64,000 nucleotides of DNA from Gemmatimonadota bacterium (GTDB taxonomy: Bacteria > Gemmatimonadota > Gemmatimonadetes > Gemmatimonadales > GWC2-71-9): assembly GCA_041691295.1 (NCBI GenBank), contig JBEPVA010000001.1:6008-70007 (forward strand), read 5' to 3'. Positions 1 to 64,000 of the stretch are shown piece after piece; position 1 is the first letter of the stretch; every line of letters begins with the position of its first letter. A program made the translations under genes and the position numbers. Below the pieces are notes generated by a model. That model was not told the DNA's origin. It searched no databases and was given only the letters and a program-made list of their open reading frames with translations.

Positions 1-264
1 GGAGTATCGTTTCCCTTTGCCGCGACCAAACCGCCATTCACCAGCGTGACCACCGGCCAGGACGGCACCGTCTGGCTGCAGCGGGCCCGCGCCATCGAGG
101 ATTCAGTGCCGGTCTACGACGTGGTGGGGCGGCCAGGCCAGGCGGTCAGGACCTTCCAGCTGCCCAAGGGCACCAGCCTGGCGGGCGTCGGCCGTCACGG
201 CGGGATCTACGTCCTGATCCGGGAGGGGGATTTCCAGAAGGTGGGGAGGTACCAACTCAAGTAG
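1..264 (+). CDS. hypothetical protein, C-terminal fragment (5' end outside window)
   Basis: Frame 1 is open from base 1 to TAG 262-264; the ORF-track 46..264 is its tail. Third codon positions are GC-rich. No motif recognised. Confidence 0.45.
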   Translation, partial: GVSFPFAATKPPFTSVTTGQDGTVWLQRARAIEDSVPVYDVVGRPGQAVRTFQLPKGTSLAGVGRHGGIYVLIREGDFQKVGRYQLK

Positions 265-310
265 ACGGACGGTGGGATCGACGGACCGTTTGACCGACGG
301 GCCGACGGAA
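264..310 (+). repeat. short tandem repeat, 8-nt unit GACGGNCC, starting at the stop codon
   Basis: GACGG recurs at 264, 280, 296 and 304 (8/16-nt spacing). A related CGACGGACC copy lies at 401-432, behind the convergent gene's stop (441-443). Confidence 0.55.
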
Positions 311-440
311 GGATCCTCGATCGAGCGCGCCGTTCGGCGGAAATTCTACTGAATGAATGCCCAAGGGGTCTTTGCTCGAGCACAAATCTCCGCCGAGATC
401 CTAGCGACGGACCAACGTTCCGACGGTCCGACTCATATTG

Positions 441-1187
441 TCAGTCCAGCATCGGACTCGACGCATCGCTGTTCCGGGTCGGCCGCTCGCCGTCGGGGTC
501 CTCGGCATTGCCTTTGAGATCGGTCTTCCGCCGATTTCTGCGGCGCCCCTCCTCGTACCACCGACGGGTGATTTCACCGGCCAGCTCGCGGTTCCCCAGT
601 CCAAAGGCCAGGCTCACGCCGAGTGCGATGGCGCCGAGGATCAGGGTAAAGGCCGCGGTGACGATTTCCTCGGCGACGCCCACCTGCTGCAGCGCCATGA
701 ACACCGCGATCATCACCACCATACCCTTGGCGATCTTGGCCAGCGTCGGCACCCCGCTGACTCCGCCGGCTGACGCCAGGATCAATCCCCGCACGAACTC
801 CCCGACCACGATGCCCAGGATCACGATCACGATGCCGGCGATCAGCGTCGGGATGAAACCGAGCATTCGGCCGAAGACCTGATTGATGTTCTCCAGTCCG
901 AGGGCCGTGCTGGCCAGCAGAATCACGACCAGCATCATCAGCCAGAACACCAGCTTGCCCACCGCGTTAACCGGATCGAGATGCGCCCGTTCGGCGGCCT
1001 CGGTCAGTCCGCCGGCATCGGCCATTTTCTTGAACTGGGTCCGCAGCAGCGCCCGATCGACCCAGCGCTCGAGCTGACGGGCCAGCCAGTAGCCGCTCAG
1101 CAGGATGACCAGGGAGGCGATCATGGCAGGGAGCACGTCGCTCAGTTCGCTGGCGCCGAGCGACAGCCGATCCAGGATTTCATTCAC
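441..1187 (-). CDS. membrane protein with 'conserved TM helix' repeats (MscS-related family)
   Basis: 248-aa ORF with several G/A/I/V-rich hydrophobic helices and a charged R/K/D/E tail. Its start at 1187 overlaps the stop of the upstream ADH gene, so they share an operon. Confidence 0.6.
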   Translation of the reverse strand: MNEILDRLSLGASELSDVLPAMIASLVILLSGYWLARQLERWVDRALLRTQFKKMADAGGLTEAAERAHLDPVNAVGKLVFWLMMLVVILLASTALGLENINQVFGRMLGFIPTLIAGIVIVILGIVVGEFVRGLILASAGGVSGVPTLAKIAKGMVVMIAVFMALQQVGVAEEIVTAAFTLILGAIALGVSLAFGLGNRELAGEITRRWYEEGRRRNRRKTDLKGNAEDPDGERPTRNSDASSPMLD

Positions 1188-2220
1188 GGGTCACCTCGAT
1201 GATGATCTTGCCAGTCTGCGCCGCGGCACTGAGCCGGGCCACTGCAGCGGATGCCTCGGCCAGCGGGTGTATTGAATCGATGACGGGCCGCAGCAGCCCC
1301 TGCCCCGCTAGCTCAACGATGCGCCGGAACTCGCCGTCACTGCCCATGGTCGAGCCCATGATGTTCCACTGATACCAGAACAGCTTGCGGACGTCGGTCA
1401 CGCACATCGGGCCGGTGGTGGCACCACAGGTGACCAGCCGGCCCAGCCGGGCCAGGCAGCGGAGCGACTGCTCCCAGGTCTTTTCGCCGACGTTGTCGAG
1501 GACCACCTCGACGCCCCGCCGGTCCGTCACCTTCCGCACCTCGGCGGGGATGTTCTGCTCGACATGGTTGAGGCAGAGATCGGCGCCGAGCTTCTGGGCC
1601 TGGGCCAGCTTATCGGCGGAGGAACTGGTGGCAAAGACGCGGGCGCCCATCAGCTTGGCGATCTGGATGGCCGCCAGTGACACTCCACCGCCGACTCCCC
1701 AGATCAGGACCGTTTCGCCGGGCTTCAATTGGGCCCGGGTCACCAGCATCCGCCACGCTGTCAGCGTCGCGAGCGAAAAACCCGCCGCTTCGGCCCAGGA
1801 CCATCCCTCCGGCACGACCGCGAGATTGCGCTCCGGCACAGCGACATATTCCGCGATGGTGCCGCTGCAATGCTCCCCGAGCATCCGGAAGGTGGTGCAG
1901 AGCGACTGTTCGCCGTGTCGGCACCACTCACAGCTGCCGCACCAGAGACCGGGGTTGATCATGACCCGGGCGCCAGGGCCAAAGCGGGTGACCTCAGGAC
2001 CGGCCGCCTCGACGATGCCGGCGCCGTCAGCACCCATGATGTGCGGCAGCTCGAGACGGACGCTGGGCAATCCGCCGGCCACGAACAGATCGAGACGATT
2101 GAGAGCCGCCGCCTGGATCCGGATCAGGACCTGATCCGCCGCCGTCAGTCGGGGCGGCTCGACTTCCTGGACCCGCAGGTGCTCCGGTCCCCCCAGCGAG
2201 GTGAGGGTGAGCGCCCTCAC
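1180..2220 (-). CDS. zinc-type alcohol dehydrogenase / quinone oxidoreductase (MDR superfamily)
   Basis: 346 aa. Motifs PHIMGADGAGIVEAAG, Cys cluster CGSCEWCRHGEQSLC and Rossmann VLIWGVGGGVSLAAIQIAK. 4-nt overlap with the upstream gene. Confidence 0.85.
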   Translation of the reverse strand: MRALTLTSLGGPEHLRVQEVEPPRLTAADQVLIRIQAAALNRLDLFVAGGLPSVRLELPHIMGADGAGIVEAAGPEVTRFGPGARVMINPGLWCGSCEWCRHGEQSLCTTFRMLGEHCSGTIAEYVAVPERNLAVVPEGWSWAEAAGFSLATLTAWRMLVTRAQLKPGETVLIWGVGGGVSLAAIQIAKLMGARVFATSSSADKLAQAQKLGADLCLNHVEQNIPAEVRKVTDRRGVEVVLDNVGEKTWEQSLRCLARLGRLVTCGATTGPMCVTDVRKLFWYQWNIMGSTMGSDGEFRRIVELAGQGLLRPVIDSIHPLAEASAAVARLSAAAQTGKIIIEVTRE

Positions 2221-4388
2221 AGCGAGGGACTGGCCAGGTTTTCAGCGGGTTGGCCGGGCAGCGCCGCGAACGGCGCACCGGCGGCGGGGCGGAGATACAG
2301 CGTACCGTTCGGCCTGGTGCGATCACCGACCTGGGTAGTGACGTAGACCAGCTTGCCCCCATCAGGCGCGATCGAGAAGAAGGTGATCGGCTTTTCGCTG
2401 GCGACCACGACCGCGACGCTGTCGCTGCCCGCCGGACGCGTCACGATCTGATACCGGTTGGCGCCGGATTTACGCTCGACCAGATAAGCCACCGATCCGT
2501 CGTGCAGGAAACGCGGCGCGCCTTCCCGCCGGTCGCGGGCCAGCGGCGCGGTGGGCTCACTGGTCTCGGCCATGGCGCGGGTGACCACACCGCTGGTCCC
2601 TTCACGGAATACCACATACGCCAGCTCGGCGCCGTCAGCCGAAATCGCGGGCTCCTGGGTGGCAGCGGTGCCGCCGGTGAGTGCGTGGACGTCGGTGCCC
2701 TGTGTGGTCATGCTGTAGATCTGGCTGTGCCCCGCACGCGACGAGGTGAACACGATCCGCTTGCCATCCGGGGTCCAGACCGGAGTATTGTCGAGACCAG
2801 GTTCGCTGGTCAGCCGCTGCGAATTCAAGCCGTCCGCGTCGGCCACCCAGATATCGAAGTTGCCGGCGCCGCCCTTGTCCGAGCTGTACACGATGCGGGT
2901 CCGATCGGGCGAGTAGGACGCCTGCACGTTGGTCGCACCATCGGCCACGATCGGCACCCACTCACTGGACCGGTCCTGGGCCACGGCGTAGATGCCATAG
3001 CCACCGTGGCGGGACGAAGAGACCAGCAGGTCACCGGTGATATAGATCGTGCTGCTGGCGGACTTTCCTCCGGGCCCCGTGACGGTGACGATCGCGCTGC
3101 CCAGGCCCTGGGCGTGCAGGGTGCCGGTCGAGTCGGCCGTGACCACACTGGTGTCGGAGCTGCGCCAGGCCGGCCGGGGCACCGCACCGAGGCGGGTACC
3201 CTGGTCATCCATCAGCGTCGCGACGAGATGGGTGGTGCTGTCAAATCCAAGCGCCACCCGGGACCGGTCGAGGGCCACGGCGCCAGCCACGACCTCGACA
3301 TTCCAGATGGTGTGTTTGTATCCCGGCGTCGAGGCCTCGAGGGTGGTGCGGCCGATGCCACGGGCGCTGAGCTTTCCGGTGAGGGAGTCAAAGGCCGCTA
3401 CGCTCGAGTCGCCGATGCGCCACGAAAACTGGACTCCGGTGATCGGCGTCGAATCGGCCGCTTCGGCCCGGATCCCGAACTGCCGGGCGGTGCCCAGCGG
3501 AATTCGAATGGCGTCATTGGCCGGCGGACTCAGCACAAACCGGGCAATCTGAGGGCGGACGGTGACAGTTAGCCGGACATCCTGGAGAAAACCCGAGGCC
3601 GAGATCGTGGCCTGACCGGAGCCGACGGCGCGGATCAGGCCGGCCGCCTCGATTGTCACGATGGTGGAATCAGAGGTGTGCCAGACGAGGGTCGAGGCCG
3701 GCAGGCGGCGATTACCCTGGGCGGGAACCAGCACGGCCAGCGAATCGCCGTCGCCGACATTGAGAATCACGCTGGTCTGTTCAAAGGCGAGCGGGGTCAG
3801 CGCCACCGCGACTGGGACCCCGACCACCGGCCCGCTGCTGGCAAAGACTTCTATGGTGCCCTGACCCGCGCCAACGCCGAGGATCGTTCCCAGAGTATCC
3901 GACAGCACCGCTACCTCCGGCTTGGTCGATTTCCAGGTTAGATGCATCGTGGTGACTGGCAGTCCATCCGTCCGGACGCCAGTGACGGTCAGATGACCGA
4001 TTTCAGTGGGCAGGAGCGTGAGGCTGGCCGGCTGAACCGACAAGTCCTTGAGCATCGGCTCAGGAGTTCCCGCCACCAGCACGTCGATGGTCTTGGATTT
4101 CTTGCCGGCCTGGATCACGACCTTGGTGCGGCCCGGCGCCAGCCCGGTGATCGTGCCGCTCGATTCCACCCGGGCAATTCGCTGGTCCCGGACCAGGTAC
4201 TTGATGTCGAGGACCGCATCGCCCTTTTCGTCGTAGGCCTGCACACTCAGTCCGGCCCGCTGTCCCACCTTGAGCAGCACCGAGTCCTGCTGCACGAACA
4301 GCTCGCTGGCGGCCTGAGCCGAAAGGGGCGCCAGCGGCAGGCCGCTGAGCAGCAGCAATGTCAGGAGGGTGCGGACCCGGACCATCAT
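2217..4388 (-). CDS. secreted Ig-like (Big_2-type) repeat protein fused to a PD40/TolB-like beta-propeller
   Basis: Signal peptide MMVRVRTLLTLLLLSGLPLAPLSAQA if the start is 4388 (the ORF opens at 4448). Several Ig-like repeats. C-terminal PD40 repeats (SYSPDRTRIVYSS, PVWTPDGKRIVFTS, PAISADGAELAYV). Confidence 0.8.
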   Translation of the reverse strand: MMVRVRTLLTLLLLSGLPLAPLSAQAASELFVQQDSVLLKVGQRAGLSVQAYDEKGDAVLDIKYLVRDQRIARVESSGTITGLAPGRTKVVIQAGKKSKTIDVLVAGTPEPMLKDLSVQPASLTLLPTEIGHLTVTGVRTDGLPVTTMHLTWKSTKPEVAVLSDTLGTILGVGAGQGTIEVFASSGPVVGVPVAVALTPLAFEQTSVILNVGDGDSLAVLVPAQGNRRLPASTLVWHTSDSTIVTIEAAGLIRAVGSGQATISASGFLQDVRLTVTVRPQIARFVLSPPANDAIRIPLGTARQFGIRAEAADSTPITGVQFSWRIGDSSVAAFDSLTGKLSARGIGRTTLEASTPGYKHTIWNVEVVAGAVALDRSRVALGFDSTTHLVATLMDDQGTRLGAVPRPAWRSSDTSVVTADSTGTLHAQGLGSAIVTVTGPGGKSASSTIYITGDLLVSSSRHGGYGIYAVAQDRSSEWVPIVADGATNVQASYSPDRTRIVYSSDKGGAGNFDIWVADADGLNSQRLTSEPGLDNTPVWTPDGKRIVFTSSRAGHSQIYSMTTQGTDVHALTGGTAATQEPAISADGAELAYVVFREGTSGVVTRAMAETSEPTAPLARDRREGAPRFLHDGSVAYLVERKSGANRYQIVTRPAGSDSVAVVVASEKPITFFSIAPDGGKLVYVTTQVGDRTRPNGTLYLRPAAGAPFAALPGQPAENLASPSL

Positions 4389-4448
4389 TGTCCTGTGGCT
4401 ATGGAAGGCAGGAAGTTTAATCGCGACCGGAGATTTCCCAAGCATCAT

Positions 4449-6554
4449 TCAGTGGGCCTGTCGCGGCAGGCGCTCATCCCAGCTCTTTTCCCGGACTACC
4501 CGACCGCCGCTGCGGATCTGCCGCGTGAAGATGACGTGTAGCTCGGCGCTGTCGGAGACGATTTCGATCCGGGTCCGGAGGTCGAGCATTCGAGTGCCGG
4601 TGGCCAGCCGATGCCATTCCTCGCCGAGGAATCGGGAATGGCCGGGATCGGCATCGGTGGTCTGCCAGGTTTCGTGCTCGGTGTTGGTCAGCCGACGAGC
4701 GCCGACATTGTAGGCCCACGAGGTGAACAGCTGCACCGTGGTGGTCCCGGCCAGCTGATCGTGACTGATTCGGCTGACACCGGGTTCAGGCAGGGGACCA
4801 TCGCGGGAATCGGGCGCGTGTGCCCGTGGTTCCGATGCCGGCAGCGCGGCCAACTGGCCCGGCGCCCCGGGCACAATGGGCAGTTCGATGCCTGTCGCCC
4901 TGGTGCCGACGACCAGCGAAGTGCTCATGGCACGCGGTGAGGGCCACATCATCGGGAACTGGGCATTGGTCACCGCGATCCTGATCCGGTGCCCGGGGTG
5001 GAAGGTCCAGGTGGTAAAATGGAGTTCAAAGGCCAGGTCGTACCATTGGCCCGGCACCAGAGGCGTGCTGACGGTGCTGCTGTCGCGCAGGGTGCCATTG
5101 ATTCCGCCGCCGGTGACAAGGGCGACAGGTCCGTCGGGCCCCACATCCTCCAGCCGCACGATCCAGTTGGCCTGCGGCGCGGTGGCCGATACCCGGAGCC
5201 GCACCAGCGGTGTGCCCACCATCGTGAGGGTGTCCGTCAGCAGCGGCGAGTCAAAGACCAGGCTGCCGGCATCGTCGGGCCGCATATCACCGGTGGTCTC
5301 CCCCCACCAGTCGCCGCCGCGGGTGCCGCTGCCGGCCTGATAGGCCAGGCTGACTATTGACGAGTCGCGCGGCGTTGTGCCAAGTCGTCCTTCGGCCTCC
5401 GGGAAGAAGCTTCGCTTATCGAGGCCCGGAATCGGCCACTGCAAAAAGCGCCACTGCCCGGGCGTCATCTGCCGGCTGGCGTCCGGCGGATGGCCATCCC
5501 GCACGAACGTCATGAACCTCGGCTCCTGAAGCAGCCCGGTGTCCTCGTTCCGGAGCCAGTGATTCCACCAGCGCACCGCGCGGGCACGCCACTCGTAATT
5601 CGGTCCGGGAACGCCGTCATCGGGCCAGGCGTGATTCCACGGCCCGATTTCCACCTTGAGCGGCCCCGGCATCCGGTCGAGCGCCCGGATCGGGGTATCC
5701 CGGTAGCCGTCGAGCAGCCCGCCGATGAGATACGCGGGAATCGTCAGCGCGGCGTAGTTGCCACGGGGAGCGTGCTTGCGCCAGAACCGGCCGTCGATCG
5801 GCTGCTTGAGATAGGTGAGGATCCAGGGATAGGCGGTGAAGCGGTTGGCGAAGTAGGCCGAGTCGAGCGGATAGCCGGGAGTCTGCGGCAAGCCGTTCTC
5901 GTGATCGATCTGCAACAGGTAGGGATCGATGTGCAGTACGCCGTCGACGTAGTGCACATCGTCGTGGAACAGGTCGTCGGAAGCGTGCAGCGCGATGATG
6001 GCCTTGAGCGCCGGGGGATGGCGCATCGAGACCTGCAGCGCGTTGAATCCTCCCCAGCTGATCCCCCACATCCCCACACGGCCGTTACTGGCGGGGGCCA
6101 CGGCCAGCTGCCGGATGATCTCGTCAGCGTCCTCGAGCTCGAGGTCGGAATACTCGCGCGGCGGCAGATGCCCCGTCGATCCGCCGCTGCCGCGGATATC
6201 GACCTTGGCCATGATGAAGCCGCGGCGGGTGAAATAATCGTAGAGCGGAAAGTCGCGCTGATAGAATGAGTCGTCCTTGCGATAGGGCAGGTACTCGAGC
6301 AGCACCGGAAACGTTTCGCCGGGAGTGCGTGGGACTGGCCGCCACCAGGTGATGGCCAGCCTGGTGCCGTCCGGCATCGGCAGAAACGAGTGAGTGGTGG
6401 TGTAGCGGTAATCGCGGGCCACAACCGAGTCGTGCCTCAGCGCGGGGCGCGGTGGCACCGCCAGAGAACCGAGCAGCAACAGTCCGCTCACTACCATAGG
6501 TGTCGATCTCGCTGGGTTGGCTGGACGGGAACGGGGCGCAACCTGGCAAGCCAT
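4449..6554 (-). CDS. CocE/NonD family hydrolase (S15 X-Pro dipeptidyl-peptidase-like)
   Basis: 701 aa. Nucleophile elbow GMWGISWGG. C-terminal domain with GHRIRIAVTNAQFP, typical of the family. The true start may be the internal MVVSGLLLLGS, which would be a signal peptide. Confidence 0.85.
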   Translation of the reverse strand: MACQVAPRSRPANPARSTPMVVSGLLLLGSLAVPPRPALRHDSVVARDYRYTTTHSFLPMPDGTRLAITWWRPVPRTPGETFPVLLEYLPYRKDDSFYQRDFPLYDYFTRRGFIMAKVDIRGSGGSTGHLPPREYSDLELEDADEIIRQLAVAPASNGRVGMWGISWGGFNALQVSMRHPPALKAIIALHASDDLFHDDVHYVDGVLHIDPYLLQIDHENGLPQTPGYPLDSAYFANRFTAYPWILTYLKQPIDGRFWRKHAPRGNYAALTIPAYLIGGLLDGYRDTPIRALDRMPGPLKVEIGPWNHAWPDDGVPGPNYEWRARAVRWWNHWLRNEDTGLLQEPRFMTFVRDGHPPDASRQMTPGQWRFLQWPIPGLDKRSFFPEAEGRLGTTPRDSSIVSLAYQAGSGTRGGDWWGETTGDMRPDDAGSLVFDSPLLTDTLTMVGTPLVRLRVSATAPQANWIVRLEDVGPDGPVALVTGGGINGTLRDSSTVSTPLVPGQWYDLAFELHFTTWTFHPGHRIRIAVTNAQFPMMWPSPRAMSTSLVVGTRATGIELPIVPGAPGQLAALPASEPRAHAPDSRDGPLPEPGVSRISHDQLAGTTTVQLFTSWAYNVGARRLTNTEHETWQTTDADPGHSRFLGEEWHRLATGTRMLDLRTRIEIVSDSAELHVIFTRQIRSGGRVVREKSWDERLPRQAH

Positions 6555-6772
6555 ACTGACGAGGGGCGAAGAGCATGACTTAGTACTGTAAGTTATTATA
6601 TATCAGTCATTTAACAAGATTGACTGAATTCAGGGCAGTGGAGTGACCCGGGTTCTGGCAGCGACCTGTGCCGTCGGGGACTATCCGCCACTCTCTCTTG
6701 CAGAACCACCGAAGCGGTGCATCTTATTCAGCAGTTCAATCGCCGACCCGAATTCCCCCGGAGGAGATCACG

Positions 6773-7198
6773 ATGGCCGAGCTGAGCATGATGGAGATGG
6801 GCTGGTCTGGTTCCGGTTGGATGGATCCCGCCCCGATGCCGCTTGATCCGGAGCCTGTCACCCCGGCGCCGACAATGCCGCCCCGACCGGCGCCGACCAT
6901 GAGCTCGCCACCGGCGGCGGCCGCCCCGAAGAAGCCAGCGGCCAAGAAGGCAGCCGCGAAGAAGCCGGCGAAGAAGAAGCCAGCGGCCAAGAAGGCGGCG
7001 GCCGCGAAGAAACCGGCGAAGAAGAAGCCGGCCAGGAAAGCCGCCAAGAAGAAGATCGTGAAGAAGGTGGCCAGGAAGCCGGCCAGGAAAGCCGCCAAGA
7101 AGGTCAAGAAGCCGGCCAAGAAGGCCGCCCGCAAGGCGGCGAAAAAGGCCGCCAGGAAGAGCGGCAAGAAAAAGGGCGGCAAGAAGAAGAAGCGGTAG
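6773..7198 (+). CDS. histone H1-like / AlgP-like lysine-alanine-proline repeat protein
   Basis: ATG 6773 is preceded by GGAGGAG (6760-6766). The C-terminal ~110 aa are almost only A/K/P in AAKKPA/KKAARK repeats. The ORF-track start at 6668 lacks an RBS. Confidence 0.75.
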   Translation: MAELSMMEMGWSGSGWMDPAPMPLDPEPVTPAPTMPPRPAPTMSSPPAAAAPKKPAAKKAAAKKPAKKKPAAKKAAAAKKPAKKKPARKAAKKKIVKKVARKPARKAAKKVKKPAKKAARKAAKKAARKSGKKKGGKKKKR

Positions 7199-7210
7199 CT
7201 CCGCAGTCTC

Positions 7211-7245
7211 AGGCGCCCCGGTCGCGGACCGGGGCGCCTTCGTTT
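7211..7245 (+). terminator. hairpin terminator after the histone-like gene
   Basis: Perfect 13-bp stem aggcgccccggtc/gaccggggcgcct (7211-7239) with a 3-nt loop, followed by tcgtttat. Confidence 0.6.
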
Positions 7246-7317
7246 ATCCTTCCCCGTTACAGCGCGCGACATCCCGAGCAATTTTCCCTCTTGCCATCCT
7301 GGCAGGGACGCTCATTC

Positions 7318-8685
7318 ATGACCATTCCCCGTCCGATCCGCGGTAACCTCTTCCTGCTGCTGGCCGGCGTGCTGCTGGTGGCTTGCACGGCGGCACCCAA
7401 GGACCGGATTGCCCTGATCGGGGCGACGATCATCGATGGCTCGGGCAGTGAACCCCGGCCAGACATGGTCATCGTGATTCATGGCGGTCGGATCGAATCG
7501 ATCGAACCCAAGGCCGGGTTCAAGCTGCCCAAGACCGCGCGGGCGGTCGATGTCAGCGGCAAGTGGATCATCCCCGGGTTGATCGATGCCCACGCGCACG
7601 TGGCCTCATGGACCCTGCCCAGGTACCTGGCCTACGGGGTCACGTCGGTGCGGGACCTGCACGGCACCGAGGACACGATCCTTGGCCTCAAGGAAGAGGC
7701 CGGGCGCGGGGCCATCCTGTCGCCGCGGATCTACAGCGCCGGAGCCATGATCGACGGCGCGCCCAAGACCTACGCCGATGCGTCGGAAGTAAAGACCGAA
7801 GACGAGGCCCGGCGCGCGGTGGATGCGCGGGTAGTGGCGGGAGTGGACTACCTCAAGGTCTACACCCACATCACCCCGGCCTTGCTGAAAGCCGTGGTCG
7901 GGGAAGCCAGCAACTTTCACGTTCCGGTGGCGGCGCATCTCGGGCTGACCGACGCCCTTACCGCGGCCAAGCTCGGGGTTCGCAGCATCGAACACCTGAG
8001 CGGCATCCCTGAGGCCATCGCCAAGAAGCCGGAGCCGATCTATGCGGCGCACCAGTCCGGGTTCTTTGCCGGATGGACGGCGTTCGAGCATGCCTGGAAC
8101 GATCTCGACAGCACCTCGATTTCGCAGGTGGCCATCGAGCTGGCCAGGAGCGGCGTCATCCTGGTACCAACGCTCACGGTGCACGAGACGTTCAGTCACA
8201 TGGACGATTCGACCGGCCTGGCCTCTCCCGATCTCAAGAGTGTCCCTGATTCCGAGATCAAGCGCTGGGATGTGCCGGGGATGATTGCCCGGGCCGGCTG
8301 GAAGCCGGCCGACTTCGAGGCGTTCCGGAAGGCCCGGTCGCAGCAGGACCTGCTGGTCCGAGAATTCCGCAGCGCTGGCGGGATCATCGCGGTCGGCACC
8401 GATGCGTCCAATCAGCTGCTGGTCCCCGGCGCCAGCGAACACGCCGAGCTGTCACTGCTGGTGGCAGCGGGGCTGACTCCGAACGATGCCCTGATAGCCG
8501 CAACTCGGAATGGCGCCACGCTGCTCAGCGCGGATTCGATCGGCCTGCTGATTCCCGGCAAGGTGGCTGACCTGGTGGTGCTCAACAGCGACCCGCTGGC
8601 CGATATTGCCAACACCCGGCACATCGACCTGGTCATGGTGCGGGGCCTGCTGCTGAAGGCCGATTCGCTCCGCTCGAACTGGTAA
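7318..8685 (+). CDS. secreted amidohydrolase family protein
   Basis: ATG 7318 gives the leader MTIPRPIRGNLFLLLAGVLLVAC. Metal-binding IDAHAH motif plus later amidohydrolase-fold blocks (VAAHLG, GTDAS). Confidence 0.85.
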   Translation: MTIPRPIRGNLFLLLAGVLLVACTAAPKDRIALIGATIIDGSGSEPRPDMVIVIHGGRIESIEPKAGFKLPKTARAVDVSGKWIIPGLIDAHAHVASWTLPRYLAYGVTSVRDLHGTEDTILGLKEEAGRGAILSPRIYSAGAMIDGAPKTYADASEVKTEDEARRAVDARVVAGVDYLKVYTHITPALLKAVVGEASNFHVPVAAHLGLTDALTAAKLGVRSIEHLSGIPEAIAKKPEPIYAAHQSGFFAGWTAFEHAWNDLDSTSISQVAIELARSGVILVPTLTVHETFSHMDDSTGLASPDLKSVPDSEIKRWDVPGMIARAGWKPADFEAFRKARSQQDLLVREFRSAGGIIAVGTDASNQLLVPGASEHAELSLLVAAGLTPNDALIAATRNGATLLSADSIGLLIPGKVADLVVLNSDPLADIANTRHIDLVMVRGLLLKADSLRSNW

Positions 8686-8689
8686 GGGA

Positions 8690-9052
8690 GTGGCCGGTGT
8701 CCAGCTGCTGCTGGCCTGGAGCGCCGTGGGCGCCTGGTTTCTGCTCTGGCGCCTGGCTGGAGCCCGCACCGCTGCTGCCAGCAGCACATCGGCCACCACC
8801 ACTCGCCGGGTCCTCTTCCCGCTCGCCATCGAAGCATTGCTCCTGGTGCTCTTTTCCGCCCTCTGGTTCGGCAGTCTGGGACACGGCGCCTGGTGGCTGC
8901 TGTTCCTCGTCATTGGCCGGCTGATCGAAGTGCCTGCCCGCCTCAAGGCCCGGGCCGCCGATCCCGACCGAACTCCGTTCTCCTGTCCCAACCTGACCGG
9001 GTCGCTGGTCCGGCTGCTCGGCGCGGGCGCACTGCTGGCGTGGCTGCTATGA
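8690..9052 (+). CDS. small hydrophobic membrane protein
   Basis: 120 aa with 3-4 hydrophobic helices. GTG start right after AAGGGAG, which is very short spacing. Its stop overlaps the next ATG. Confidence 0.4.
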   Translation: MAGVQLLLAWSAVGAWFLLWRLAGARTAAASSTSATTTRRVLFPLAIEALLLVLFSALWFGSLGHGAWWLLFLVIGRLIEVPARLKARAADPDRTPFSCPNLTGSLVRLLGAGALLAWLL

Positions 9053-9939
9053 GTCCTGCCGAACCGACGCCGGCTGAAGCCGTCGAGAAGCTGGCCGAGT
9101 ATTTCCGGCCACTGCCCACCCGCCAGGGGGTTTTGGCCCGCCGGCTGCTCCGCCGGCCCGCACCGGGCGATGCGGAGCTGACCGTCAAGTTGCAGCGCCA
9201 GCTGGCGGCGGAGGTCGGCCCCGATGGGATGGTGGCCGGCGGCCTGGCCTTTACCGCGTTCCGCCTGATCGAACTGATCGAACTCGGTTGCGATGAGGAA
9301 ACGCCGGCGGTGCCGCGGTTGATTACCTGGCTGCTGGCCCAGCAGGACCAGCCCGGCGCCTATGGGGAATCCTGCGTCCCGACCCGGCACGAGCAGGGCG
9401 CTTGCGAGCACTACCTTGCTGGATTCCTGAGCCCCGGTCCGCTGATGATCCGGGTGGCACCGGTGACTTTCCCCAATGGCAAGGTCTTCCGGGTCGAGCC
9501 GGCCGCACGGTTTGCGCTGAGCTGCCTCGGGCTCCGTGCCCTGCAGCTCACACCGGCCCGGACCTACGCCGCCGTTCGACGGCACCTGAGCTCACTGGCC
9601 AAACTCAAGAATGCCTGGGTGACGTGGGACGGGTTCTTTCCGCCCGACCTGCTGCTCACCGCCCTCACCGCACTCGGCACCGCCGGCGACCTCGAGCGCA
9701 GCGCCACCGCCGCGGCGACCAGTTTCGTGGTGGCCCACCAGAATAGTGAAGGCGAATGGCCCGGGGCCGACCTGTTCGTGGCGCTCGAGGCATTGCTGGC
9801 CGTGGGCAGTCCGGAGGCGCTGGGCGCCATCCATCGGTCGCTACGGTGTTTGATCGAGCGCCAGCGGGCCGATGGCAGCTTCGGGCCGGCGGCGCAGCAG
9901 GAGCGGGCGCTGATCGCGTTGCGGGGGTTGGTGGCTTAG
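9049..9939 (+). CDS. prenyltransferase / squalene-cyclase-like alpha-alpha toroid repeat protein
   Basis: ATG 9049 overlaps the previous stop. Repeat signatures QDQPGAYG, QNSEGEWPG and RQRADGSFG. Confidence 0.6.
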   Translation: MSPAEPTPAEAVEKLAEYFRPLPTRQGVLARRLLRRPAPGDAELTVKLQRQLAAEVGPDGMVAGGLAFTAFRLIELIELGCDEETPAVPRLITWLLAQQDQPGAYGESCVPTRHEQGACEHYLAGFLSPGPLMIRVAPVTFPNGKVFRVEPAARFALSCLGLRALQLTPARTYAAVRRHLSSLAKLKNAWVTWDGFFPPDLLLTALTALGTAGDLERSATAAATSFVVAHQNSEGEWPGADLFVALEALLAVGSPEALGAIHRSLRCLIERQRADGSFGPAAQQERALIALRGLVA

Positions 9940-10017
9940 GGGATAGCGGACGTAATTTTGAGGATGACAGCATTAAAATGATGATGCAGATGTATGTGCG
10001 CCGGCGATCTTTGGTGA

Positions 10018-10611
10018 ATGAACGATCGATCCCAGCGGATCTTCAGACACGGCGGTGTTTGGTTCGACCGCCAATCCAACCGACATCAGGGCCACGACTA
10101 TACGAAGCCGGGCGCCTATTTCGTCACGATAACGGCAGAGAGTCGAAATCGGGTCTTCGGTGGGATGCTTGATGGCCGACTAGAGCTCAATGATATCGGA
10201 TGGCTGGTCCGTGAGGCCTGGAGCACGCTCCCCGTGCACTGCCCATGGGTAGGGATTGGAGACGCGGTGGTCATGCCAGACCACTTCCATGGCATCGTCC
10301 ATATCCTTGCATCTTCGCCTGTTAGGGAGGGCGATCACAAGGATCGCCCCTACCTTGCTGGCCGACCCAAGGGGACAGTTCCGAATTCGGTCGGGCGTGC
10401 GGTTCAGGCGTTCAAGTCCCTGACGACTCGGAGATACATCGAGAAGGTCCGGGCTGATCGATGGACGAGGTATGAGGGGAGACTGTGGCAGCGGGGATAC
10501 CACGACCGGATCATCCGTGATAACGCCGAACTGGAGCGAGCACAGCAGTACATCAGGGACAACCCTCGTCGATGGATGTCCTGCAGGCCGAGGGTCCAAG
10601 GAGAACGGTAG
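10018..10611 (+). CDS. REP-associated tyrosine transposase (RAYT; IS200/IS605 Y1 transposase-like)
   Basis: 197 aa. Motifs GAYFVTI, HUH motif HFHGIVH, and C-terminal WQRGYHDRIIRD with the Tyr. Confidence 0.85.
   Translation: MNDRSQRIFRHGGVWFDRQSNRHQGHDYTKPGAYFVTITAESRNRVFGGMLDGRLELNDIGWLVREAWSTLPVHCPWVGIGDAVVMPDHFHGIVHILASSPVREGDHKDRPYLAGRPKGTVPNSVGRAVQAFKSLTTRRYIEKVRADRWTRYEGRLWQRGYHDRIIRDNAELERAQQYIRDNPRRWMSCRPRVQGER
10329..10354. repeat. REP-like hairpin H1 (inside the RAYT ORF)
   Basis: gggcgatc-acaag-gatcgccc forms a perfect 8-bp stem and is followed by ctacc. Its reverse complement matches H2 at 24/26 positions. Confidence 0.7.
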
Positions 10612-10632
10612 GGGCGATGCTTGTCATCGCCC
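10607..10632. repeat. REP-like hairpin H2 (overlaps the RAYT stop codon)
   Basis: ggtag-gggcgatg-cttgt-catcgccc. It is the inverted copy of H1, and the only two differences are compensatory in the stem. Confidence 0.7.
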
Positions 10633-10776
10633 GACCGCCTTCCCCCTCGGGCCGGTGAGTGGCCGAACGGCAAGGCAGCCGAACCTCCGCCTGGGGGGCC
10701 AAGGGCCGAACGACAGGCCGCGCGAAGAGGTAGGCAGGGGCCATTCCCCACGGGGCAATGATCGAGGATCTGTTTT

Positions 10777-10810
10777 CGCTTACGGCTTAAGGCTTACGGC
10801 TTATGGCTTC
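10777..10810 (+). repeat. heptamer tandem repeat GCTTANG x ~4.5
   Basis: gcttacg gcttaag gcttacg gcttatg gcttcac. The tract runs into the selD ATG (10803). Confidence 0.7.
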
Positions 10811-11858
10811 ACCAATCCCCTCCCCCATCAAACTCACCGCCTACAGCCACGGCGCGGGCTGCGCCTGCAAACTCGGCCAACTCGACCTGACCGAGATCCT
10901 CCGCAGCCTGCCGGGGATCGAGGACCCGCGGGTGCTGGTGGACGCGGCCACCCGCGACGACGCCGCGGTCTACAAGCTGTCCGCCGAGCGGGCATTGATC
11001 GCCACGGTGGATTTCTTCATGCCGGTGGTCGACGACGCCAGGACCTGGGGGATGATCACCGCGACCAACGCGCTAAGCGATGTCTACGCCATGGGGGGCA
11101 CACCGCTCTTCGGCCTCAACCTGGTGGGCTGGCCGCGCGAGCTGTTGCCGTTCGACCTGCTGGGGCAGGTCATCGAAGGCGGCGCCGAGGTCGCACGGCG
11201 GGCGGGCTGCCTGGTGCTGGGCGGCCACTCGGTGGATAGCCCCGAGCCGCAATTCGGCATGGTCGTCATCGGTGAGGCCCATCCGGACCGGATCTTCACT
11301 CTGGCCAACGGCAAGCCCGGCGACCGGCTGGTGCTCACCAAGCCGCTCGGCACCGGCATCCTCACTACCGCCCTCAAACGCGGCCGGATCGACGAGGCGG
11401 AGCTGGCGGAGGCGGTGGCATCCATGTGCACCCTCAACGACGGAGCGATGCGGGCCGCCCGAACTGCTGGCGTGCGCTGCGCGACCGACGTCACCGGTTT
11501 CGGACTGACCGGTCACCTGGGCAACATGGTCCGGGCCAGCGGGCTGGCAGCCGAAATCAGGATCTCGGCGCTGCCGCTGCTGCAGGGTGTCTGCCAGCTG
11601 GCGAGGGATGGGATGGTTCCCGGTGGCACCAGGCGAAACCTCGAAGCCGCAGCGGAGGTCAAGTGGGGAGCGGATGTGAGTGACGTGGACCGGGTCATCG
11701 TGGGCGACGCTCAGACTTCCGGCGGGCTGCTCATAGCCGTGGCGGAGGAAAAGCTGGCGACGTTGCTGGAGGAGCTCAGGAAGGAGAGGACGCTGGCGGC
11801 GGCAGTTATCGGGAGGCTCACCGCTGGAACGCCAGGCGAAATCCAGATTTCGAACTAA
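10803..11858 (+). CDS. selD: selenide, water dikinase (selenophosphate synthetase), Cys-type
   Basis: 351 aa. N-terminal SHGAGCACKLG active-site loop carries Cys, with no in-frame TGA. AIR-synthase-like fold blocks. Confidence 0.9.
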   Translation: MASPIPSPIKLTAYSHGAGCACKLGQLDLTEILRSLPGIEDPRVLVDAATRDDAAVYKLSAERALIATVDFFMPVVDDARTWGMITATNALSDVYAMGGTPLFGLNLVGWPRELLPFDLLGQVIEGGAEVARRAGCLVLGGHSVDSPEPQFGMVVIGEAHPDRIFTLANGKPGDRLVLTKPLGTGILTTALKRGRIDEAELAEAVASMCTLNDGAMRAARTAGVRCATDVTGFGLTGHLGNMVRASGLAAEIRISALPLLQGVCQLARDGMVPGGTRRNLEAAAEVKWGADVSDVDRVIVGDAQTSGGLLIAVAEEKLATLLEELRKERTLAAAVIGRLTAGTPGEIQISN

Positions 11859-11860
11859 CA

Positions 11861-11925
11861 GCAAAGAGCGATCGGAGAGAGGATCCCGAGCTGCTAGGCT
11901 TTTCCCTCTCCCCTCGCCCTGCTCC
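11861..11925. repeat. purine tract / pyrimidine tract pair between convergent genes
   Basis: gcaaagagcgatcggagagagga ... cttttccctctcccctcgccctgctcc. GGAGAGAGG and CCCTCTCCC are imperfectly complementary. Confidence 0.45.
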
Positions 11926-11930
11926 TACAG

Positions 11931-12092
11931 TTACGCACTCCTGCTTTTCAACATCCGGCGAATCACTACCTGCGCGGCGGCAACCGCGGCCGCCATCGCC
12001 GCAGCCTTCATAGCTTCCTTGCCTACCGCGGCCACCTTGCGGCGGGCGATCCGGCGTTTGGCCTTCTTGACTGCCTTCTTTACGGTACCCAT
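11931..12092 (-). CDS. small basic protein (53 aa), not in the ORF track
   Basis: ATG 12092 lies 6 nt after AGGAGAG. Hand translation: MGTVKKAVKKAKRRIARRKVAAVGKEAMKAAAMAAAVAAAQVVIRRMLKSRSA, ending at TAA 11931-11933. Confidence 0.45.
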   Translation of the reverse strand: MGTVKKAVKKAKRRIARRKVAAVGKEAMKAAAMAAAVAAAQVVIRRMLKSRSA

Positions 12093-12145
12093 GTGATGCT
12101 CTCCTGATTGGGTGGTACCGGTAAGGTAGTCGAGCGCTGTGGGTC

Positions 12146-12250
12146 AGGAGTTGGAGTTTGGAATTGGGGATTCCCATTTCCCATTTCCCATTTCTCCGCT
12201 CTCCCCTCTCTGTTCTCTGTTCTCCTTTCGCCTTTCGCCTTTCGCCTTTC
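12146..12250. repeat. composite heptamer tandem-repeat tract
   Basis: ggagttggagtttggaattgggga, then TCCCATT x3, GTTCTCT x2 and CCTTTCG x4. The tract abuts the minus-strand stop at 12249-12251. On the gene's sense strand it reads GAAAGGC x4 and onward. Confidence 0.75.
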
Positions 12251-13226
12251 AGTCCAGTGACACTTCCCGGCCCACTCCCAACCGCTCTGCCTCCGCCACC
12301 ACGAACCGGGCAGCCGCCACGTCTTCGATGCCGAGTCCGAGGGACTTGAAGAGCGTGATCTCATCGGGGCGGGTCCGGCCCGGATGTTTCCGGGTCAGCA
12401 CCGCTCCCAATTCGGCGGAGATCTTGCCCGGCGCAATGCTGCGCTCGGCCATGGGAATGAGGAGATCACCCGCTTCGTTCAAGGCCGATTCCTTCGAATC
12501 GACGAACAGCGTGGCGGCGCGCACCAGGGCACTGTCGAGTTCCCGAGAGGTGGGTATGGAGGAACCGACGGCGTTGATGTGAGCCCCCGCGGCGATCCAG
12601 GCTCCCTCGACCACCGGGTCACGTGCGGCGGTCGTCGTACAGATGATGGAGGCATCGCGCACGGCGTCACGCGCCGTGTCCATCACCTCGATGGTGATGC
12701 CCCGGCTGGCCGCTTCCGCCGCGAATCGTTCGGCCCGTTCGCGAGTCCGGTTCCAGACCCGGATCCGGCGCAATGATCTCACCGAGTTGATGGCCTGCAG
12801 GTGGGTCCGGGCCTCGAGTCCCGCGCCGATCAGGGCCAGATCGTCGGCATCCTCCCGGGCCAGCCAGTCGGTAGCCACACCCGAGACCGCCGCGGTCCGG
12901 ATGGCGGTGACCGACCCGGCCTCAAGAACCGCGCTGAGCCTGCCGGAAGTTGGATCGACCAGGAGCACGGCGCCCTGATGACTGTCGAGTCCCCGTTGCG
13001 CGTTGCCGGGAAAGATGCTGACGATCTTCACGCCGAGCGACGTTGGGGTCCCGACGCAGGCGGGCATCGTGGCCATGAGACCGGAGCCATCGGGCAATCG
13101 CAGGATATTCCGCAGCGGCTGCTCGGCATTGCCCCGATCTCGCTCTTCGAGTGCTTCGGCCATCAGGCGGATGCAGTCGGTCATGGTGAGCAGTCGTTCG
13201 ACGTCCGACCGATTCAACACCCGCAT
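12249..13226 (-). CDS. ornithine cyclodeaminase / mu-crystallin family protein
   Basis: 325 aa. Rossmann LALIGAGLEARTHL and other family-typical blocks (VWNRTRERAERFA). Confidence 0.85.
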   Translation of the reverse strand: MRVLNRSDVERLLTMTDCIRLMAEALEERDRGNAEQPLRNILRLPDGSGLMATMPACVGTPTSLGVKIVSIFPGNAQRGLDSHQGAVLLVDPTSGRLSAVLEAGSVTAIRTAAVSGVATDWLAREDADDLALIGAGLEARTHLQAINSVRSLRRIRVWNRTRERAERFAAEAASRGITIEVMDTARDAVRDASIICTTTAARDPVVEGAWIAAGAHINAVGSSIPTSRELDSALVRAATLFVDSKESALNEAGDLLIPMAERSIAPGKISAELGAVLTRKHPGRTRPDEITLFKSLGLGIEDVAAARFVVAEAERLGVGREVSLD

Positions 13227-13301
13227 GTCAGCCCTCCCTCGAATGGTGGAGATGGTGGTACTCTTCGGCCAGATTCCAGAACTTCACAAGGCAACGTCCC
13301 G

Positions 13302-13529
13302 ATGGCATTCCGCTGGACCCCCGAACGGCTGGATCAGCTGGAACGCGCCGCACTAGACGGCCGCCGCGTGGCGCTGATGCGGCGAGGCACGGAATACATC
13401 GTACAGGCTTGCCGAGTCGAAAGCGATGGCCGGGGCGACGTGCTGATCGGCCGGCTCCCGATGACCAACGAAGAGATGCGGTTTGCGCTCAACGACCTGG
13501 ATTTCTTTCAGGTCGTGGGCGAGCGATAA
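13302..13529 (+). CDS. small hypothetical protein (75 aa)
   Basis: ATG 13302 within ORF 12801..13529. Divergent from the OCD gene. High GC3. No motif recognised. Confidence 0.4.
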   Translation: MAFRWTPERLDQLERAALDGRRVALMRRGTEYIVQACRVESDGRGDVLIGRLPMTNEEMRFALNDLDFFQVVGER

Positions 13530-13575
13530 CCTCCAGGCGCTTGACCTTTCCCATTCCGGGCCCCACCCTCCAGCC

Positions 13576-14451
13576 ATGTTCACCCGCCTCCTGGTCGGCC
13601 TCGACGGATCTCCGCAGTCCCGGACGGCACTGGCCCAGGCCATCAGCGTCGGCCAGCGATTCCGCTCCGCCCTGGTCCTGATCCACATCCTGCGCCCCGA
13701 GACGGTTGACCCGGTGGTCCTCCGCTCACTCGGCGGGCCGTGGCATGAGGGCCGGTCAGATCCGAAGGAGCCGGTCCCGGAAGCGCTGGCCGGACCTGGT
13801 GCCCGGATTCTCGATGAGGCGGCGGCGCTGGTGGTGGCCGCCAACCTGCCGGTGGAGCGGGTGATCCGCAGTGGTGCAGTGGTGGACGAACTCAATACGA
13901 TGGCCGCCAGCGCCGATGCCGTCTTCATCGGACGGGTGGGCCGGGCCGGCGGCGAAGATCCGCTCGGACCGGATTCTCGCGACTTGATCCGGCGGGCGCT
14001 GACCCCGGTCGTGGTCTGCGGGCTCAACGTCAGTGCCATGAACCGCTGCGCCGTGGCCTATGACGGTGAAGGCCCGAGCATCAAGGCGTTGCAGCTGGCC
14101 GCCCGGTTTGCCCAGGTGGCGGGCGCCCGCCTCGATGTCATTCACGCCGCGATCGACACTCCCCAGGGCCGCGAGATACTGGCCCGCGCCGAAATGGCGC
14201 TGTCGGAATTCCCGCTGGACTTCGAGACTCACCTGGAGGGTCCGGACATCGACCGGACCATCCCGGCCGCGCTGGCGCGACTGGGGTCCGATGCGCTGTT
14301 TGCCGGGGCCCAGCGCCAGGCCGGCAAGGTGCTGGTGCCTTCGCACATCGAAGCTATCTTGCGCGCCACCGATATTCCGGTCGTCGTCCACCACGTGCCA
14401 CAGGAAACCAGTGCCCGCCTCTCCGGTGCCCATCGCCGTCCTTCATCTTGA
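13576..14451 (+). CDS. tandem universal stress protein (UspA) domain protein
   Basis: Starts MFTRLLVGLDGSPQS. Two Usp-like halves, each ending in a ..PVVV(C/H) block. Confidence 0.8.
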   Translation: MFTRLLVGLDGSPQSRTALAQAISVGQRFRSALVLIHILRPETVDPVVLRSLGGPWHEGRSDPKEPVPEALAGPGARILDEAAALVVAANLPVERVIRSGAVVDELNTMAASADAVFIGRVGRAGGEDPLGPDSRDLIRRALTPVVVCGLNVSAMNRCAVAYDGEGPSIKALQLAARFAQVAGARLDVIHAAIDTPQGREILARAEMALSEFPLDFETHLEGPDIDRTIPAALARLGSDALFAGAQRQAGKVLVPSHIEAILRATDIPVVVHHVPQETSARLSGAHRRPSS

Positions 14452-15043
14452 TGAAAGCTGCCTCGGCAATGGCCAAGCCCGCCCCTCGCCCGGCGGCGCC
14501 GGCGGCCTGATCGAGATTCGCACGGTCGGCGCCATTCAGCGCCGCGATTTCTTCCTGCACGCTCCCGACACCACCAACAATCGCATGGCCCTGGCCGGCG
14601 CCATCGCCGCGCTGCAGCTGCTCGGCGCCAACAAGCAGCGCTGCAACATGCTGGTGGTGTCCGATTCGGAGTACCTGATCAAGGGGATGCGCGAGTGGGT
14701 GCAGGGCTGGATGAGACGGGGATGGAAACGGAAAGGCGGGGAGATCGAGAATCTGCAGCTGTGGCAGACCCTGGTGGGGTCGGCGGGCAAGCACGACGTG
14801 CAGTGGACCTGGGTGCGCGGCCATGTCGGTCATGCCAAGAACGAATACGCCAACGACCTTGCGGTCGGTGCGGCCACCCAGCAGGAAACGTCAGCGGGCA
14901 TCGTCGAGTCGGAGTTTCCAGCCTGGCTGGCCGCCAAGCGCGCCAAGGGGCAATACGGCAGTTACGATGAGGACGGGGCGTTCACCGCGTTTGAGCAGCG
15001 GCTGGCCGCCGGAGAGGCAATCCCGGGAGCCGAGGGGAAGTAG
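14426..15043 (+). CDS. rnhA: RNase HI homologue (atypical: conserved Glu replaced by Ala)
   Basis: Aligns by eye to E. coli RNase HI: LDESCLGNG, TTNNRMALAGAIAAL (E. coli has TTNNRMELMAAIVAL), VVSDSEYL, WVRGHVGHAKNEYANDLA. The start is uncertain; GTG 14426 is chosen and overlaps the Usp stop. There is a C-terminal extension. Confidence 0.75.
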   Translation: MPIAVLHLDESCLGNGQARPSPGGAGGLIEIRTVGAIQRRDFFLHAPDTTNNRMALAGAIAALQLLGANKQRCNMLVVSDSEYLIKGMREWVQGWMRRGWKRKGGEIENLQLWQTLVGSAGKHDVQWTWVRGHVGHAKNEYANDLAVGAATQQETSAGIVESEFPAWLAAKRAKGQYGSYDEDGAFTAFEQRLAAGEAIPGAEGK

Positions 15044-15084
15044 CTAGAAGCCCTCAGCCTTAAGCCGAGGCGGACTGAGCAGGA

Positions 15085-15603
15085 TCAGAGCGCGATAGCC
15101 GCCCGCTCTGCCGCACTGCTGTCGGGCCGGTCAACCGGGCGCGACTTGGATATCACGCTGATGGCCCCATTGTTTTCCAGCACCGCCACATGCACCTCGT
15201 CGATGCAGGTGCAGCCGCCCTGGCGCAGGGCCGCCTGGATTTCATGATGACTCAGGTTGGCGTTGGTCACCACTTCCTGGATCAGCTTGCCGTTGTGAAT
15301 CAGCACCTGCGGCCGCCCCTCGATCAGCGATTCCAGCTTCTTGCTGCGGAACGTCGCGTAGCCCACCGCGAAGTTGAGCGCCACCAGCGTCGCCGCCACC
15401 AGCAGCCCGCCGATCAGTGAATTATCCCCGCCATTCATCGAGTTCTGGACCGCGTTGGACAGGACCAGCAGCAGCACCAGGTCGAACGGCGCCAACTGGC
15501 CGACCTGCCGCTTGCCGGTGATCCGGAGCAGGACGAGCAGGAAGACGTAAACCACCAGTGCCCGGACGATCAGTTCCCACCAGGGGACGGCTAGCGAAAA
15601 CAT
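15085..15603 (-). CDS. DUF421 (YetF-like) membrane protein
   Basis: 172 aa. N-terminal TM helices and the LLRITGKRQVGQLAPFD block typical of the family. Confidence 0.8.
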   Translation of the reverse strand: MFSLAVPWWELIVRALVVYVFLLVLLRITGKRQVGQLAPFDLVLLLVLSNAVQNSMNGGDNSLIGGLLVAATLVALNFAVGYATFRSKKLESLIEGRPQVLIHNGKLIQEVVTNANLSHHEIQAALRQGGCTCIDEVHVAVLENNGAISVISKSRPVDRPDSSAAERAAIAL

Positions 15604-15620
15604 GCCTGGAACTCCCGGTT

Positions 15621-15661
15621 AAGGGCGGGAAAAGCGAAAAGAGAAAAGCGAAAGGGAGAGA
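15621..15661 (+). repeat. purine-rich heptamer arm (GAAAAGC family), left arm of 4HB cassette A
   Basis: gggaaaa gcgaaaa gagaaaa gcgaaag ggagaga. Positions 15634-15656 are complementary to 16112-16134. Confidence 0.8.
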
Positions 15662-15745
15662 CTCTGAGATCTATCGCGTCATTCCGACCAGCTCTCGCGT
15701 AATTGCGGTTACCCGAACGAGGTTGTCCGGTCGCATACTGTCCAC

Positions 15746-16102
15746 ATGAAGGACCACCGATCACTCAAGGCCTGGCAGGAAGCCCACCTCGTCGTAGTGG
15801 GCATTCTCAGGATCGCACGAGAATCATGGAGACCATGGGCGAGCGCAGTGTTCAGCCAGGTCCAGCGCGCCTCGTTGTCGGTGCAACTCAACATTGCCGA
15901 AGGCTGGACCTTTGGTGAATCGCCGACATCCACGCGCCACCTGAGTGTTGCCTATGGTTCAGTGGTCGAGACCCTTGACCTGCTGGATCTGATGATCGAG
16001 GCGCAGATTGCTCCGGAGGCCGAGCTTGCAACGCTGAAGAGCAATGCAGCACAATCTCAGCGCCCGCTACTCGGACTTCTCAAGCGGCGTCGACCGCTAT
16101 GA
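15746..16102 (+). CDS. four-helix-bundle protein (23S rRNA intervening-sequence protein / Avd-like family)
   Basis: 118 aa. Family pattern LKAWQEAH..., QVQRASLSVQLNIAEG, GSVVETLDLLDL. Confidence 0.85.
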   Translation: MKDHRSLKAWQEAHLVVVGILRIARESWRPWASAVFSQVQRASLSVQLNIAEGWTFGESPTSTRHLSVAYGSVVETLDLLDLMIEAQIAPEAELATLKSNAAQSQRPLLGLLKRRRPL

Positions 16103-16105
16103 GGT

Positions 16106-16143
16106 GCTTTTCCTTTTCGCATTTCTCTTTTCACTTTTCGCGC
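16106..16143 (+). repeat. pyrimidine-rich heptamer arm, right arm of 4HB cassette A
   Basis: gcttttc cttttcg catttct cttttca cttttcg. It starts 4 nt after the TGA. Confidence 0.8.
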
Positions 16144-16145
16144 TG

Positions 16146-17615
16146 TCAAGGCTTCAGGCTTTTCCCCGCCCTCATCCGGGCCTCGATATCGCTGATTTCC
16201 CGCGGCGCCTGTGACACCCGCTCCACTCCCGTTGGCGTCACGAAGTAATCGTCCTCGATCCGCACCCCGGTGTTCTTGTAGCGGGCCACTGCCACCCCGA
16301 TCTTGGCGATCATCTGCCGGTTCTTCGGCGTATCCGGCAGCCCTTCGAGGGCCGAGGCGCGGACGTAGAGACCGGGTTCGATGGTAAAGGCATCGCCGAG
16401 CTGGAAGGTGCGGGCCTCGAGGTCGCTGAACTGGGCCGGGTCGTGCACGTCGAGACCGAGCCCGTGACTGTAGCCGTGATATGAATACAGGTACCACTGG
16501 GGGCAGGCCTCACCTTCCTTGCGGTACGGCGGCCGGGTCGGACACAGTCCTTCCGGCGCGTCGAAGGTGGCATCGGCGCTCTCGATCAGCCCCAGCTTCA
16601 CCAGCCCGCGCACGATCACCATCCGGGCCGAATCGTAGGCTGCACTGCTCGTCGTACCCGGTTTGATCATCCGTTCCTCGGCCTTCTGGGCATCGAGTAC
16701 GACCTGGTAGACCGCCCGCTGGTCGGCACTGAAGACCCCGTTGACCGGAATAGTGCGGGTGATGTCAGCCGCATATCCGTCGTAGCTGCTGGCCACGTCC
16801 ATCAGGACCACTTCACCGTTCTGCATGATCCGTCGCCCGGCGTCGTAGTGCAGCGAGGTCGAGTTGGGACCCGACCCCACGATCGAGGAATAGGCCGGTC
16901 GGTCTCCGCCCAGGCGGCGAAAGGCGTATTCCGCCGAGGCCTGCACCTCGTACTCCGCCTTGCCAGCCCCGATCATCCGCAGCGCGGCCACGTGGCCCGA
17001 ATCGCTGATCTCGATGGCCTTCCGGAGCAGGGCCAGTTCGGCCGGACTGCGCTTGGCCCGCAACCGGTCGACCAGCGGCGTGCCGCGACGGACATCCAGG
17101 TTCGGGTGCGCCGCCTTGAGCCCGTTGACGATCAGCGAGCCGTAGGAGGCGGTGTCCCGGCGGGCAAACTCGTTGGCCACCGCATCGCTGATCACGTACA
17201 GGGGCAGCCCGCTGCCCGCCAGCGAATCGAGCAGCGGGGCCAGCCCGGCGCTGTACCGAACGTCCAGACCGGTCTCCTGTGCCAGCGCCACCGGATCGGT
17301 AGTCCTGCCACTGTACAGCGCCCCGCGCAGGTCGGTTGGCGGCACAAACAGCACCGCTTGCGAACTGCCGCCACGCTTGACCATGACCAGTGCGGCATCG
17401 GGATCGAGGTAGCCGGTCAGGTATCGGAATCCGGCGAGCTGCACAAAGGCGGGATAGTGAGCCAGCGGCTCCCGGGCCCCGGCGGAGAAGACGATGCCGC
17501 TGTCGACCTGCGCCAGCACCGCAGTGCGACGGGCGGCATAATCGGCCTGCGGAATCTGGGCCTGAAGAGCGGTAGCGGCCACCGCCGCCGCGCCGGCCAG
17601 GAGAGCGAGTCTCAT
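16146..17615 (-). CDS. Xaa-Pro aminopeptidase (M24B family), secreted
   Basis: Pita-bread metal-ligand blocks DVASSYDGYAADITRT, HGYSHGLGLDVHD and GVRIEDD. ATG 17615 forms an ATGA overlap with the upstream stop and gives the signal peptide MRLALLAGAAAVAATALQAQ. Confidence 0.85.
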   Translation of the reverse strand: MRLALLAGAAAVAATALQAQIPQADYAARRTAVLAQVDSGIVFSAGAREPLAHYPAFVQLAGFRYLTGYLDPDAALVMVKRGGSSQAVLFVPPTDLRGALYSGRTTDPVALAQETGLDVRYSAGLAPLLDSLAGSGLPLYVISDAVANEFARRDTASYGSLIVNGLKAAHPNLDVRRGTPLVDRLRAKRSPAELALLRKAIEISDSGHVAALRMIGAGKAEYEVQASAEYAFRRLGGDRPAYSSIVGSGPNSTSLHYDAGRRIMQNGEVVLMDVASSYDGYAADITRTIPVNGVFSADQRAVYQVVLDAQKAEERMIKPGTTSSAAYDSARMVIVRGLVKLGLIESADATFDAPEGLCPTRPPYRKEGEACPQWYLYSYHGYSHGLGLDVHDPAQFSDLEARTFQLGDAFTIEPGLYVRASALEGLPDTPKNRQMIAKIGVAVARYKNTGVRIEDDYFVTPTGVERVSQAPREISDIEARMRAGKSLKP

Positions 17616-18481
17616 CGGCCGGGCTTCCCGGCCTTGAACACCCAACTCAGCATCACCCGGCCGGTGATCGCGTCGGCCGGCGCCGTGTACGCCTCGGCGC
17701 TGATGAGCAGCCGGGGACTCGGCACGAAGCTGAAGCCGCCGTGGGCGGTGAACCGGGTCATGTTTGCCTCGATCTTCGTATTGTCGGTGGTTGAATCGGC
17801 CGTGACGTGACTGACCTGGAACCGCGGCCGGAGGAACGAAATACCGAGGCCCAGGTACGGAATGAAGCGGCCACTGGCCATCGTCCGGGCGACGCTAAAG
17901 TCGCCGCCGAACATCGTCGGCTTGAACTTGTCGTTCGAGACCTGGCTGTTGAAGCACTCGGAATTGGTGGGGCTGGCCACATCACCGGCCGAGCAGGTAA
18001 AGGCCCCTTTGACCGAGCCAAGCACGCCGAACAGCCGCAGGCGGGCCAGCCCGTTCTTGCCGGTCTGGGTGCTGCGACCGATCGCGAAGCTGACCAGATT
18101 CGACTTGACTCCGTTGACCCTGACCGGCGGAATCCAGCTCAGCTCGATGAACAGCCCCCGCTGACCGGACAGCAGCAGCCGGGGCCGGAACAGCACATTT
18201 TCCTGGTTGGTGTTGAGCGGTCCCTGGCCAGGCTGGCAGACGGTGGGGGTTCGACCGGCGGCGTTGAGATCCGGCACGTAGGTGGCCTCGAGCCCGAGTC
18301 GGATGCTGGCCAGCCGGTACGGCGCCGGCGCCTCCGCGGCATCAAAGGCGATCGGCACCATGTAATGGCCGAACAACTTGACCTCGTTCGAATTCTTGGC
18401 CGGTTTGCAGGCGTCTTGTGCCGAGGCGGCAATGGGCCAGGCGGCCGCGCCGACCAGCAGCGCGAGCAGGATCCTTCGCAT
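17612..18481 (-). CDS. secreted hypothetical protein, possible outer-membrane beta-barrel
   Basis: Signal peptide MRRILLALLVGAAAWPIAASAQ. Alternating hydrophobic strands. Family not recognised. Confidence 0.55.
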   Translation of the reverse strand: MRRILLALLVGAAAWPIAASAQDACKPAKNSNEVKLFGHYMVPIAFDAAEAPAPYRLASIRLGLEATYVPDLNAAGRTPTVCQPGQGPLNTNQENVLFRPRLLLSGQRGLFIELSWIPPVRVNGVKSNLVSFAIGRSTQTGKNGLARLRLFGVLGSVKGAFTCSAGDVASPTNSECFNSQVSNDKFKPTMFGGDFSVARTMASGRFIPYLGLGISFLRPRFQVSHVTADSTTDNTKIEANMTRFTAHGGFSFVPSPRLLISAEAYTAPADAITGRVMLSWVFKAGKPGR

Positions 18482-18494
18482 TCGCTCTCCTTGC

Positions 18495-18523
18495 TTGACA
18501 GTGTACGGTGGTACCTCTAACCT
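18495..18523 (+). promoter_or_regulatory. sigma70-like promoter candidate
   Basis: TTGACA (18495-18500), a 17-nt spacer, then TAACCT (18518-18523). It lies ~30 nt upstream of GTG 18555. Confidence 0.35.
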
Positions 18524-18554
18524 GTCACTTCCTTACCATTATTGCGAGAGCCAC

Positions 18555-19355
18555 GTGACCGATCTTGAGCGGCTGTTCCGATTGATGGTGCAGCAGCTCG
18601 CCGCCACCGATCCCGCCCGGCTGCACCGACCCCTGACCGTGGCCGAACTGACCGGTGACGTGGTTCCATACCGCAGCAGCCGCCGGGTGCTGGCCATCGA
18701 GACCGCCGAGGACCACGACGCGCTGCTGCTCCGGTTGCTCTCCGGCGAGGGCAACTTTGTGCACCTGATGCACGACGATGTCCGCCGACGGTTCGAGCTC
18801 GAAGCCAGGAGCGCCAACGCCGAGCTCGACGTGCTCCGCGAGTTCAGCAAGGCCCAGTTCCTGATCACGGCTGAAGCGCTGGCCCGGACCCTGGGAGACG
18901 GCATCATCGTCGCGCCGATCCCCCAGCCACCGGCACCACCGCCAAGACCGCCAGCCCCGCTGCCACCGGCCGCGGCTTTCGTTTCAAGTACCGCAATCAC
19001 TCCCCCAGCCCGGCCCAGCATCCCCAAGCCGGTCATCGGCGCGGTCGTCGACATTCCACTCGACGCCGTCCGGCTTTCGATGCCTGAGCTCGATGACCTT
19101 GTGGCCCGCCATACCAAGCCCCCCACGCCGCCATCACGTCCCAGCCGGCCGGTGGAACGAAACACCCGGCCGGTGGAGCGAATCGTTCCGGCCGCGACCA
19201 GCTGCAGCTATTGCGGTGGCGGCTTGCCTGCAGGACGCGCCGTGCATTTCTGCCCGCACTGCGGCCAGAGCCAGACCGTCACCCTCTGCCCCGGCTGCGG
19301 GTCGGAGGTGGAAATCGGCTGGCGGCACTGCGTGAATTGCGGATCGGCGGTTTGA
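18555..19355 (+). CDS. proline-rich protein with C-terminal double zinc ribbon
   Basis: GTG 18555. Linker PIPQPPAPPPRPPAPLPP. Cys pairs CSYCGG..CPHCG..CPGCG..CVNCG. Confidence 0.65.
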   Translation: MTDLERLFRLMVQQLAATDPARLHRPLTVAELTGDVVPYRSSRRVLAIETAEDHDALLLRLLSGEGNFVHLMHDDVRRRFELEARSANAELDVLREFSKAQFLITAEALARTLGDGIIVAPIPQPPAPPPRPPAPLPPAAAFVSSTAITPPARPSIPKPVIGAVVDIPLDAVRLSMPELDDLVARHTKPPTPPSRPSRPVERNTRPVERIVPAATSCSYCGGGLPAGRAVHFCPHCGQSQTVTLCPGCGSEVEIGWRHCVNCGSAV

Positions 19356-20527
19356 GCAGGGCCTCAGGCGGACAGGCGGACGGGCGGACAGAAACAGCCA
19401 GATCCTACCGTAAGATCGCGGTCATTCCCGGCGACGGGATCGGGCCCGAGGTCATTGGCGCTGCGGTACCCATCATTGCTGCCGCGGCCGATCTGGCCAG
19501 CGCTCGCCTCGATTTCGAATTCCTCCCCTGGTCAGCCGAACACTATCTCCGAACCGGCGAAACACTGCCCGAATCGGGCTTGGTCCATCTCCGCGATGAT
19601 GTCGACGCCATTCTCCTCGGCGCCCTGGGTGATCCGCGGGTGCCGGGCCACGAGCATGCCCGCGACATTCTGCTGAGGCTGCGGCAGCGGCTGGATCTAT
19701 ACGTGAATTTTCGGCCAGTGAAGCTCCTAGCGCCGCAGTTGGCGGCGCTGAGGGGGGGCCCTAAAGGACTTCCTCGCGGCGAGGGCGCCAACAACCGCGC
19801 CCTGATGCCGCTCGGTCGCCGGGGGGCAGCGGGGCAGGAAACCACCGCCATCGACCTGGCAATCTTCCGCGAAAATACCGAGGGCCAGTACGTCGGGCGT
19901 GACCGTGTCGAAAAGGCCGCGACACCTGAGGAACTGCACATTTCAGAGGAGGTCAACTCCATTCGGGGAGTGACCCGCATCATCGAAGCGGCGTTTGACT
20001 GGGCCCGGCTTCACCGCCGCACTCGAGTGACGCTCTGCGACAAGAGCAACGCGATTGCCGCCCAGCGGATCTGGCCCCGAATATTCGAATCGATTGGCTC
20101 GCAATATCCCGCCATCGAGCGCGAGCATCGCTACGTCGATACCCTGGCCATGGAGCTGGTCCAGGACCCTTCACGATTTCAGGTCATCGTCACCACCAAT
20201 CTCTTCGGCGACATTCTGTCCGAGCTGGGCGCCGGCCTGGTAGGAGGGTTGGGCATCGCGGCCAGCGCCAACCTGCATCCGGGGCGGCCGGGACTGTTCG
20301 AACCGGTCCACGGATCGGCGCCGGCGCTGGCCGGCACCGGCAAGGCCAATCCCATAGCGACGATTCTGGCCGGGGCGCTGATGCTGGAAAATCTCGGAAT
20401 CACCGAGGCCGCGGGACGAATTGAAACCGCGGTCGAGCGGGTGCTGAATGACGAAGTGCTGACGCCGGATCTGGGCGGCACCGCGACGACGACGATGGTG
20501 GCAGATTCCATCCTCACGCTTCTCTGA
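19352..20527 (+). CDS. tartrate dehydrogenase / 3-isopropylmalate dehydrogenase family enzyme
   Basis: Motifs KIAVIPGDGIGPEV, DAILLGALGDPRVP, NFRPVK, FRENTEGQY, NLFGDILSELGAGLVGGLG. The only canonical start near the conserved N-terminus is TTG 19352, which makes a TTGA overlap with the upstream stop. Confidence 0.8.
   Translation: MSRASGGQADGRTETARSYRKIAVIPGDGIGPEVIGAAVPIIAAAADLASARLDFEFLPWSAEHYLRTGETLPESGLVHLRDDVDAILLGALGDPRVPGHEHARDILLRLRQRLDLYVNFRPVKLLAPQLAALRGGPKGLPRGEGANNRALMPLGRRGAAGQETTAIDLAIFRENTEGQYVGRDRVEKAATPEELHISEEVNSIRGVTRIIEAAFDWARLHRRTRVTLCDKSNAIAAQRIWPRIFESIGSQYPAIEREHRYVDTLAMELVQDPSRFQVIVTTNLFGDILSELGAGLVGGLGIAASANLHPGRPGLFEPVHGSAPALAGTGKANPIATILAGALMLENLGITEAAGRIETAVERVLNDEVLTPDLGGTATTTMVADSILTLL
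19366..19395 (+). repeat. 8-nt tandem repeat GGCGGACA x3
   Basis: caggcggacaggcggacgggcggacag, 11 nt after the zinc-ribbon gene stop. It would be translated (GGQADGRT) if TTG 19352 is the real start. Confidence 0.6.
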
Positions 20528-20543
20528 TTCTCTCACTGGAACA

Positions 20544-21521
20544 ATGATGAAATTCGCGCTCTTTGTGCTGCTCGGGCTTTCGATGGGCACCCTGGCGGCG
20601 CAGGTGCCGGCCGACAGCACCAGCCCCCCGGCCGACTCGGTCATCCGCCGCAAGGGCGCGACGAACCTTGAGGTGCCGATCCTGGATCACACCTTCAATG
20701 GCGAAGGCGAGTTCGTCCGGTTCAGGATGAGCGGCGGCATTGTGTACCGTGCGGTGGTGGATCGCGAGGATGTGCGCCTCATTGTCGAACCGGTGGAACC
20801 GGAGGGGCCGTCGGTGACGGTGACCGAACTGCAGCGCTTCCACGACGTCAGCGGTGAGCGGCGTTACCTGATCCGGCCGGTCGCTGATGCGGAATATCAG
20901 CTTCGGGTTCCGTTCGTCGGGTCACCGACCGACACGACGACTCGTGGCCTGCCGAACTCCGCTCAGAGCGGTGCCAGCCACTTACGGCTCTATCGCGATG
21001 ACCGGGAAACCGACCGATGGAACGCCACCGGACCGGTGGCCTGGGCTTTCGGCCTGGTGGTCTCCGGCGGCCGAGGCGGGGAATATCCGATTGCCGGTAT
21101 CCCGGCACCCAGTGGTGCATCCAGCGACATCGAGGGCTGCCTGGAGGTGAAGTACGGCCCTGGCTTCGGCGGCTATATCAGTGGATGCGTGCTCGGCATC
21201 AGCCACGAATCCCGGCCAGCCTCCAAAAGCGCCACCTGGGTATTTATCGAACCACGCCTGAGGCTGATCGGCTCCGGCAAGCGCTGGCAGCAGCGGCTTG
21301 ATGCCGGGGTGCTGCTGCGCGCCGGACTGGGCCAGATCGATGGCCTCAATCAGCAGCCCGGTGTGATAGCTCCCGGCGTCTATCTATCCTACCTCCTGAT
21401 CCATCACCAACATTGGCCCCGCCTGGTATTGGAAGGGGCGGTGCGGTACAGCTACGTGGTGCCCAGCGATCAGCCAAGCCAGACCTCGGCCCAGGGCATG
21501 GTCGGACTCGGAATCTTCTGA
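20544..21521 (+). CDS. secreted hypothetical protein, OMP-like C-terminus
   Basis: Signal peptide MMKFALFVLLGLSMGTLAAQ. Ends ..GMVGLGIF with a terminal aromatic residue. Confidence 0.6.
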   Translation: MMKFALFVLLGLSMGTLAAQVPADSTSPPADSVIRRKGATNLEVPILDHTFNGEGEFVRFRMSGGIVYRAVVDREDVRLIVEPVEPEGPSVTVTELQRFHDVSGERRYLIRPVADAEYQLRVPFVGSPTDTTTRGLPNSAQSGASHLRLYRDDRETDRWNATGPVAWAFGLVVSGGRGGEYPIAGIPAPSGASSDIEGCLEVKYGPGFGGYISGCVLGISHESRPASKSATWVFIEPRLRLIGSGKRWQQRLDAGVLLRAGLGQIDGLNQQPGVIAPGVYLSYLLIHHQHWPRLVLEGAVRYSYVVPSDQPSQTSAQGMVGLGIF

Positions 21522-21613
21522 TCGCCAATCCTTGCGCCCCCGCCGTTGGCGGTGAATGATGCGTAAGCCAGCCTGCGGTGCCTCACCGCGCCACCTCGTC
21601 CACCGGTTCCATC

Positions 21614-22402
21614 ATGCAGCAGATCGCCCTGACCCGCCCCGTCAGCCAATCGATCAACCAGTGCGAGTTGAGCTTCATGGCGAGGGACCCGATCGACGTC
21701 GGGCGGGCCCAGCAGCAGCACGACGCCTATAACGCGCAGCTAGTCCGGCTGGGGCTGACGGTGGTGCATCTGCCGGCACTTGACCAGCTCCCCGATGCGG
21801 TGTTCGTGGAAGACACGGCGGTGGTGGTCGACGAAATTGCGGTGGCGGCACACCCCGGCGCCAGGTCCCGTGAGCCGGAGGTCGAAAGCACGGTCGAAGC
21901 TCTCAAGCGCTGGCGGAAGATTGCCCGGCTGCCGGCAGGCGCCACCCTCGACGGCGGCGATGTGCTCCGGATCGGACGCAAGTTTCTCGTCGGTGTCGCC
22001 AAGCGGACCAATCTGGCTGGCGTGGCGGGACTCGGTGCCGCCCTCGCTCCATTCGGCTACACCGTGGCCGCCGTGCCAACCCGCGACTGCCTGCACCTCA
22101 AGACGGCCTGCTCGGCCCTCGATGACCACCGGCTGCTGGTGCACCGGCCATGGGTCGACGTGTCGGCGCTGTCGGGCTACGAACTGATCGACGTTCCGGC
22201 CGGTGAGGCCTGGGCCGCCAATGTCCTGGTGCTCGGACGCGACGTGATCATGCCGCTGGGATTTCCCGAAACCCGGGAACTGCTCGAGCTGCTCGGCTTC
22301 CGGATCCACGCCGTCGACCTGTCTGAACTGCTCAAGGCCGAGTCGGGGGTGACGTGCAGCAGTATCGTCTTCTCGGGGGCCGCCACCGCACCGGTTGCTT
22401 GA
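21614..22402 (+). CDS. dimethylarginine dimethylaminohydrolase-like (amidinotransferase/pentein fold)
   Basis: Motifs FVEDTAVV, LDGGDVLR, HLKTACS, and the C-terminal nucleophile block ESGVTCSSIVF. Confidence 0.8.
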   Translation: MQQIALTRPVSQSINQCELSFMARDPIDVGRAQQQHDAYNAQLVRLGLTVVHLPALDQLPDAVFVEDTAVVVDEIAVAAHPGARSREPEVESTVEALKRWRKIARLPAGATLDGGDVLRIGRKFLVGVAKRTNLAGVAGLGAALAPFGYTVAAVPTRDCLHLKTACSALDDHRLLVHRPWVDVSALSGYELIDVPAGEAWAANVLVLGRDVIMPLGFPETRELLELLGFRIHAVDLSELLKAESGVTCSSIVFSGAATAPVA

Positions 22403-22457
22403 ACCCCCTACTCTCCCGGGCGATATTCCCGGTCCACCCCCGGAGAGTCTCCCGCCG

Positions 22458-23663
22458 ATGAAGACGCAGGGCCAGTCGCAGGATGTCTATTTCCTCTCGG
22501 GAGTCCGAACCGGATTCGGCTCCTTCGGCGGTACCCTCAAGGATCATTCGGCCACCGACCTGGGCGTCATCGCGGCCGGCGGCGCCATCGAGCGCAGCGG
22601 GGCGCCGGCCCAGGCATTCGATCATGTCGTTTTCGGCAACACCCTCCAGACTAGTGCCGACGCCATCTACCTCGCCCGCCACATCGGCCTCAAATCCGGG
22701 CTTCCGGTCGAGACCCCGGCGGTCACCGTGAACCGCCTGTGCGGTTCGGGATTTGAATCGATCATCCAGGGCGCTCAGCAGATCCTGCTCGGCGAATCGA
22801 CTGTCGTGCTGGCAGGCGGCACCGAATCGATGAGCCAGGCGCCTCACGTCCTGCGGGGCGCCCGCTGGGGCCTGCGGCTCGGACCCGCACCGCCGATGGA
22901 AGACCTGTTGTGGGAAGCGCTGCGCGATCCGCAGTGCGGGCTGTCGATGGCGGAGACCGCCGAGAACCTGGCGGACCAGTACAAGCTGAGTCGGAGCGAG
23001 GTGGATGAGGTGGCGCTGTCCAGTCAGCAGCGGGCCCGGGACAGCTGGGCCGCCGGTCATTTCGCGGTTGAGGTCGTGCCAGTCTCCATTCGCAACCGGA
23101 AGACCAAAGCCGACGAGCCCTGGGCCGCCGATGAACACATGCGGCCAGATTCCACTCTGGAAGGTCTTGCGAAGCTGGCGCCCTATTTCAAGAAGGACGG
23201 CGTGGTCACCGCCGGCAACGCATCCGGTATCTGCGATGGCGCCGCCGCGGTCGTACTGGCCGGCGAACAGGCGGTGGCCAAACTCGGACTCAAGCCGATC
23301 GGCCGGCTGGTGGCATGGGCTGTCGTGGGTGTCGATCCGAAATACATGGGTATCGGTCCGGCGCCGGCCGCCCGAAAAGCCCTGGCCAAGGCGGGCATGA
23401 AGCTGGAACAGATGGACCTGGTCGAGATCAACGAGGCCTTTGCGGCCCAGTACCTGGCGGTCGAGCGCGAACTCGGGCTCGATCGCAGCCGCACCAACGT
23501 CGATGGCGGCGCTATTGCCATCGGCCATCCGCTGGGCGCCAGCGGCACCAGGCTCACTCTGCACCTGCTGCACGCGCTCCGGCGGCGCGGCGGTCGATTC
23601 GGGCTGGCCAGCGCCTGTATCGGCGGCGGCCAGGGTGCGGCCGTCATCGTCCAACTGACATGA
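22458..23663 (+). CDS. acetyl-CoA C-acyltransferase (thiolase)
   Basis: Motifs VNRLCGSGFESI, NEAFAAQ, GGAIAIGHPLGASG, CIGGGQG. Confidence 0.9.
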   Translation: MKTQGQSQDVYFLSGVRTGFGSFGGTLKDHSATDLGVIAAGGAIERSGAPAQAFDHVVFGNTLQTSADAIYLARHIGLKSGLPVETPAVTVNRLCGSGFESIIQGAQQILLGESTVVLAGGTESMSQAPHVLRGARWGLRLGPAPPMEDLLWEALRDPQCGLSMAETAENLADQYKLSRSEVDEVALSSQQRARDSWAAGHFAVEVVPVSIRNRKTKADEPWAADEHMRPDSTLEGLAKLAPYFKKDGVVTAGNASGICDGAAAVVLAGEQAVAKLGLKPIGRLVAWAVVGVDPKYMGIGPAPAARKALAKAGMKLEQMDLVEINEAFAAQYLAVERELGLDRSRTNVDGGAIAIGHPLGASGTRLTLHLLHALRRRGGRFGLASACIGGGQGAAVIVQLT

Positions 23664-24508
23664 CCCATCCCCAGGGCGGCTCGGTGCTACCGGCACAGTG
23701 GGACCGCGAGGCGCTCGACCGGATCCTCAAGCGCGCCGCGGAGCTCCAGGCCCATGAGCGGGATACCGGCGAATCGATGACACCGGACGAGGTCCTCAAG
23801 CTGGGCCGCGATGTGGGGATTCCCGGCCAGTATCTCCAGCAGGCCATGCTGGAGGAACGAGTCAGGACCACCGCCGCCACCCCGAACGGAATCCTCGACC
23901 GCTGGGTCGGCGCGGCCGAATGCTCGGCTGGGCGAGTGGTGCGCGGTGAGCCCGCCGTGATCGAGCAGGCCATGGTCGACTGGCTTGAGGCCAATGAACT
24001 GCTGGCCATCGAGCGGCGCCAGCCGGGCCGGATCAGCTGGGAGCCGCTGCGCGGCATGGCCAGCGCCCTGCGCCGTTCCGCCGCCGCACTGGGCCGGACC
24101 CAGCGGCCATTCATGCTGTCCCGGGCCAGCCGAGTCACCGGCGGGGTCATTTCCCTCGAGCCCGGATACTGCCACGTGACCCTGGCGGCGGATCTCGGTC
24201 CGGTACGAAGCGGATACGTCGGGGGCATCGCGGGAATCAGCGCGGCCGGAGTGGCTACCGCGGGCATCCTCACCGTCATGACCCCGTTTCTCGCCATCGC
24301 GCTGGCTCCGATTCCGCTGGTACTCGGACTCGGCTGGATCATCGGACGGCAATACGGCCCGGTGCACGACCGAACCCAGCTCGGCCTCGAGCGGGCGCTC
24401 GACCATCTTGAGCAGCACGGTGGCCTCCAGCGACCGGAGGTCGGCCCCGGCAGGCCGGGAATTGTGGGGATGATTGCGGAGGAACTGAGGAAGGCACTCA
24501 AGCCATGA
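23660..24508 (+). CDS. hypothetical membrane protein
   Basis: ATG 23660 overlaps the thiolase stop (ATGA). Soluble N-domain, then TM helices (GGIAGISAAGVATAGILTVMTPFLAIALAPIPLVLGLGWII). Confidence 0.55.
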   Translation: MTHPQGGSVLPAQWDREALDRILKRAAELQAHERDTGESMTPDEVLKLGRDVGIPGQYLQQAMLEERVRTTAATPNGILDRWVGAAECSAGRVVRGEPAVIEQAMVDWLEANELLAIERRQPGRISWEPLRGMASALRRSAAALGRTQRPFMLSRASRVTGGVISLEPGYCHVTLAADLGPVRSGYVGGIAGISAAGVATAGILTVMTPFLAIALAPIPLVLGLGWIIGRQYGPVHDRTQLGLERALDHLEQHGGLQRPEVGPGRPGIVGMIAEELRKALKP

Positions 24509-24628
24509 AGAGTTGGGAGTTTGGAGGCGGGAGTTGGGAGTTTTCGAGGCAATATAGGACGCCAGACATCCTACTGATTGCTGCGCTTCATTTGCGAGCC
24601 CCTAACTCCACACTCCTGACTCCTAACC
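24509..24628 (+). repeat. gene-less purine arm / pyrimidine arm pair (GAGTTGG family)
   Basis: Arm 24509-24544 reads gagttgg gagtttg gaggcgg gagttgg gagtttt and starts right after the TGA. A 53-nt spacer follows. Arm 24598-24628 reads cctaact ccacact cctgact cctaacc. About 18/25 positions are complementary. Confidence 0.7.
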
Positions 24629-24629
24629 G

Positions 24630-25532
24630 ATGACTGAGGACCGCCCACACGTCGGCATCCTCGGCGCCGGCCTGATGGGCTCAGGCATCGCGCAGGCATG
24701 CGCCGTGGCTGGGTATCAGACCACCGTGCGGGATATTTCCGACGAGCTGCTGGCGCGGGGGCGGGCGGGGATCGTGAAGTCGCTGGGCAAGCTGATCGAG
24801 AAGGGGAAGTTGACCGCGGCCGAGCGGGATGCCGCGCTGGCTCGGCTCAGCTTCACGACCGAACTCTCGGCGCTGGCGGACTCGGGGCTGGTCATCGAAG
24901 CGGTGACCGAAGATCTGGCCGTCAAGAATGAGCTATGGCGGGCACTCGACCGGTTGTGCGGTCCGGAGGCGATCTTCGCCTCCAACACGTCGAGCCTGTC
25001 GATCGCCTCGATGGCGGCGACCACCCGGCGGCCGGATCGATTCGTCGGGCTGCATTTCTTCAATCCAGTCCCGTTGATGCCGCTGGTCGAGGTGGTCCGA
25101 ACCGCCACCACCAGTGACGAGAGCTTTGACCGGGCCATGGCGTTCGGCAGCAGCCTCGACAAGGAGGTCGTGGCGGCCAGGGACACCCCGGGCTTCATCG
25201 TCAACCGGCTGCTGGTGCCCTATCTGCTGGATGCCATGCGCGCCGTTGAACAGGGCACCGCGTCGACCGCCGATATTGATACCGCCATGAAGCTCGGCGC
25301 CGGTCACCCGATGGGGCCGCTCCTCCTGGCCGACCTCGTCGGCCTCGACACCCTGGCCAGGGTCGCCGGGATAATGTTCGCCGAGTATCGGGAAGACCGT
25401 TATGCTCCACCAGCGATACTCGAACGGATGGTCGGGACCGGGATGCTGGGCCGGAAGAGCGGAATGGGATTTTATGACTACGCTACAGATCCGCCCATGC
25501 CCGTCGATCGCAACAAACTGCGTGAGAGGTAA
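24630..25532 (+). CDS. hbd: 3-hydroxybutyryl-CoA dehydrogenase
   Basis: Motifs GILGAGLMGSGIAQ, ASNTSSLSI, HFFNPVPLMPLVEV, PGFIVNRLL. Confidence 0.9.
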   Translation: MTEDRPHVGILGAGLMGSGIAQACAVAGYQTTVRDISDELLARGRAGIVKSLGKLIEKGKLTAAERDAALARLSFTTELSALADSGLVIEAVTEDLAVKNELWRALDRLCGPEAIFASNTSSLSIASMAATTRRPDRFVGLHFFNPVPLMPLVEVVRTATTSDESFDRAMAFGSSLDKEVVAARDTPGFIVNRLLVPYLLDAMRAVEQGTASTADIDTAMKLGAGHPMGPLLLADLVGLDTLARVAGIMFAEYREDRYAPPAILERMVGTGMLGRKSGMGFYDYATDPPMPVDRNKLRER

Positions 25533-25610
25533 GAAGTGAGAGGTGAGAGGGCACTGAGATGAGCCTCCTTTTACCTGTTACCTCTCACCTGTCACCCCTC
25601 ACCTCAACCC
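25521..25610 (+). repeat. gene-less purine arm / pyrimidine arm pair (GTGAGAG family) overlapping the hbd stop
   Basis: Purine arm: cgtgaga ggtaaga agtgaga ggtgaga ggg. Pyrimidine arm: ttacctg ttacctc tcacctg tcacccc tcacctc. Positions 25522-25539 pair with 25571-25588 at 15/18. Confidence 0.75.
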
Positions 25611-25622
25611 GACTCGCACCCC

Positions 25623-26222
25623 ATGCTGCTCCTCCACGGCGATCACCCCTCCGGCTTCTCGATCTTCGGCTACGACCTGCCCCGACTCCATGCGGCGATC
25701 AACGACCTGCCCCCGGCCCTGCTGCTGGCCGCGCTGATCCTGGAGCTGCTCTACCTGCTGCGTCACCGCGAGTCGTTCCGCTCGGCCTCATACTGGACCC
25801 TGATCTTCGGCACCATCGGCACGGCGCTGGCCGTGGGATCGGGACTGCTGGCGGAAGATGCCGCGGCGCATTCCGGTGAGGCTCACGAGCTGATGGAAGT
25901 CCACAAGACGTGGGCCCTGGTCTCGCTGGGGCTGTTCGTGGTGCTGGCCGGATGGCGGATCTGGCGGGAACGGGTCATGGCCCGCGCCGAACGGTGGGGA
26001 GCGCTGGTGGCTACGCTGTTCGCCTTTTCGATTCTGGCCCGGACCGCCGCCCACGGCGGCGAGCTGGTGTTCGGCCACGCCACCGGAATCAGCAGCGACG
26101 TCCTCAAGGACGAGCTCGACGACCGGGCCAAGGGACCACACGATGCAAATGGCATGATCATGGGCGGCGAGCACGACGACCATGCCGATTCGGCCGTAGC
26201 CCACGAGCATGATTCACATTAG
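25623..26222 (+). CDS. DUF2231-like membrane protein
   Basis: 199 aa with 4 TM helices. The GGELVFGHATG block is typical of the family. His-rich tail. Confidence 0.6.
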   Translation: MLLLHGDHPSGFSIFGYDLPRLHAAINDLPPALLLAALILELLYLLRHRESFRSASYWTLIFGTIGTALAVGSGLLAEDAAAHSGEAHELMEVHKTWALVSLGLFVVLAGWRIWRERVMARAERWGALVATLFAFSILARTAAHGGELVFGHATGISSDVLKDELDDRAKGPHDANGMIMGGEHDDHADSAVAHEHDSH

Positions 26223-26733
26223 CACGAGGTGGCGGGTGCTGGGGCTGGTGGCACTCGGCGCCTGTGCGCCGGGTTCAACCAGGCCGCCGTTCAATCCGTC
26301 GCCGGCGTCGCCGTCGATCGAGCTGGGGTTGGTGCGGGCCGATGCGATTGGAAAGGTGGCCGACGCGCTCAAGGCCGACAGCATTCCGCTGGAACGGGTC
26401 GAGACCCGTGATGCCTGGCTCGAAACGCCCTGGTTCAACCAGGCCACCAACAAGCCGGAGGGAAAGCGGGCAGCCGGCTACAACGCCGTCCGGATTCGGG
26501 CCTGGGCCGAGCCGGGCCGGGCACTGCATAGCGAAGTGATCATCGAGGCCGTCTACAAGCCGGCCGCCGATCCTTCAGTGCCCGGGCGTTCGCTCGAGCG
26601 GCTCCTGCCAGCGAGTCATCCCATGGCCGTCCGTCTGGCCGCGATCGTGAAGGAACTGGTCAAGACCTACGGGGATCCGACGGCGGCGGACAGCACGGCG
26701 CCGGGGCTTCCGAGTCGCAAGCCGAAAACTTAG
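26209..26733 (+). CDS. hypothetical lipoprotein
   Basis: Leader ..VLGLVALGAC with a lipobox. No family recognised. Confidence 0.55.
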   Translation: MIHISTRWRVLGLVALGACAPGSTRPPFNPSPASPSIELGLVRADAIGKVADALKADSIPLERVETRDAWLETPWFNQATNKPEGKRAAGYNAVRIRAWAEPGRALHSEVIIEAVYKPAADPSVPGRSLERLLPASHPMAVRLAAIVKELVKTYGDPTAADSTAPGLPSRKPKT

Positions 26734-26760
26734 GAGAGAGGAAAGCAGAGAGGAAAACCT
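26734..26760 (+). repeat. purine-rich heptamer-like tract directly after a stop codon
   Basis: TAG then gagagag gaaagca gagagga aaacc. Confidence 0.5.
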
Positions 26761-26818
26761 GTTCCGCCCTTTTCATTTGTGCAGCTCCTTGAGCTGCGTC
26801 AGTTCAAGCTTTCTGAAG

Positions 26819-28144
26819 TCATTCTGTCAACTCTGGAGGATTGCCGCTTGGGGGCGAATGCGGCGGTCTCTGCACCTCCATGTCAGGCTTATGAACAACC
26901 TGCATTAGTGCGCGGCCCAAGAAGCGGTCGTCAATCCCAAGTTCAAAGCGGTATTGCCCAGCGACCAGAAACCGTGGATTCCCAAGCGGGACCTTAATAA
27001 AATCTGTTGTGTCCATTCCAGAAATGTCGGAAATCACATAATTGCGGTGCGATTCAAAGACGGCAATCAACATGCCTTGGGGGTCAATTATTCGGAGCTG
27101 AACCGTGTGGCTTCCGGTGGAATCCGCAGGGATCGTCAAACGCGCCAAGAAAGACAAGTCTCCCGCTTCGACTGGAAGAAGTATGGTCTCGATTAAGTCA
27201 ATCTCGGAGAAAATAGTCATCGCGCCCCCCGGCTCGTGCCTGAACTTGCGACAGATCACAGCATAAGAGCAGTTTATCCTCAGCGCATTGATGGGCTGTC
27301 CTCCCGCACCGACGAAGTGTACAGGTTGCCCCGCAAACATTTCTATTCGGCTAAGGCTCGGATAGGTTGTAATGGCTTTAACATTTCGACCCGGCAGGTC
27401 ATAGGTGGTCGACCATTGCCCACCGTGGAAGTCCCAGCACCTAATCCGGATCGCGCTGCCGACGCCGACCAACTCGAGATGTTTTTTATCGGCCAAGCCC
27501 AGAAACCTCCCGACCCTTGTTTCACCGCGGGGAATCGCACCAACTGTCCGTTCTGCAATTGTCTCGGACAGAGGGACAACTCCGGTCATATCTCCGCCTA
27601 ACACAATGCCATCACCGGTCGCGGAGGCCGTGAGCTCGATTGGCTCATGACCGGGCGCGAATAGATGACACTCCCATCTGCTCACCGATCCTGTCTCACC
27701 CAGATTGGTTACGGCAACGGTGGCGGCGAGCGCCATGGCTACCCGTCCATCCTGATATACGGCGTGGCCCGGCATAACTCTGTCCGGGAAACTCAGAATG
27801 AGATTCGGGCGTCGGGTTAGCTTCGCCAGCTCGCGCTCCAAGTTCTCGTTTTTCACTTCCGCGGACGTCAGAAGGTTGTACCAGCCGCGGAAGCTCCGTC
27901 CGACCAGCGCAGCAACGATGATTAAACCGGTAATCCAAATGCTATAAGATTGGGCTCTCTGCTCGTCCACTTGGCCATAGTACCTCTTCCAGTTTAGGAG
28001 CCAAATGGCGAGTGCGCAGAGGCCAGCGAACAAGTCGGCAGAGCCGCTTTGAGCGCTAAGTGACGCAGCGATCCATCGTCGTGCAATCGACGGTCTATTA
28101 CTCGTTGGTGGCGTGTCAACGCGACGACTGTTTGTTAGTGGCAA
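26819..28144 (-). CDS. membrane-anchored protein of unknown function (lower-GC gene)
   Basis: TTG 28144 lies 8 nt after GAGGAGG. 441 aa. Two N-terminal TM helices, a short coiled segment EVKNENLERELAKLTRR, then ~330 aa with no motif recognised. Confidence 0.6.
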   Translation of the reverse strand: MPLTNSRRVDTPPTSNRPSIARRWIAASLSAQSGSADLFAGLCALAIWLLNWKRYYGQVDEQRAQSYSIWITGLIIVAALVGRSFRGWYNLLTSAEVKNENLERELAKLTRRPNLILSFPDRVMPGHAVYQDGRVAMALAATVAVTNLGETGSVSRWECHLFAPGHEPIELTASATGDGIVLGGDMTGVVPLSETIAERTVGAIPRGETRVGRFLGLADKKHLELVGVGSAIRIRCWDFHGGQWSTTYDLPGRNVKAITTYPSLSRIEMFAGQPVHFVGAGGQPINALRINCSYAVICRKFRHEPGGAMTIFSEIDLIETILLPVEAGDLSFLARLTIPADSTGSHTVQLRIIDPQGMLIAVFESHRNYVISDISGMDTTDFIKVPLGNPRFLVAGQYRFELGIDDRFLGRALMQVVHKPDMEVQRPPHSPPSGNPPELTE

Positions 28145-28294
28145 GAGCGAGTCCTCCTCTTGTCTCTGCTTTGGGTAGCGAAATGGGCTCCCGAGTGGTG
28201 TGTAGGCTGGATGCGCCGTTGCCGAATTAACCTACACAGTGGTGACCTACCAAGGCTCAGCCTGCCTGATAGCGCATCCTACCACTCTGTGCCT

Positions 28295-29281
28295 TCAGTT
28301 GGTCGCAACCGTGCCCATAGCCACCACCTCGAAGCTGCTCCCCTTCACACCCTTCAATTCGTTGAGCTCGTCGTCGCTCCAGCGGGGATCGGGAGCGCCG
28401 GAGAAATACCAGTTACTGCCGTTGTCGGCCACGATCATCCCGTAGGTCTTCATGGCCTGGAGGATGACCCGGGCGGTCGGCGAAAATCCGCTGATATCGT
28501 AACTGGCCTTGAGCCGGACCCGCATGCCCATCGGCGGCAGGTTGACGCTGGTGGAACTGCTGGCCGCGTGGCGGGCCGGCGCGATGAAGCCGTGGCGTGA
28601 GTGGACCACCGTGAACCGGATGGCGTGGTTGATCGCGCCGGCGGTCACGGCCTCGTCATACCGCACCAGCCCCGGAAAGATCGGCAGCCCGGCGGCATCG
28701 GCCGAGGTCCAGCCGGCCGGGCGGAGGCTGTTGCTGGCGAGGTCGAAGACGGCGCCACTTCCGGCGGTCCAGCCGCCATGCCCGTCCGGGTAGGCGGCGT
28801 ACAATTCGTACAGCTTCCAGGCGTCCCGGTCGATGATCAGGATATGGCGGTCGCCACCGCTCGAGGCGCCCCCTTCGATCGGCGCACCGGCCGGGATCGG
28901 GTACGGCCCGGGATCGCTTTCGTCAGCATAGTCGAAGGACACCGGCACCCAATGGGTCGAGTCGCTGACGACGATATACGGAATGCCGAATGGCGAGCCA
29001 CCCAGATCGGCCCCGAAGTCGGGATGCAGCCCGGTATTGAGCCCGATGCCGGCGATCAGGTTGTCGGAGTTGGGGTCGACGGGCCGGCTGTCGATGGCGG
29101 TGTTCCAGGGATTGTCATCGGGAAAGGGCCGCCGGCCGTTGAGGCTGGCATTGATCCCGATTCCCGTGGTGTCGGTGTCCGGGTGGTGATTGATGCCGGT
29201 GCTGCCGCCGTCCTGCCCGCAGCCGATCAAGCCGAACAGACCCAGAAGCGTCAACAGGCGGTATGGAGTCATGGGGTGCAT
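28295..29281 (-). CDS. conserved-looking secreted lipoprotein, family not recognised
   Basis: Leader MHPMTPYRLLTLLGLFGLIGC. RBS GGAAGG. Conserved-looking blocks GWTSADAAGLPIFPGLVRYDE, HAIRFT and YGMIVADNGSNWY. Confidence 0.7.
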   Translation of the reverse strand: MHPMTPYRLLTLLGLFGLIGCGQDGGSTGINHHPDTDTTGIGINASLNGRRPFPDDNPWNTAIDSRPVDPNSDNLIAGIGLNTGLHPDFGADLGGSPFGIPYIVVSDSTHWVPVSFDYADESDPGPYPIPAGAPIEGGASSGGDRHILIIDRDAWKLYELYAAYPDGHGGWTAGSGAVFDLASNSLRPAGWTSADAAGLPIFPGLVRYDEAVTAGAINHAIRFTVVHSRHGFIAPARHAASSSTSVNLPPMGMRVRLKASYDISGFSPTARVILQAMKTYGMIVADNGSNWYFSGAPDPRWSDDELNELKGVKGSSFEVVAMGTVATN

Positions 29282-29525
29282 TTTGCCTTCCATTGGTCGG
29301 TGATACGATCCCGGCCAGAGGCCCGAAATGGCCCGAAACCTTGCCATTCGGCCTCCGACCGGACAACTTGTAAGCGCGGGTGTAGCAAGTGATTATCCCG
29401 CCTCGCCTTCGCAGTTATGTGGTCGGTTTCCGCATCCTCGAAATCGAGAGTACCTGACCTCCGTTTCAAGACGCGGACCGGTACGGTTCTGCCCGGACGG
29501 AGCGACTTCAGCCCAAGGACCCAGG

Positions 29526-31145
29526 ATGCGCCAACTCCGGATCGGGATTCTCGATCTCGTCACCAAGAGTCCCAACCCGTCGCTGTATGGGCGGATGATG
29601 AATGCCAATCTCGCCAGCATCATGCCGCAGGTCCTGGGCGTCTGGTGCCAGCAAGCCGGTCATAAAGTCACCTTCGTCTGCTATACCGGTCTCGAGAACC
29701 TGCTCGAGGAGCTGCCGGCCAACCTCGACATCCTTTTTATCGGCGCCTTTACGCAGTCGGCCCAGCTGTCGTATGCCCTGAGTAACGTGTTCCGGAAGCG
29801 CGGCGCCATCACCGTGATCGGTGGTCCCCACGCCCGCTGCTACCCCGAGGATGCGGCCAAGTACTTCGACTACGTCCTCGGCTTCACCGACAAGAGCCTG
29901 GTCAACGAAGTCCTGACCGAATGCGCCCAGCACCGGCCGTTCGGACGCCAGATGGCGGCGGCCAACCAGCCAACCGACCTGCCCTCGGTCCAGGAGCGCT
30001 GGGACTTCATCGAACCGACGCTGGCCAAGGCGCCGACGATCAAGATCGTCCCGATGATCGGCAGCCTGGGCTGCCCCTACACCTGCAGTTTCTGCATCGA
30101 TTCCACGGTCGACTACCAGCCGCTCAGCTTCCAGCAGCTGCGGGACGACCTGACCTTCATCCAGACCAAGTTCAAGAACCCGATCCTCGGCTGGCACGAT
30201 CCGAACTTCGGGGTGCGGTTCGAGGACTACATGGATGCTATCGAGGCCACGGTCAAGCCGGGCCGGATCCGGCATATCGCCGAGAGCAGCCTGTCGCTGC
30301 TGTCGGAGCCGCACCTCAAGCGGCTCAAGGCCAATGGCTTTCAGGCCATCCTGCCCGGCATCGAGTCGTGGTACGACCTGGGCAACAAGTCCCGGACCCG
30401 TAACACCGGCATGGACAAGGTCAAACTGGTGTCGGATCATGTGAACATGATCCTGCGCTACATCCCCTATATCCAGACCAACTTCGTGATGGGCCTGGAT
30501 GGAGATATGGGGCCGGAGCCGTTCGAGCTGACCAAGAAGTTCATCGACCTCTCGCCGGGCGCCTTCCCGGCCTACTCGCTGCTCTCGTCCTTCGGGCGGG
30601 CGGCGCCGATGAACCTCGATTACCAGCGGGCCGGACGGGTCATGGCGTTCCCGTTCCACTTCCTGAACAACAACCACGCCATGAACGTCCGGCCCAAGAA
30701 CTACTCCTGGACCGACTTCTACGACGGGTTGATCGACGTGACCCGCTATTCGTTCTCCTGGAAGGCCATTGCCAAGCGGATCCCCGCCACCGACGGCGCC
30801 ATCCCGAAGTGGATGAATGTGGTCCGGGCCATGAGCTCGGAAGGCTTCGGCCGGATCAAGTACCACACCATGCTGCGTAAGCGGCTCGACACCGACAAGG
30901 AGCTGCGCAGCTTCTTCGACGGCGAGACCACCAAAATCCCGCAGTTCTACGTCGACCGGATCAAGGACGACCTCGGGCCGTTGTTCTCCGAGCTGCCGGC
31001 CGGCGCCATCGAGCACGATCCCAACGCCTGGCTCAAGCTGCAGACGCCGGATACCGTCGTACTCAAGGCCGCACCGGGGCGGCGGGCCAATCGGCCGGCG
31101 CCGGAAGCCCAGGTACCGGCGCCGATGTCGCCGAACGACGCCTGA
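29526..31145 (+). CDS. B12-binding-domain radical SAM protein (class B-like)
   Basis: ATG 29526. N-terminal Rossmann-like region. Cluster motif GCPYTCSFC (CxxxCxxC). Long C-terminal region of unknown function. Confidence 0.85.
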   Translation: MRQLRIGILDLVTKSPNPSLYGRMMNANLASIMPQVLGVWCQQAGHKVTFVCYTGLENLLEELPANLDILFIGAFTQSAQLSYALSNVFRKRGAITVIGGPHARCYPEDAAKYFDYVLGFTDKSLVNEVLTECAQHRPFGRQMAAANQPTDLPSVQERWDFIEPTLAKAPTIKIVPMIGSLGCPYTCSFCIDSTVDYQPLSFQQLRDDLTFIQTKFKNPILGWHDPNFGVRFEDYMDAIEATVKPGRIRHIAESSLSLLSEPHLKRLKANGFQAILPGIESWYDLGNKSRTRNTGMDKVKLVSDHVNMILRYIPYIQTNFVMGLDGDMGPEPFELTKKFIDLSPGAFPAYSLLSSFGRAAPMNLDYQRAGRVMAFPFHFLNNNHAMNVRPKNYSWTDFYDGLIDVTRYSFSWKAIAKRIPATDGAIPKWMNVVRAMSSEGFGRIKYHTMLRKRLDTDKELRSFFDGETTKIPQFYVDRIKDDLGPLFSELPAGAIEHDPNAWLKLQTPDTVVLKAAPGRRANRPAPEAQVPAPMSPNDA

Positions 31146-31154
31146 AGGCGTCGT

Positions 31155-31180
31155 GCCGTTAGCCGTTAGCCATTAGCTGA
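31155..31180 (+). repeat. heptamer tandem repeat GCCGTTA x3
   Basis: gccgtta gccgtta gccatta gctga, 10 nt after the rSAM stop. Confidence 0.65.
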
Positions 31181-31193
31181 TCGGATAGAAAAC

Positions 31194-31230
31194 GACCCTC
31201 CGGTGGCTGGTGCCGGAGGGTCGATTTCTT
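31194..31230 (+). terminator. intrinsic terminator after the rSAM gene
   Basis: Stem gaccctccgg/ccggagggtc (10 bp), loop tggctggtg, then gatttctt. Confidence 0.6.
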
Positions 31231-31345
31231 CCAGGATTCGGTATTGGCGTTAGGAGCTGGCTTACTTGACGCGACTGCGGAACAACACAGTAAGTCAGTC
31301 GACTTTCCATGTGGCCCGAGCTCTGTCGACATTCCTGGATAGCAG

Positions 31346-31377
31346 AAACCCGGCGCCGAATGGCGCCGGGTTTTTTT
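31346..31377. terminator. bidirectional intrinsic terminator
   Basis: aaacccggcgcc-gaat-ggcgccgggttt followed by tttt, with an A-tract upstream. It can terminate the minus-strand rhs operon and plus-strand read-through. Confidence 0.7.
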
Positions 31378-31450
31378 ACGGGCCACTGGCCCATCCAGCG
31401 GAAGGTTACGCTTCGTGCTAGGTATCGGCACGGGCCATCGCGAAGCAAGC

Positions 31451-31888
31451 CTACATGTCAGAGGTGATGCTGGCCGCACAAATGGTCCACCGGTCCGCCT
31501 TGCGGACGAAGTTCACGCTCAATTCAGCCCACGCATTCCCGGCCCGCGAATACTGGAAGACCACTGCTGCACTGTCCGGATGCCGCTGGGTTATCTGCTC
31601 CGCAATGAGCTTGGCCAGATTGGGGTGAGCAAGCACAGTATCATTGGCAACCAGGGCGAGCCCTACAGTCATTGCGCGCTCATTGCAGCTTAATTCGAGT
31701 ACAGTCGATGTATCGCGCTTTGCAGATGCATTCAAGAATTGCCCTAACACGAAGGTTAAGGTGACAATCGGCTCTCCGCCTGGAAGCGGGCCTGAGTGTC
31801 GAGTCCTACCACTCGCGCAATCCATCAGAGACAGCCCTATGATCGAGAAGAGGCCGGCAATTCGAAGTCTGGCTCGGCGCCGGCTCAT
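31451..31888 (-). CDS. exported lipoprotein, candidate immunity protein for the orphan rhs toxin
   Basis: The start overlaps the orphan toxin stop by 4 nt. Leader MSRRRARLRIAGLFSIIGLSLMDC. No family recognised. Confidence 0.55.
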   Translation of the reverse strand: MSRRRARLRIAGLFSIIGLSLMDCASGRTRHSGPLPGGEPIVTLTFVLGQFLNASAKRDTSTVLELSCNERAMTVGLALVANDTVLAHPNLAKLIAEQITQRHPDSAAVVFQYSRAGNAWAELSVNFVRKADRWTICAASITSDM

Positions 31889-32715
31889 GGGGTTCCCCTA
31901 TCATCGCAACGCTTGTCCTGGCCCGCAGCAGCGTGATATTGGTTTTCTACGCGGATCGCACGGTTCTGGTAAAGCAGTCTCGCGCGAGGGTCTGATCCGG
32001 TATAGGCTCCGGTCGAGCTTTCCGTCTGGTGACCGAGGAGTTCATGCGCGGCCATTACGCCGAGGTCAAACGTGTGTTGGCCGTTTGGATCCTCGGGACA
32101 TGCCGCGTAATCGACCATTTGCATCATATCGATTGTCGAGGCAAACCCAGCGGATGAGGACCGCCCATTTCCAATGGTCACGGTAAGCGTGTGGTCCTTG
32201 TCGTCGTTGATCAATTCTCTAAGAGTCTCCTGGAGTCTTTCGTACCCCTTCCCCCCTTGGGGGATGGAACCAGTGGCACAGTGATTCTTGTCCACCAAGA
32301 TGATCGTGTTCGTGGCCTTTTCGGCAGCTTTCTGAGCTAGCCGCTGCTCGCCAACGTCTTTTCCAGTAAAGCATAGCTTCAGCCCAAATGGATCAGTCAA
32401 TGAAGACGGATTGTTCCCGTTGAACTGATAGAGGTTGAGGCCTTCGCTAACACCAAGCGGAGCCTCCTGCAGCCAGCGCCCGGTACGGCTGTCGTAGGCC
32501 CGGTTGCGGAACAGGGCGATCTCGGGGGTTTCCGGAACATTCATCCGGCTGCTCTGGAAGCTGGCGGAATTGGCGTTCCCGCCGGTCCACTGCCAGCCGG
32601 TGGTGATCCCGAGGTTGTCGGGATTGCTATCCAGCGAGCCATTGGAGTCGCTCGTCGCCAGCAATCCACCTCGACCGTCGGTGACGTAGAAGTACGAGCG
32701 CCAGGCGGCAAAGCC
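31885..32715 (-). pseudogene. orphan rhs C-terminal cassette (5'-truncated core end plus HELLGH metallopeptidase-like toxin)
   Basis: AWRSYFYVTDGRGGLLATS...RNRAYDSRTGRWLQEAPLGV..LNLYQFNGNNP..DPFGL parallels the end of the full RHS gene. It shares the identical 28-nt cctgcagccagcgcccggtacggctgtc. A unique ~165-aa tail carries AAHELLGHQ. There is no own start; the upstream junction is about 32712-32720. Confidence 0.75.
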
Positions 32716-32894
32716 CCCGCGAGGAGCTGATCCTTCCGCGCGGTGATCTGACCGGGATGGACATCAAAGCGCTTGGCCAACTCGGCCAGCGTGCTTTCCG
32801 CCCGGACGGCGGCCAGGGCCACCTTGGCCTTCAATGCGGGGGCATGGGTACGACGGGGACGTTTCGACTTCAGGAGCTCCTCGGCTATGGGCAT
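32716..32894 (-). mobile_element. IS3-family orfA N-terminal remnant (~60 codons)
   Basis: MPIAEELLKSKRPRRTHAPALKAKVALAAVRAESTLAELAKRFDVHPGQITARKDQLLAG resembles the HTH N-terminus of IS3 OrfA. No orfB and no inverted repeats were seen. Confidence 0.6.
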
Positions 32895-32993
32895 ACTCTC
32901 GCCGGGGGGGGCTCGCGTGTCCACTGATCCCGCCTGTTCAGAATACCGGAGCCACTTCTCTATGTCCTGCACACGACCGAAATGCGGTCACGC

Positions 32994-33677
32994 TTATGGA
33001 GCAAACGGCGGACTTTCTCGATGCGACCAGGCCACGAGTTCGCCATGCGAAAAAGTGAGAGCGTACGCCATGGCGACCCACGATCTCTCAAAACCACCGA
33101 GGTTTCTTGTTAGCACTGTAATGACAGCAGTTGCCCCTTTGTCAGAGTTGTCAAGAGGATGGTCGAATGGCCAGTCCCCGGGACGGGCGAGATCCCACGC
33201 GGCCATGACACCCGGCCGCGTAGTGGAGTCCACACCCGGGAGAACAATCTCAACTGCGCCGAAAGGATCGGCCAAGAGCGCAAGGCATTTCACTTTGTCC
33301 TGGTTCGAACGACACCCGGAGCCGCTCGTGACTATCTTCGCGATTGCTCCAAGGTCTTGCTGCTGAAACCCGCCGGCCCGAAATACTGAATCGCCTGCAT
33401 GGACGAGCAAGAACACTTGATCGCTCGCTCCAATTCGCCAGACAGTAAATTCATTCGAAAGGTGCGGGCCTCGTTCAATCCTCAATCCTGCAGGATCCAC
33501 AACCGCGTCCTGGGTCACGCTAGAAAGCGAAAGCTCATTCGTCGCGTTTTGGCTGACCAGTAGTCTGATACGCTCGATCGTGCCTAGGGACTGTGCCTTC
33601 AACACCGACTGTCCCGGTATAGCAAGTAGAGAGGCGATGGAGAATGCCTGCAGAACACACGATTGCTTTAACATCAA
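32994..33677 (-). CDS. exported protein, candidate cognate immunity for the RHS toxin
   Basis: Its start overlaps the RHS stop by 4 nt. Signal peptide MMLKQSCVLQAFSIASLLAIPGQSVLKAQS. Lower GC. Confidence 0.6.
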   Translation of the reverse strand: MMLKQSCVLQAFSIASLLAIPGQSVLKAQSLGTIERIRLLVSQNATNELSLSSVTQDAVVDPAGLRIERGPHLSNEFTVWRIGASDQVFLLVHAGDSVFRAGGFQQQDLGAIAKIVTSGSGCRSNQDKVKCLALLADPFGAVEIVLPGVDSTTRPGVMAAWDLARPGDWPFDHPLDNSDKGATAVITVLTRNLGGFERSWVAMAYALTFSHGELVAWSHRESPPFAP

Positions 33678-36600
33678 GGCTGCCTTTGCCCGTATTCGGG
33701 TCCGAGTTCCGCACGAATGATATTCTCATTCGCCAATGTACAAGGATCCCCATCTGTACAACCAGTCCCTGCTGATGTCACCGTTAGGGCGTGAGCTGTT
33801 TCATGTCCGAGAACGATTACGCCATCAACCTTAACGTGAATTCGACCCTCCGAACCCGCGAAGTCAGACGGTTTAATCTGGATTTCGACCTGATTGTGCA
33901 CAACTTGTCCAGACGTGGCCCCCGAGAATTTGCCTCGCGGCAATGGATCCTTCGGACCAAGCTCGACGATATGATAGACGATCTTTGATTTTTCGAGCTT
34001 GGCCAAATTGGCGTTACAAGTACCCGACTTTTGTCGGCATAGATCCACATACATCTGTGCTCCTGCTTCGACATCCAATTTTAGACCGAAGGGGTCGGTG
34101 TACATGGCCGGATTGTTCCCATTGAACTGATACAGGTTGAGCCCCCCGCTCACGCCGAGGGGGTCTTCCTGCAGCCAGCGCCCGGTACGGCTGTCATACG
34201 CCCGATTTCTGAACATTGACACCTCGGGCGTCTGCGGAATGTTCATGCGACCAGCCGCAAATGACGTGGAGTTCGACGTACCCCCAGAATACTGCCAGCC
34301 AGATACCGTGCCGTTGTTATCCGGATTGCTCTGAAGATTCCCGGTGGAGTCACTGCTGGCCAGCAGCCGTCCCTGGCCATCGGTGACGAAGTAGTACGTC
34401 CTCCATTCGGGGAAGCTACCGACAACTGGGTACTGGCCGACAGCCATCAGCGGATCGTCGAGGCCTGGACCCTGGATCACCTGGTAGACTCGGGTGGCAA
34501 AGATTCCCGCAACGTTGTCGCCATCATACGCAAGCTTCGGAGCCGCCCCGCACGGATTGGACAATTGGCCGTCCGGGTAATACTGACAGCTGTTCAGACC
34601 AGTAGTGTTGAAAGCTAGATTGGTTTCTGCCCAGGCCATCCCGGACATCCGGCCACTGGCGTCATAGAACTGAATCCTTGAGCGGGTATCGAGCCCGGCC
34701 CCACCACCACCAGCATGGGCGCTGTCGATTTCCCGGGCCCCGTTGGCGTCATAGCTCATCAGGATGAGAGGATAGCGCGGGACCCCTGAGGTGGAATCAG
34801 CCATCGAGAGTACACGGTTATGGCCTGTGGCAACCTGGAAGTTCTTCAGGTCAACGTAGGCCCCACCAGAATCCTTTGACCAGACCATGTTCCCTGACGC
34901 GTCGTATTGCTTCCATTGGCTGACATAGTCGAGCCGGCTCTGCTGCTTGGTCAGCATGTTGCGCCAGTTGTACAAATAGTCGTCATTTTCATTGAGACTT
35001 GATGACGTGTGGCACTCGGAGCCCATCCAGGTCTGAGCGCGATCGCAGGTCATGACTCGATTGGTCAAACGGCCTATTGCGTCGCGATTGTCGCTGAGGC
35101 TGAATTTGAGAATGTCGCCGTGCATGTTGCTGGCCGGGGGTGGATCGCCAGGCAGAGAAACGACACGTCTCACGACCCCTCGAATGTCATGATCATAGGC
35201 CACCACCATGTGCCTGACGGGATAATATATCGAGTCCCGCCTCCCGAGCTCGTCGGGTATGAATGTAAAGGTCTGGCTGGTCGCCCAGGCGGCCGTATTC
35301 CCTCTTACTAGATCGAGAAATGTGGTAATCGTGTATAGGTCGCCTTGCGAATAGTAGCCGTAGGCCAGACTGTCCCGTACCGGGTTGTGGTTATTGAAGT
35401 CGTTCGATTGAATCGCGTGGTACATGGAGGTGCGAGCACCTCCCAGGTCATACGTATAGCGTATCGTATCAATTGGAGCGAACGCGGATGTACTCGCGAT
35501 GATCTTGCTCTTCAACGCACCGTCGGCAAAGTAGGTCTGAATTAGTTTGGCATTCCTATTCTGCGTCGTCAGCACTCGCCCGATCAAGTCATAGGTGTAG
35601 TTAGTTGTATCCCCGGGCGTGGTTAGAGAGTTCCTCGTGACCGATCCAAACCACCTGCTCATCAGACGACCAGAGGCGTCGTAGCTAAAATGGATCACCT
35701 GACCAGTCCGGAGGGTGGTGGTTTGAAGCAACCCATCCGTTGAATAGAATGAGATGTTGGATGCCCCGTAATCGTCCTGTTCGCTGCTCAACAGCGCGCG
35801 GGCATCCCTCCGGTAAGTGCGTGCGACTGCGCGCGGGTCAGATACCTGTGTAATCCCGACCCGGCCCTGAGTGTAGTTGGTTATCAGACTGTCCGGGATC
35901 GTATCTTGTGACCATTCGTTCAGAGTGCAGATGACCTGAGCCGCATTGCAGGTTGACAGACTGGCCAGCGCCGACGGGATGAGGTAGTTGGGCACCGGCT
36001 TGGTAACAGCCCGGGCCTGGGTTACTCGATTTAGTGCATCGTACTTGTACGACGTCCGCATTTCGGCTGGGTCATATATATCAAGAGCGCGACCTACATT
36101 GTCGTTGACGTATCCGGTTGCCATCCCTGCGGCATCCCAGGTCACCTGCAGATTCCCCACTGAGTCGTATCTGAATCTCACGGTCTGGTCGATCACCGAA
36201 GTCGTCCCGAAGTACTGGGACCAGGTGGTCACTGACTTATCAACCACGCTGTCCAAGACACCCCGGTTGAGGCCGGCACCGTGGACGGCGTATTTGGTGA
36301 TGTGAGTTCGCGGGTCGAGCGTGTGCTCCAGAAATCCCAGCGAGTCATAGAAAAAGCTCGTGACCCGCCCCATCGGATCGGTGACGGACTTGGGAGAATC
36401 GGGCACCAGGCTGGTGGAAACAGTGTCATAGGCATAGGTGGAGGTCCGATTGCCACGCCCGTCGAGCGCCTTGGTGCTGTCCTTGACCTGGGTCAAGTTG
36501 CCGCGGGCATTCCACGACATCCGGATGACCCGACCCGTGGCCCCCGCCGTCGTCGGGTGCGGATAGACCACCTTGGTGACGAGGGCAGGGGTCTTGGTAC

Positions 36601-38407
36601 TGTCATGGTAGAACCAGGTCTTGGTGCCCAACCCCAAGTGCATTGACCGAGTGGGCTGCCCGAACCGGTCCACCCAGAAGGTGACGGCATCGGACAGCCC
36701 GCTCAGGGGGCCATCATATTGAGTCGTCAGCCCCAGGCTATCGGTCGTCAGGGCCAGTGCCCCCAGCCCGTTCTCGTCCCAATTCGTGATATACGAGGTC
36801 TGGAACTGAGCCCCGGCTGAATCAGCCTGCACCTCCACCTTGGTCAGTCTGGCGGAGTTGGCATAGGTGAACCTGGTGACTGCGGTATCAGCCAGGGTGG
36901 TATGCGCCTGTCTGGGATAGGACCGCCAGGTCATCCGGCCACCGGCGTCGTACCCGAACCGAGTGGTGTCGGTGGCACCCGGCTGAATCAGGCTGGTCAG
37001 CCGGCCACTTGCGATCGTCGCCTTGAGCTGTCGCCCGGTCGGATCGGTAATCCCCTGGAACACCGCCGTCCCGCTCCATTGCAGCGTGTATTTCAGGGAG
37101 TCGGTGCCGTTCGGCGGCACCACGATCGAAATCAGACGGGTTTGGCCATTGACGGTGCCCCAGTTGAAGGTGGTCACCGCCTTGGCACGATTCGTCGTTG
37201 ACCGGTGACGCCCGGTCGGGTCGAATCGGACCGATGCGCCATGCTTGAGGTTGCGGAGATACCACTTGCCCCCGGTGCCGGTGTAGTAGATCAGGCTATC
37301 GGGCGCATCCCCCGGCGCCGCCTGGAATACGGTGTCCCCCGGCAGTTTCTTGCTGTAGACGCGCAGCGAGCCATCGCCCGCTGCCCAGATGCGCTTCGTC
37401 GAGTCCCCTGGGACGGTCAGGATCTGCTCCACACCCAGGAGCGACCATCCCTGCCCGTACTCGCTGGCCGAGCGATTCAGCACCAGAACTTTGCCGGTGG
37501 CGGTATCGATCCTCGGACCCGACGCATAGGTATTCGTGACGATGAGCGTGTCGGGATAGTAGCCAGTCGCAATCCCCGTCATCGATCGACCGAAGACGAC
37601 CTGTTGGGAATCTGACCACGGCGCGCAAGGCGAGCCGGTGCAATTCGAATTGTAGGCCGGCGGGGCCATGAAGAACGAGTCCTTGAGCCCCGCCAGTTTC
37701 AGCACTCCGATGACATTGGTCGGCAATGCGATGGTGCTGGCCTCCACCACCCGCGCGGGCACCAGCACCAGCCCGACCGCAGCCGCGGAGTTATAGTAGA
37801 GGGTGGGACTCCGGTCCTTGCCGAGAGTCCGGTAGGCTGGCAGGCTGGCGGTCACGAAGAGATCTCCACACGAAATCCCCGCACTCTCCCCGGCGCCGAG
37901 CGTCAGGCAGAGACCCCGATCAACGTTGGCCACATTGGTATCGACCAGCCGGATCGACGCGTACCCGCTCGCGGCCACGACAATGGTCCGCGATCGGTTG
38001 GGCCCGCCGGCATCGTTCACGGAGACCGAGGCACCGGCGTATCCGGAACCCGTGGTCGCTGAGGTGGCATAGGTGATGGTAAGGGTGATGACCTGACCCG
38101 CGGTCAACGTCGCCGTGGCGGGCGTCACCGAGCTGCAGGTCACGGGGCCGCTCTGGACGCAGCTCATATCCACCGACCGGCCGCCGGTCGACACATTCTT
38201 GATCTGTTCCTGAAAGGTGAACGGTCCCGAACTCGGCAGGCGGTTGGGCTCGTATTGCGGCGTGCCACCCACGAAAACCACGTCATCGCCGAGGGCGTTG
38301 GTGTGAACTTGTGCGGCAATCGGTCCTGGCGCCAAGGCAATAAGAAGCCCCAAGAGCCTCAGCGAGACCCCACCAGACCAGACGGGTCCGCCCGCGCGAC
38401 GTGTCAT
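33674..38407 (-). CDS. RHS / YD-repeat polymorphic toxin with C-terminal HExxH metallopeptidase-like domain
   Basis: 1577 aa. Sec signal. Many YD repeats (FGYDAGGRM, YKYDALNRV, FRYDSVGNL, FSYDASGRL, YTYDLIGRV). Core end is RNRAYDSRTGRWLQEDPLGV...DPFGL. The ~135-aa tip contains LGHETAHAL. Confidence 0.9.
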   Translation of the reverse strand: MTRRAGGPVWSGGVSLRLLGLLIALAPGPIAAQVHTNALGDDVVFVGGTPQYEPNRLPSSGPFTFQEQIKNVSTGGRSVDMSCVQSGPVTCSSVTPATATLTAGQVITLTITYATSATTGSGYAGASVSVNDAGGPNRSRTIVVAASGYASIRLVDTNVANVDRGLCLTLGAGESAGISCGDLFVTASLPAYRTLGKDRSPTLYYNSAAAVGLVLVPARVVEASTIALPTNVIGVLKLAGLKDSFFMAPPAYNSNCTGSPCAPWSDSQQVVFGRSMTGIATGYYPDTLIVTNTYASGPRIDTATGKVLVLNRSASEYGQGWSLLGVEQILTVPGDSTKRIWAAGDGSLRVYSKKLPGDTVFQAAPGDAPDSLIYYTGTGGKWYLRNLKHGASVRFDPTGRHRSTTNRAKAVTTFNWGTVNGQTRLISIVVPPNGTDSLKYTLQWSGTAVFQGITDPTGRQLKATIASGRLTSLIQPGATDTTRFGYDAGGRMTWRSYPRQAHTTLADTAVTRFTYANSARLTKVEVQADSAGAQFQTSYITNWDENGLGALALTTDSLGLTTQYDGPLSGLSDAVTFWVDRFGQPTRSMHLGLGTKTWFYHDSTKTPALVTKVVYPHPTTAGATGRVIRMSWNARGNLTQVKDSTKALDGRGNRTSTYAYDTVSTSLVPDSPKSVTDPMGRVTSFFYDSLGFLEHTLDPRTHITKYAVHGAGLNRGVLDSVVDKSVTTWSQYFGTTSVIDQTVRFRYDSVGNLQVTWDAAGMATGYVNDNVGRALDIYDPAEMRTSYKYDALNRVTQARAVTKPVPNYLIPSALASLSTCNAAQVICTLNEWSQDTIPDSLITNYTQGRVGITQVSDPRAVARTYRRDARALLSSEQDDYGASNISFYSTDGLLQTTTLRTGQVIHFSYDASGRLMSRWFGSVTRNSLTTPGDTTNYTYDLIGRVLTTQNRNAKLIQTYFADGALKSKIIASTSAFAPIDTIRYTYDLGGARTSMYHAIQSNDFNNHNPVRDSLAYGYYSQGDLYTITTFLDLVRGNTAAWATSQTFTFIPDELGRRDSIYYPVRHMVVAYDHDIRGVVRRVVSLPGDPPPASNMHGDILKFSLSDNRDAIGRLTNRVMTCDRAQTWMGSECHTSSSLNENDDYLYNWRNMLTKQQSRLDYVSQWKQYDASGNMVWSKDSGGAYVDLKNFQVATGHNRVLSMADSTSGVPRYPLILMSYDANGAREIDSAHAGGGGAGLDTRSRIQFYDASGRMSGMAWAETNLAFNTTGLNSCQYYPDGQLSNPCGAAPKLAYDGDNVAGIFATRVYQVIQGPGLDDPLMAVGQYPVVGSFPEWRTYYFVTDGQGRLLASSDSTGNLQSNPDNNGTVSGWQYSGGTSNSTSFAAGRMNIPQTPEVSMFRNRAYDSRTGRWLQEDPLGVSGGLNLYQFNGNNPAMYTDPFGLKLDVEAGAQMYVDLCRQKSGTCNANLAKLEKSKIVYHIVELGPKDPLPRGKFSGATSGQVVHNQVEIQIKPSDFAGSEGRIHVKVDGVIVLGHETAHALTVTSAGTGCTDGDPCTLANENIIRAELGPEYGQRQP

Positions 38408-38704
38408 AAGGAACTCCGATGGGAGGCGGTGGAGGAACCGGGCCGCTCAGCCACTCATCCGGCCAAGCACGACAGACCGCACATTCAGTTGACTCACGAA
38501 TCGACGCCACGATATTGCGTCGTGAGCCTCCGGAGAACAACTACCGTCGATGGTAGGGAAGAAAAACCGAACAAGATGCCATTCCGAGAACAGCGGCGGG
38601 AGCAGGATTTTTCGTCGTTCCAGGGCTTCCGGGATCAGGCCATCTCACTCTCTGCGAAACCCGGCTGGCGGAATCTGCGCCGATAATCACAGGAGCTCCT
38701 CTTC

Positions 38705-39094
38705 ATGGCAACCACCACCGACCAGAACAAGCAGAACGTCTGGGCCTTCTACGACCTGGCCTTCAACCAGCAGCAGCCCGAGCAGGCGGTCCAGCGCTAC
38801 CTCGGCGCCAGCTACAAGCAGCACAACCCGATGGCCGCCGATGGACCCGAGCCGTTCATCGGCTTCGTCCGCTGGATCACCGGTGAGAATCCCAAGCTGC
38901 GATTCGAGAAAAAGCGGATCATCGCCGAAGGGGATCTGGTCACGGTGCACTCACACCTGGTCCCGGCCCCCGGCGCCCGCGGCACCGCGGTCATGGACAT
39001 CTTCCGGCTGGACGGGGACGGCAAGATCGTGGAGCACTGGGATGTGCTGCAGGAGGTGCCCGAGACGGCCAAGAACGGCAATACGATGTTCTAG
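38705..39094 (+). CDS. SnoaL-like / NTF2-fold protein
   Basis: 129 aa. Pattern ends ..DIFRLDGDGKIVEHWDVLQ. Confidence 0.75.
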   Translation: MATTTDQNKQNVWAFYDLAFNQQQPEQAVQRYLGASYKQHNPMAADGPEPFIGFVRWITGENPKLRFEKKRIIAEGDLVTVHSHLVPAPGARGTAVMDIFRLDGDGKIVEHWDVLQEVPETAKNGNTMF

Positions 39095-39127
39095 GAGCGC
39101 CCGTTAGCGGCAGTTAATCGTGCAGGG

Positions 39128-40285
39128 CTAGTTCGGAGGAAAGGCGAAGGCGCGGATCAGATACTTCGTGAAATAGTCTGTATAGAGGTAGTAAAAACGC
39201 TGCAGCATCGCGAATGCGATGCCGAGGAACAGTGGTGGGATAACAAGAAGCGCGAAACGCTCATCCACTGAAGTCCCACCAAGTAGGTCACCTTGGGAAT
39301 ACCACCAGATGAGTCCGTATAGGAAGGCAAGGTAGAACGCAGTCGCGATGTTCCTGGCAAAGCTGTATAACCGCAACCAGTTCAGCAGCGCCGGTACAGT
39401 TGCCGGATCGGACCGGCGCAAAAATATGAAGGCATTCCAGAAGGCGGAAGAGCCGTCACCGGTCCAGGCCGCACCAAGGAGCTTTGAAAGATTCTCGACA
39501 AATTTCTCCTGCGTGAGAGAATCGATCAAGCGAGTACTTTCTGATGCTGCGCCCAAGATCCTGGTAATCACCCGAGAAGGCCAAGAAAATGCACGTAAGG
39601 CCGTCCGCGCGGCCAATAGGGCCCAGTTCGCGATAGACAACTGAAGAAGCTGCGCCCGCCTATAGGAATCAGCCGTTGAGAAAAGCTTCGTTATCCCCCT
39701 ACACACAATCGCAGCTACAAGGACTATTGCAAGCACGAGAGCGGTCGTTTGAATCGGGTCTCCATTCCAAGTTGGCAGCAAATTCTCAAGGGGCGCCGGG
39801 ATCAGGACCCTAAGCGGCTTGGCACTCGCTGGGCTGAGGTAGCGAACCACAAGATAGAAATTCAACCAGAACATCATCCCACGGTAGAAGTCACGGCCGT
39901 CGAGCTGGTCTTGGCTTGGCTTGTCTCTCCCCAAGAATTGAAGTATCGGGTACCCGTGTCCTTTCGCGATGTACATGCGGTCAATTGTTATTGCGGAAAT
40001 AGATGCAATCACGTGGCCGACGACGTAGGCGAGTAGAAGCAGTGAACCAACGATCAGGGCGTCGGTGAGCCAGGAGCTACTTGTGTTAACTAAGAAAAGC
40101 GCACCAACCGTGGAGTAGAGGGGCGTCTTAGGCGCACAGTGTGCTGCACAGACGTGTGCCGCCGCAAGCCATTCGAAGGCCGTCACACACGCAAGAAAAC
40201 ACGCCCCCGGAACGAAGTATCCAAGGACGTCATACGCGTCAAACGGAGATTTGGCCGCTGAAATAGCCGAGTCGTCTGTACTCAA
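39128..40285 (-). CDS. polytopic membrane protein of unknown function (lower GC)
   Basis: TTG 40285. 385 aa. At least 6 hydrophobic helices. No motif recognised. Confidence 0.6.
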   Translation of the reverse strand: MSTDDSAISAAKSPFDAYDVLGYFVPGACFLACVTAFEWLAAAHVCAAHCAPKTPLYSTVGALFLVNTSSSWLTDALIVGSLLLLAYVVGHVIASISAITIDRMYIAKGHGYPILQFLGRDKPSQDQLDGRDFYRGMMFWLNFYLVVRYLSPASAKPLRVLIPAPLENLLPTWNGDPIQTTALVLAIVLVAAIVCRGITKLFSTADSYRRAQLLQLSIANWALLAARTALRAFSWPSRVITRILGAASESTRLIDSLTQEKFVENLSKLLGAAWTGDGSSAFWNAFIFLRRSDPATVPALLNWLRLYSFARNIATAFYLAFLYGLIWWYSQGDLLGGTSVDERFALLVIPPLFLGIAFAMLQRFYYLYTDYFTKYLIRAFAFPPN

Positions 40286-40342
40286 GCAGGGGTCCTGTTG
40301 ATGACAGCCGAGTGTGATCAGTCTCGGACTTGCTCGATCCGA

Positions 40343-40633
40343 TTACTCGACCTTGGGCACGTTTCCCAAATTGTCATTGGATCGATCGAGAATTCGACGA
40401 TACACATTGTGTGCGATTGGCCAGGACATGCCACCTGTCACGAGTCCTATTGGGCCACTCAACAAGCTGCCAAGCACAGCAAAGAGAAGCGCCCCTCCAG
40501 CGATATCCGCTGCAGAGGACGGGGTGGGGCCCATAAGCGAGCGTTGAGTTTCGATTGGTTTCGAACCAGTACCAGGGCCCGAGGTACTTGCAGTCGAACC
40601 AGTGGAGGGCTTATCGATGAGGCCGGTAGCCAT
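40343..40633 (-). CDS. small protein with glycine-zipper-like TM segment
   Basis: ATG 40633 lies 6 nt after GGGAG. 96 aa. S/T/G/P-rich N-terminus, then IAGGALLFAVLGSLLSGPIGLVTGG. Confidence 0.45.
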   Translation of the reverse strand: MATGLIDKPSTGSTASTSGPGTGSKPIETQRSLMGPTPSSAADIAGGALLFAVLGSLLSGPIGLVTGGMSWPIAHNVYRRILDRSNDNLGNVPKVE

Positions 40634-40819
40634 ACATTGCTCCCGAATGATCCTGTGAGAACGCTCAGAGAAACGCGGGGCCCCCAATAATGGGGTGCCG
40701 GCCAAGATTCCGAAAGGGTAAGGGGGTATCGTCGACACGTCCGGCGATCAAGCGCCCAGGTTGTCCCCAATTTGGGCGCCTTGTAGGTCCCCCATCCCCA
40801 ATTGGGTTTAGGAGTTGGT

Positions 40820-41437
40820 TCAGACCGTGGCCGTCGAATGCCGCCGCCGTGCCACCTGGTCCCCGATGGCCCGCAGATCGACCATGGCTCTGGCATACGG
40901 ACGGAGCTGTTCGGAGACGATGTCCAGGTTGCCGATCAGGAGCACCTTCACGTTGTCATGCTCCACCAGGTGCTGCACCACCTCGGCAAAGTCACCGTCG
41001 CCGGCAGCCAGGAGCAGCGTGGTCCAGCCCCGCCTGGCATGGGACCGCACCAGGTGGAATGCAAAGCCGATATCGGCCGCCTTCTGATGAATGAATTCGT
41101 AGGGCACCCCGGACTGGGGATGCACCACCGTGCCGCCACCCATGCCAAGCGGCCAGTTCAGCCGGCGCTTCTCGGAGGGATACAGCTTGACCCGGAGCCC
41201 TGGCCCGTTGGGCGGCGGAAAGGCCAGGGCGTTGTGAAAGGCGCTCTGCCGGGCGGACAGCGGATCGCCCTCGGCGTGGAAGTAATAGGCATCCTCGATG
41301 CCGTCGGGGGTACCCGCCGCGGCACACTGCGATTCGAGATACTGCCGGAGCTTCAGGTAATCGAGGTGATCATTGCGCTGGAGCCTGCTCCAGCAACGAT
41401 GCACAAAAGCGCCATCGACGAACCATGCCACCGACAT
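40820..41437 (-). CDS. NYN domain (LabA-like, PIN-related) protein
   Basis: ATG 41437 lies 7 nt after AGGGAG. Motifs VAWFVDGAFV, QKAADIGFAFHLV, LLAAGDGDFAEVVQHLVEHDNVKVLLIG. Confidence 0.75.
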   Translation of the reverse strand: MSVAWFVDGAFVHRCWSRLQRNDHLDYLKLRQYLESQCAAAGTPDGIEDAYYFHAEGDPLSARQSAFHNALAFPPPNGPGLRVKLYPSEKRRLNWPLGMGGGTVVHPQSGVPYEFIHQKAADIGFAFHLVRSHARRGWTTLLLAAGDGDFAEVVQHLVEHDNVKVLLIGNLDIVSEQLRPYARAMVDLRAIGDQVARRRHSTATV

Positions 41438-41545
41438 GACGCCGCTCCCTGGGGGGTCGAACCGTCCGACCGGATATGTATACGGGTTATCTAGCTGGTA
41501 CACCGGAGGGAGCTCAACTGCTGGCCGGCAGGGCGCCGGCCCCGA

Positions 41546-42346
41546 TCAGGCGACGTACGACTTGACCCACTGCTCCAGCTGGGCCAGGTCCAGCCCGGCA
41601 TCCTTGCAGGGGCCGCTGGGCAGGGTCATGGTCAGCCCCAGGACCGGCACCTTTCCGGCCACATCGTGCAGACCGCTGACCATATCCCGCTCGCAGGCCA
41701 CGGCCACCACCGCCCGGGGCCGCCGCTCCCGGATAACCCGGCGGGCCAGCTGGCCCCGGGTGGCCACGAAGACCGGCACCTCGTACTTGCCGGCAATGGC
41801 CAGCACCCCATCGAGTGCCGCCTTGGACAGGCAGCGCGGAATCAGCAGCAGCAGTTCCCCCCGTCCCACCTTCCGCCCCCGCTCGGCGGCCAGTGCGTTG
41901 TAGACCTTGACCGAAGCGTTCTCCACCCAGTCTCGACGTCCGAAACGCTCGGCAACCCGCGAGGTGAGCCGCATCAACCGGAGAAAGGGACCACGCTCGG
42001 CCAGCCGCTCGGGCAGCAGCGGATGACGAAACGCAAAGGAGAGCACCAGCAGCAACCACCAGAGCCAGAGCAGTCCGCTGATTACTCCGAGCGAAATCCA
42101 GGCTACCGATGGGAGTATGGGATTGAGGAGCGCCAGCCGAGGGGCGAGCAGGAACAGTACGAGTGCGGCCAGGCCGAGGGCGGTCGCCATGGCGGCGGCG
42201 GACCAGAGGAAGAAGAGAGGCGGCGCCGAATCGTAATTGCCGCCATCGGGAAGGGGCTGACCGTCCCACTCGTCCCATTCGTGGCCGAGCCGGCGGTCAA
42301 CGTCGATATGGATGAGCTGGGCCCGGGGTGCGCTGTCGGTTGTCAC
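41546..42346 (-). CDS. DUF116-like membrane protein
   Basis: N-terminal TM helices, then LLLLIPRCL...AVVAVACERDMVSGL, as in DUF116. GTG start with no clear RBS. Confidence 0.65.
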   Translation of the reverse strand: MTTDSAPRAQLIHIDVDRRLGHEWDEWDGQPLPDGGNYDSAPPLFFLWSAAAMATALGLAALVLFLLAPRLALLNPILPSVAWISLGVISGLLWLWWLLLVLSFAFRHPLLPERLAERGPFLRLMRLTSRVAERFGRRDWVENASVKVYNALAAERGRKVGRGELLLLIPRCLSKAALDGVLAIAGKYEVPVFVATRGQLARRVIRERRPRAVVAVACERDMVSGLHDVAGKVPVLGLTMTLPSGPCKDAGLDLAQLEQWVKSYVA

Positions 42347-42415
42347 AGGGTGAAAGGGTTTCCCCCAAGCCGTTGCTTGTCAAGGGAGAATCGGGCCGCC
42401 TAGCTTTCCTTATAT

Positions 42416-44074
42416 ATGCCGAGACCACCAATACTTCGGGGTTTGTTCCGGAATGACCCCCGGGCCAGGGCCGCGTACTCCGAAGGGGCTGGAATTCACC
42501 GGATCATCCCAGAGGCCATTGCCCGGCCGGCCGACATCGCTGATCTGCAGGCACTGGTGCGCTGGGCGGCCGACCATGCAACCGCGTTGATCCCGCGCGG
42601 CGCCGGCAGCAGCATGGCTGGCGCAGCCATCGGCGAAGGCATCATCGTCGATCTCACGGCCATGGAGCCGCGAGTCCTCACCATCGATCCGATCGCTCGC
42701 CGGGCGCGGAGTTCCGGCGGAATGACCGTGGCCGAACTCAACTCCAGAGCCGCAGAGCACGGATTGCGGATGCCGGTCGAGCCGTCGAGCAGCCGCTGGG
42801 CCACGCTGGCGGGAGTAGTGGGGACCAATGCTGCCGGCGCCCGAAGCCTCCGCCTGGGCAGCGTCCGCCGCTGGGTCAGGAGTCTGGAGCTGGTGACCGC
42901 CGATGGAGCGATCGACCGCACGACTCGCGATGTGACTGACAAGCCGGCGAGTGGAATCGTCAGTCAATTCGAGCGGCAGACCGCACCCGGCCTCAGGGCC
43001 AGCAGCAATCTGATCGGCCACGCCTTTCCTCACACCCACAAGAACTCGGCTGGCTACGCGCTCGATGCCTGGCTCGAGAGCTGGCAGGCCATTGACCTGC
43101 TGGTCGGCAGTGAAGGAACGCTGGCCGTTACTACTGGAATCGAATGGGAACTCGAACCGATTCCTCCCGCCCGCAGCGCGGTCCGTGTCGCCCTCGATGA
43201 CCTGACCACCCTGGGTGACGCCGTCAGCGCCCTGCTGGCGCTCGATCCTTCGGCGATCGAACTGCTCGATCGCACCTTTCTGGACCTGGTTCGGCAGCAC
43301 CGCGGCAGCGCCGCACTGCCTGAGCTTTCAGCCGGCACCGAGGCCATCCTGCTGGTCGAGTTCGAGGGCACGACGGGGGAGGCAGTCCGGCAGCGGGCCC
43401 AATCGGCGGTGGCCCTGGTGGCGCCCTGGTCGCGTGATGTGTCGATCGCGCTCACGCCGGCGGCAGAGGAACAGCTCTGGCACCTGCGCCACGCCGCCAG
43501 TCCGATCCTGGCGGGGCTGTCGGAACGGCGCCGCTCGGTCCAGGTCATCGAGGATGGCTGTGTGCCGGTGGCCAGGCTCGGGGCCTACATCGAAATCGTC
43601 CGTGCCGAGGCGCTGGCTCGCGGGCTGCAGGTGGTTATCTTCGGCCACGCCGGAGACGGCAACATCCACGTCAATCTGCTGCCGGACCTCGACCGGGCCG
43701 ACTGGACCCGGCAGCTCACCAGTCTGTTCGAGGCGGTCAATGCCGCCGTGATCCGCCTCGGCGGTACCGTGAGCGGTGAACATGGCGTTGGCCGGCTCCG
43801 GGCCGGATGGATGGAGCGGCAGTACGGGCCTGAGGTCGTGGCACTGTTCCGACAGATCAAGCAGGGGTTCGATCCGCGGGGAATCCTCAATCCGGGTGTC
43901 ATCCTGCCGGACGGGCAGCCGCCGATTGCCAGGCTCAAGTTCGACCCCGGTGCCCAGCCGATTCCGGCCGATATCGTCCGGGCACTACGCAGCATCGAGC
44001 GGGACGGGGGCTATGCCCTGTCCCGGATGGCCATAGCCGACCAGACCACCGACCCTCACCCAGCCGCGTCATGA
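42416..44074 (+). CDS. FAD-linked oxidase (GlcD / D-lactate dehydrogenase-like)
   Basis: Motifs LIPRGAGSSMAGAAIG, GTVSGEHGVGR, FDPRGILNPG. Confidence 0.85.
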   Translation: MPRPPILRGLFRNDPRARAAYSEGAGIHRIIPEAIARPADIADLQALVRWAADHATALIPRGAGSSMAGAAIGEGIIVDLTAMEPRVLTIDPIARRARSSGGMTVAELNSRAAEHGLRMPVEPSSSRWATLAGVVGTNAAGARSLRLGSVRRWVRSLELVTADGAIDRTTRDVTDKPASGIVSQFERQTAPGLRASSNLIGHAFPHTHKNSAGYALDAWLESWQAIDLLVGSEGTLAVTTGIEWELEPIPPARSAVRVALDDLTTLGDAVSALLALDPSAIELLDRTFLDLVRQHRGSAALPELSAGTEAILLVEFEGTTGEAVRQRAQSAVALVAPWSRDVSIALTPAAEEQLWHLRHAASPILAGLSERRRSVQVIEDGCVPVARLGAYIEIVRAEALARGLQVVIFGHAGDGNIHVNLLPDLDRADWTRQLTSLFEAVNAAVIRLGGTVSGEHGVGRLRAGWMERQYGPEVVALFRQIKQGFDPRGILNPGVILPDGQPPIARLKFDPGAQPIPADIVRALRSIERDGGYALSRMAIADQTTDPHPAAS

Positions 44075-44823
44075 AGATCCTTCGCGATCCCCTGATCACC
44101 CTGCTTGCCCGCCCCCAGTTCATCGAACCGGAGCATCTGCCGGTCCAGTGGAGGGGGGAATCGACCGACGGCGAGCGGCTGGCCGAGTTCGCCGGCCGGC
44201 TCTGCTACATGAGCCAGCACAATCCGGCGGAGCGGACCACCGCGGAGTACCTCGGCAATATCCTCAAGCAGGGGCATGGCTCGGTCTTCGAGCATTCGGT
44301 CTACGTGCTGCTGATCGAGGGGATTTCGAGGTCCTGCAGCCACGAACTGGTCCGCCACCGGGCCGGATTCGGCTATTCGCAGCTCTCCCAGCGGTACGTG
44401 GACGAGTCTGATGCCGCCTTCGTGATGCCGCCGGCCATTCAGGGGGAGGGCACCATGGAAGACGAGTGGCAGCGGCAGGTCGAGTCAGCCCAGGCGGCCT
44501 ATATCCAGGGCGTCGACCGGTTGATGACCAAGTACGAGTGGGTCGAGAGCAAGGTCCATCGCCGGAAGATGGCGCGGGAAGCGGCCAGGAGCGTGCTGCC
44601 CAATGCCACCGAGGTGAAGATCGTGGTCAGCGCCAATGTCCGGGCCTGGCGCACCATGCTCGAACTCCGGCTTGGCGAGGGTGCGGAGCTCGAGATCAGG
44701 CGGATGGCGGTCGCCTGCCTGCGGATGCTGCAGAAGGAGGCGCCTGCCCTGTTTGCCGACTTCGAGATCTACCGGGCGGCGGACGGGACGGAGTGCGGGA
44801 GAGTCGGGTATCACAAAGTCTAG
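44071..44823 (+). CDS. thyX: FAD-dependent thymidylate synthase
   Basis: ThyX signature ELVRHRAGFGYSQLSQRY. ATGA overlap with the upstream gene. Confidence 0.9.
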   Translation: MKILRDPLITLLARPQFIEPEHLPVQWRGESTDGERLAEFAGRLCYMSQHNPAERTTAEYLGNILKQGHGSVFEHSVYVLLIEGISRSCSHELVRHRAGFGYSQLSQRYVDESDAAFVMPPAIQGEGTMEDEWQRQVESAQAAYIQGVDRLMTKYEWVESKVHRRKMAREAARSVLPNATEVKIVVSANVRAWRTMLELRLGEGAELEIRRMAVACLRMLQKEAPALFADFEIYRAADGTECGRVGYHKV

Positions 44824-44880
44824 AGTCGAGGGTCGAGGAGCCTGTCCCGAGCGCAGCGAGGGATCGAGGGTCGAGCGAAA
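44821..44880 (+). repeat. heptamer-periodic tract (GTCGAGG family) beginning at the thyX stop codon
   Basis: tagagtc gagggtc gaggagc ctgtccc gagcgca gcgaggg atcgagg gtcgagc. The first 18 nt are the exact reverse complement of 58020-58037. Confidence 0.75.
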
Positions 44881-45285
44881 AATCGGCGGATTGACTGAGA
44901 AATCACCGCATCGGGGGGCTTCGGAGGTCGAGGTCTCCCGTTTTTTGCATCATTGAGCCTCATCTTGCCGATTTTTCGGAGTTGGAAGCCGTCTTTCAGG
45001 GTGATTCAGGCATTTCGAAGGGTCCGAATCCTACTTTCCCCGATGAAATGATCGATCGCACGACGAAATTTCTTCGAGTTGGAGCCCTGCTTTTCGCTTC
45101 GGACCATCGATTGATCGCCTTTTGAGCGTGAAATGGTCGCAAACTCAACAAAATCAACAACAAAACTATTGTGCGATCAGACACTATTTCTTAAGTTAGT
45201 AGTGCAACAGCTAATGAAGCTCGCGTTCGAGCGCTAACACGCTGATAACTTCGGAACGCGGCGGCCATCCTCAACGAGGGATCGA

Positions 45286-46395
45286 TTGGCAGTTCGCATC
45301 GGACTAGCCTTCAATCTCAAACCCCAGGGCCTGGCGCAGTCAGCCGGGGCAGCTTCCTCCCCCCCACATACCAACTCGACGACCGCAGGCAGGGCGCTCC
45401 GCTACGATCTGGAGCAGCCTGACCTCTATGCCGAGTGGGATGAACCCGAGACCATCGACGCCGTCGAGCATGCGCTCCGGCCGCTGGGCAAGGTCATCCG
45501 TCTCGAGGCCGATCAGGACTTTCCGGCCAGGCTGGCCAAGGCCCGGCCGGATTTCGTGTTCAACATCGCCGAGGGACTGTATGGCCCCAACCGCGAGGGC
45601 CATGTCCCGGCCATCTGCGAATTCCTGGGCATTCCCTACCTGGCTTCCGATCCGCTCACGCTGAGCCTGGCCACCCACAAGGGGCGGGCCAAGGAAATCC
45701 TCCAGATCAACGGCGTTCCAACGGCGGCCTTTGCCATGGTCCGCACTGCCGCCGAGGCCCGGTCCGTCGATCTGCCGTTCCCGTTGTTCTGCAAGCCGGC
45801 CTTTGAAGGCTCCGGCAAGGGCGTCAGCGTCAAGTCGCTCTGCCACAGCCGCAAGGAGCTGGTCAAGCAGTTCGAGTACCTGATGGCCACCTACTCGGAA
45901 CCGGTCCTGGTCGAGACCTACCTGCCCGGGGCCGAGTATACCGTCGCCATCCTGGGCAACGGCAAGGACGCCCGCTGCCTGCCGATCGTCGGAATGTGCT
46001 TCGACGACCTGCCGCAGGGCGCCCCGCCGATCTACGGCTACGAGGCCAAGTGGCTGTGGGACAGCCCGACCGATCCGCTGGAAATCTTCGAATGCCCGGC
46101 CCGGATCCCCCGCGCCCAGGCCCAACTGATCCGGAACGCTGCACTGGGGGCCTTTCATGCCCTGGAGTGCCGCGATTGGTGCCGGGTCGATATCCGCTGC
46201 GATGCGGCAGGACTTCCCATGGTTGTCGAGCTCAACCCGCTGCCCGGCATTCTTCCCGATCCCCGGGACAACAGCTGCTTCCCCAAGGCAGCCAGGGCGG
46301 CCGGTCTGTCATACGATGAGCTGATCCGGAACGTGGCCGATATTGCGTGGCAGCGGATCAGCGGACAGCGGCTCCAGGCCGTGGCGGCCGCATGA
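45286..46395 (+). CDS. ATP-grasp protein, D-alanine--D-alanine ligase-like (paralogue 1)
   Basis: TTG 45286 lies after GAGGGA. Ddl-like blocks FNIAEGLYGPNREGHVPAICEFLGIPY, LFCKPAFEGSGKGV, RVDIRCD, VVELNPLPG. Confidence 0.8.
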   Translation: MAVRIGLAFNLKPQGLAQSAGAASSPPHTNSTTAGRALRYDLEQPDLYAEWDEPETIDAVEHALRPLGKVIRLEADQDFPARLAKARPDFVFNIAEGLYGPNREGHVPAICEFLGIPYLASDPLTLSLATHKGRAKEILQINGVPTAAFAMVRTAAEARSVDLPFPLFCKPAFEGSGKGVSVKSLCHSRKELVKQFEYLMATYSEPVLVETYLPGAEYTVAILGNGKDARCLPIVGMCFDDLPQGAPPIYGYEAKWLWDSPTDPLEIFECPARIPRAQAQLIRNAALGAFHALECRDWCRVDIRCDAAGLPMVVELNPLPGILPDPRDNSCFPKAARAAGLSYDELIRNVADIAWQRISGQRLQAVAAA

Positions 46396-47414
46396 GGGCG
46401 GCCATCCTGTTCGATGCCGGCGCCGATCACTGGGACCAGAAGGACATCGCCAACGTGGTGGACAACGCCCGGGAAATTCAGGCCTGCCTGCAGGCCCGGG
46501 GTTACCAGACCACCCTCATTCCGATCAAGCTGGGCCAGTTCGGATGGCTCAACCGCTGCCGCAAGGCGGACGTGGTCTTCAATCTCTGCGAAGGGATCGA
46601 CGGTCATTCCCGCTATGAGGATTACGTCGTCGGCACCCTCGAACTGACCGATACGCCGTATACCGGCTGCCGCCCCTGGGCGGTGGCCGTGTGCCACAAG
46701 AAGCATGTGGCCAACACCCTGCTGGCCCGCAGTGGCGTGCCGATCCCGACCTTTGCGCTGGCCAACGGCAACAAGGTGCCGGCTGACCTGACCCTGCCGG
46801 TGATCGTGAAGCCCGCGGCGGAGGATGCCAGCCTGGGCATCGATGCCGGCGCGGTGTGCACCACCAAGAAGGCGCTGCGCAAGCGGCTGGCCGAGATGAC
46901 CGAGCAGTACGATGACGTCATCGTGCAGGAGTTCGTGGCTGGCCGGGAGTTCAACGTCGGGTTCGTGGGCAAGCAGGCGCTGCCCATCGCCGAGCTGTGC
47001 TTCGACAACATGCCGGAAGGATCCTGGCCCATCCTGACCTACTCGGCCAAGTGGGATGTGGGCAGCCCCGAGGATCTGGGTTCGGTACCGGTCTGCCCCG
47101 CCGACCTGCCCACCGACCTGGCCAAGCGGATCGTAGCGGTGGCGCGCCAGGCCTGGGACCAGCTCTGCGGCAGCGAAGGGTACGGCCGGGTGGACCTCCG
47201 GGTCGATGCCAATGGCCAGCCCTTCGTGCTCGAGGTCAATCCCAACCCCGACCTGTCGGACTGCGCCGGGCTGAGCCGGATGGCCAAGGTGTATGGCTGG
47301 GACTACGACGAACTGATCGGCCGGATCGTGGATGAGGCACTGAGCCGGAGCAACCGGACCCAGGCCGCCGCTGCCCTGGCCGGCGAGAATACCGAAAAGA
47401 GCACTGCCGCATGA
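46392..47414 (+). CDS. ATP-grasp protein, D-alanine--D-alanine ligase-like (paralogue 2)
   Basis: ATG 46392 overlaps the upstream stop. Blocks FNLCEGIDGHSRYEDYVVGTLELTDTPY, VIVKPAAEDASLGI, RVDLRVD, VLEVNPNPD. Confidence 0.8.
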   Translation: MRAAILFDAGADHWDQKDIANVVDNAREIQACLQARGYQTTLIPIKLGQFGWLNRCRKADVVFNLCEGIDGHSRYEDYVVGTLELTDTPYTGCRPWAVAVCHKKHVANTLLARSGVPIPTFALANGNKVPADLTLPVIVKPAAEDASLGIDAGAVCTTKKALRKRLAEMTEQYDDVIVQEFVAGREFNVGFVGKQALPIAELCFDNMPEGSWPILTYSAKWDVGSPEDLGSVPVCPADLPTDLAKRIVAVARQAWDQLCGSEGYGRVDLRVDANGQPFVLEVNPNPDLSDCAGLSRMAKVYGWDYDELIGRIVDEALSRSNRTQAAAALAGENTEKSTAA

Positions 47415-47911
47415 CCAACGTCGCGCTCCAACCGCTGATCCGGGACCTCGCTCCCCAGGATCGCGGCCGGATCGAGGCGATTACCCGCGCCACCGGTATA
47501 TTCCGCGAAGACGAAGTGGCTGTCGCCCTCGAAGTGTTCGATGCATCCTGCCGCCGTGATCAGACCGACTACTACACCGCGGGCGCCGAGACTGGCGGCC
47601 GGCTGGCGGGATGGATTTGCTGGGGCCAGACGCCCTGCACCGAGGGCACTTGGGACCTGTACTGGATGGCGGTCGATCCGACCGTCCAGGGCAGCGGAAT
47701 CGGGTCGGCACTGGTGGAACGGCTGGAAGCCCGCCTGGCCGGCAAGGCTCGGCTGATCATGATCGACACCTCGGGCCGGTCCGACTATGCCAACACCCGG
47801 GCTTTCTACCAGGCCAGGGGCTACAGCATTGCTGCGGTGGTGCCGGACTTCTACGCCCCGAATGACGACCAGGTCATCCTCTTCAAGAAGCTGGCGGCGC
47901 CGGAGGAATAG
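47411..47911 (+). CDS. GNAT family N-acetyltransferase
   Basis: ATGA overlap with the upstream gene. Acetyl-CoA pocket VDPTVQGSGIGSALV. Confidence 0.8.
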   Translation: MTNVALQPLIRDLAPQDRGRIEAITRATGIFREDEVAVALEVFDASCRRDQTDYYTAGAETGGRLAGWICWGQTPCTEGTWDLYWMAVDPTVQGSGIGSALVERLEARLAGKARLIMIDTSGRSDYANTRAFYQARGYSIAAVVPDFYAPNDDQVILFKKLAAPEE

Positions 47912-48024
47912 CCGGGCCGCCTGAGCGCCATCCCCAACCGCATGCCATTGATCCCACCGTCAGCGCCCTCGGCCCCTGCGGCCTTGATTGCGCCGGCTCC
48001 GTCCGCCAGAATGGGTAACCCTGG

Positions 48025-48396
48025 TCACTGGACCACGAGTGTGGAGTGGGCCAGCGACAGTTCGATAGTCCAGGTAATCACCTGATCGGGCTGGACCAGG
48101 ATCGGATCGGTGGTGACGGGCTGCGAGTTCCCGACCAGGGTGGCGCGCAGCCGCACCGTGGCTCCCGAGGAAAAATTTCGACCCGGCAGCATGAAGGTGG
48201 CCTCGGAGGCGGAGGCGACCAGGCCGAGTCGCTGAGCGATGCCATCGTGCAGCAGGTAGATCCGGGCATCGCTCCAGTTGTGGTTGACGACCGTGAGTCC
48301 GATCTCGGCCTGGCTCCAGGCCGGAGCCGGGACTACGTCAGCCGGATGGCGGCAGGCCACAGCCAGCAGCAGGAGCGCGATCAGGGTTCGAGGCAT
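48025..48396 (-). CDS. small hypothetical lipoprotein
   Basis: An internal start gives MPRTLIALLLLAVAC with a lipobox. No family recognised. Confidence 0.5.
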   Translation of the reverse strand: MPRTLIALLLLAVACRHPADVVPAPAWSQAEIGLTVVNHNWSDARIYLLHDGIAQRLGLVASASEATFMLPGRNFSSGATVRLRATLVGNSQPVTTDPILVQPDQVITWTIELSLAHSTLVVQ

Positions 48397-48504
48397 ATGG
48401 GCAATGGATGTACCATGGCAACCCGCACGACGCCAGATCAGAATTGACAACCGGACCGGCGGGCTGCACATTCGCTTTGATACCACCTTCCTGAGAGCCA
48501 ATTC

Positions 48505-51500
48505 ATGCATTCACTCCATGTTGGCCCGCCGCGGGCTGCCGCGGCCATCGGGCTTTTCTGCCTGGCCATTCCCAGCCTGCTCCTGGCGCAGCAGGGCCGG
48601 CTGAGCGGCCACATCACCGACAAGGAAACCGGCAAGCCGCTGGAAGCGGCCCAGATCCTGGTCGTGGGTACGACGCTGCTCGAGACCTCCGGCGCCGACG
48701 GCCATTACACCTTCCGCAGCATCGCGCCCGGGCATTACCAGGTCCGGGTCATACGGATCAGCTATGCCGCCAGGCTGGATTCGGTCACCGTCGCGCCCGG
48801 TGAGTCCGCGGTGCTCGATTTTGCGATGAGCAGCGCCCCGGTGCAGCTCGATGAGATCGTCTCGACCGCCACTGGTCAGCAGCGCAAGCTTGAGATCGGC
48901 AATGTGGTGTCCAAGATCGACGCCGCTTCGATCACCAAGGAGGCGCCGGTCACCGAAATCGGGAACATCATCTCGGGACGGGTGGCCGGTGTCCAGGTGC
49001 TCAAGAGCGGAGGCACCACCGGCACCGGCACCAGGATCCGGATCCGCGGCTCCAACAGTCTCTCGCTATCCAATGAGCCCCTCTACTATATCGATGGGAT
49101 CCGGATGGAGAGTTCGTCATCCGGGCTCTCGCTGGACATCGGCGGCGGCATCGGTGGCGGCTCGACCTCCCGGATCAACGATATCAATCCCGACGATATC
49201 GAGTCGATCGAAATCGTGAAGGGACCCGCCGCGGCCACCCTGTACGGCATCCAGGCCGCCAATGGCGTGGTCCGGATCACGACCAAGAAGGGGACGGCCG
49301 GCCGGGCCAAATGGAATGTTTCCACGGAGGGGGGCTCGGTCAGCGATCACAATGCCTACCTGCTCAACTATTTCCCGACCTTCGACATCCTGCCTACCGC
49401 CAGCCCCGAATACCTGGCCAACGGCTTTACCTGTACCCTGCAGGATCAGTTCCTGGGCAACTGCAATATCACCGGCCTCACCAAGTACTCCCCGCTGGTC
49501 AACAAGGACACCAAGCCGCTCAAGGCCGGTTTCCGCCAGCAGTACAACACCAGCGTGTCCGGCGGCACCGACCAGGCCAACTACTTTCTGGCGGCTGGCT
49601 ACGAGAGCGAAGATGGTGTGTTCCGCCTGCCTAAAATGGAAGAGGACTCGGTACGCCAGGCCAACGGCGGGATCATGGCCAGCCAGATCCGGCCCAACAC
49701 CCTGCGGAAGCTGTCGGTTCGGGCCAACGTCGGCGCCAACGTTTCCAAGACGGCGGATATCCAGGCCACGATGGCCTATGTCAGCAGCACCACCCGGCTG
49801 GTCGAGAACGACAACAGCTTCCTGACCATTACCGGCAGCGCCGAGGCCAGCGCCAACACCCCGGATATCAACCGGGGATGGTTCTATACCCCGGCGCAGC
49901 TGTTCGCCGAACTGGCGGAGCAGAACATCGGCCGGTTCACCGGCGGATTGACCACCAACTGGCGGCCCCGGACCTGGCTCACTACTCGGGCCACCGTGGG
50001 GTTTGATGCCACGGCGGAGAACGACAAGAATTTCTTCCCGACCGGCCAGGTGGCAGACTATTCCAACAACCTTCGAGGTGTGCTGCGGCTGAACAAGGCG
50101 AACATCACCCAGACCTCGATCGACCTGGCCGGCACGGCCAACTACAAGTTCAGCGAGGCTCTCACCGCCAAGACCTCGGTCGGGGCGCAGTGGTTCCGCA
50201 ACCTGGTCCGCGGCACGCTTGTGACCGGGACCGGATTGTCGCCGGGGCAGGAAAACCTGGCGGGCTCGTCGGTCGAGGCACGGGATACGTCCTTTGAATC
50301 GCGCACCGCCGGCGCCTTTGTCGAGGAAGCGGTGGCCTACAAGGAGCGCCTGTTCCTGACTGCGGCCGCACGGCTCGATGGCGGCAGCTCGTTCGGCAAG
50401 AACTTCCAGGATGCCATCTATCCCAAAACCAGTGTGTCCTGGCTGACCTCCAACGAACCGTTCTGGCACCTGTCGTGGATGAACACCTTCCGGCTCCGGG
50501 CCGCCTTGGGCGCCTCGGGCCAGATTCCCGGCGCCACCGACGGGCTCAAGTCGTATGTCGGCGTGCCCGGGGTGAAGAATGGGCAGGGATTCAGCGGGGT
50601 ACAGCTGTCCAATAGCGGGAACGACAACCTCAAGCCGGAACGGTCCACCGAGTTCGAAGCCGGGTTTGATGCCGGGCTGGCCCACGACAAGGTCACGGTC
50701 GAATTCAGCTACTACACCAAGACCACTTCGGACGCACTGATTGCGGCCGAGGTGGCCGGTTCGGGCGGCACCCAGCAGATCCAGTTCCGCAACCTGGCCC
50801 GGGTCCGCAATCATGGCCTCGAGCTGGCCATCAGCGCGGCCCCGATCAACACCCCGAATTTCAGCATGGATTTCACCATCAGCGGCTCGATCACCAAGAA
50901 CAAGGTGCTGGCCCTCGGCGCCGGCGACACGGCCCTGGTGTTCGGCTTCTACCAGCAGGACCGGCCCGGCTATCCAGCGGGCGGATTCTGGGGTCTGCCG
51001 CTGCTCGGATACAGCGATGCCAACCATGACGGGATCATCGACCAGTCCGAGATCCGGGTCGGTGACCACGCGGTGTACCAGGGCAGCGCGCTGCCGACCC
51101 GGGAGCTGGCGCTCAACAGCGGGTTCAACTTCTTCCACGACCGGATCCGGCTGGCCAGTCAGTGGGACTATCGCGGTGGCAACATGGTCGACAACTCGAT
51201 GGAAAACTTCCGCTGCAGCGCGGTGTTCAACTGCCGGGCCGAGTTCGACCGGACGGCACCGCTCGAGGACCAGGCCAAGGCGCAGGCCGCCCTGGTGTAC
51301 GGTGGCAACCAGTTCGCATTCATCGAACCGGGCTGGTTCATCAAGTTGCGGGAAGTGTCGCTGACCTTCTACGGCACGCCAAAGATTGCCCACGCCCTCG
51401 GGACCTCCAGCATCAGCCTGACGCTGGCCGCCCGGAACCTGCTCACGATCACCAACTACACCGGCGTCGACCCCGAGGTCAACGCCTTTGGCCAGGACAA

Positions 51501-51573
51501 CTTCGCCGCCAGCGATTTCGAGTCCCAGCCGCAGGTGCGGTATTTGATCGCCCGCATCAACGCCAGCTTCTGA
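48505..51573 (+). CDS. SusC/RagA-type TonB-dependent outer-membrane transporter
   Basis: Signal peptide. Carboxypeptidase-regulatory-like N-domain (GHITDKETGKPLEAAQILVVGT). Plug (DIESIEIVKGPAAATLYG). Barrel ends ..ARINASF. Confidence 0.9.
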   Translation: MHSLHVGPPRAAAAIGLFCLAIPSLLLAQQGRLSGHITDKETGKPLEAAQILVVGTTLLETSGADGHYTFRSIAPGHYQVRVIRISYAARLDSVTVAPGESAVLDFAMSSAPVQLDEIVSTATGQQRKLEIGNVVSKIDAASITKEAPVTEIGNIISGRVAGVQVLKSGGTTGTGTRIRIRGSNSLSLSNEPLYYIDGIRMESSSSGLSLDIGGGIGGGSTSRINDINPDDIESIEIVKGPAAATLYGIQAANGVVRITTKKGTAGRAKWNVSTEGGSVSDHNAYLLNYFPTFDILPTASPEYLANGFTCTLQDQFLGNCNITGLTKYSPLVNKDTKPLKAGFRQQYNTSVSGGTDQANYFLAAGYESEDGVFRLPKMEEDSVRQANGGIMASQIRPNTLRKLSVRANVGANVSKTADIQATMAYVSSTTRLVENDNSFLTITGSAEASANTPDINRGWFYTPAQLFAELAEQNIGRFTGGLTTNWRPRTWLTTRATVGFDATAENDKNFFPTGQVADYSNNLRGVLRLNKANITQTSIDLAGTANYKFSEALTAKTSVGAQWFRNLVRGTLVTGTGLSPGQENLAGSSVEARDTSFESRTAGAFVEEAVAYKERLFLTAAARLDGGSSFGKNFQDAIYPKTSVSWLTSNEPFWHLSWMNTFRLRAALGASGQIPGATDGLKSYVGVPGVKNGQGFSGVQLSNSGNDNLKPERSTEFEAGFDAGLAHDKVTVEFSYYTKTTSDALIAAEVAGSGGTQQIQFRNLARVRNHGLELAISAAPINTPNFSMDFTISGSITKNKVLALGAGDTALVFGFYQQDRPGYPAGGFWGLPLLGYSDANHDGIIDQSEIRVGDHAVYQGSALPTRELALNSGFNFFHDRIRLASQWDYRGGNMVDNSMENFRCSAVFNCRAEFDRTAPLEDQAKAQAALVYGGNQFAFIEPGWFIKLREVSLTFYGTPKIAHALGTSSISLTLAARNLLTITNYTGVDPEVNAFGQDNFAASDFESQPQVRYLIARINASF

Positions 51574-51584
51574 GGAACGCGACC

Positions 51585-52916
51585 ATGAAATCCTCCCTGC
51601 TCATGAGCGCGGCCGCCGCCCTGACCCTGTGCGCCTGCGGCCTGCTCGACACCACCCAGCCAGGCGTCATCAAGCCGGGCGACCTCGACAATTACATCGG
51701 GGCCCAGGCCAAGGCCAAGGGCGCCATCGCGGCCTACGGCTTTGCGATCGACGGTGACGGCAACTTCGACACCGACTCGACCGACGGGATGATCCTGAGC
51801 ACCGGATTGATGTCGGATGAGTTTACCTACGTTGGACCGAATCCGACGCCGCAGGAGTTCAACGCCCATGCCGTGTCCTCGATCAACTCCAGCCTGAGCG
51901 TCCTGTATTTCTACGTCCACAAGGCGCGGATCTCGTCGGAGGCCGCCGCCGTAGCACTCGAGCGGTTCACGCCAGACACGGCGAACGAAACACTGATCCC
52001 CGAGGTACTAAGCCTGGCCGGGATGAGCATCATCAGCCTGGAGGAGAATTTCTGCTCCGGGGTGCCGCTCAGCTACCTGCAGGCGGATACGGTGGTGCTG
52101 ACGTCCGGCTCAACCACCGCCGCGGGGCTGGACTCCGCCATCCTCCGGTTCGACGCGGCACTGGCCCACCCGGCCGTGGCTGTTGACCTCAACATCCAGT
52201 ACCTGGCCCAGGTTGGGAAAGGCCGCGCCCTCCTCGACCTCGGCCAATATGCCGCCGCCGCGACCGCGGTCTCGGGTGTGCCAGATGATTTCCAGTACCT
52301 GTCGGAGCACTCCACCTCCCGGAGCCGACTGCAGAATGCGATCTTCGAGTACAGCACCACCAGCACCGGACTGTTCTCAGTGGCGGACAGCAGCGGCAGC
52401 AATGGCATTCCTTACCGAACGCTGAACGACTCCCGAGTGCCATTTGTGGATACCGGAATCAACGGGCTCGACCTCATCACCCCGCTGTTCTCCATCATCA
52501 AGTATCCCGACGCCGGCAGCCCGATCCCGATCGCCAGCGGGATTGAGGCCCGCCTGATCGAAGCCGAAGCGGCGCTCACTGCCGGTGGTCCGGCGGCCAT
52601 GAATACGATCCTGAATAATCTGCGGGCCGAAAGCGCTGACACCGCCATCAGCAACAACCCGCTGCCGGTGCCGGCCGCCGGGGTGGCGGCCCAGGATCAG
52701 CTGTTCAGCGAGCGGGCGCTGTGGCTATATGCCACCGGCCACCGCCTCGGGGACATGCGGCGCCTGGTGCGGCAGTACGGACGGGCCCGGGACAGCGTGT
52801 TCCCGACCGGACCGTTTCCGAAGGGCGGCAACTACGGAACGGATGTGAACTTCGTGATTCCGGAGAGCGAAGATCACAATCCGCACTTCACGGGGTGTGT
52901 GGATCGGCTGCCCTGA
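51585..52916 (+). CDS. SusD/RagB-like lipoprotein
   Basis: Leader MKSSLLMSAAAALTLCAC. It lies immediately downstream of the SusC-type gene. Confidence 0.75.
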   Translation: MKSSLLMSAAAALTLCACGLLDTTQPGVIKPGDLDNYIGAQAKAKGAIAAYGFAIDGDGNFDTDSTDGMILSTGLMSDEFTYVGPNPTPQEFNAHAVSSINSSLSVLYFYVHKARISSEAAAVALERFTPDTANETLIPEVLSLAGMSIISLEENFCSGVPLSYLQADTVVLTSGSTTAAGLDSAILRFDAALAHPAVAVDLNIQYLAQVGKGRALLDLGQYAAAATAVSGVPDDFQYLSEHSTSRSRLQNAIFEYSTTSTGLFSVADSSGSNGIPYRTLNDSRVPFVDTGINGLDLITPLFSIIKYPDAGSPIPIASGIEARLIEAEAALTAGGPAAMNTILNNLRAESADTAISNNPLPVPAAGVAAQDQLFSERALWLYATGHRLGDMRRLVRQYGRARDSVFPTGPFPKGGNYGTDVNFVIPESEDHNPHFTGCVDRLP

Positions 52917-52923
52917 CGGGCTA

Positions 52924-52978
52924 GGCGGGCGGGCGGGCGGGCGGGCGGGCGGGCGGGCGGGCGGGCGGGCGGGCGGGC
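52924..52978. repeat. (GGGC)n tetranucleotide tract, ~13 units; distal arm of 4HB cassette B
   Basis: ggcgggcgggc... spans 55 nt and starts 8 nt after the SusD stop. It is complementary to 53521-53535, allowing one G:U pair. Confidence 0.85.
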
Positions 52979-53005
52979 CGAAGCTGCCTGCACCGCCACA
53001 AACCA

Positions 53006-53437
53006 TCAAGTCATCGATTGGGCAGGTGGAGTCTTCGACTCCCCGGCCCTTTTGGCTACAGCGGCGTAAAGGCCCCAAGTTAGCCGAGTCGCATGATCCC
53101 TGAGCGCCTCAATCTCACCGTATTTCTCGGCACTTGTGTATTCCAAGTCTCTAGAGAGCAAGAGAAGGTAGGAAAGTTCGGACAATGAGCCGAGCGAAAT
53201 ATCCAAGTATCGACGAAACTCTCGGCTCCCGCGTTTGGCGCAACCCTCGGCGATATTGACCACGGCCGAGACTGCGGCACGGCGAGCCTGGGAAGTCAGT
53301 CCGTAGACCTCGAATTTCGGCCACGACTCGGTCGCGCGGTACGTCGCCAGCGCAAGGTCGTGGCAAGCGACCCAGGCAGTGAATCGCTCGTATGGCTTGC
53401 CAGGGCGTTTCTTAGAAGACTTGATCGTATTGAGCAT
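53006..53437 (-). CDS. four-helix-bundle protein (23S rRNA IVS protein / Avd-like family), second copy
   Basis: The start is taken at the internal ATG 53437. Family pattern FTAWVACHDLALATY, SQARRAAVSAVVNIAEG, GSLSELSYLLLLS. Confidence 0.8.
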   Translation of the reverse strand: MLNTIKSSKKRPGKPYERFTAWVACHDLALATYRATESWPKFEVYGLTSQARRAAVSAVVNIAEGCAKRGSREFRRYLDISLGSLSELSYLLLLSRDLEYTSAEKYGEIEALRDHATRLTWGLYAAVAKRAGESKTPPAQSMT

Positions 53438-53518
53438 ACGATACAGTAGGACCGCCGATGACACTCCGCATAACCGAAACTTTGCGCTGATACCCAAAAC
53501 AACGCCGTAGTCGTCTTT

Positions 53519-53544
53519 CTGCCCGCCTGCCCGCCTGCCCCCCC
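53519..53544. repeat. GCCCGCCT repeat; proximal arm of 4HB cassette B
   Basis: ctgcccgcctgcccgcctgccccccc. On the gene's sense strand this is a purine arm ~80 nt upstream of the ATG. Confidence 0.8.
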
Positions 53545-53568
53545 AAGGTATCCGTTCTCGCCGAATGC

Positions 53569-54579
53569 CTAGGTGGCCGCTAGCCACCCCATCCCTCCCG
53601 CCTCCGCCATCCTCGACTGGTGCGGCTGGAACATGTAACGCCCCCGCACCGGCAGCCGGAACTCGAGAATCGCCCGCTCACTCGGACCCAGCGTCACGGT
53701 GTCGGTCCGCTCATCGGGAACGAGCCGAGTGCCGCTGCGGTACAGATCAAACGCCTGGGCGTGCAGATGAAACGACACGGATGGATCGGAGGCGCTGAGG
53801 TTGACCAGGTAGATCCGCACCAGCTCACCGACGGGCACCTTGATCGGATAGCGGGCAAAGAACCCGGCCACCCCATTCCAGGCGTACAGATCGTTTTGAC
53901 CGTCCCCGTCCAAGTCGAAACCGGAGAGTGCCAGCACCAGCTCATGGGCCGCTGGCCGCCCGCCCGGCGGATCGACGATCATGGTGCCGTACAGCCCGTG
54001 CGCCATATGCTCGGACACCGGCAGCGCGTGACAATGATACGGATGCACCCCGAACGGCTCGGCCGTAAACCGATACGTCGTCTCACCGCCGACCGGCACC
54101 GGTTCCCAGCCATCCTGGTTCACATCATGGGTGCCGTGGAAATGAACGTTGTGCGGGTGACTGCCCTTGTTGGTGAAGTGGACCGCCAGCTGATCCCCTT
54201 CGGTGGCCCGGAGAATCGGACCCGGCACCGTCCCGTTGTAGCTCCAGGCCTGGAAGGTCCGGCCTCGGGCCACTTCGATGGGCATTTCGACCGCAGTCAG
54301 TTCGAACTGCCTGGCCCTTCCCCGGGCCCCCGGTTCGAATGGCGGCGGGATGGTCAGCCCATCGAGCGCTTGCGGCCCCAATGACTCGGGTGGCTCGACC
54401 CCATGAGAATAGAGCGAATCGCCGGGCATCATCGCATGAGGATTCGGGCCCATCGGAGTGACCATCTGGTGCCCGCCATTTCCCGCCCGTCCGGCGAGAT
54501 ACCCGCCCAGCGCTCCCGCACCGCCAATCACGCCGAGTCGCAGCAGCTCCCGGCGCGTGATCCCGAAGGAATCGTTCAC
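53569..54579 (-). CDS. Tat-exported multicopper oxidase domain protein
   Basis: GTG 54579 makes a GTGA overlap with the upstream stop. Tat leader RRELLRLGVIGGAG. Copper motifs HPHNVHFHG and HCHALPVSEHMAHGLYG. Confidence 0.8.
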   Translation of the reverse strand: MNDSFGITRRELLRLGVIGGAGALGGYLAGRAGNGGHQMVTPMGPNPHAMMPGDSLYSHGVEPPESLGPQALDGLTIPPPFEPGARGRARQFELTAVEMPIEVARGRTFQAWSYNGTVPGPILRATEGDQLAVHFTNKGSHPHNVHFHGTHDVNQDGWEPVPVGGETTYRFTAEPFGVHPYHCHALPVSEHMAHGLYGTMIVDPPGGRPAAHELVLALSGFDLDGDGQNDLYAWNGVAGFFARYPIKVPVGELVRIYLVNLSASDPSVSFHLHAQAFDLYRSGTRLVPDERTDTVTLGPSERAILEFRLPVRGRYMFQPHQSRMAEAGGMGWLAAT

Positions 54580-56420
54580 CGGTGACCGTAGGTGATGGCA
54601 CCCAGCACCACGGCCCCAGCGTAGAGCAACAGGGGCAGCAGGATGACCGCAAGCCATCCGAGTACTCCCCGGCGCGCTGCCACCTGCGGCTGACCGGCCA
54701 TTCTGGGGCCGCGACTGTGCAACTGGCGGTATATCACGGTCACCCAGAAAATCACGGTCAGGAACAGGATGAAATAACTCCAGCGGCCCAGCACGACTGC
54801 CACAATCCCCGGGCCCATCATCTCTGGTGGCGCCGCCGCCAGGTAGTCCGCCGCCTCGGCCGGCAACTCCGCCTTGGTCACGTCGAAATGGAGGCCGTCG
54901 AAGACATGCATGGCCGGAATGACTGGCGCGGCAATGCCGCCCGGCATCTCGGTCTGGGCTGGTGGCACCGGCTGGGTCTGATAGCTCGGATGGGTGGCCG
55001 GCATTTCGATGGGCGCCCGCACAAACAGGGTACCACCGAGTGCAATGGGATCGAATCCCATCGGCAACCGGAAACCGCCGCATCCCTGGGTCATCTCGAG
55101 GCCGGCCGGCGCCGAGGTGGAGAATTCGTTGCCGGTGAAGCAGTTGCCCCAGCTGCCAGGGCCGCCCAGGTGCAGGTCCGCGCGACCGGAGCGGAACACC
55201 CGGTTGTTGCGGACCACGTTGTTGGTCGCCCGCCAGAAGTTGCGGTCCATCATCGGGATGACCGCGATGCCATCGAGCGGATGATCGGCGACCACGTTGC
55301 GCTCGAAGGTGTCCGCCACCGACCCGACGGCCAGGATGCCGCTACCAAAGGCGATCGACGGCAGCGGTGCCGCGGGCGCATTCCGGTTGGCTTTGTTGAC
55401 GATCAGGTTGGCGGCAAAAACCGCCTCCCGCTGGGGCGGCACCAGCTCGATGTCGAGTGAGCTCGGCACGATCCCGACCCGATTGTTGCGCCAGATCGAA
55501 CTGACCACGTACATCTGGCCGCCCGAATTGGTTCCTGAATACCCCAACGCATTATGCTCCGCCACCACTCGGCGGACCACGATCCGGCAGGGGTAGCACT
55601 CGCCGATGTAGAACCCGGAATCGGGGGAGCCCGACGCGTAGGAGTCCTCGAACAGGCCATCGGTGGCGCCGAAGGCGTACACGCCGTAGTCGCCGTTGTT
55701 GTAGGCGGTGAGCCAGGAACCGCGGAACCCGGTGACCCCGGTCCAGTAGAAGCCGTTGAGCACCGCGTTGCGGGCCGTCATGTTCTCGACCGCCACCGCA
55801 TCGGCGTAGACGGCAATTCCGTTGCCCCGAACAAATTCGCCATCGACGATGGTGGCGTTGCGGCTTTCTCCCCGGATCACGATCGAGGGGGTGGTGACCG
55901 TTACTTCTTCTTTATAGACGCCAGGGGCGATGAGGATGAGGTCGCCGGGGTTGGCGGCGTCCACCGCGGCCTGGATCGTGGGATAGTCCTTCGGTACATG
56001 ACGGGTGATACCACTCGCCACGGCCACCGGCGTGAGAGCGCCACCGCGAGGCCCCGGGTGGTAGGATACGTCGCCCACCACCACGACGCCGGCCATCCCT
56101 TTTCCATCCCTGGTCCCGTGGTAACTGCAGTAGTACTGGTACACCCCCGCCCTGGGAAACCGTGCCGACACCTCGGCGCCGACCGGTATGTCATTGCCGT
56201 TGGCGCCTTCAATGTGCCAGCTGCTGTCCGCCGCCATGACATTGTGAACTACATGACCGACGTGCATCCAGCGGACCAGTCCGTTCTCCGGTATCCGGAT
56301 GACCGAGGCGGAGAAGCTGTTGTCGTAGATCGAGACGAAGTTGCCGCCGCTGCGGTCGGCAGGTGCACCGCAGGATGCGAGCAGGGCCAGCAGAAGGGGC
56401 AGGAATCGACGAACGGTCAT
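54576..56420 (-). CDS. cupredoxin - NosD-like beta-helix - TM fusion lipoprotein
   Basis: Leader MTVRRFLPLLLALLASC. Type-1 Cu ligand pattern (HVVHNV ... YYCSYHG....GM). Central parallel beta-helix repeats. Two C-terminal TM helices. Confidence 0.8.
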   Translation of the reverse strand: MTVRRFLPLLLALLASCGAPADRSGGNFVSIYDNSFSASVIRIPENGLVRWMHVGHVVHNVMAADSSWHIEGANGNDIPVGAEVSARFPRAGVYQYYCSYHGTRDGKGMAGVVVVGDVSYHPGPRGGALTPVAVASGITRHVPKDYPTIQAAVDAANPGDLILIAPGVYKEEVTVTTPSIVIRGESRNATIVDGEFVRGNGIAVYADAVAVENMTARNAVLNGFYWTGVTGFRGSWLTAYNNGDYGVYAFGATDGLFEDSYASGSPDSGFYIGECYPCRIVVRRVVAEHNALGYSGTNSGGQMYVVSSIWRNNRVGIVPSSLDIELVPPQREAVFAANLIVNKANRNAPAAPLPSIAFGSGILAVGSVADTFERNVVADHPLDGIAVIPMMDRNFWRATNNVVRNNRVFRSGRADLHLGGPGSWGNCFTGNEFSTSAPAGLEMTQGCGGFRLPMGFDPIALGGTLFVRAPIEMPATHPSYQTQPVPPAQTEMPGGIAAPVIPAMHVFDGLHFDVTKAELPAEAADYLAAAPPEMMGPGIVAVVLGRWSYFILFLTVIFWVTVIYRQLHSRGPRMAGQPQVAARRGVLGWLAVILLPLLLYAGAVVLGAITYGHR

Positions 56421-56470
56421 GATCATCCTTTCGAGTTCGATTCGATTTGCCGAAGATCAACGCGGTGGCA

Positions 56471-56500
56471 CGCAGTTAAATGCAGTTAAACACAGATAAA
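56471..56500 (-). promoter_or_regulatory. three tandem 10-bp repeats upstream of the cupredoxin/NosD-like operon
   Basis: cgcagttaaa tgcagttaaa cacagataaa, one helical turn apart, 45-75 nt upstream of the start codon. Confidence 0.3.
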
Positions 56501-56527
56501 CGCAGGAACAATTGGCGGCCTGCGTTT
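56498..56527 (-). terminator. hairpin terminator candidate after the amidohydrolase gene
   Basis: Stem aaacgcagg/cctgcgttt (9 bp) with a 12-nt loop. T-rich sequence follows on both strands. Confidence 0.5.
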
Positions 56528-56582
56528 TGTCGGGATTGCTTTCTCCGGAACCATGCTATTGATCCGCCCCCAGCTGGAGGGA

Positions 56583-56665
56583 GCCTTTTCGCTTTTCGCT
56601 TTTCGCTTTTCGCTTTTCGTTGTTCGCCCTCTCACCTCTTACCTCTTACCTCTCACCTTTTACGA
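56583..56665 (-). repeat. composite heptamer tract (GTGAGAG family then GAAAAGC family on the sense strand), overlapping a stop codon
   Basis: The plus strand reads CTTTTCG x4-5, then ccctctc acctctt acctctt acctctc. Positions 56626-56656 are 29/31 identical (as reverse complement) to 25522-25552. Confidence 0.8.
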
Positions 56666-57965
56666 TCACCCCACCCTTCATCACAAACCCCATCCCCATC
56701 ATCCGGTGCAGATCGGCCAGCGCGTCGCCATCGACCGCAATGATGTCAGCAAACTTGCCGGCTGTGATCGAGCCGACCCGGTCATCCCACCTCATCAGAC
56801 GCGCGGCGTCGAGAGTGGCGGACTGGATAGCCTGCATCGGCGTCATGCCGTACTTCACCATGTAGGGCAGCTGCGCCGCGTTGAGCCCGTGGGGATACAC
56901 TCCGCTGTCGGTTCCGTAGGCGATGTGAATGCCCAGCGCCACGGCCTTGCGGAATGCGACACGCTGGGTCTCGGTGGTTTCCCGGTTCTTGCGCAGGATC
57001 TCGGCCGGCCAGTGATCGCGGGTGCCGACCGAATCGATGTAGTCGCCGTTGTAGATATCGGCCACCAGCCAGGTGCCGTGCTCCTTCATCAGGGCCAGCG
57101 CTTCGTCATCGGCCAGTGAGCCGTGTTCGATCGAGCGGACTCCGGCCCGGACCGCCCGCTTGATACCCTCCGGGCCGTGGGCATGGGCCGCCACGAAGGT
57201 TCCGTAGTTGGCCGCTTCATCTACCGCGGCCTTGATCTCTTCTTCGGTGAACTCCGGCGCTCCGGGCTGAGTTCCGGCGGCAAGCACTGCCCCGGTCGCG
57301 ATGACCTTGATGAAATCGGCGCCGCCATTGAGCAGCTCCCTGACCCGCTGCCGCACCTCCGGCACCGAGTTGGCCACCCCTCGTCGCATATCGGCGGGAA
57401 GAATGACATCGGGCGCGAGGCCGGTCACCTCGCCCCCGCCGCTAGAGACCGTGATGTAGGCCCCGGCCACCTTCATCCGTGGTCCGATGACCGTACCGTC
57501 GTTGATCGCATCACGGAGCGCAACGTCGACAAAGGCTCGATAGGTGCCGACATCCCGAACAGTGGTAAACCCGGCCAGCAGTGTGGACCTGGCATGCTGG
57601 ACGCCGAGAAAGGCGTACTGGGCTTCGGAATAGAGCAGCGGGTCGGCCACATTGGAGGTCTCGACGACGTCAGCCAGATGGGTGTGGCAGTCGATCAGCC
57701 CGGGCAAGACCGTGGAGTTGGACAGGTCGATGACCTTGGCGCCCTTCGGAATCGGCGCTGAGCCCGGCTGGACCGATTCGATCCGTTCGCCGCGGATCAG
57801 GATGACCTGGTTCTGAATGACGGTGCCGTGCTCGACATCGACCAGTCGGCCGGCTCTGATCGCGATCAGCGGCTGGGGCGTGGTCTGGGCACCGGCAACT
57901 ACAACAGACAACGCGGAGGCGCTGAGGACGCAGAGGGCGCGGAGGGCAGATTTGATGCGGTTCAT
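56646..57965 (-). CDS. secreted amidohydrolase family protein
   Basis: Signal peptide. Motifs LIDCHTHL, AAHAHG, AYGTDSG, and the amidohydrolase fold. Confidence 0.85.
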   Translation of the reverse strand: MNRIKSALRALCVLSASALSVVVAGAQTTPQPLIAIRAGRLVDVEHGTVIQNQVILIRGERIESVQPGSAPIPKGAKVIDLSNSTVLPGLIDCHTHLADVVETSNVADPLLYSEAQYAFLGVQHARSTLLAGFTTVRDVGTYRAFVDVALRDAINDGTVIGPRMKVAGAYITVSSGGGEVTGLAPDVILPADMRRGVANSVPEVRQRVRELLNGGADFIKVIATGAVLAAGTQPGAPEFTEEEIKAAVDEAANYGTFVAAHAHGPEGIKRAVRAGVRSIEHGSLADDEALALMKEHGTWLVADIYNGDYIDSVGTRDHWPAEILRKNRETTETQRVAFRKAVALGIHIAYGTDSGVYPHGLNAAQLPYMVKYGMTPMQAIQSATLDAARLMRWDDRVGSITAGKFADIIAVDGDALADLHRMMGMGFVMKGGVIVKGER

Positions 57966-58004
57966 GGGCAGATCGGCTTCCCGTGGCTATTCAATAGTCA
58001 GTGA

Positions 58005-58046
58005 CCCTCGACCCTCGACCCTCGACCCTCGACTCTAGACTCTACA
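58005..58046 (-). repeat. heptamer tandem repeat CCCTCGA x4 + CTCTAGA + CTCTACA (GTCGAGG family on the sense strand)
   Basis: Overlaps the TAG stop (58042-58044) of the DUF3565-like gene. Confidence 0.85.
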
Positions 58047-58230
58047 CTCCGCCACAGAGCCGACATTCCAGCTCCATCCCAATCTTGCCGTCGCGCCCAT
58101 CCGGCGTGGTGACCCATTCCCGAACCTGCCACGGCGGATCGTGCCTCACGTGCTGGTTGTGGCCACACTCAAGCTCAGCCACCCACTGTTGCTCGGCATC
58201 GAGATGAAACCCGGTGATTTTCCGGCGCAT
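58042..58230 (-). CDS. DUF3565-like small protein
   Basis: 62 aa from the internal ATG 58230. WVAELECGHNQHVRHDPPWQVREWV...ELECRLCGG matches the family pattern. Confidence 0.6.
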   Translation of the reverse strand: MRRKITGFHLDAEQQWVAELECGHNQHVRHDPPWQVREWVTTPDGRDGKIGMELECRLCGGV

Positions 58231-58236
58231 AGCTAT

Positions 58237-58272
58237 TCGCCCGTCTCGCCCGTCTCGCCCGTCTCGCCTGTC
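58237..58272 (-). repeat. 9-nt tandem repeat TCGCCCGTC x4
   Basis: Fills nearly the whole 49-bp spacer between the upstream stop (58280) and the DUF3565-like start. Confidence 0.8.
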
Positions 58273-58279
58273 CTCCCCC

Positions 58280-60811
58280 TCACTCCGCCCTATCCGCAAA
58301 CACCTTCCGCGCCACCGTCAGCTGGACCTGCACCTTGTCCCGTTCGATCTCGCTATTGAACTCGGGATACCGCTTGACCCCTTCGATCAACCGGTCGATC
58401 CAATCACGAAAAAAGGCCGCGTCAGCCTTTGACCGGATAAGCTGACCGCCGACAAAGAGATAGATTGGACTGGTGGTCCCGTAGGGATAGACATCCAGCA
58501 CTGGAAAGCGAACGCTGTCCCCGATGGCCCGGACCAGGTACCAGCCGCTCCCGGTAACCGGCAGGACCACGGTGCCGCGGAACCGCATCCTGGAACCGGT
58601 GAGTGGAAATGTGGCCACCACCTTCCCGTTCCCCACGATTTCGAGCCGCTCGACCGGGACGTACGACGTCAACGAAACTCGGGCGACGACCGACCTGGTG
58701 CTGGCGTCAACCTTGACATCACTGCCGATCGGCTGACCATTGAGCGCAAAGTCGAGCAACGGCCCATTGGTGGCAAAGGTACGGCCCGCGGTGAGTCCCG
58801 CATAGAACCGGTCCCGATCGAGCCCGCCAGGTCCCGCCTTTACATAAACCCGATCCATCCCGACCGGTCCTCGCATGCTGGCATAGTTGGCCATCGCGTC
58901 GGTACCCGCGCCCGCCGGCAGCTTGAAGCCGCAGTTGAGCGCCTTGTACCAGATCACGGCGTTCGCCATGTAGTCGTCGACGAAGCCCAGGGCCTCGAAA
59001 TAGTCGATCTTGCCGAGGGCCAGGTCGGCCGGGAACTCGTCCTTGAGTGCGACCGTCGTGTCGGCCGGATCGATGGGACCGTCGAACGGATGCACATACC
59101 CCGTGATTCCACCCTGCGCCCTGGCCTGATCATGTACCTCGGCGTTGGTGGGCCAGAGACTCGAAGCGGCGGTATGGGTGTAACCCGCGTAGCCAGGCAG
59201 GATGATGTTGTGGCGCAGGCCGAGCAGGCCGGTGTGTCCCCAGTAGCTGGTGTGGTACTCCTGATCGTGCAGGATCAGCGTCTCAGGATCGGAAACCTTA
59301 TCGGGCTTGCCGGTGAACAGCTCGATGTCCGGCACCCGGCCTTCCTTGTTGACGATCAGGTCCTCGACGACATGGAGATCCTCCGCCTTGGCCTGGAGTG
59401 CCAGGTGGCCAGCCGTATTGTGATACCAGCCGCCGTAGTTCATGTGGACGTGCAGGTCGCCACCATACCACCCGAGGGCGGGAAGGTTGGTGAGGCGGCG
59501 AAGCCGGATCGAAAGCAGCCTGGGGCTGGTACCGATTTCGATTGTGCCGCGCGCGGGGACATACTCCGGGCCGCGCGATATCTCGTACTGATAGTGGCCG
59601 GCCGGCAGGGAAATTCTGGCGGTGCCGGTGGTGTGGAAGTAGCCGTACTCCATCTGCTGGGTCCTGGGGTCGGAACTGTCATCGGCGTGGCGCCAGGCAT
59701 CGTCGGGCACCCAGCTCCGTCCGTTGGCGCCAAGCAATGATACGCGCGCAGGGGTCGGCTTCCCGGTCGCCGCATCCACCACAATAAGCGATAGCAAGGT
59801 GTGCGGCTGCAGGAACCGGCGCTCCTTGATCACGAGCGTGTCGATCCGCCCGCCTGGAACCGTCACGAATCGGAGGGAGGTGTTCCCCTCCTCGTTGCCA
59901 ATGAAGCCGATCTTCGTCCCGTTAGGAGACCAGCGCGGATTCACGGCGTCGAATTCGCCGAAGGTCAGCTGAAACGGGTTGAGGCCCGTGGCAGGCATGA
60001 TCCAGAGCTGGTGCCATTGCCGCCCCTGGTAGGAGGCGTACACAATCCGGCCATCCCGCGCCCAATCGGGATGGGTCCGCCAGTTGGTTTCCTCGTCGTG
60101 GACCAGGCTCAGCTCGGCACCACTATCGGCCTTCATCCGCCAGAGTGCACCGGTGCCCCAGATGTGCCCCTGATTGGAGACGACCAGCAGCTCCTTGCCG
60201 TCGGGCGACCAGGCCGGCGACAGGTAGTGGTCATACACGCTGTAGTAGTACCTGGGCAGGGTGCTGTCATGGCGGTCGGTCAGGCGGACAGGCGGGCGGG
60301 CGGACCGATCGGCCAGGTAGATGTGCCAGCGGCCTTCGAACAGGGTGGAGACGTACACGATCTGCGTGCCATCCGGTGACCAGCGCGGCTCGACATTGAC
60401 CGCGCCGTTCTCAACCAGCGCCGAGTCCTGGCCATTGGTCAGATCGAGCAGCCGGAGACTCATGGTCTTGCCGTCGTATCGCACGAACACCACGCGTCTC
60501 CCGTCGGGTGACCAGTCCGGCTGATAGTCGTAGCCAGGCCCGTCGCTGAGTTGGAGGGCCGTCGTGGTGCCAACCTTCTGCCGCCACAACGTCCCCTGCA
60601 TCGAGTAGATGATCTCGGTCCCGTCCGGCGACCAGGCCAGGGCACTCGGACCACTGGTGGCCTGGGGGAGATACATCTCGCGGAAGTAATAGGGGTGCGG
60701 GACCTTGATTTGCGGAAGCACGTAGGCGCGCTGCCCGTGAGCCACCGCGGGAAACAACCACAGCAGCAGGCCGCAGAAGCACGCGGACGAGCGCGGACCG
60801 ATCAGTCTCAT
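58280..60811 (-). CDS. PD40/TolB-like beta-propeller fused to a PHP/CehA-type metallohydrolase domain
   Basis: Signal peptide MRLIGPRSSACFCGLLLWLFPAVAHG. PD40 repeats (WSPDGTEIIYS, WSPDGRRVVFV, WSPDGTQIVYV, WSPDGKELLVV, WSPNGTKIGFI). GGDLHVHMNYGG block. Confidence 0.8.
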   Translation of the reverse strand: MRLIGPRSSACFCGLLLWLFPAVAHGQRAYVLPQIKVPHPYYFREMYLPQATSGPSALAWSPDGTEIIYSMQGTLWRQKVGTTTALQLSDGPGYDYQPDWSPDGRRVVFVRYDGKTMSLRLLDLTNGQDSALVENGAVNVEPRWSPDGTQIVYVSTLFEGRWHIYLADRSARPPVRLTDRHDSTLPRYYYSVYDHYLSPAWSPDGKELLVVSNQGHIWGTGALWRMKADSGAELSLVHDEETNWRTHPDWARDGRIVYASYQGRQWHQLWIMPATGLNPFQLTFGEFDAVNPRWSPNGTKIGFIGNEEGNTSLRFVTVPGGRIDTLVIKERRFLQPHTLLSLIVVDAATGKPTPARVSLLGANGRSWVPDDAWRHADDSSDPRTQQMEYGYFHTTGTARISLPAGHYQYEISRGPEYVPARGTIEIGTSPRLLSIRLRRLTNLPALGWYGGDLHVHMNYGGWYHNTAGHLALQAKAEDLHVVEDLIVNKEGRVPDIELFTGKPDKVSDPETLILHDQEYHTSYWGHTGLLGLRHNIILPGYAGYTHTAASSLWPTNAEVHDQARAQGGITGYVHPFDGPIDPADTTVALKDEFPADLALGKIDYFEALGFVDDYMANAVIWYKALNCGFKLPAGAGTDAMANYASMRGPVGMDRVYVKAGPGGLDRDRFYAGLTAGRTFATNGPLLDFALNGQPIGSDVKVDASTRSVVARVSLTSYVPVERLEIVGNGKVVATFPLTGSRMRFRGTVVLPVTGSGWYLVRAIGDSVRFPVLDVYPYGTTSPIYLFVGGQLIRSKADAAFFRDWIDRLIEGVKRYPEFNSEIERDKVQVQLTVARKVFADRAE

Positions 60812-60924
60812 GATTTGGCGCCAAACGCCGGTCGTTTCAATGGTTGACAGGTAAATGAACTGGCTTGCCAACTCAGCATGACCAGCCAACCTTCAAGGCC
60901 ACGCCTTCCCACCCTCATATCCAG

Positions 60925-62322
60925 ATGAAAATGCTGACCAGAAAAGTCTCCGCAATCCTCTGCGTCCTTTGCGCCTTGGCGGTGCCGGTTGCCTTTGCCC
61001 AGACCGCAATCGGAACCCAGTACAAGGAAACAGCCGACCGGATCATCAAGGCCGCCCAATCGGATAGCGCGGCCTGGAACCGCCTTGCCCTGATGACTGA
61101 CACCTTCGGTAACCGGATCAGCGGCTCTGTCGCTCTGGAGCGGACCATCGACTGGGTGCTGGCCCAGATGAAAGCGGATGGCCTGGCCAATCCGCGCACT
61201 GAGCCGGTCATGGTCCCCCACTGGGTCCGCGGGCATGAATCCGCCGAACTGATTCAGCCGCGCCCCAAGCCGCTGCCAATGCTGGGACTGGGCGGCAGCG
61301 TGGCTACGCCCAGGCAGGGCATTACCGCCGAGGTGCTGGTGGTCAGCAGCTTCGACGATCTCACCGCTCATGCGGTCGATGCCAGGGGCAAGATCGTGCT
61401 GTTCGATGTGCCCTTCACCGAGTACGAACAGACGGTGGCCTATCGCTGGGGCGGCGCATCCGCTGCCGCCAAGGTGGGTGCCGTGGCCAGCCTGGTCCGC
61501 TCGGTCGGGCCTGCCAGCATAGCGTCACCCCATACCGGCGGCATGGGCTACGATTCCACCGCCGCGAAGATTCCCACCGCCGCACTGACGGTCGAAGACG
61601 CCATGATGCTGCACCGGATGCAGAATCGTGGCGACAAGATCGTGATCCACCTGACCATGGAAGCCCGCACCCTGCCTGATGCCCCGTCACGCAATGTCAT
61701 GGCCGAGCTGGTGGGGCGCGAGCACCCGGATCAAGTCGTGGTGCTGGGCGGTCACATCGACAGCTGGGACGTCGGTCAGGGTGCCATGGACGATGGCGAC
61801 GGGCTCGTGGTCTCCTGGGAGGCCCTCAAGCTGCTCCAGAAACTCGGCCTCCACCCTCGCCGGACCATCCGGGTAGTCGGCTGGACCAACGAGGAGAATG
61901 GCACCCGTGGCGGCACGGCCTATCGCGATGCCCGCGGCGCCGACGTCGACAAACATGTCCTGGCCATCGAATCCGACGGCGGCACCTTCAAGCCCGTGGG
62001 CTTCGACTTCGTCGGCAGCGATTCGGCCTTTGCCATACTGCAGCAGGTCATGCACCTGCTGGCACCAGTCGGCGCCGACAGCATCGTCAAGGGCGGCGGC
62101 GAGGCGGACGTCGGCCCGCTGCTGGAACGGGGCGTACCCGGACTCGGCCTCCGTACCGATCCCACCCGGTACTTCTGGTATCATCACACCAACGGCGACA
62201 CGATGGACAAGCTGGATCCGGCGGACATGGCCAAGGATGTCGCAGTGATGGCCGTCATGGCCTACATCGTGGCCGACCTGCCGGAGGCGCTGCCGCGGGG
62301 AGCACCGCCAGCCTCTCGCTAA
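60925..62322 (+). CDS. M28 family metallopeptidase, secreted
   Basis: Leader MKMLTRKVSAILCVLCALAVPVAFAQ. Zn-ligand blocks GGHIDSWDVGQGAMDDGDG, NEENG, YHHTNGD. Confidence 0.85.
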   Translation: MKMLTRKVSAILCVLCALAVPVAFAQTAIGTQYKETADRIIKAAQSDSAAWNRLALMTDTFGNRISGSVALERTIDWVLAQMKADGLANPRTEPVMVPHWVRGHESAELIQPRPKPLPMLGLGGSVATPRQGITAEVLVVSSFDDLTAHAVDARGKIVLFDVPFTEYEQTVAYRWGGASAAAKVGAVASLVRSVGPASIASPHTGGMGYDSTAAKIPTAALTVEDAMMLHRMQNRGDKIVIHLTMEARTLPDAPSRNVMAELVGREHPDQVVVLGGHIDSWDVGQGAMDDGDGLVVSWEALKLLQKLGLHPRRTIRVVGWTNEENGTRGGTAYRDARGADVDKHVLAIESDGGTFKPVGFDFVGSDSAFAILQQVMHLLAPVGADSIVKGGGEADVGPLLERGVPGLGLRTDPTRYFWYHHTNGDTMDKLDPADMAKDVAVMAVMAYIVADLPEALPRGAPPASR

Positions 62323-62395
62323 CCCGGCGGCGGGCCGTACGGGCATCGGCGCTGGCAGGTCAGCAGGGGCGCAGCCGCGAGGCGTACGGACGGGG

Positions 62396-63850
62396 TCAGC
62401 TGGGGCGTAGCCCCTGTGACCCGCCACTGCCGCCCCGCCGCATCGCCCGCCAATACAACACCCCTCCCAACGCCACGAAAAACAGCGCGCCGCCAGCCAC
62501 CTTGAGCTCGAACAGCACCACGCTCGGCGTATCGGAGGGTGGGACCATCGCCACGACCATGGCCAGGATGGTGAGCAGCAGCCCCGATCCAGCCACCAGC
62601 CAACGCTTGACAGGGCCGGCGGTCGAGCTCGAATGCAGCCGGGTGAACTTGAGGTACGCGAGGAACATGTAGATGTAGGGAATGAAATAGATCAGCAACA
62701 TCGTATCGAGCACGATCAGGTACGCCTTTTCGACCGTCGTTCCCTTCCCCAGCACCGACACGAACAGCACCACGGTCGCAAACAGTGCCTGGATCAGGAT
62801 GGCCATGTACGGCGTCTTCCATTTGGGGTGGATCTTTCCGAACGCCGGCGGGAAATACCGATCGAGCCCGATCATCAGCGCCACCCGAGCCGGGCCGGCC
62901 AGCCAGGCCCCGATTCCCCCGATATTGCCGATCACCACCAGCGCCGCGCACGCCGCCGCCAGCCAGCCGGCCGCGATCCCGACCTTGCTGGCACCGGCAC
63001 CAATCGCCTGTAATGCCCCTGAGACGATATTTACGTCGTGGCTCGGCACCAGAATCAGCACCGATATGGTTCCGGCGATGTACAGCACCAGGATAAAGGG
63101 TGCCGCGATCAGGATCGACCGGCGCAATGTCCTGCTCGGGTCGAGGGTCTCCCCAGCCATGACTCCCGCCAACTCCAGCCCGGCAAACGCAAAGGCGATC
63201 GAGGCCCACAGATTGATCTCGGAGAAGTTGCCGAGGTCAGGCACCAGGTTCTTGAGGTGCAGCGGCGTGGCACTGGGCCCCAGGGTCAGGGCATAGAGGC
63301 CGAGCCCGATCAGGATGAAGCCCGGGATGAAGGTGCCGAATGCGCCGATATTCTGGAGCCATTTGCCAGTGCTGACTCCCACGATGTTGATCGCCACGGC
63401 AAACCAGAGGATGCCAAGCGTCATCGGGAGCACGTAGGACCAGCTGGACGCGAGGGGGCTGTCTCCCTTGCCGATGGCAAAGGTGGCAATGACCGCGGTC
63501 GCCATCAGGATGTTGGGCGGGTACAGGACGTTGTTGACCCAGTAGCACCAGCCGCAGAGAAATCCGTGGCCCTCGCCGTAAGCCCGCTTGGTCCAGGCGT
63601 AGATCCCGCCGGCATCGGGGTAGCGGGTGGAGAGTTCGCTGACCGCCAGCCCCTGGGGAATGAAAAAGAACAGAGCGGCCAGGATCCAGAGCGTAATCGA
63701 ACTCGGTCCCGCCGCCCCGGCCGTCGCCAGCCACCGGAGGCTGACCACGGCAACGATATGGAAGAGAACGAGGTCCCGCAGGGTCAGGCTTCGGATCAGT
63801 CCCGGTGCGGTGATGGCGCCGGTCGGTTGCGGCTCTGCGAGTTGGCTCAT
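62396..63850 (-). CDS. APC superfamily amino-acid permease
   Basis: 484 aa with ~12 TM helices and an APC-like N-terminal block. Confidence 0.8.
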   Translation of the reverse strand: MSQLAEPQPTGAITAPGLIRSLTLRDLVLFHIVAVVSLRWLATAGAAGPSSITLWILAALFFFIPQGLAVSELSTRYPDAGGIYAWTKRAYGEGHGFLCGWCYWVNNVLYPPNILMATAVIATFAIGKGDSPLASSWSYVLPMTLGILWFAVAINIVGVSTGKWLQNIGAFGTFIPGFILIGLGLYALTLGPSATPLHLKNLVPDLGNFSEINLWASIAFAFAGLELAGVMAGETLDPSRTLRRSILIAAPFILVLYIAGTISVLILVPSHDVNIVSGALQAIGAGASKVGIAAGWLAAACAALVVIGNIGGIGAWLAGPARVALMIGLDRYFPPAFGKIHPKWKTPYMAILIQALFATVVLFVSVLGKGTTVEKAYLIVLDTMLLIYFIPYIYMFLAYLKFTRLHSSSTAGPVKRWLVAGSGLLLTILAMVVAMVPPSDTPSVVLFELKVAGGALFFVALGGVLYWRAMRRGGSGGSQGLRPS

Positions 63851-64000
63851 CAGCCCTTGAGGAAGAGGCGATCGGGATCCAGCACCTCGCGCAGCAGCCG
63901 AAGCTCTTCCGGAGAAGGCGGCGTCACGACCGGCCGCAACTCGCGGCGGACCTTGATGGCCCAGCCGACGTTGGCTTTGACATCCTCAAGGGTGACTCCG
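63850..64000 (-). CDS. CoA-transferase subunit B-like protein, C-terminal fragment (rest outside window)
   Basis: Hand translation of the minus strand gives ..GVTLEDVKANVGWAIKVRRELRPVVTPPSPEELRLLREVLDPDRLFLKG then stop. The stop TGA overlaps the permease ATG by 1 nt. Confidence 0.55.
   Translation of the reverse strand, partial: GVTLEDVKANVGWAIKVRRELRPVVTPPSPEELRLLREVLDPDRLFLKG

Follow-up and report, generated by a model that had tools for sequence, protein, structure and literature searches.

A four-helix-bundle gene between inverted repeat arrays

The window, the whole 64,000-nt stretch of a Gemmatimonadota contig analysed here, contains a minus-strand gene of the PF05635 four-helix-bundle family enclosed by inverted arrays of short tandem repeats, a unit we call cassette B (Table 1). 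We regard this identity and architecture as almost certain, and the arrangement itself is real and not a product of chance. Two convergent protein-coding genes end on either side of cassette B, one in a multicopper oxidase plus beta-helix operon and the other an unassigned ORF. Its 5' arm starts 24 nt past the stop codon of the upstream multicopper oxidase gene and its 3' arm 7 nt past the stop codon (52914-52916) of the convergent upstream ORF, and the loop between the arms is roughly 540 nt. The coordinates that a sequence-only reading of this DNA had given for the arms, the ORF and the spacers all hold on re-reading the window.

Table 1. Coordinates of cassette B, its sister cassette A and two gene-less hairpins in the window.
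Feature	Positions	Strand	Remarks
Cassette B, 5' purine-rich arm	53519-53544	-	Gene strand GGGGGGGCAGGCGGGCAGGCGGGCAG; about 3 copies of the 8-mer GGCGGGCA; tandem repeat of period 8, 2.8 copies
Cassette B, 5' spacer (earlier called leader)	53438-53518	-	81 nt; probable promoter region
Cassette B, conserved upstream box	53471-53479	-	TTTCGGTTA; family box AAnTGGTT, from an anchored alignment of 36 cassettes
Cassette B, -10-like hexamer	53443-53448	-	TACTGT (TAnnnT), 5 nt before ATG
Cassette B, four-helix-bundle gene	53006-53437	-	143 aa plus stop; PF05635 / TIGR02436; ATG 53437-53435, TGA 53008-53006
Cassette B, 3' spacer	52979-53005	-	27 nt, stop codon to 3' arm
Cassette B, 3' pyrimidine-rich arm	52924-52978	-	Gene strand (GCCC)n; + strand (GGGC)13.8, 100% matches
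Cassette A, whole	15629-16139	+	Same layout as cassette B
Cassette A, 5' arm	15629-15653	+	(GAAAAGC)n
Cassette A, upstream box	15703-15711	+	Same box as in cassette B
Cassette A, -10-like hexamer	15736-15741	+	TACTGT, 4 nt before ATG
Cassette A, PF05635 gene	15746-16102	+	ATG at 15746, stop 16100-16102
Cassette A, 3' arm	16107-16139	+	(GCTTTTC)n
Gene-less hairpin	24510-24627		(GAGTTGG)n, 58-nt loop, (CCTAACT)n
Gene-less hairpin	25522-25604		(GTGAGAG)n, 22-nt loop, then (CCTCTCAC)-type arm

The cassette B protein matches Pfam PF05635 (E=3.7e-28, 98.3 bits against a cut-off of 33.8), TIGR02436 (E=7.7e-27, 93.7 bits against a cut-off of 24), by sequence the solved four-helix-bundle pentamer XCC0516 (PDB 2gsc, E=6.3e-19), and PHROG 3206, 'Avd protein of DGR' (E=9e-7). 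It has more than 6000 homologues, and the named organisms among the best matches are Gemmatimonadales. PF05635 is its sole domain, with no recombinase or nuclease signature in the protein; a PADLOC scan for defence systems found nothing, and a tblastn search of phage genomes with the protein gave no match. The sequence-only reading had counted this as the second gene of the IVS/Avd family, built like cassette A but with another arm unit, and both the profile matches and the layout agree with this. The public gene call at this position (P0001) is a 193-aa protein that starts at a GTG at 53587 and reads through the 5' arm. We favour the 143-aa start over that of P0001 because the homologues and the promoter-like boxes described below support it.

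The arms of cassette B form a stem of 24-28 nt that is 86-88% complementary, within the roughly 20-30 bp of the terminal stem of an rRNA intervening sequence (IVS), and they are paired in the minimum-free-energy fold of both strands. Searching the + strand of the 64-kb window for (GCCC)6 with at most three mismatches gave 53521-53544 as the sole match, where 0.01 were expected by chance. The pairing had been described as containing a single G:U pair, but there are three non-Watson-Crick positions over the 24-nt arm (T at 53520, 53528 and 53536), and these give G.U pairs only in RNA of the + strand, which is antisense to the gene. Gene-sense RNA has A.C mismatches at the same three positions, one every 8 nt.

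The spacer upstream of the gene carries two promoter-like boxes. Of 72 homologous loci, 34 have a TAnnnT hexamer 5-7 nt ahead of the start codon, with counts of 8, 17 and 10 at distances of 5, 6 and 7 nt against a background of 0.71 per distance. Ahead of the 48 long ORFs of the window the same motif occurs five times without a peak in distance, so the box is specific to the cassettes and not a habit of the host. The second box, AAnTGGTT, lies about 24-31 nt upstream of the hexamer in the anchored alignment of 36 cassettes. The sequence-only reading had noted a tactgt 5-7 nt before the ATG in both leaders; TACTGT is indeed present in both, but the distance is 5 nt in cassette B and 4 nt in cassette A. 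It had also treated the spacer as an 80-nt leader, a 5' UTR, but the conserved TAnnnT and the second box at a fixed offset make a promoter likelier, and from these motifs we consider it rather probable that the 81-nt spacer carries an internal promoter. A full sigma-70 consensus (-35/-10 with 16-18 nt spacing) was found in neither cassette region of the window, and no intrinsic (Rho-independent) terminator or U tract in 52700-53800 or 15400-16300. An internal promoter, if real, would give the gene its own mRNA without the 5' arm, which could not form the stem, and any role at the RNA level would then need read-through transcription.

Gene-less hairpins of the kind listed in Table 1 also occur in the flanks of at least 12 homologous loci. 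We detected no PF05635 remnants in the gene-less loops of L102, L096, L097, L177 and L061.

Distribution of the build and complementarity of the arms

The same layout was found at 70 of 80 homologous Gemmatimonadales loci, a strict count in which inverted arm pairs were defined by Tandem Repeats Finder, with the arms 403-548 nt apart; of the remaining ten loci four were not judgeable, four had weaker arms and two were armless (two of 76 judgeable). Across loci the distance from 5' arm to gene is 40-165 nt and the 3' spacer 0-105 nt. Among plasmid-borne homologues 10 of 12 have arms, and inverted short-repeat arrays with units of 7-8 nt flank PF05635 genes on plasmids of Nostoc, Aulosira, Calothrix, Pseudanabaena, Anabaena, Geminocystis and Stanieria, the cyanobacterial cassettes being wedged within cas and par operons. 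One plasmid-borne homologue, L088 from Azospirillum lipoferum, is a genuine 23S rRNA IVS, lying within a 1618-bit match to bacterial LSU rRNA, with degenerate heptamer-type arms at 939-968 and 1378-1407 and the PF05635 ORF between them; a search of the plasmid set for further rRNA IVS copies recovered only the L088 query itself. Together these loci show that the gene-in-arms build is a family trait found in Gemmatimonadales, cyanobacteria and one true rRNA IVS. Cassettes occur in tandem in L013, L018 and L061. In L177 and L061 arms enclose other short ORFs, so the arms need not be specific to the PF05635 gene. Our literature search brought up no account of PF05635 genes lying between inverted tandem repeats in a non-rRNA context.

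A GC-rich genome (64%) and short-read assemblies, which break at the arms, might raise the suspicion that the build is low-complexity sequence arisen by chance or an artefact of assembly. Against this stand the 0.01 matches expected by chance and the recurrence of the build in 70 or more assemblies made independently, among them finished plasmids and contigs from hundreds of kb up to 2.5 Mb; these results refute this reading and leave it a negligible probability.

What is conserved is the complementarity of the arms and not their sequence, as the sequence-only reading had proposed. Cognate arms have a median score of 23 compared with 8 for non-cognate arms over 74 loci, and within a set of 19 orthologous loci the number of matching positions out of 20 is 18.7 for cognate and 16.2 for non-cognate arms (permutation p <= 5e-5). 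The arm units themselves vary between copies and between orthologues (GAAAAGC, GGGC, GACGGAAA, 28-mers; 4-28 nt) while the proteins are 55-80% identical, orthologues with near-identical proteins carry different units, and copies within one genome or MAG of this sample, including the two in the window, never share arms. Between loci, too, protein identity and arm similarity are correlated (rho 0.30).

These observations bear on whether the arms could be symmetric operator or iteron sites bound by the encoded protein for autoregulation. Arrays that bind proteins typically consist of short tandem units, proteins of the Avd family bind nucleic acid, and the correlation between protein identity and arm similarity fits such binding. 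However, shared descent would produce the correlation just as well, and the breadth of the units among proteins of 55-80% identity, together with the different units beside near-identical orthologous proteins, makes this explanation very improbable.

The covariation had further been taken to point to an RNA-structure constraint, in which selection acts on pairing between the arms within a transcript holding both, and the gene occupies the loop of a hairpin that is processed or regulated. The arms do pair in folds of both strands, and in relatives carried by rRNA processing takes place at just this kind of stem (PMC4990558). Both arms must be transcribed in the cyanobacterial copies and the Azospirillum IVS, where the start and stop codons either adjoin the arms or lie within them. 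Mismatches on the sense strand are G.U more often than A.C (99 vs 64, p=0.008), although the difference is slight, the loci are related to one another, and C-to-T mutation linked to transcription is a confounder. In the window copy, by contrast, the sense RNA has A.C and not G.U at its non-Watson-Crick positions, and the promoter-like boxes of the Gemmatimonadales copies are enclosed by the arms. Covariation, moreover, is not specific to such a constraint, because the interior is inverted at five of ten shared sites, and inversions amount to DNA-level exchange, which is enough alone to produce covariation. As the primary cause of the complementarity we consider an RNA-structure constraint unlikely.

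Inversion of the interior and occupancy of the sites

At five of ten shared genomic sites both orientations of the cassette relative to the same flanks were found, between species. In such pairs (for example L029/L076, L042/L071, L049/L069, L067/L073 and L036/L045) the flanks align reversed while the cassette aligns forward. The contigs of L042 and L071, of 760 and 597 kb, come from one survey and are taken to be long-read assemblies; here the interior is 71% identical and the flanks 81-90%. Proteins in opposite orientation at one site are mutual closest relatives, with an identity of 0.73-0.79 compared with 0.55-0.58 to other loci, and such copies have a common arm type. In principle, opposite orientations could also come from independent insertions into one hairpin. 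Inversion of the interior at shared sites implies that the arms recombine as DNA, which would homogenise them and explain their covariation without selection at the RNA level, and we consider DNA-level exchange between arms likely.

Inversion is not fast. Among 24 contigs from many samples that encode an identical protein, P0009, a single orientation was found, and the arms were essentially identical in the eight places read, bar one 1-nt indel. Orientation is fixed both at the nadB site (19 genome and two metagenome loci, none opposite) and at the oxidase site (three to none). No invertase gene was found near the cassettes. The purine-first polarity of the arms is equal on both strands and unchanged by a flip of the interior, and is thus uninformative on inversion.

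The nadB site occurs in three states: it is occupied by a full cassette in 19 species plus L093 and L095, by a hairpin only in L102, L096, L097 and L105, and is empty in L098, L099 and L101, where the empty sites are clean. On the nadB tree these states are interleaved and no direction of gain or loss emerges. The hairpin-only L102 has the same arm type as the full cassette of L008, and their arms align; the similarity of the L102 loop to the ends of the L008 cassette is weak. The oxidase site of the window is full in L068 (94% oxidase identity) and L006, the contigs of L173 and L174 (82%) end inside a G-arm, and L175, L176 and L178 have no gene and neither arm. The sequence-only reading had counted a repeat tract present in relatives without the gene and the partner arm as evidence against it; on the oxidase side, these three gene-less relatives have no such tract. 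In the short-read assemblies of L173, L174, L188 and others, contigs break at the arms.

One account of these states, which the sequence-only reading had named as its alternative, is that the hairpin came first: inverted tandem-repeat hairpins would be a general intergenic element, terminator-, REP- or STRR-like, whose loops were entered in either orientation by a module of promoter plus gene. The gene-less hairpins in the window and flanking at least 12 loci are consistent with this, as are the arm type shared by a hairpin-only and a full nadB site, the lack of detectable gene remnants in gene-less loops, the locus-specific arms that differ among copies of one genome, and the occurrence of both orientations at a single site. 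On the other side, no conserved cassette ends, no fixed distance between arms and gene and no associated recombinase were found. The mutual closest relationship of opposite-orientation proteins at a site, the tracking of arm similarity by protein identity across loci and the other short ORFs enclosed by arms in L177 and L061 likewise speak against this order of events, which we judge somewhat unlikely.

Alternatively, arms and gene could move together as a mobile foldback element, with the protein as a mobility or maintenance factor, an idea put forward for IVSs by Ralph and McClelland as cited in PMC4990558. The cassette family is multicopy, with at least 10 distinct syntenic sites, many singletons and two copies in the 64-kb window; it has clean empty sites, forms tandem cassettes, is wedged in cyanobacterial cas and par operons and shows the correlation between protein and arm similarity. 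Set against joint movement are arms that are never common to copies of one genome in this sample, the absence of observed target-site duplications and defined termini, a site that is stable over 19 species, and a protein with PF05635 alone and no recombinase or nuclease signature, and we regard it as improbable.

Proposed explanation and relation to known systems

We propose that cassette B is a foldback gene cassette and the non-rRNA counterpart of the ORF-bearing 23S rRNA IVS, which on balance is the probable reading. The PF05635 gene, with its own promoter-like boxes, would occupy the loop between inverted short-tandem-repeat arrays whose complementarity is kept mainly by DNA-level exchange, through gene conversion or template switching, and crossovers in the same process would flip the interior. 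Transcription from the internal promoter would yield a leaderless or near-leaderless mRNA with the C-rich 3' arm alone. Read-through RNA from either convergent neighbour would meet a G-rich arm 7-24 nt past the stop of that gene and, on crossing both arms, could form a GC duplex of at least 24 bp. If the family members in rRNA are a guide, RNase III would cleave the duplex and thereby free host transcripts of the cassette; such processing of read-through RNA is possible, though we would put it at below even chances. A broader proposal, which we offer as speculative and doubtful, is that foldback hairpins of short tandem repeats have, throughout bacteria, a dedicated partner in the PF05635 proteins, that these proteins make, maintain or move the hairpins, that rRNA IVSs, cyanobacterial STRR-type inverted heptamer arrays and Gemmatimonadales cassettes form one element class, and that hairpins without a gene are non-autonomous relatives of this class.

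How rRNA IVSs and their conserved ORF arose and what they do have been standing questions since the early 1990s, and the same holds for the heptamer repeats of cyanobacteria. Should the gene-in-hairpin unit prove common outside rRNA, it would offer hundreds of natural replicates with varied arms, empty sites and both orientations, in which structure, processing, recombination and protein function are directly testable. Where cassettes lie inside operons, including cas, a long duplex or a flip could change the expression of neighbouring genes. In practical terms, gene callers extend the ORF through an arm and short-read assemblies break at the arms.

Several known systems resemble the cassettes in part. 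Invertons also place a promoter-bearing segment between inverted repeats and are found in both orientations, but they are defined by both orientations within one population and a dedicated invertase; the cassettes flip only between species, with a single orientation in the 24 identical-protein contigs, their arms differ at every locus and no invertase is nearby. REP/BIME palindromes and U-less high-GC terminators are likewise GC-rich intergenic hairpins just past stop codons, and the gene-less versions resemble these. Unlike REP/BIME, the cassettes have tandem-repeat stems and no consensus common to copies, many enclose a gene, and there is no U tract. Insertion sequences and MITEs have terminal inverted repeats common to the copies of a genome together with a transposase or target duplications, whereas the cassette arms differ and neither of the latter was seen. 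The FB foldback transposons of Drosophila have long inverted arms of short tandem repeats and a variable loop, are linked to inversions, and have arms that are more alike within one copy than between copies; they are eukaryotic, much larger and carry a transposase in some copies, and homology is not expected.

STRRs, defined in heterocystous cyanobacteria, are also short (7-8 nt) tandem units in intergenic DNA; the cassettes described here belong to Gemmatimonadales and have units of 4-28 nt. To our knowledge no gene partner has been assigned to STRRs, and we found no paper linking them to the PF05635 family. The Avd protein of diversity-generating retroelements has a homologous four-helix-bundle fold and belongs to the same family (the PHROG 3206 match above; PMC10053308). 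Unlike those retroelements, cassette B has no adjacent reverse transcriptase and no template/variable repeat pair, a direct-repeat search of the region giving short chance pairs only.

The 23S rRNA IVSs differ from cassette B in being inserted in a helix of 23S rRNA (9, 25 or 45); the flanks of cassette B are protein-coding, and no Rfam family was matched anywhere in the window. Cassette B also has internal promoter-like boxes and clean tandem arrays as arms, unlike these IVSs. In Coxiella the IVS has a length of 428 nt and a terminal stem of 28 bp, its loop holds an S23p ORF, and RNase III cleaves it (PMC4990558). Cassette B likewise has an S23p-family ORF in its loop, as do the ORF-bearing IVSs of Leptospira, Coxiella, Brucella, Xanthomonas and A. 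lipoferum (L088) with their PF05635 gene in a hairpin loop, and it is like them in total size (about 430-620 nt) and stem (about 24-30 bp), the stem of L088 consisting of degenerate heptamer repeats.

Cassette anatomy and spread

Cassette B, a PF05635 four-helix-bundle gene between inverted repeat arms, has every part of the layout drawn by the sequence-only reading (arm, spacer, ORF, spacer, arm) where that reading had placed it. Its protein scores far over the curated thresholds of PF05635 and TIGR02436, and the closest solved relative is XCC0516, a pentameric four-helix-bundle protein. The public gene call P0001 (193 aa, GTG start) crosses the 5' arm and the promoter-like region; the homologue alignment and conserved boxes (see below) favour the 143-aa ORF. 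The arms are paired in the minimum-free-energy fold of both strands, and a search of the + strand of the whole window for (GCCC)6 with up to 3 mismatches returned the partner arm as its sole match (0.01 expected by chance). The proposed arm complementarity stood; the G:U pair assigned to the stem occurs in + strand RNA only, gene-sense RNA having A.C mismatches at these odd positions, every 8 nt. Cassette A shares this layout with another arm unit (GAAAAGC), as had been described, and its protein is a distant paralogue of that of B (PF05635 E=5e-16; 34% identity over 80 residues).

Features of the window, with positions, strand and composition
Feature	Position	Strand	Remarks
Cassette B, G-rich 5' arm	53519-53544 (reverse complement)	minus	~3 copies of an 8-mer
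Cassette B, spacer between 5' arm and ORF		minus	81 nt
Cassette B, AAnTGGTT box	53471-53479		TTTCGGTTA
Cassette B, ORF	ATG at 53437, TGA at 53006-53008	minus	143 aa
Cassette B, spacer between ORF and 3' arm		minus	27 nt
Cassette B, (GCCC)n 3' arm	52924-52978	minus	+ strand reads (GGGC)13.8
Public gene call P0001	53006-53587	minus	193 aa
Cassette A	15629-16139	+	arm unit GAAAAGC
Cassette A, AAnTGGTT box	15703-15711		TTGCGGTTA
Hairpin without gene, divergent intergenic	24510-24627		inverted tandem heptamers
Hairpin without gene, same-strand genes	25522-25604		inverted tandem heptamers
Intergenic 7-9-mer tandem arrays	10778-10809, 12171-12250, 56585-56658, 58003-58049, 58237-58272
Long imperfect repeats	6863-7195	minus	inside 181-aa ORF
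1022-aa ORF	48505-51573
ORF earlier read as SusD	51558-52913		downstream of 1022-aa ORF

The window derives from a Gemmatimonadales MAG, and scanning one genome per species yielded 80 homologous loci, every one from Gemmatimonadales or Gemmatimonadota. Using Tandem Repeats Finder and a complementarity test, we found an inverted pair of tandem-repeat arrays flanking the gene in 70 of these, with the arms separated by 403-548 nt (median 473) and median arm lengths of 41.5 and 48 nt. The remaining ten comprise four that end too near the gene to judge, four with weaker arms, and two (L012 and L041) without arms. Arm units are locus-specific and range from 4-mers to 28-mers (e.g. CAGCGGGG, GCGGGTAG, GACGGAAA, GAGGTCGTA and GGCGGTCAAGAAGCAAC). 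The position of the gene between inverted tandem-repeat arms is thus a trait of the family. Plasmid-borne homologues outside the Gemmatimonadales scan have the matching build in 10 of 12 cases, including Nostoc, Aulosira, Calothrix, Pseudanabaena, Anabaena, Picosynechococcus, Geminocystis, Stanieria and a cultured Gemmatirosa. Five cyanobacterial plasmid homologues (L084, L085, L086, L087 and L092) are wedged within operons, at cas6/cas4 (type I-D), at cas10/cmr3 (type III-B) and between par genes; all of these except L092 have arms (4/5).

Tandem cassettes or extra arms occur at four loci (L013, ~2381-4546; L018, 275-1283; L061, 632-3321; L071, 3360-3505). Every gene in the tandem cassettes has a separate arm pair, and in L071 a second G-rich array and a short loop separate the gene from the C-rich arm. 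Similar inverted arms surround 300-400 nt with a short non-PF05635 ORF in L177 (3481-3960) and L061 (620-1060). Many short-read contigs end at or inside arms (L173, L174, L094, L096, L002-L004, L008, L019, L050 and L188, the last being another assembly of the window's own organism); the cassettes act as breakpoints of assembly.

One of the window's two gene-less hairpins fills the space between two divergent genes, whose start codons adjoin its two arms, and the other is located between one gene's stop codon and the start of the next same-strand gene. The five further arrays (units GCTTACG, TTCCCAT/TTCGCCT, CTTTTCG/CCTCTCA, GACCCTC and TCGCCCGTC) lack an evident complementary partner close by and may be orphan arms. 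The ORF containing long imperfect repeats (AAGAAGCCAGCGGCC and its relatives, with periods of 12-48 nt) appears to encode a repeat protein rich in lysine and alanine.

Arm covariation and inversion of the interior

Over 74 loci, the two flanks of one locus reach a median best ungapped complementarity of 23, versus 8 for non-cognate flanks (95th percentile 18). A sharper comparison used 19 species with a cassette at one orthologous site, from the nadB start to the end of the convergent gene. Arm units at this nadB site vary (AGCGGGGC, AAGCGGGT, AAGCGGGG, ACAGCGGG, GAGCAGAG), and in most of the 19 loci the upstream and downstream units are reverse complements of each other. The match is 18.7 of 20 positions between cognate arms and 16.2 between non-cognate ones (permutation p <= 5e-5). 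Arms that drifted independently would show no such advantage of cognate pairs; the covariation anticipated by the sequence-only reading is real.

Flanks were then compared in both directions, and both cassette orientations relative to the same neighbours were found at 5 of 10 sites shared by several genomes, with one further site ambiguous. Between loci L029 and L076 the flanks are reversed (L029 3344-6289 to L076 2931-1; L029 724-2930 to L076 5579-3353), whereas the cassette aligns forward (L029 2848-3420 to L076 2837-3437). Loci L042 and L071 have a like pattern, on contigs of 760 and 597 kb from one sampling survey; since these are taken to be long-read assemblies and the arms are ~50 nt, an assembly artefact is unlikely. 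Proteins of opposite orientation at the same site are mutual closest relatives (0.73-0.79 identity, maximum 0.95, vs 0.55-0.58 elsewhere), and their cassettes have a common arm type.

Recombination between the arms is the simplest reading of the flipped interiors and matched arms. Crossovers would invert what lies between the arms, and the likeness of the arms themselves would be preserved by conversion or template switching, so that intramolecular exchange could homogenise the arms. Complementarity would then be conserved with no RNA-level selection needed, and it is not specific to the RNA-structure constraint that had been proposed as one of two readings. RNA-level selection as the chief force behind the arms is still a live alternative to such exchange.

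Inversion, seen between species, is not a fast switch. An identical protein on 24 contigs from many samples has a single orientation, the arms in the 8 places read among those contigs are unchanged except for one 1-nt indel, and orientation is fixed at the nadB site and at the oxidase site, the location of cassette B. Purine-first polarity belongs to the palindrome itself, being alike on both strands and insensitive to flipping.

Site occupancy, neighbours and a putative internal promoter

In metagenome relatives the nadB site has three states: empty, the two genes lying a clean ~10-25 nt apart (L098, L099, L101); hairpin-only (L102, L096, L097, L105); and full cassette (L093, L095 and the 19 species). 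The L102 hairpin has a 50-nt loop between an arm of eleven GGCGGACN units and its complementary arm, and its arm type is that of the full cassette in L008. The states are interleaved on the nadB tree, so they give no polarity of gain versus loss, and no remnants of the gene were found in the gene-less loops. Insertion of the gene into hairpins already present is a live reading of such sites, and so is a mobile foldback element using the protein. A ~100-nt conserved element upstream of nadB in three metagenome contigs (L103 1-538; L104 and L106 ~2250-2500) matches no Rfam family at gathering thresholds; it may be a regulatory RNA.

The cassette B site is linked to the 3' end of a beta-helix and multicopper-oxidase operon. 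Among the closest relatives the cassette is retained in L068 (94% oxidase identity; arm unit GGGGGGCA) and in L006 (arms GGCGGGCC/GCCCGCCT), with arms unlike those of B. Two contigs at 82% oxidase identity end within a G-arm that begins directly behind the stop codon. In relatives at 69-71% both the arms and the gene are absent, and L177, a 66% relative, has (CTCGGCGA)n arms around ~400 nt with a 52-aa ORF instead of the gene. Synteny on the other side is not kept in relatives, and the ORF there has no Pfam match at E <= 0.001; its earlier naming as SusD is tentative.

Both neighbours of cassette B converge on it, with a G-rich arm 7 nt beyond one stop codon and 24 nt beyond the other. Scanning between these stops and the arms found no terminator, so the neighbour transcripts must at least run into the arms. 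Within the cassettes, TAnnnT lies 5, 6 or 7 nt ahead of the candidate start codon at 34 of 72 loci (counts of 8, 17 and 10 by distance; background 0.71 per distance), and is TACTGT in cassettes A and B. Alignment anchored on this hexamer revealed a second conserved box, AAnTGGTT, 24-31 nt upstream; the spacer is otherwise unconserved, except that a minority of loci share a GAAATGAT motif. By these boxes at conserved positions, the 80-nt segment described as a leader resembles a promoter instead, and a -10-like box so near the ATG suggests that the mRNA is leaderless or nearly so. A consensus scan found no full sigma-70 promoter in the cassette spacer, and TAnnnT before starts is not a general trait of window genes. 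If the gene is expressed from this internal promoter, its mRNA would have only the C-rich 3' arm, and a stem would therefore be possible only in RNA entering from outside. Read-through RNA across both arms would be predicted to fold into a duplex of 24 bp or more; by analogy with the rRNA-borne members, RNase III would cut this duplex, which would make the insertion tolerable within transcription units. The nadB gene has a conserved TATATT/CATATT box 5-6 nt ahead of its own ATG at full, hairpin-only and empty sites alike (L001 and other nadB-site loci; L098, L099, L102, L105), and at full sites the repeat arm starts merely 10-31 nt from the nadB start codon.

Probable kinship with rRNA intervening sequences

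Cassette B is most likely a foldback cassette of the type of the 23S rRNA intervening sequences (IVSs). ORF-bearing rRNA IVSs, the homology to Avd (the accessory protein of diversity-generating retroelements) and cyanobacterial heptamer repeats were each already known. The limited set of literature searched, beyond which an earlier description is possible, contained no PF05635 genes outside rRNA systematically nested in inverted tandem-repeat arrays, and no report of concerted arm evolution or a flipping interior for PF05635 cassettes.

The Azospirillum lipoferum homologue is a classical IVS, since it is located within a 23S rRNA gene (LSU model, 1618 bits). Degenerate heptamers (GAGGACG/GATGACA) form its stem, and its PF05635 ORF starts within the 5' arm; coordinate arithmetic puts the insertion near LSU model position 1155, which would fit helix 45. 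The Coxiella IVS has 428 nt, a 28-bp terminal stem that is cut by RNase III, and an ORF in the loop (PMC4990558). The layout, an ORF in the loop of a hairpin, recurs in the Azospirillum lipoferum IVS and in the cassettes described here.
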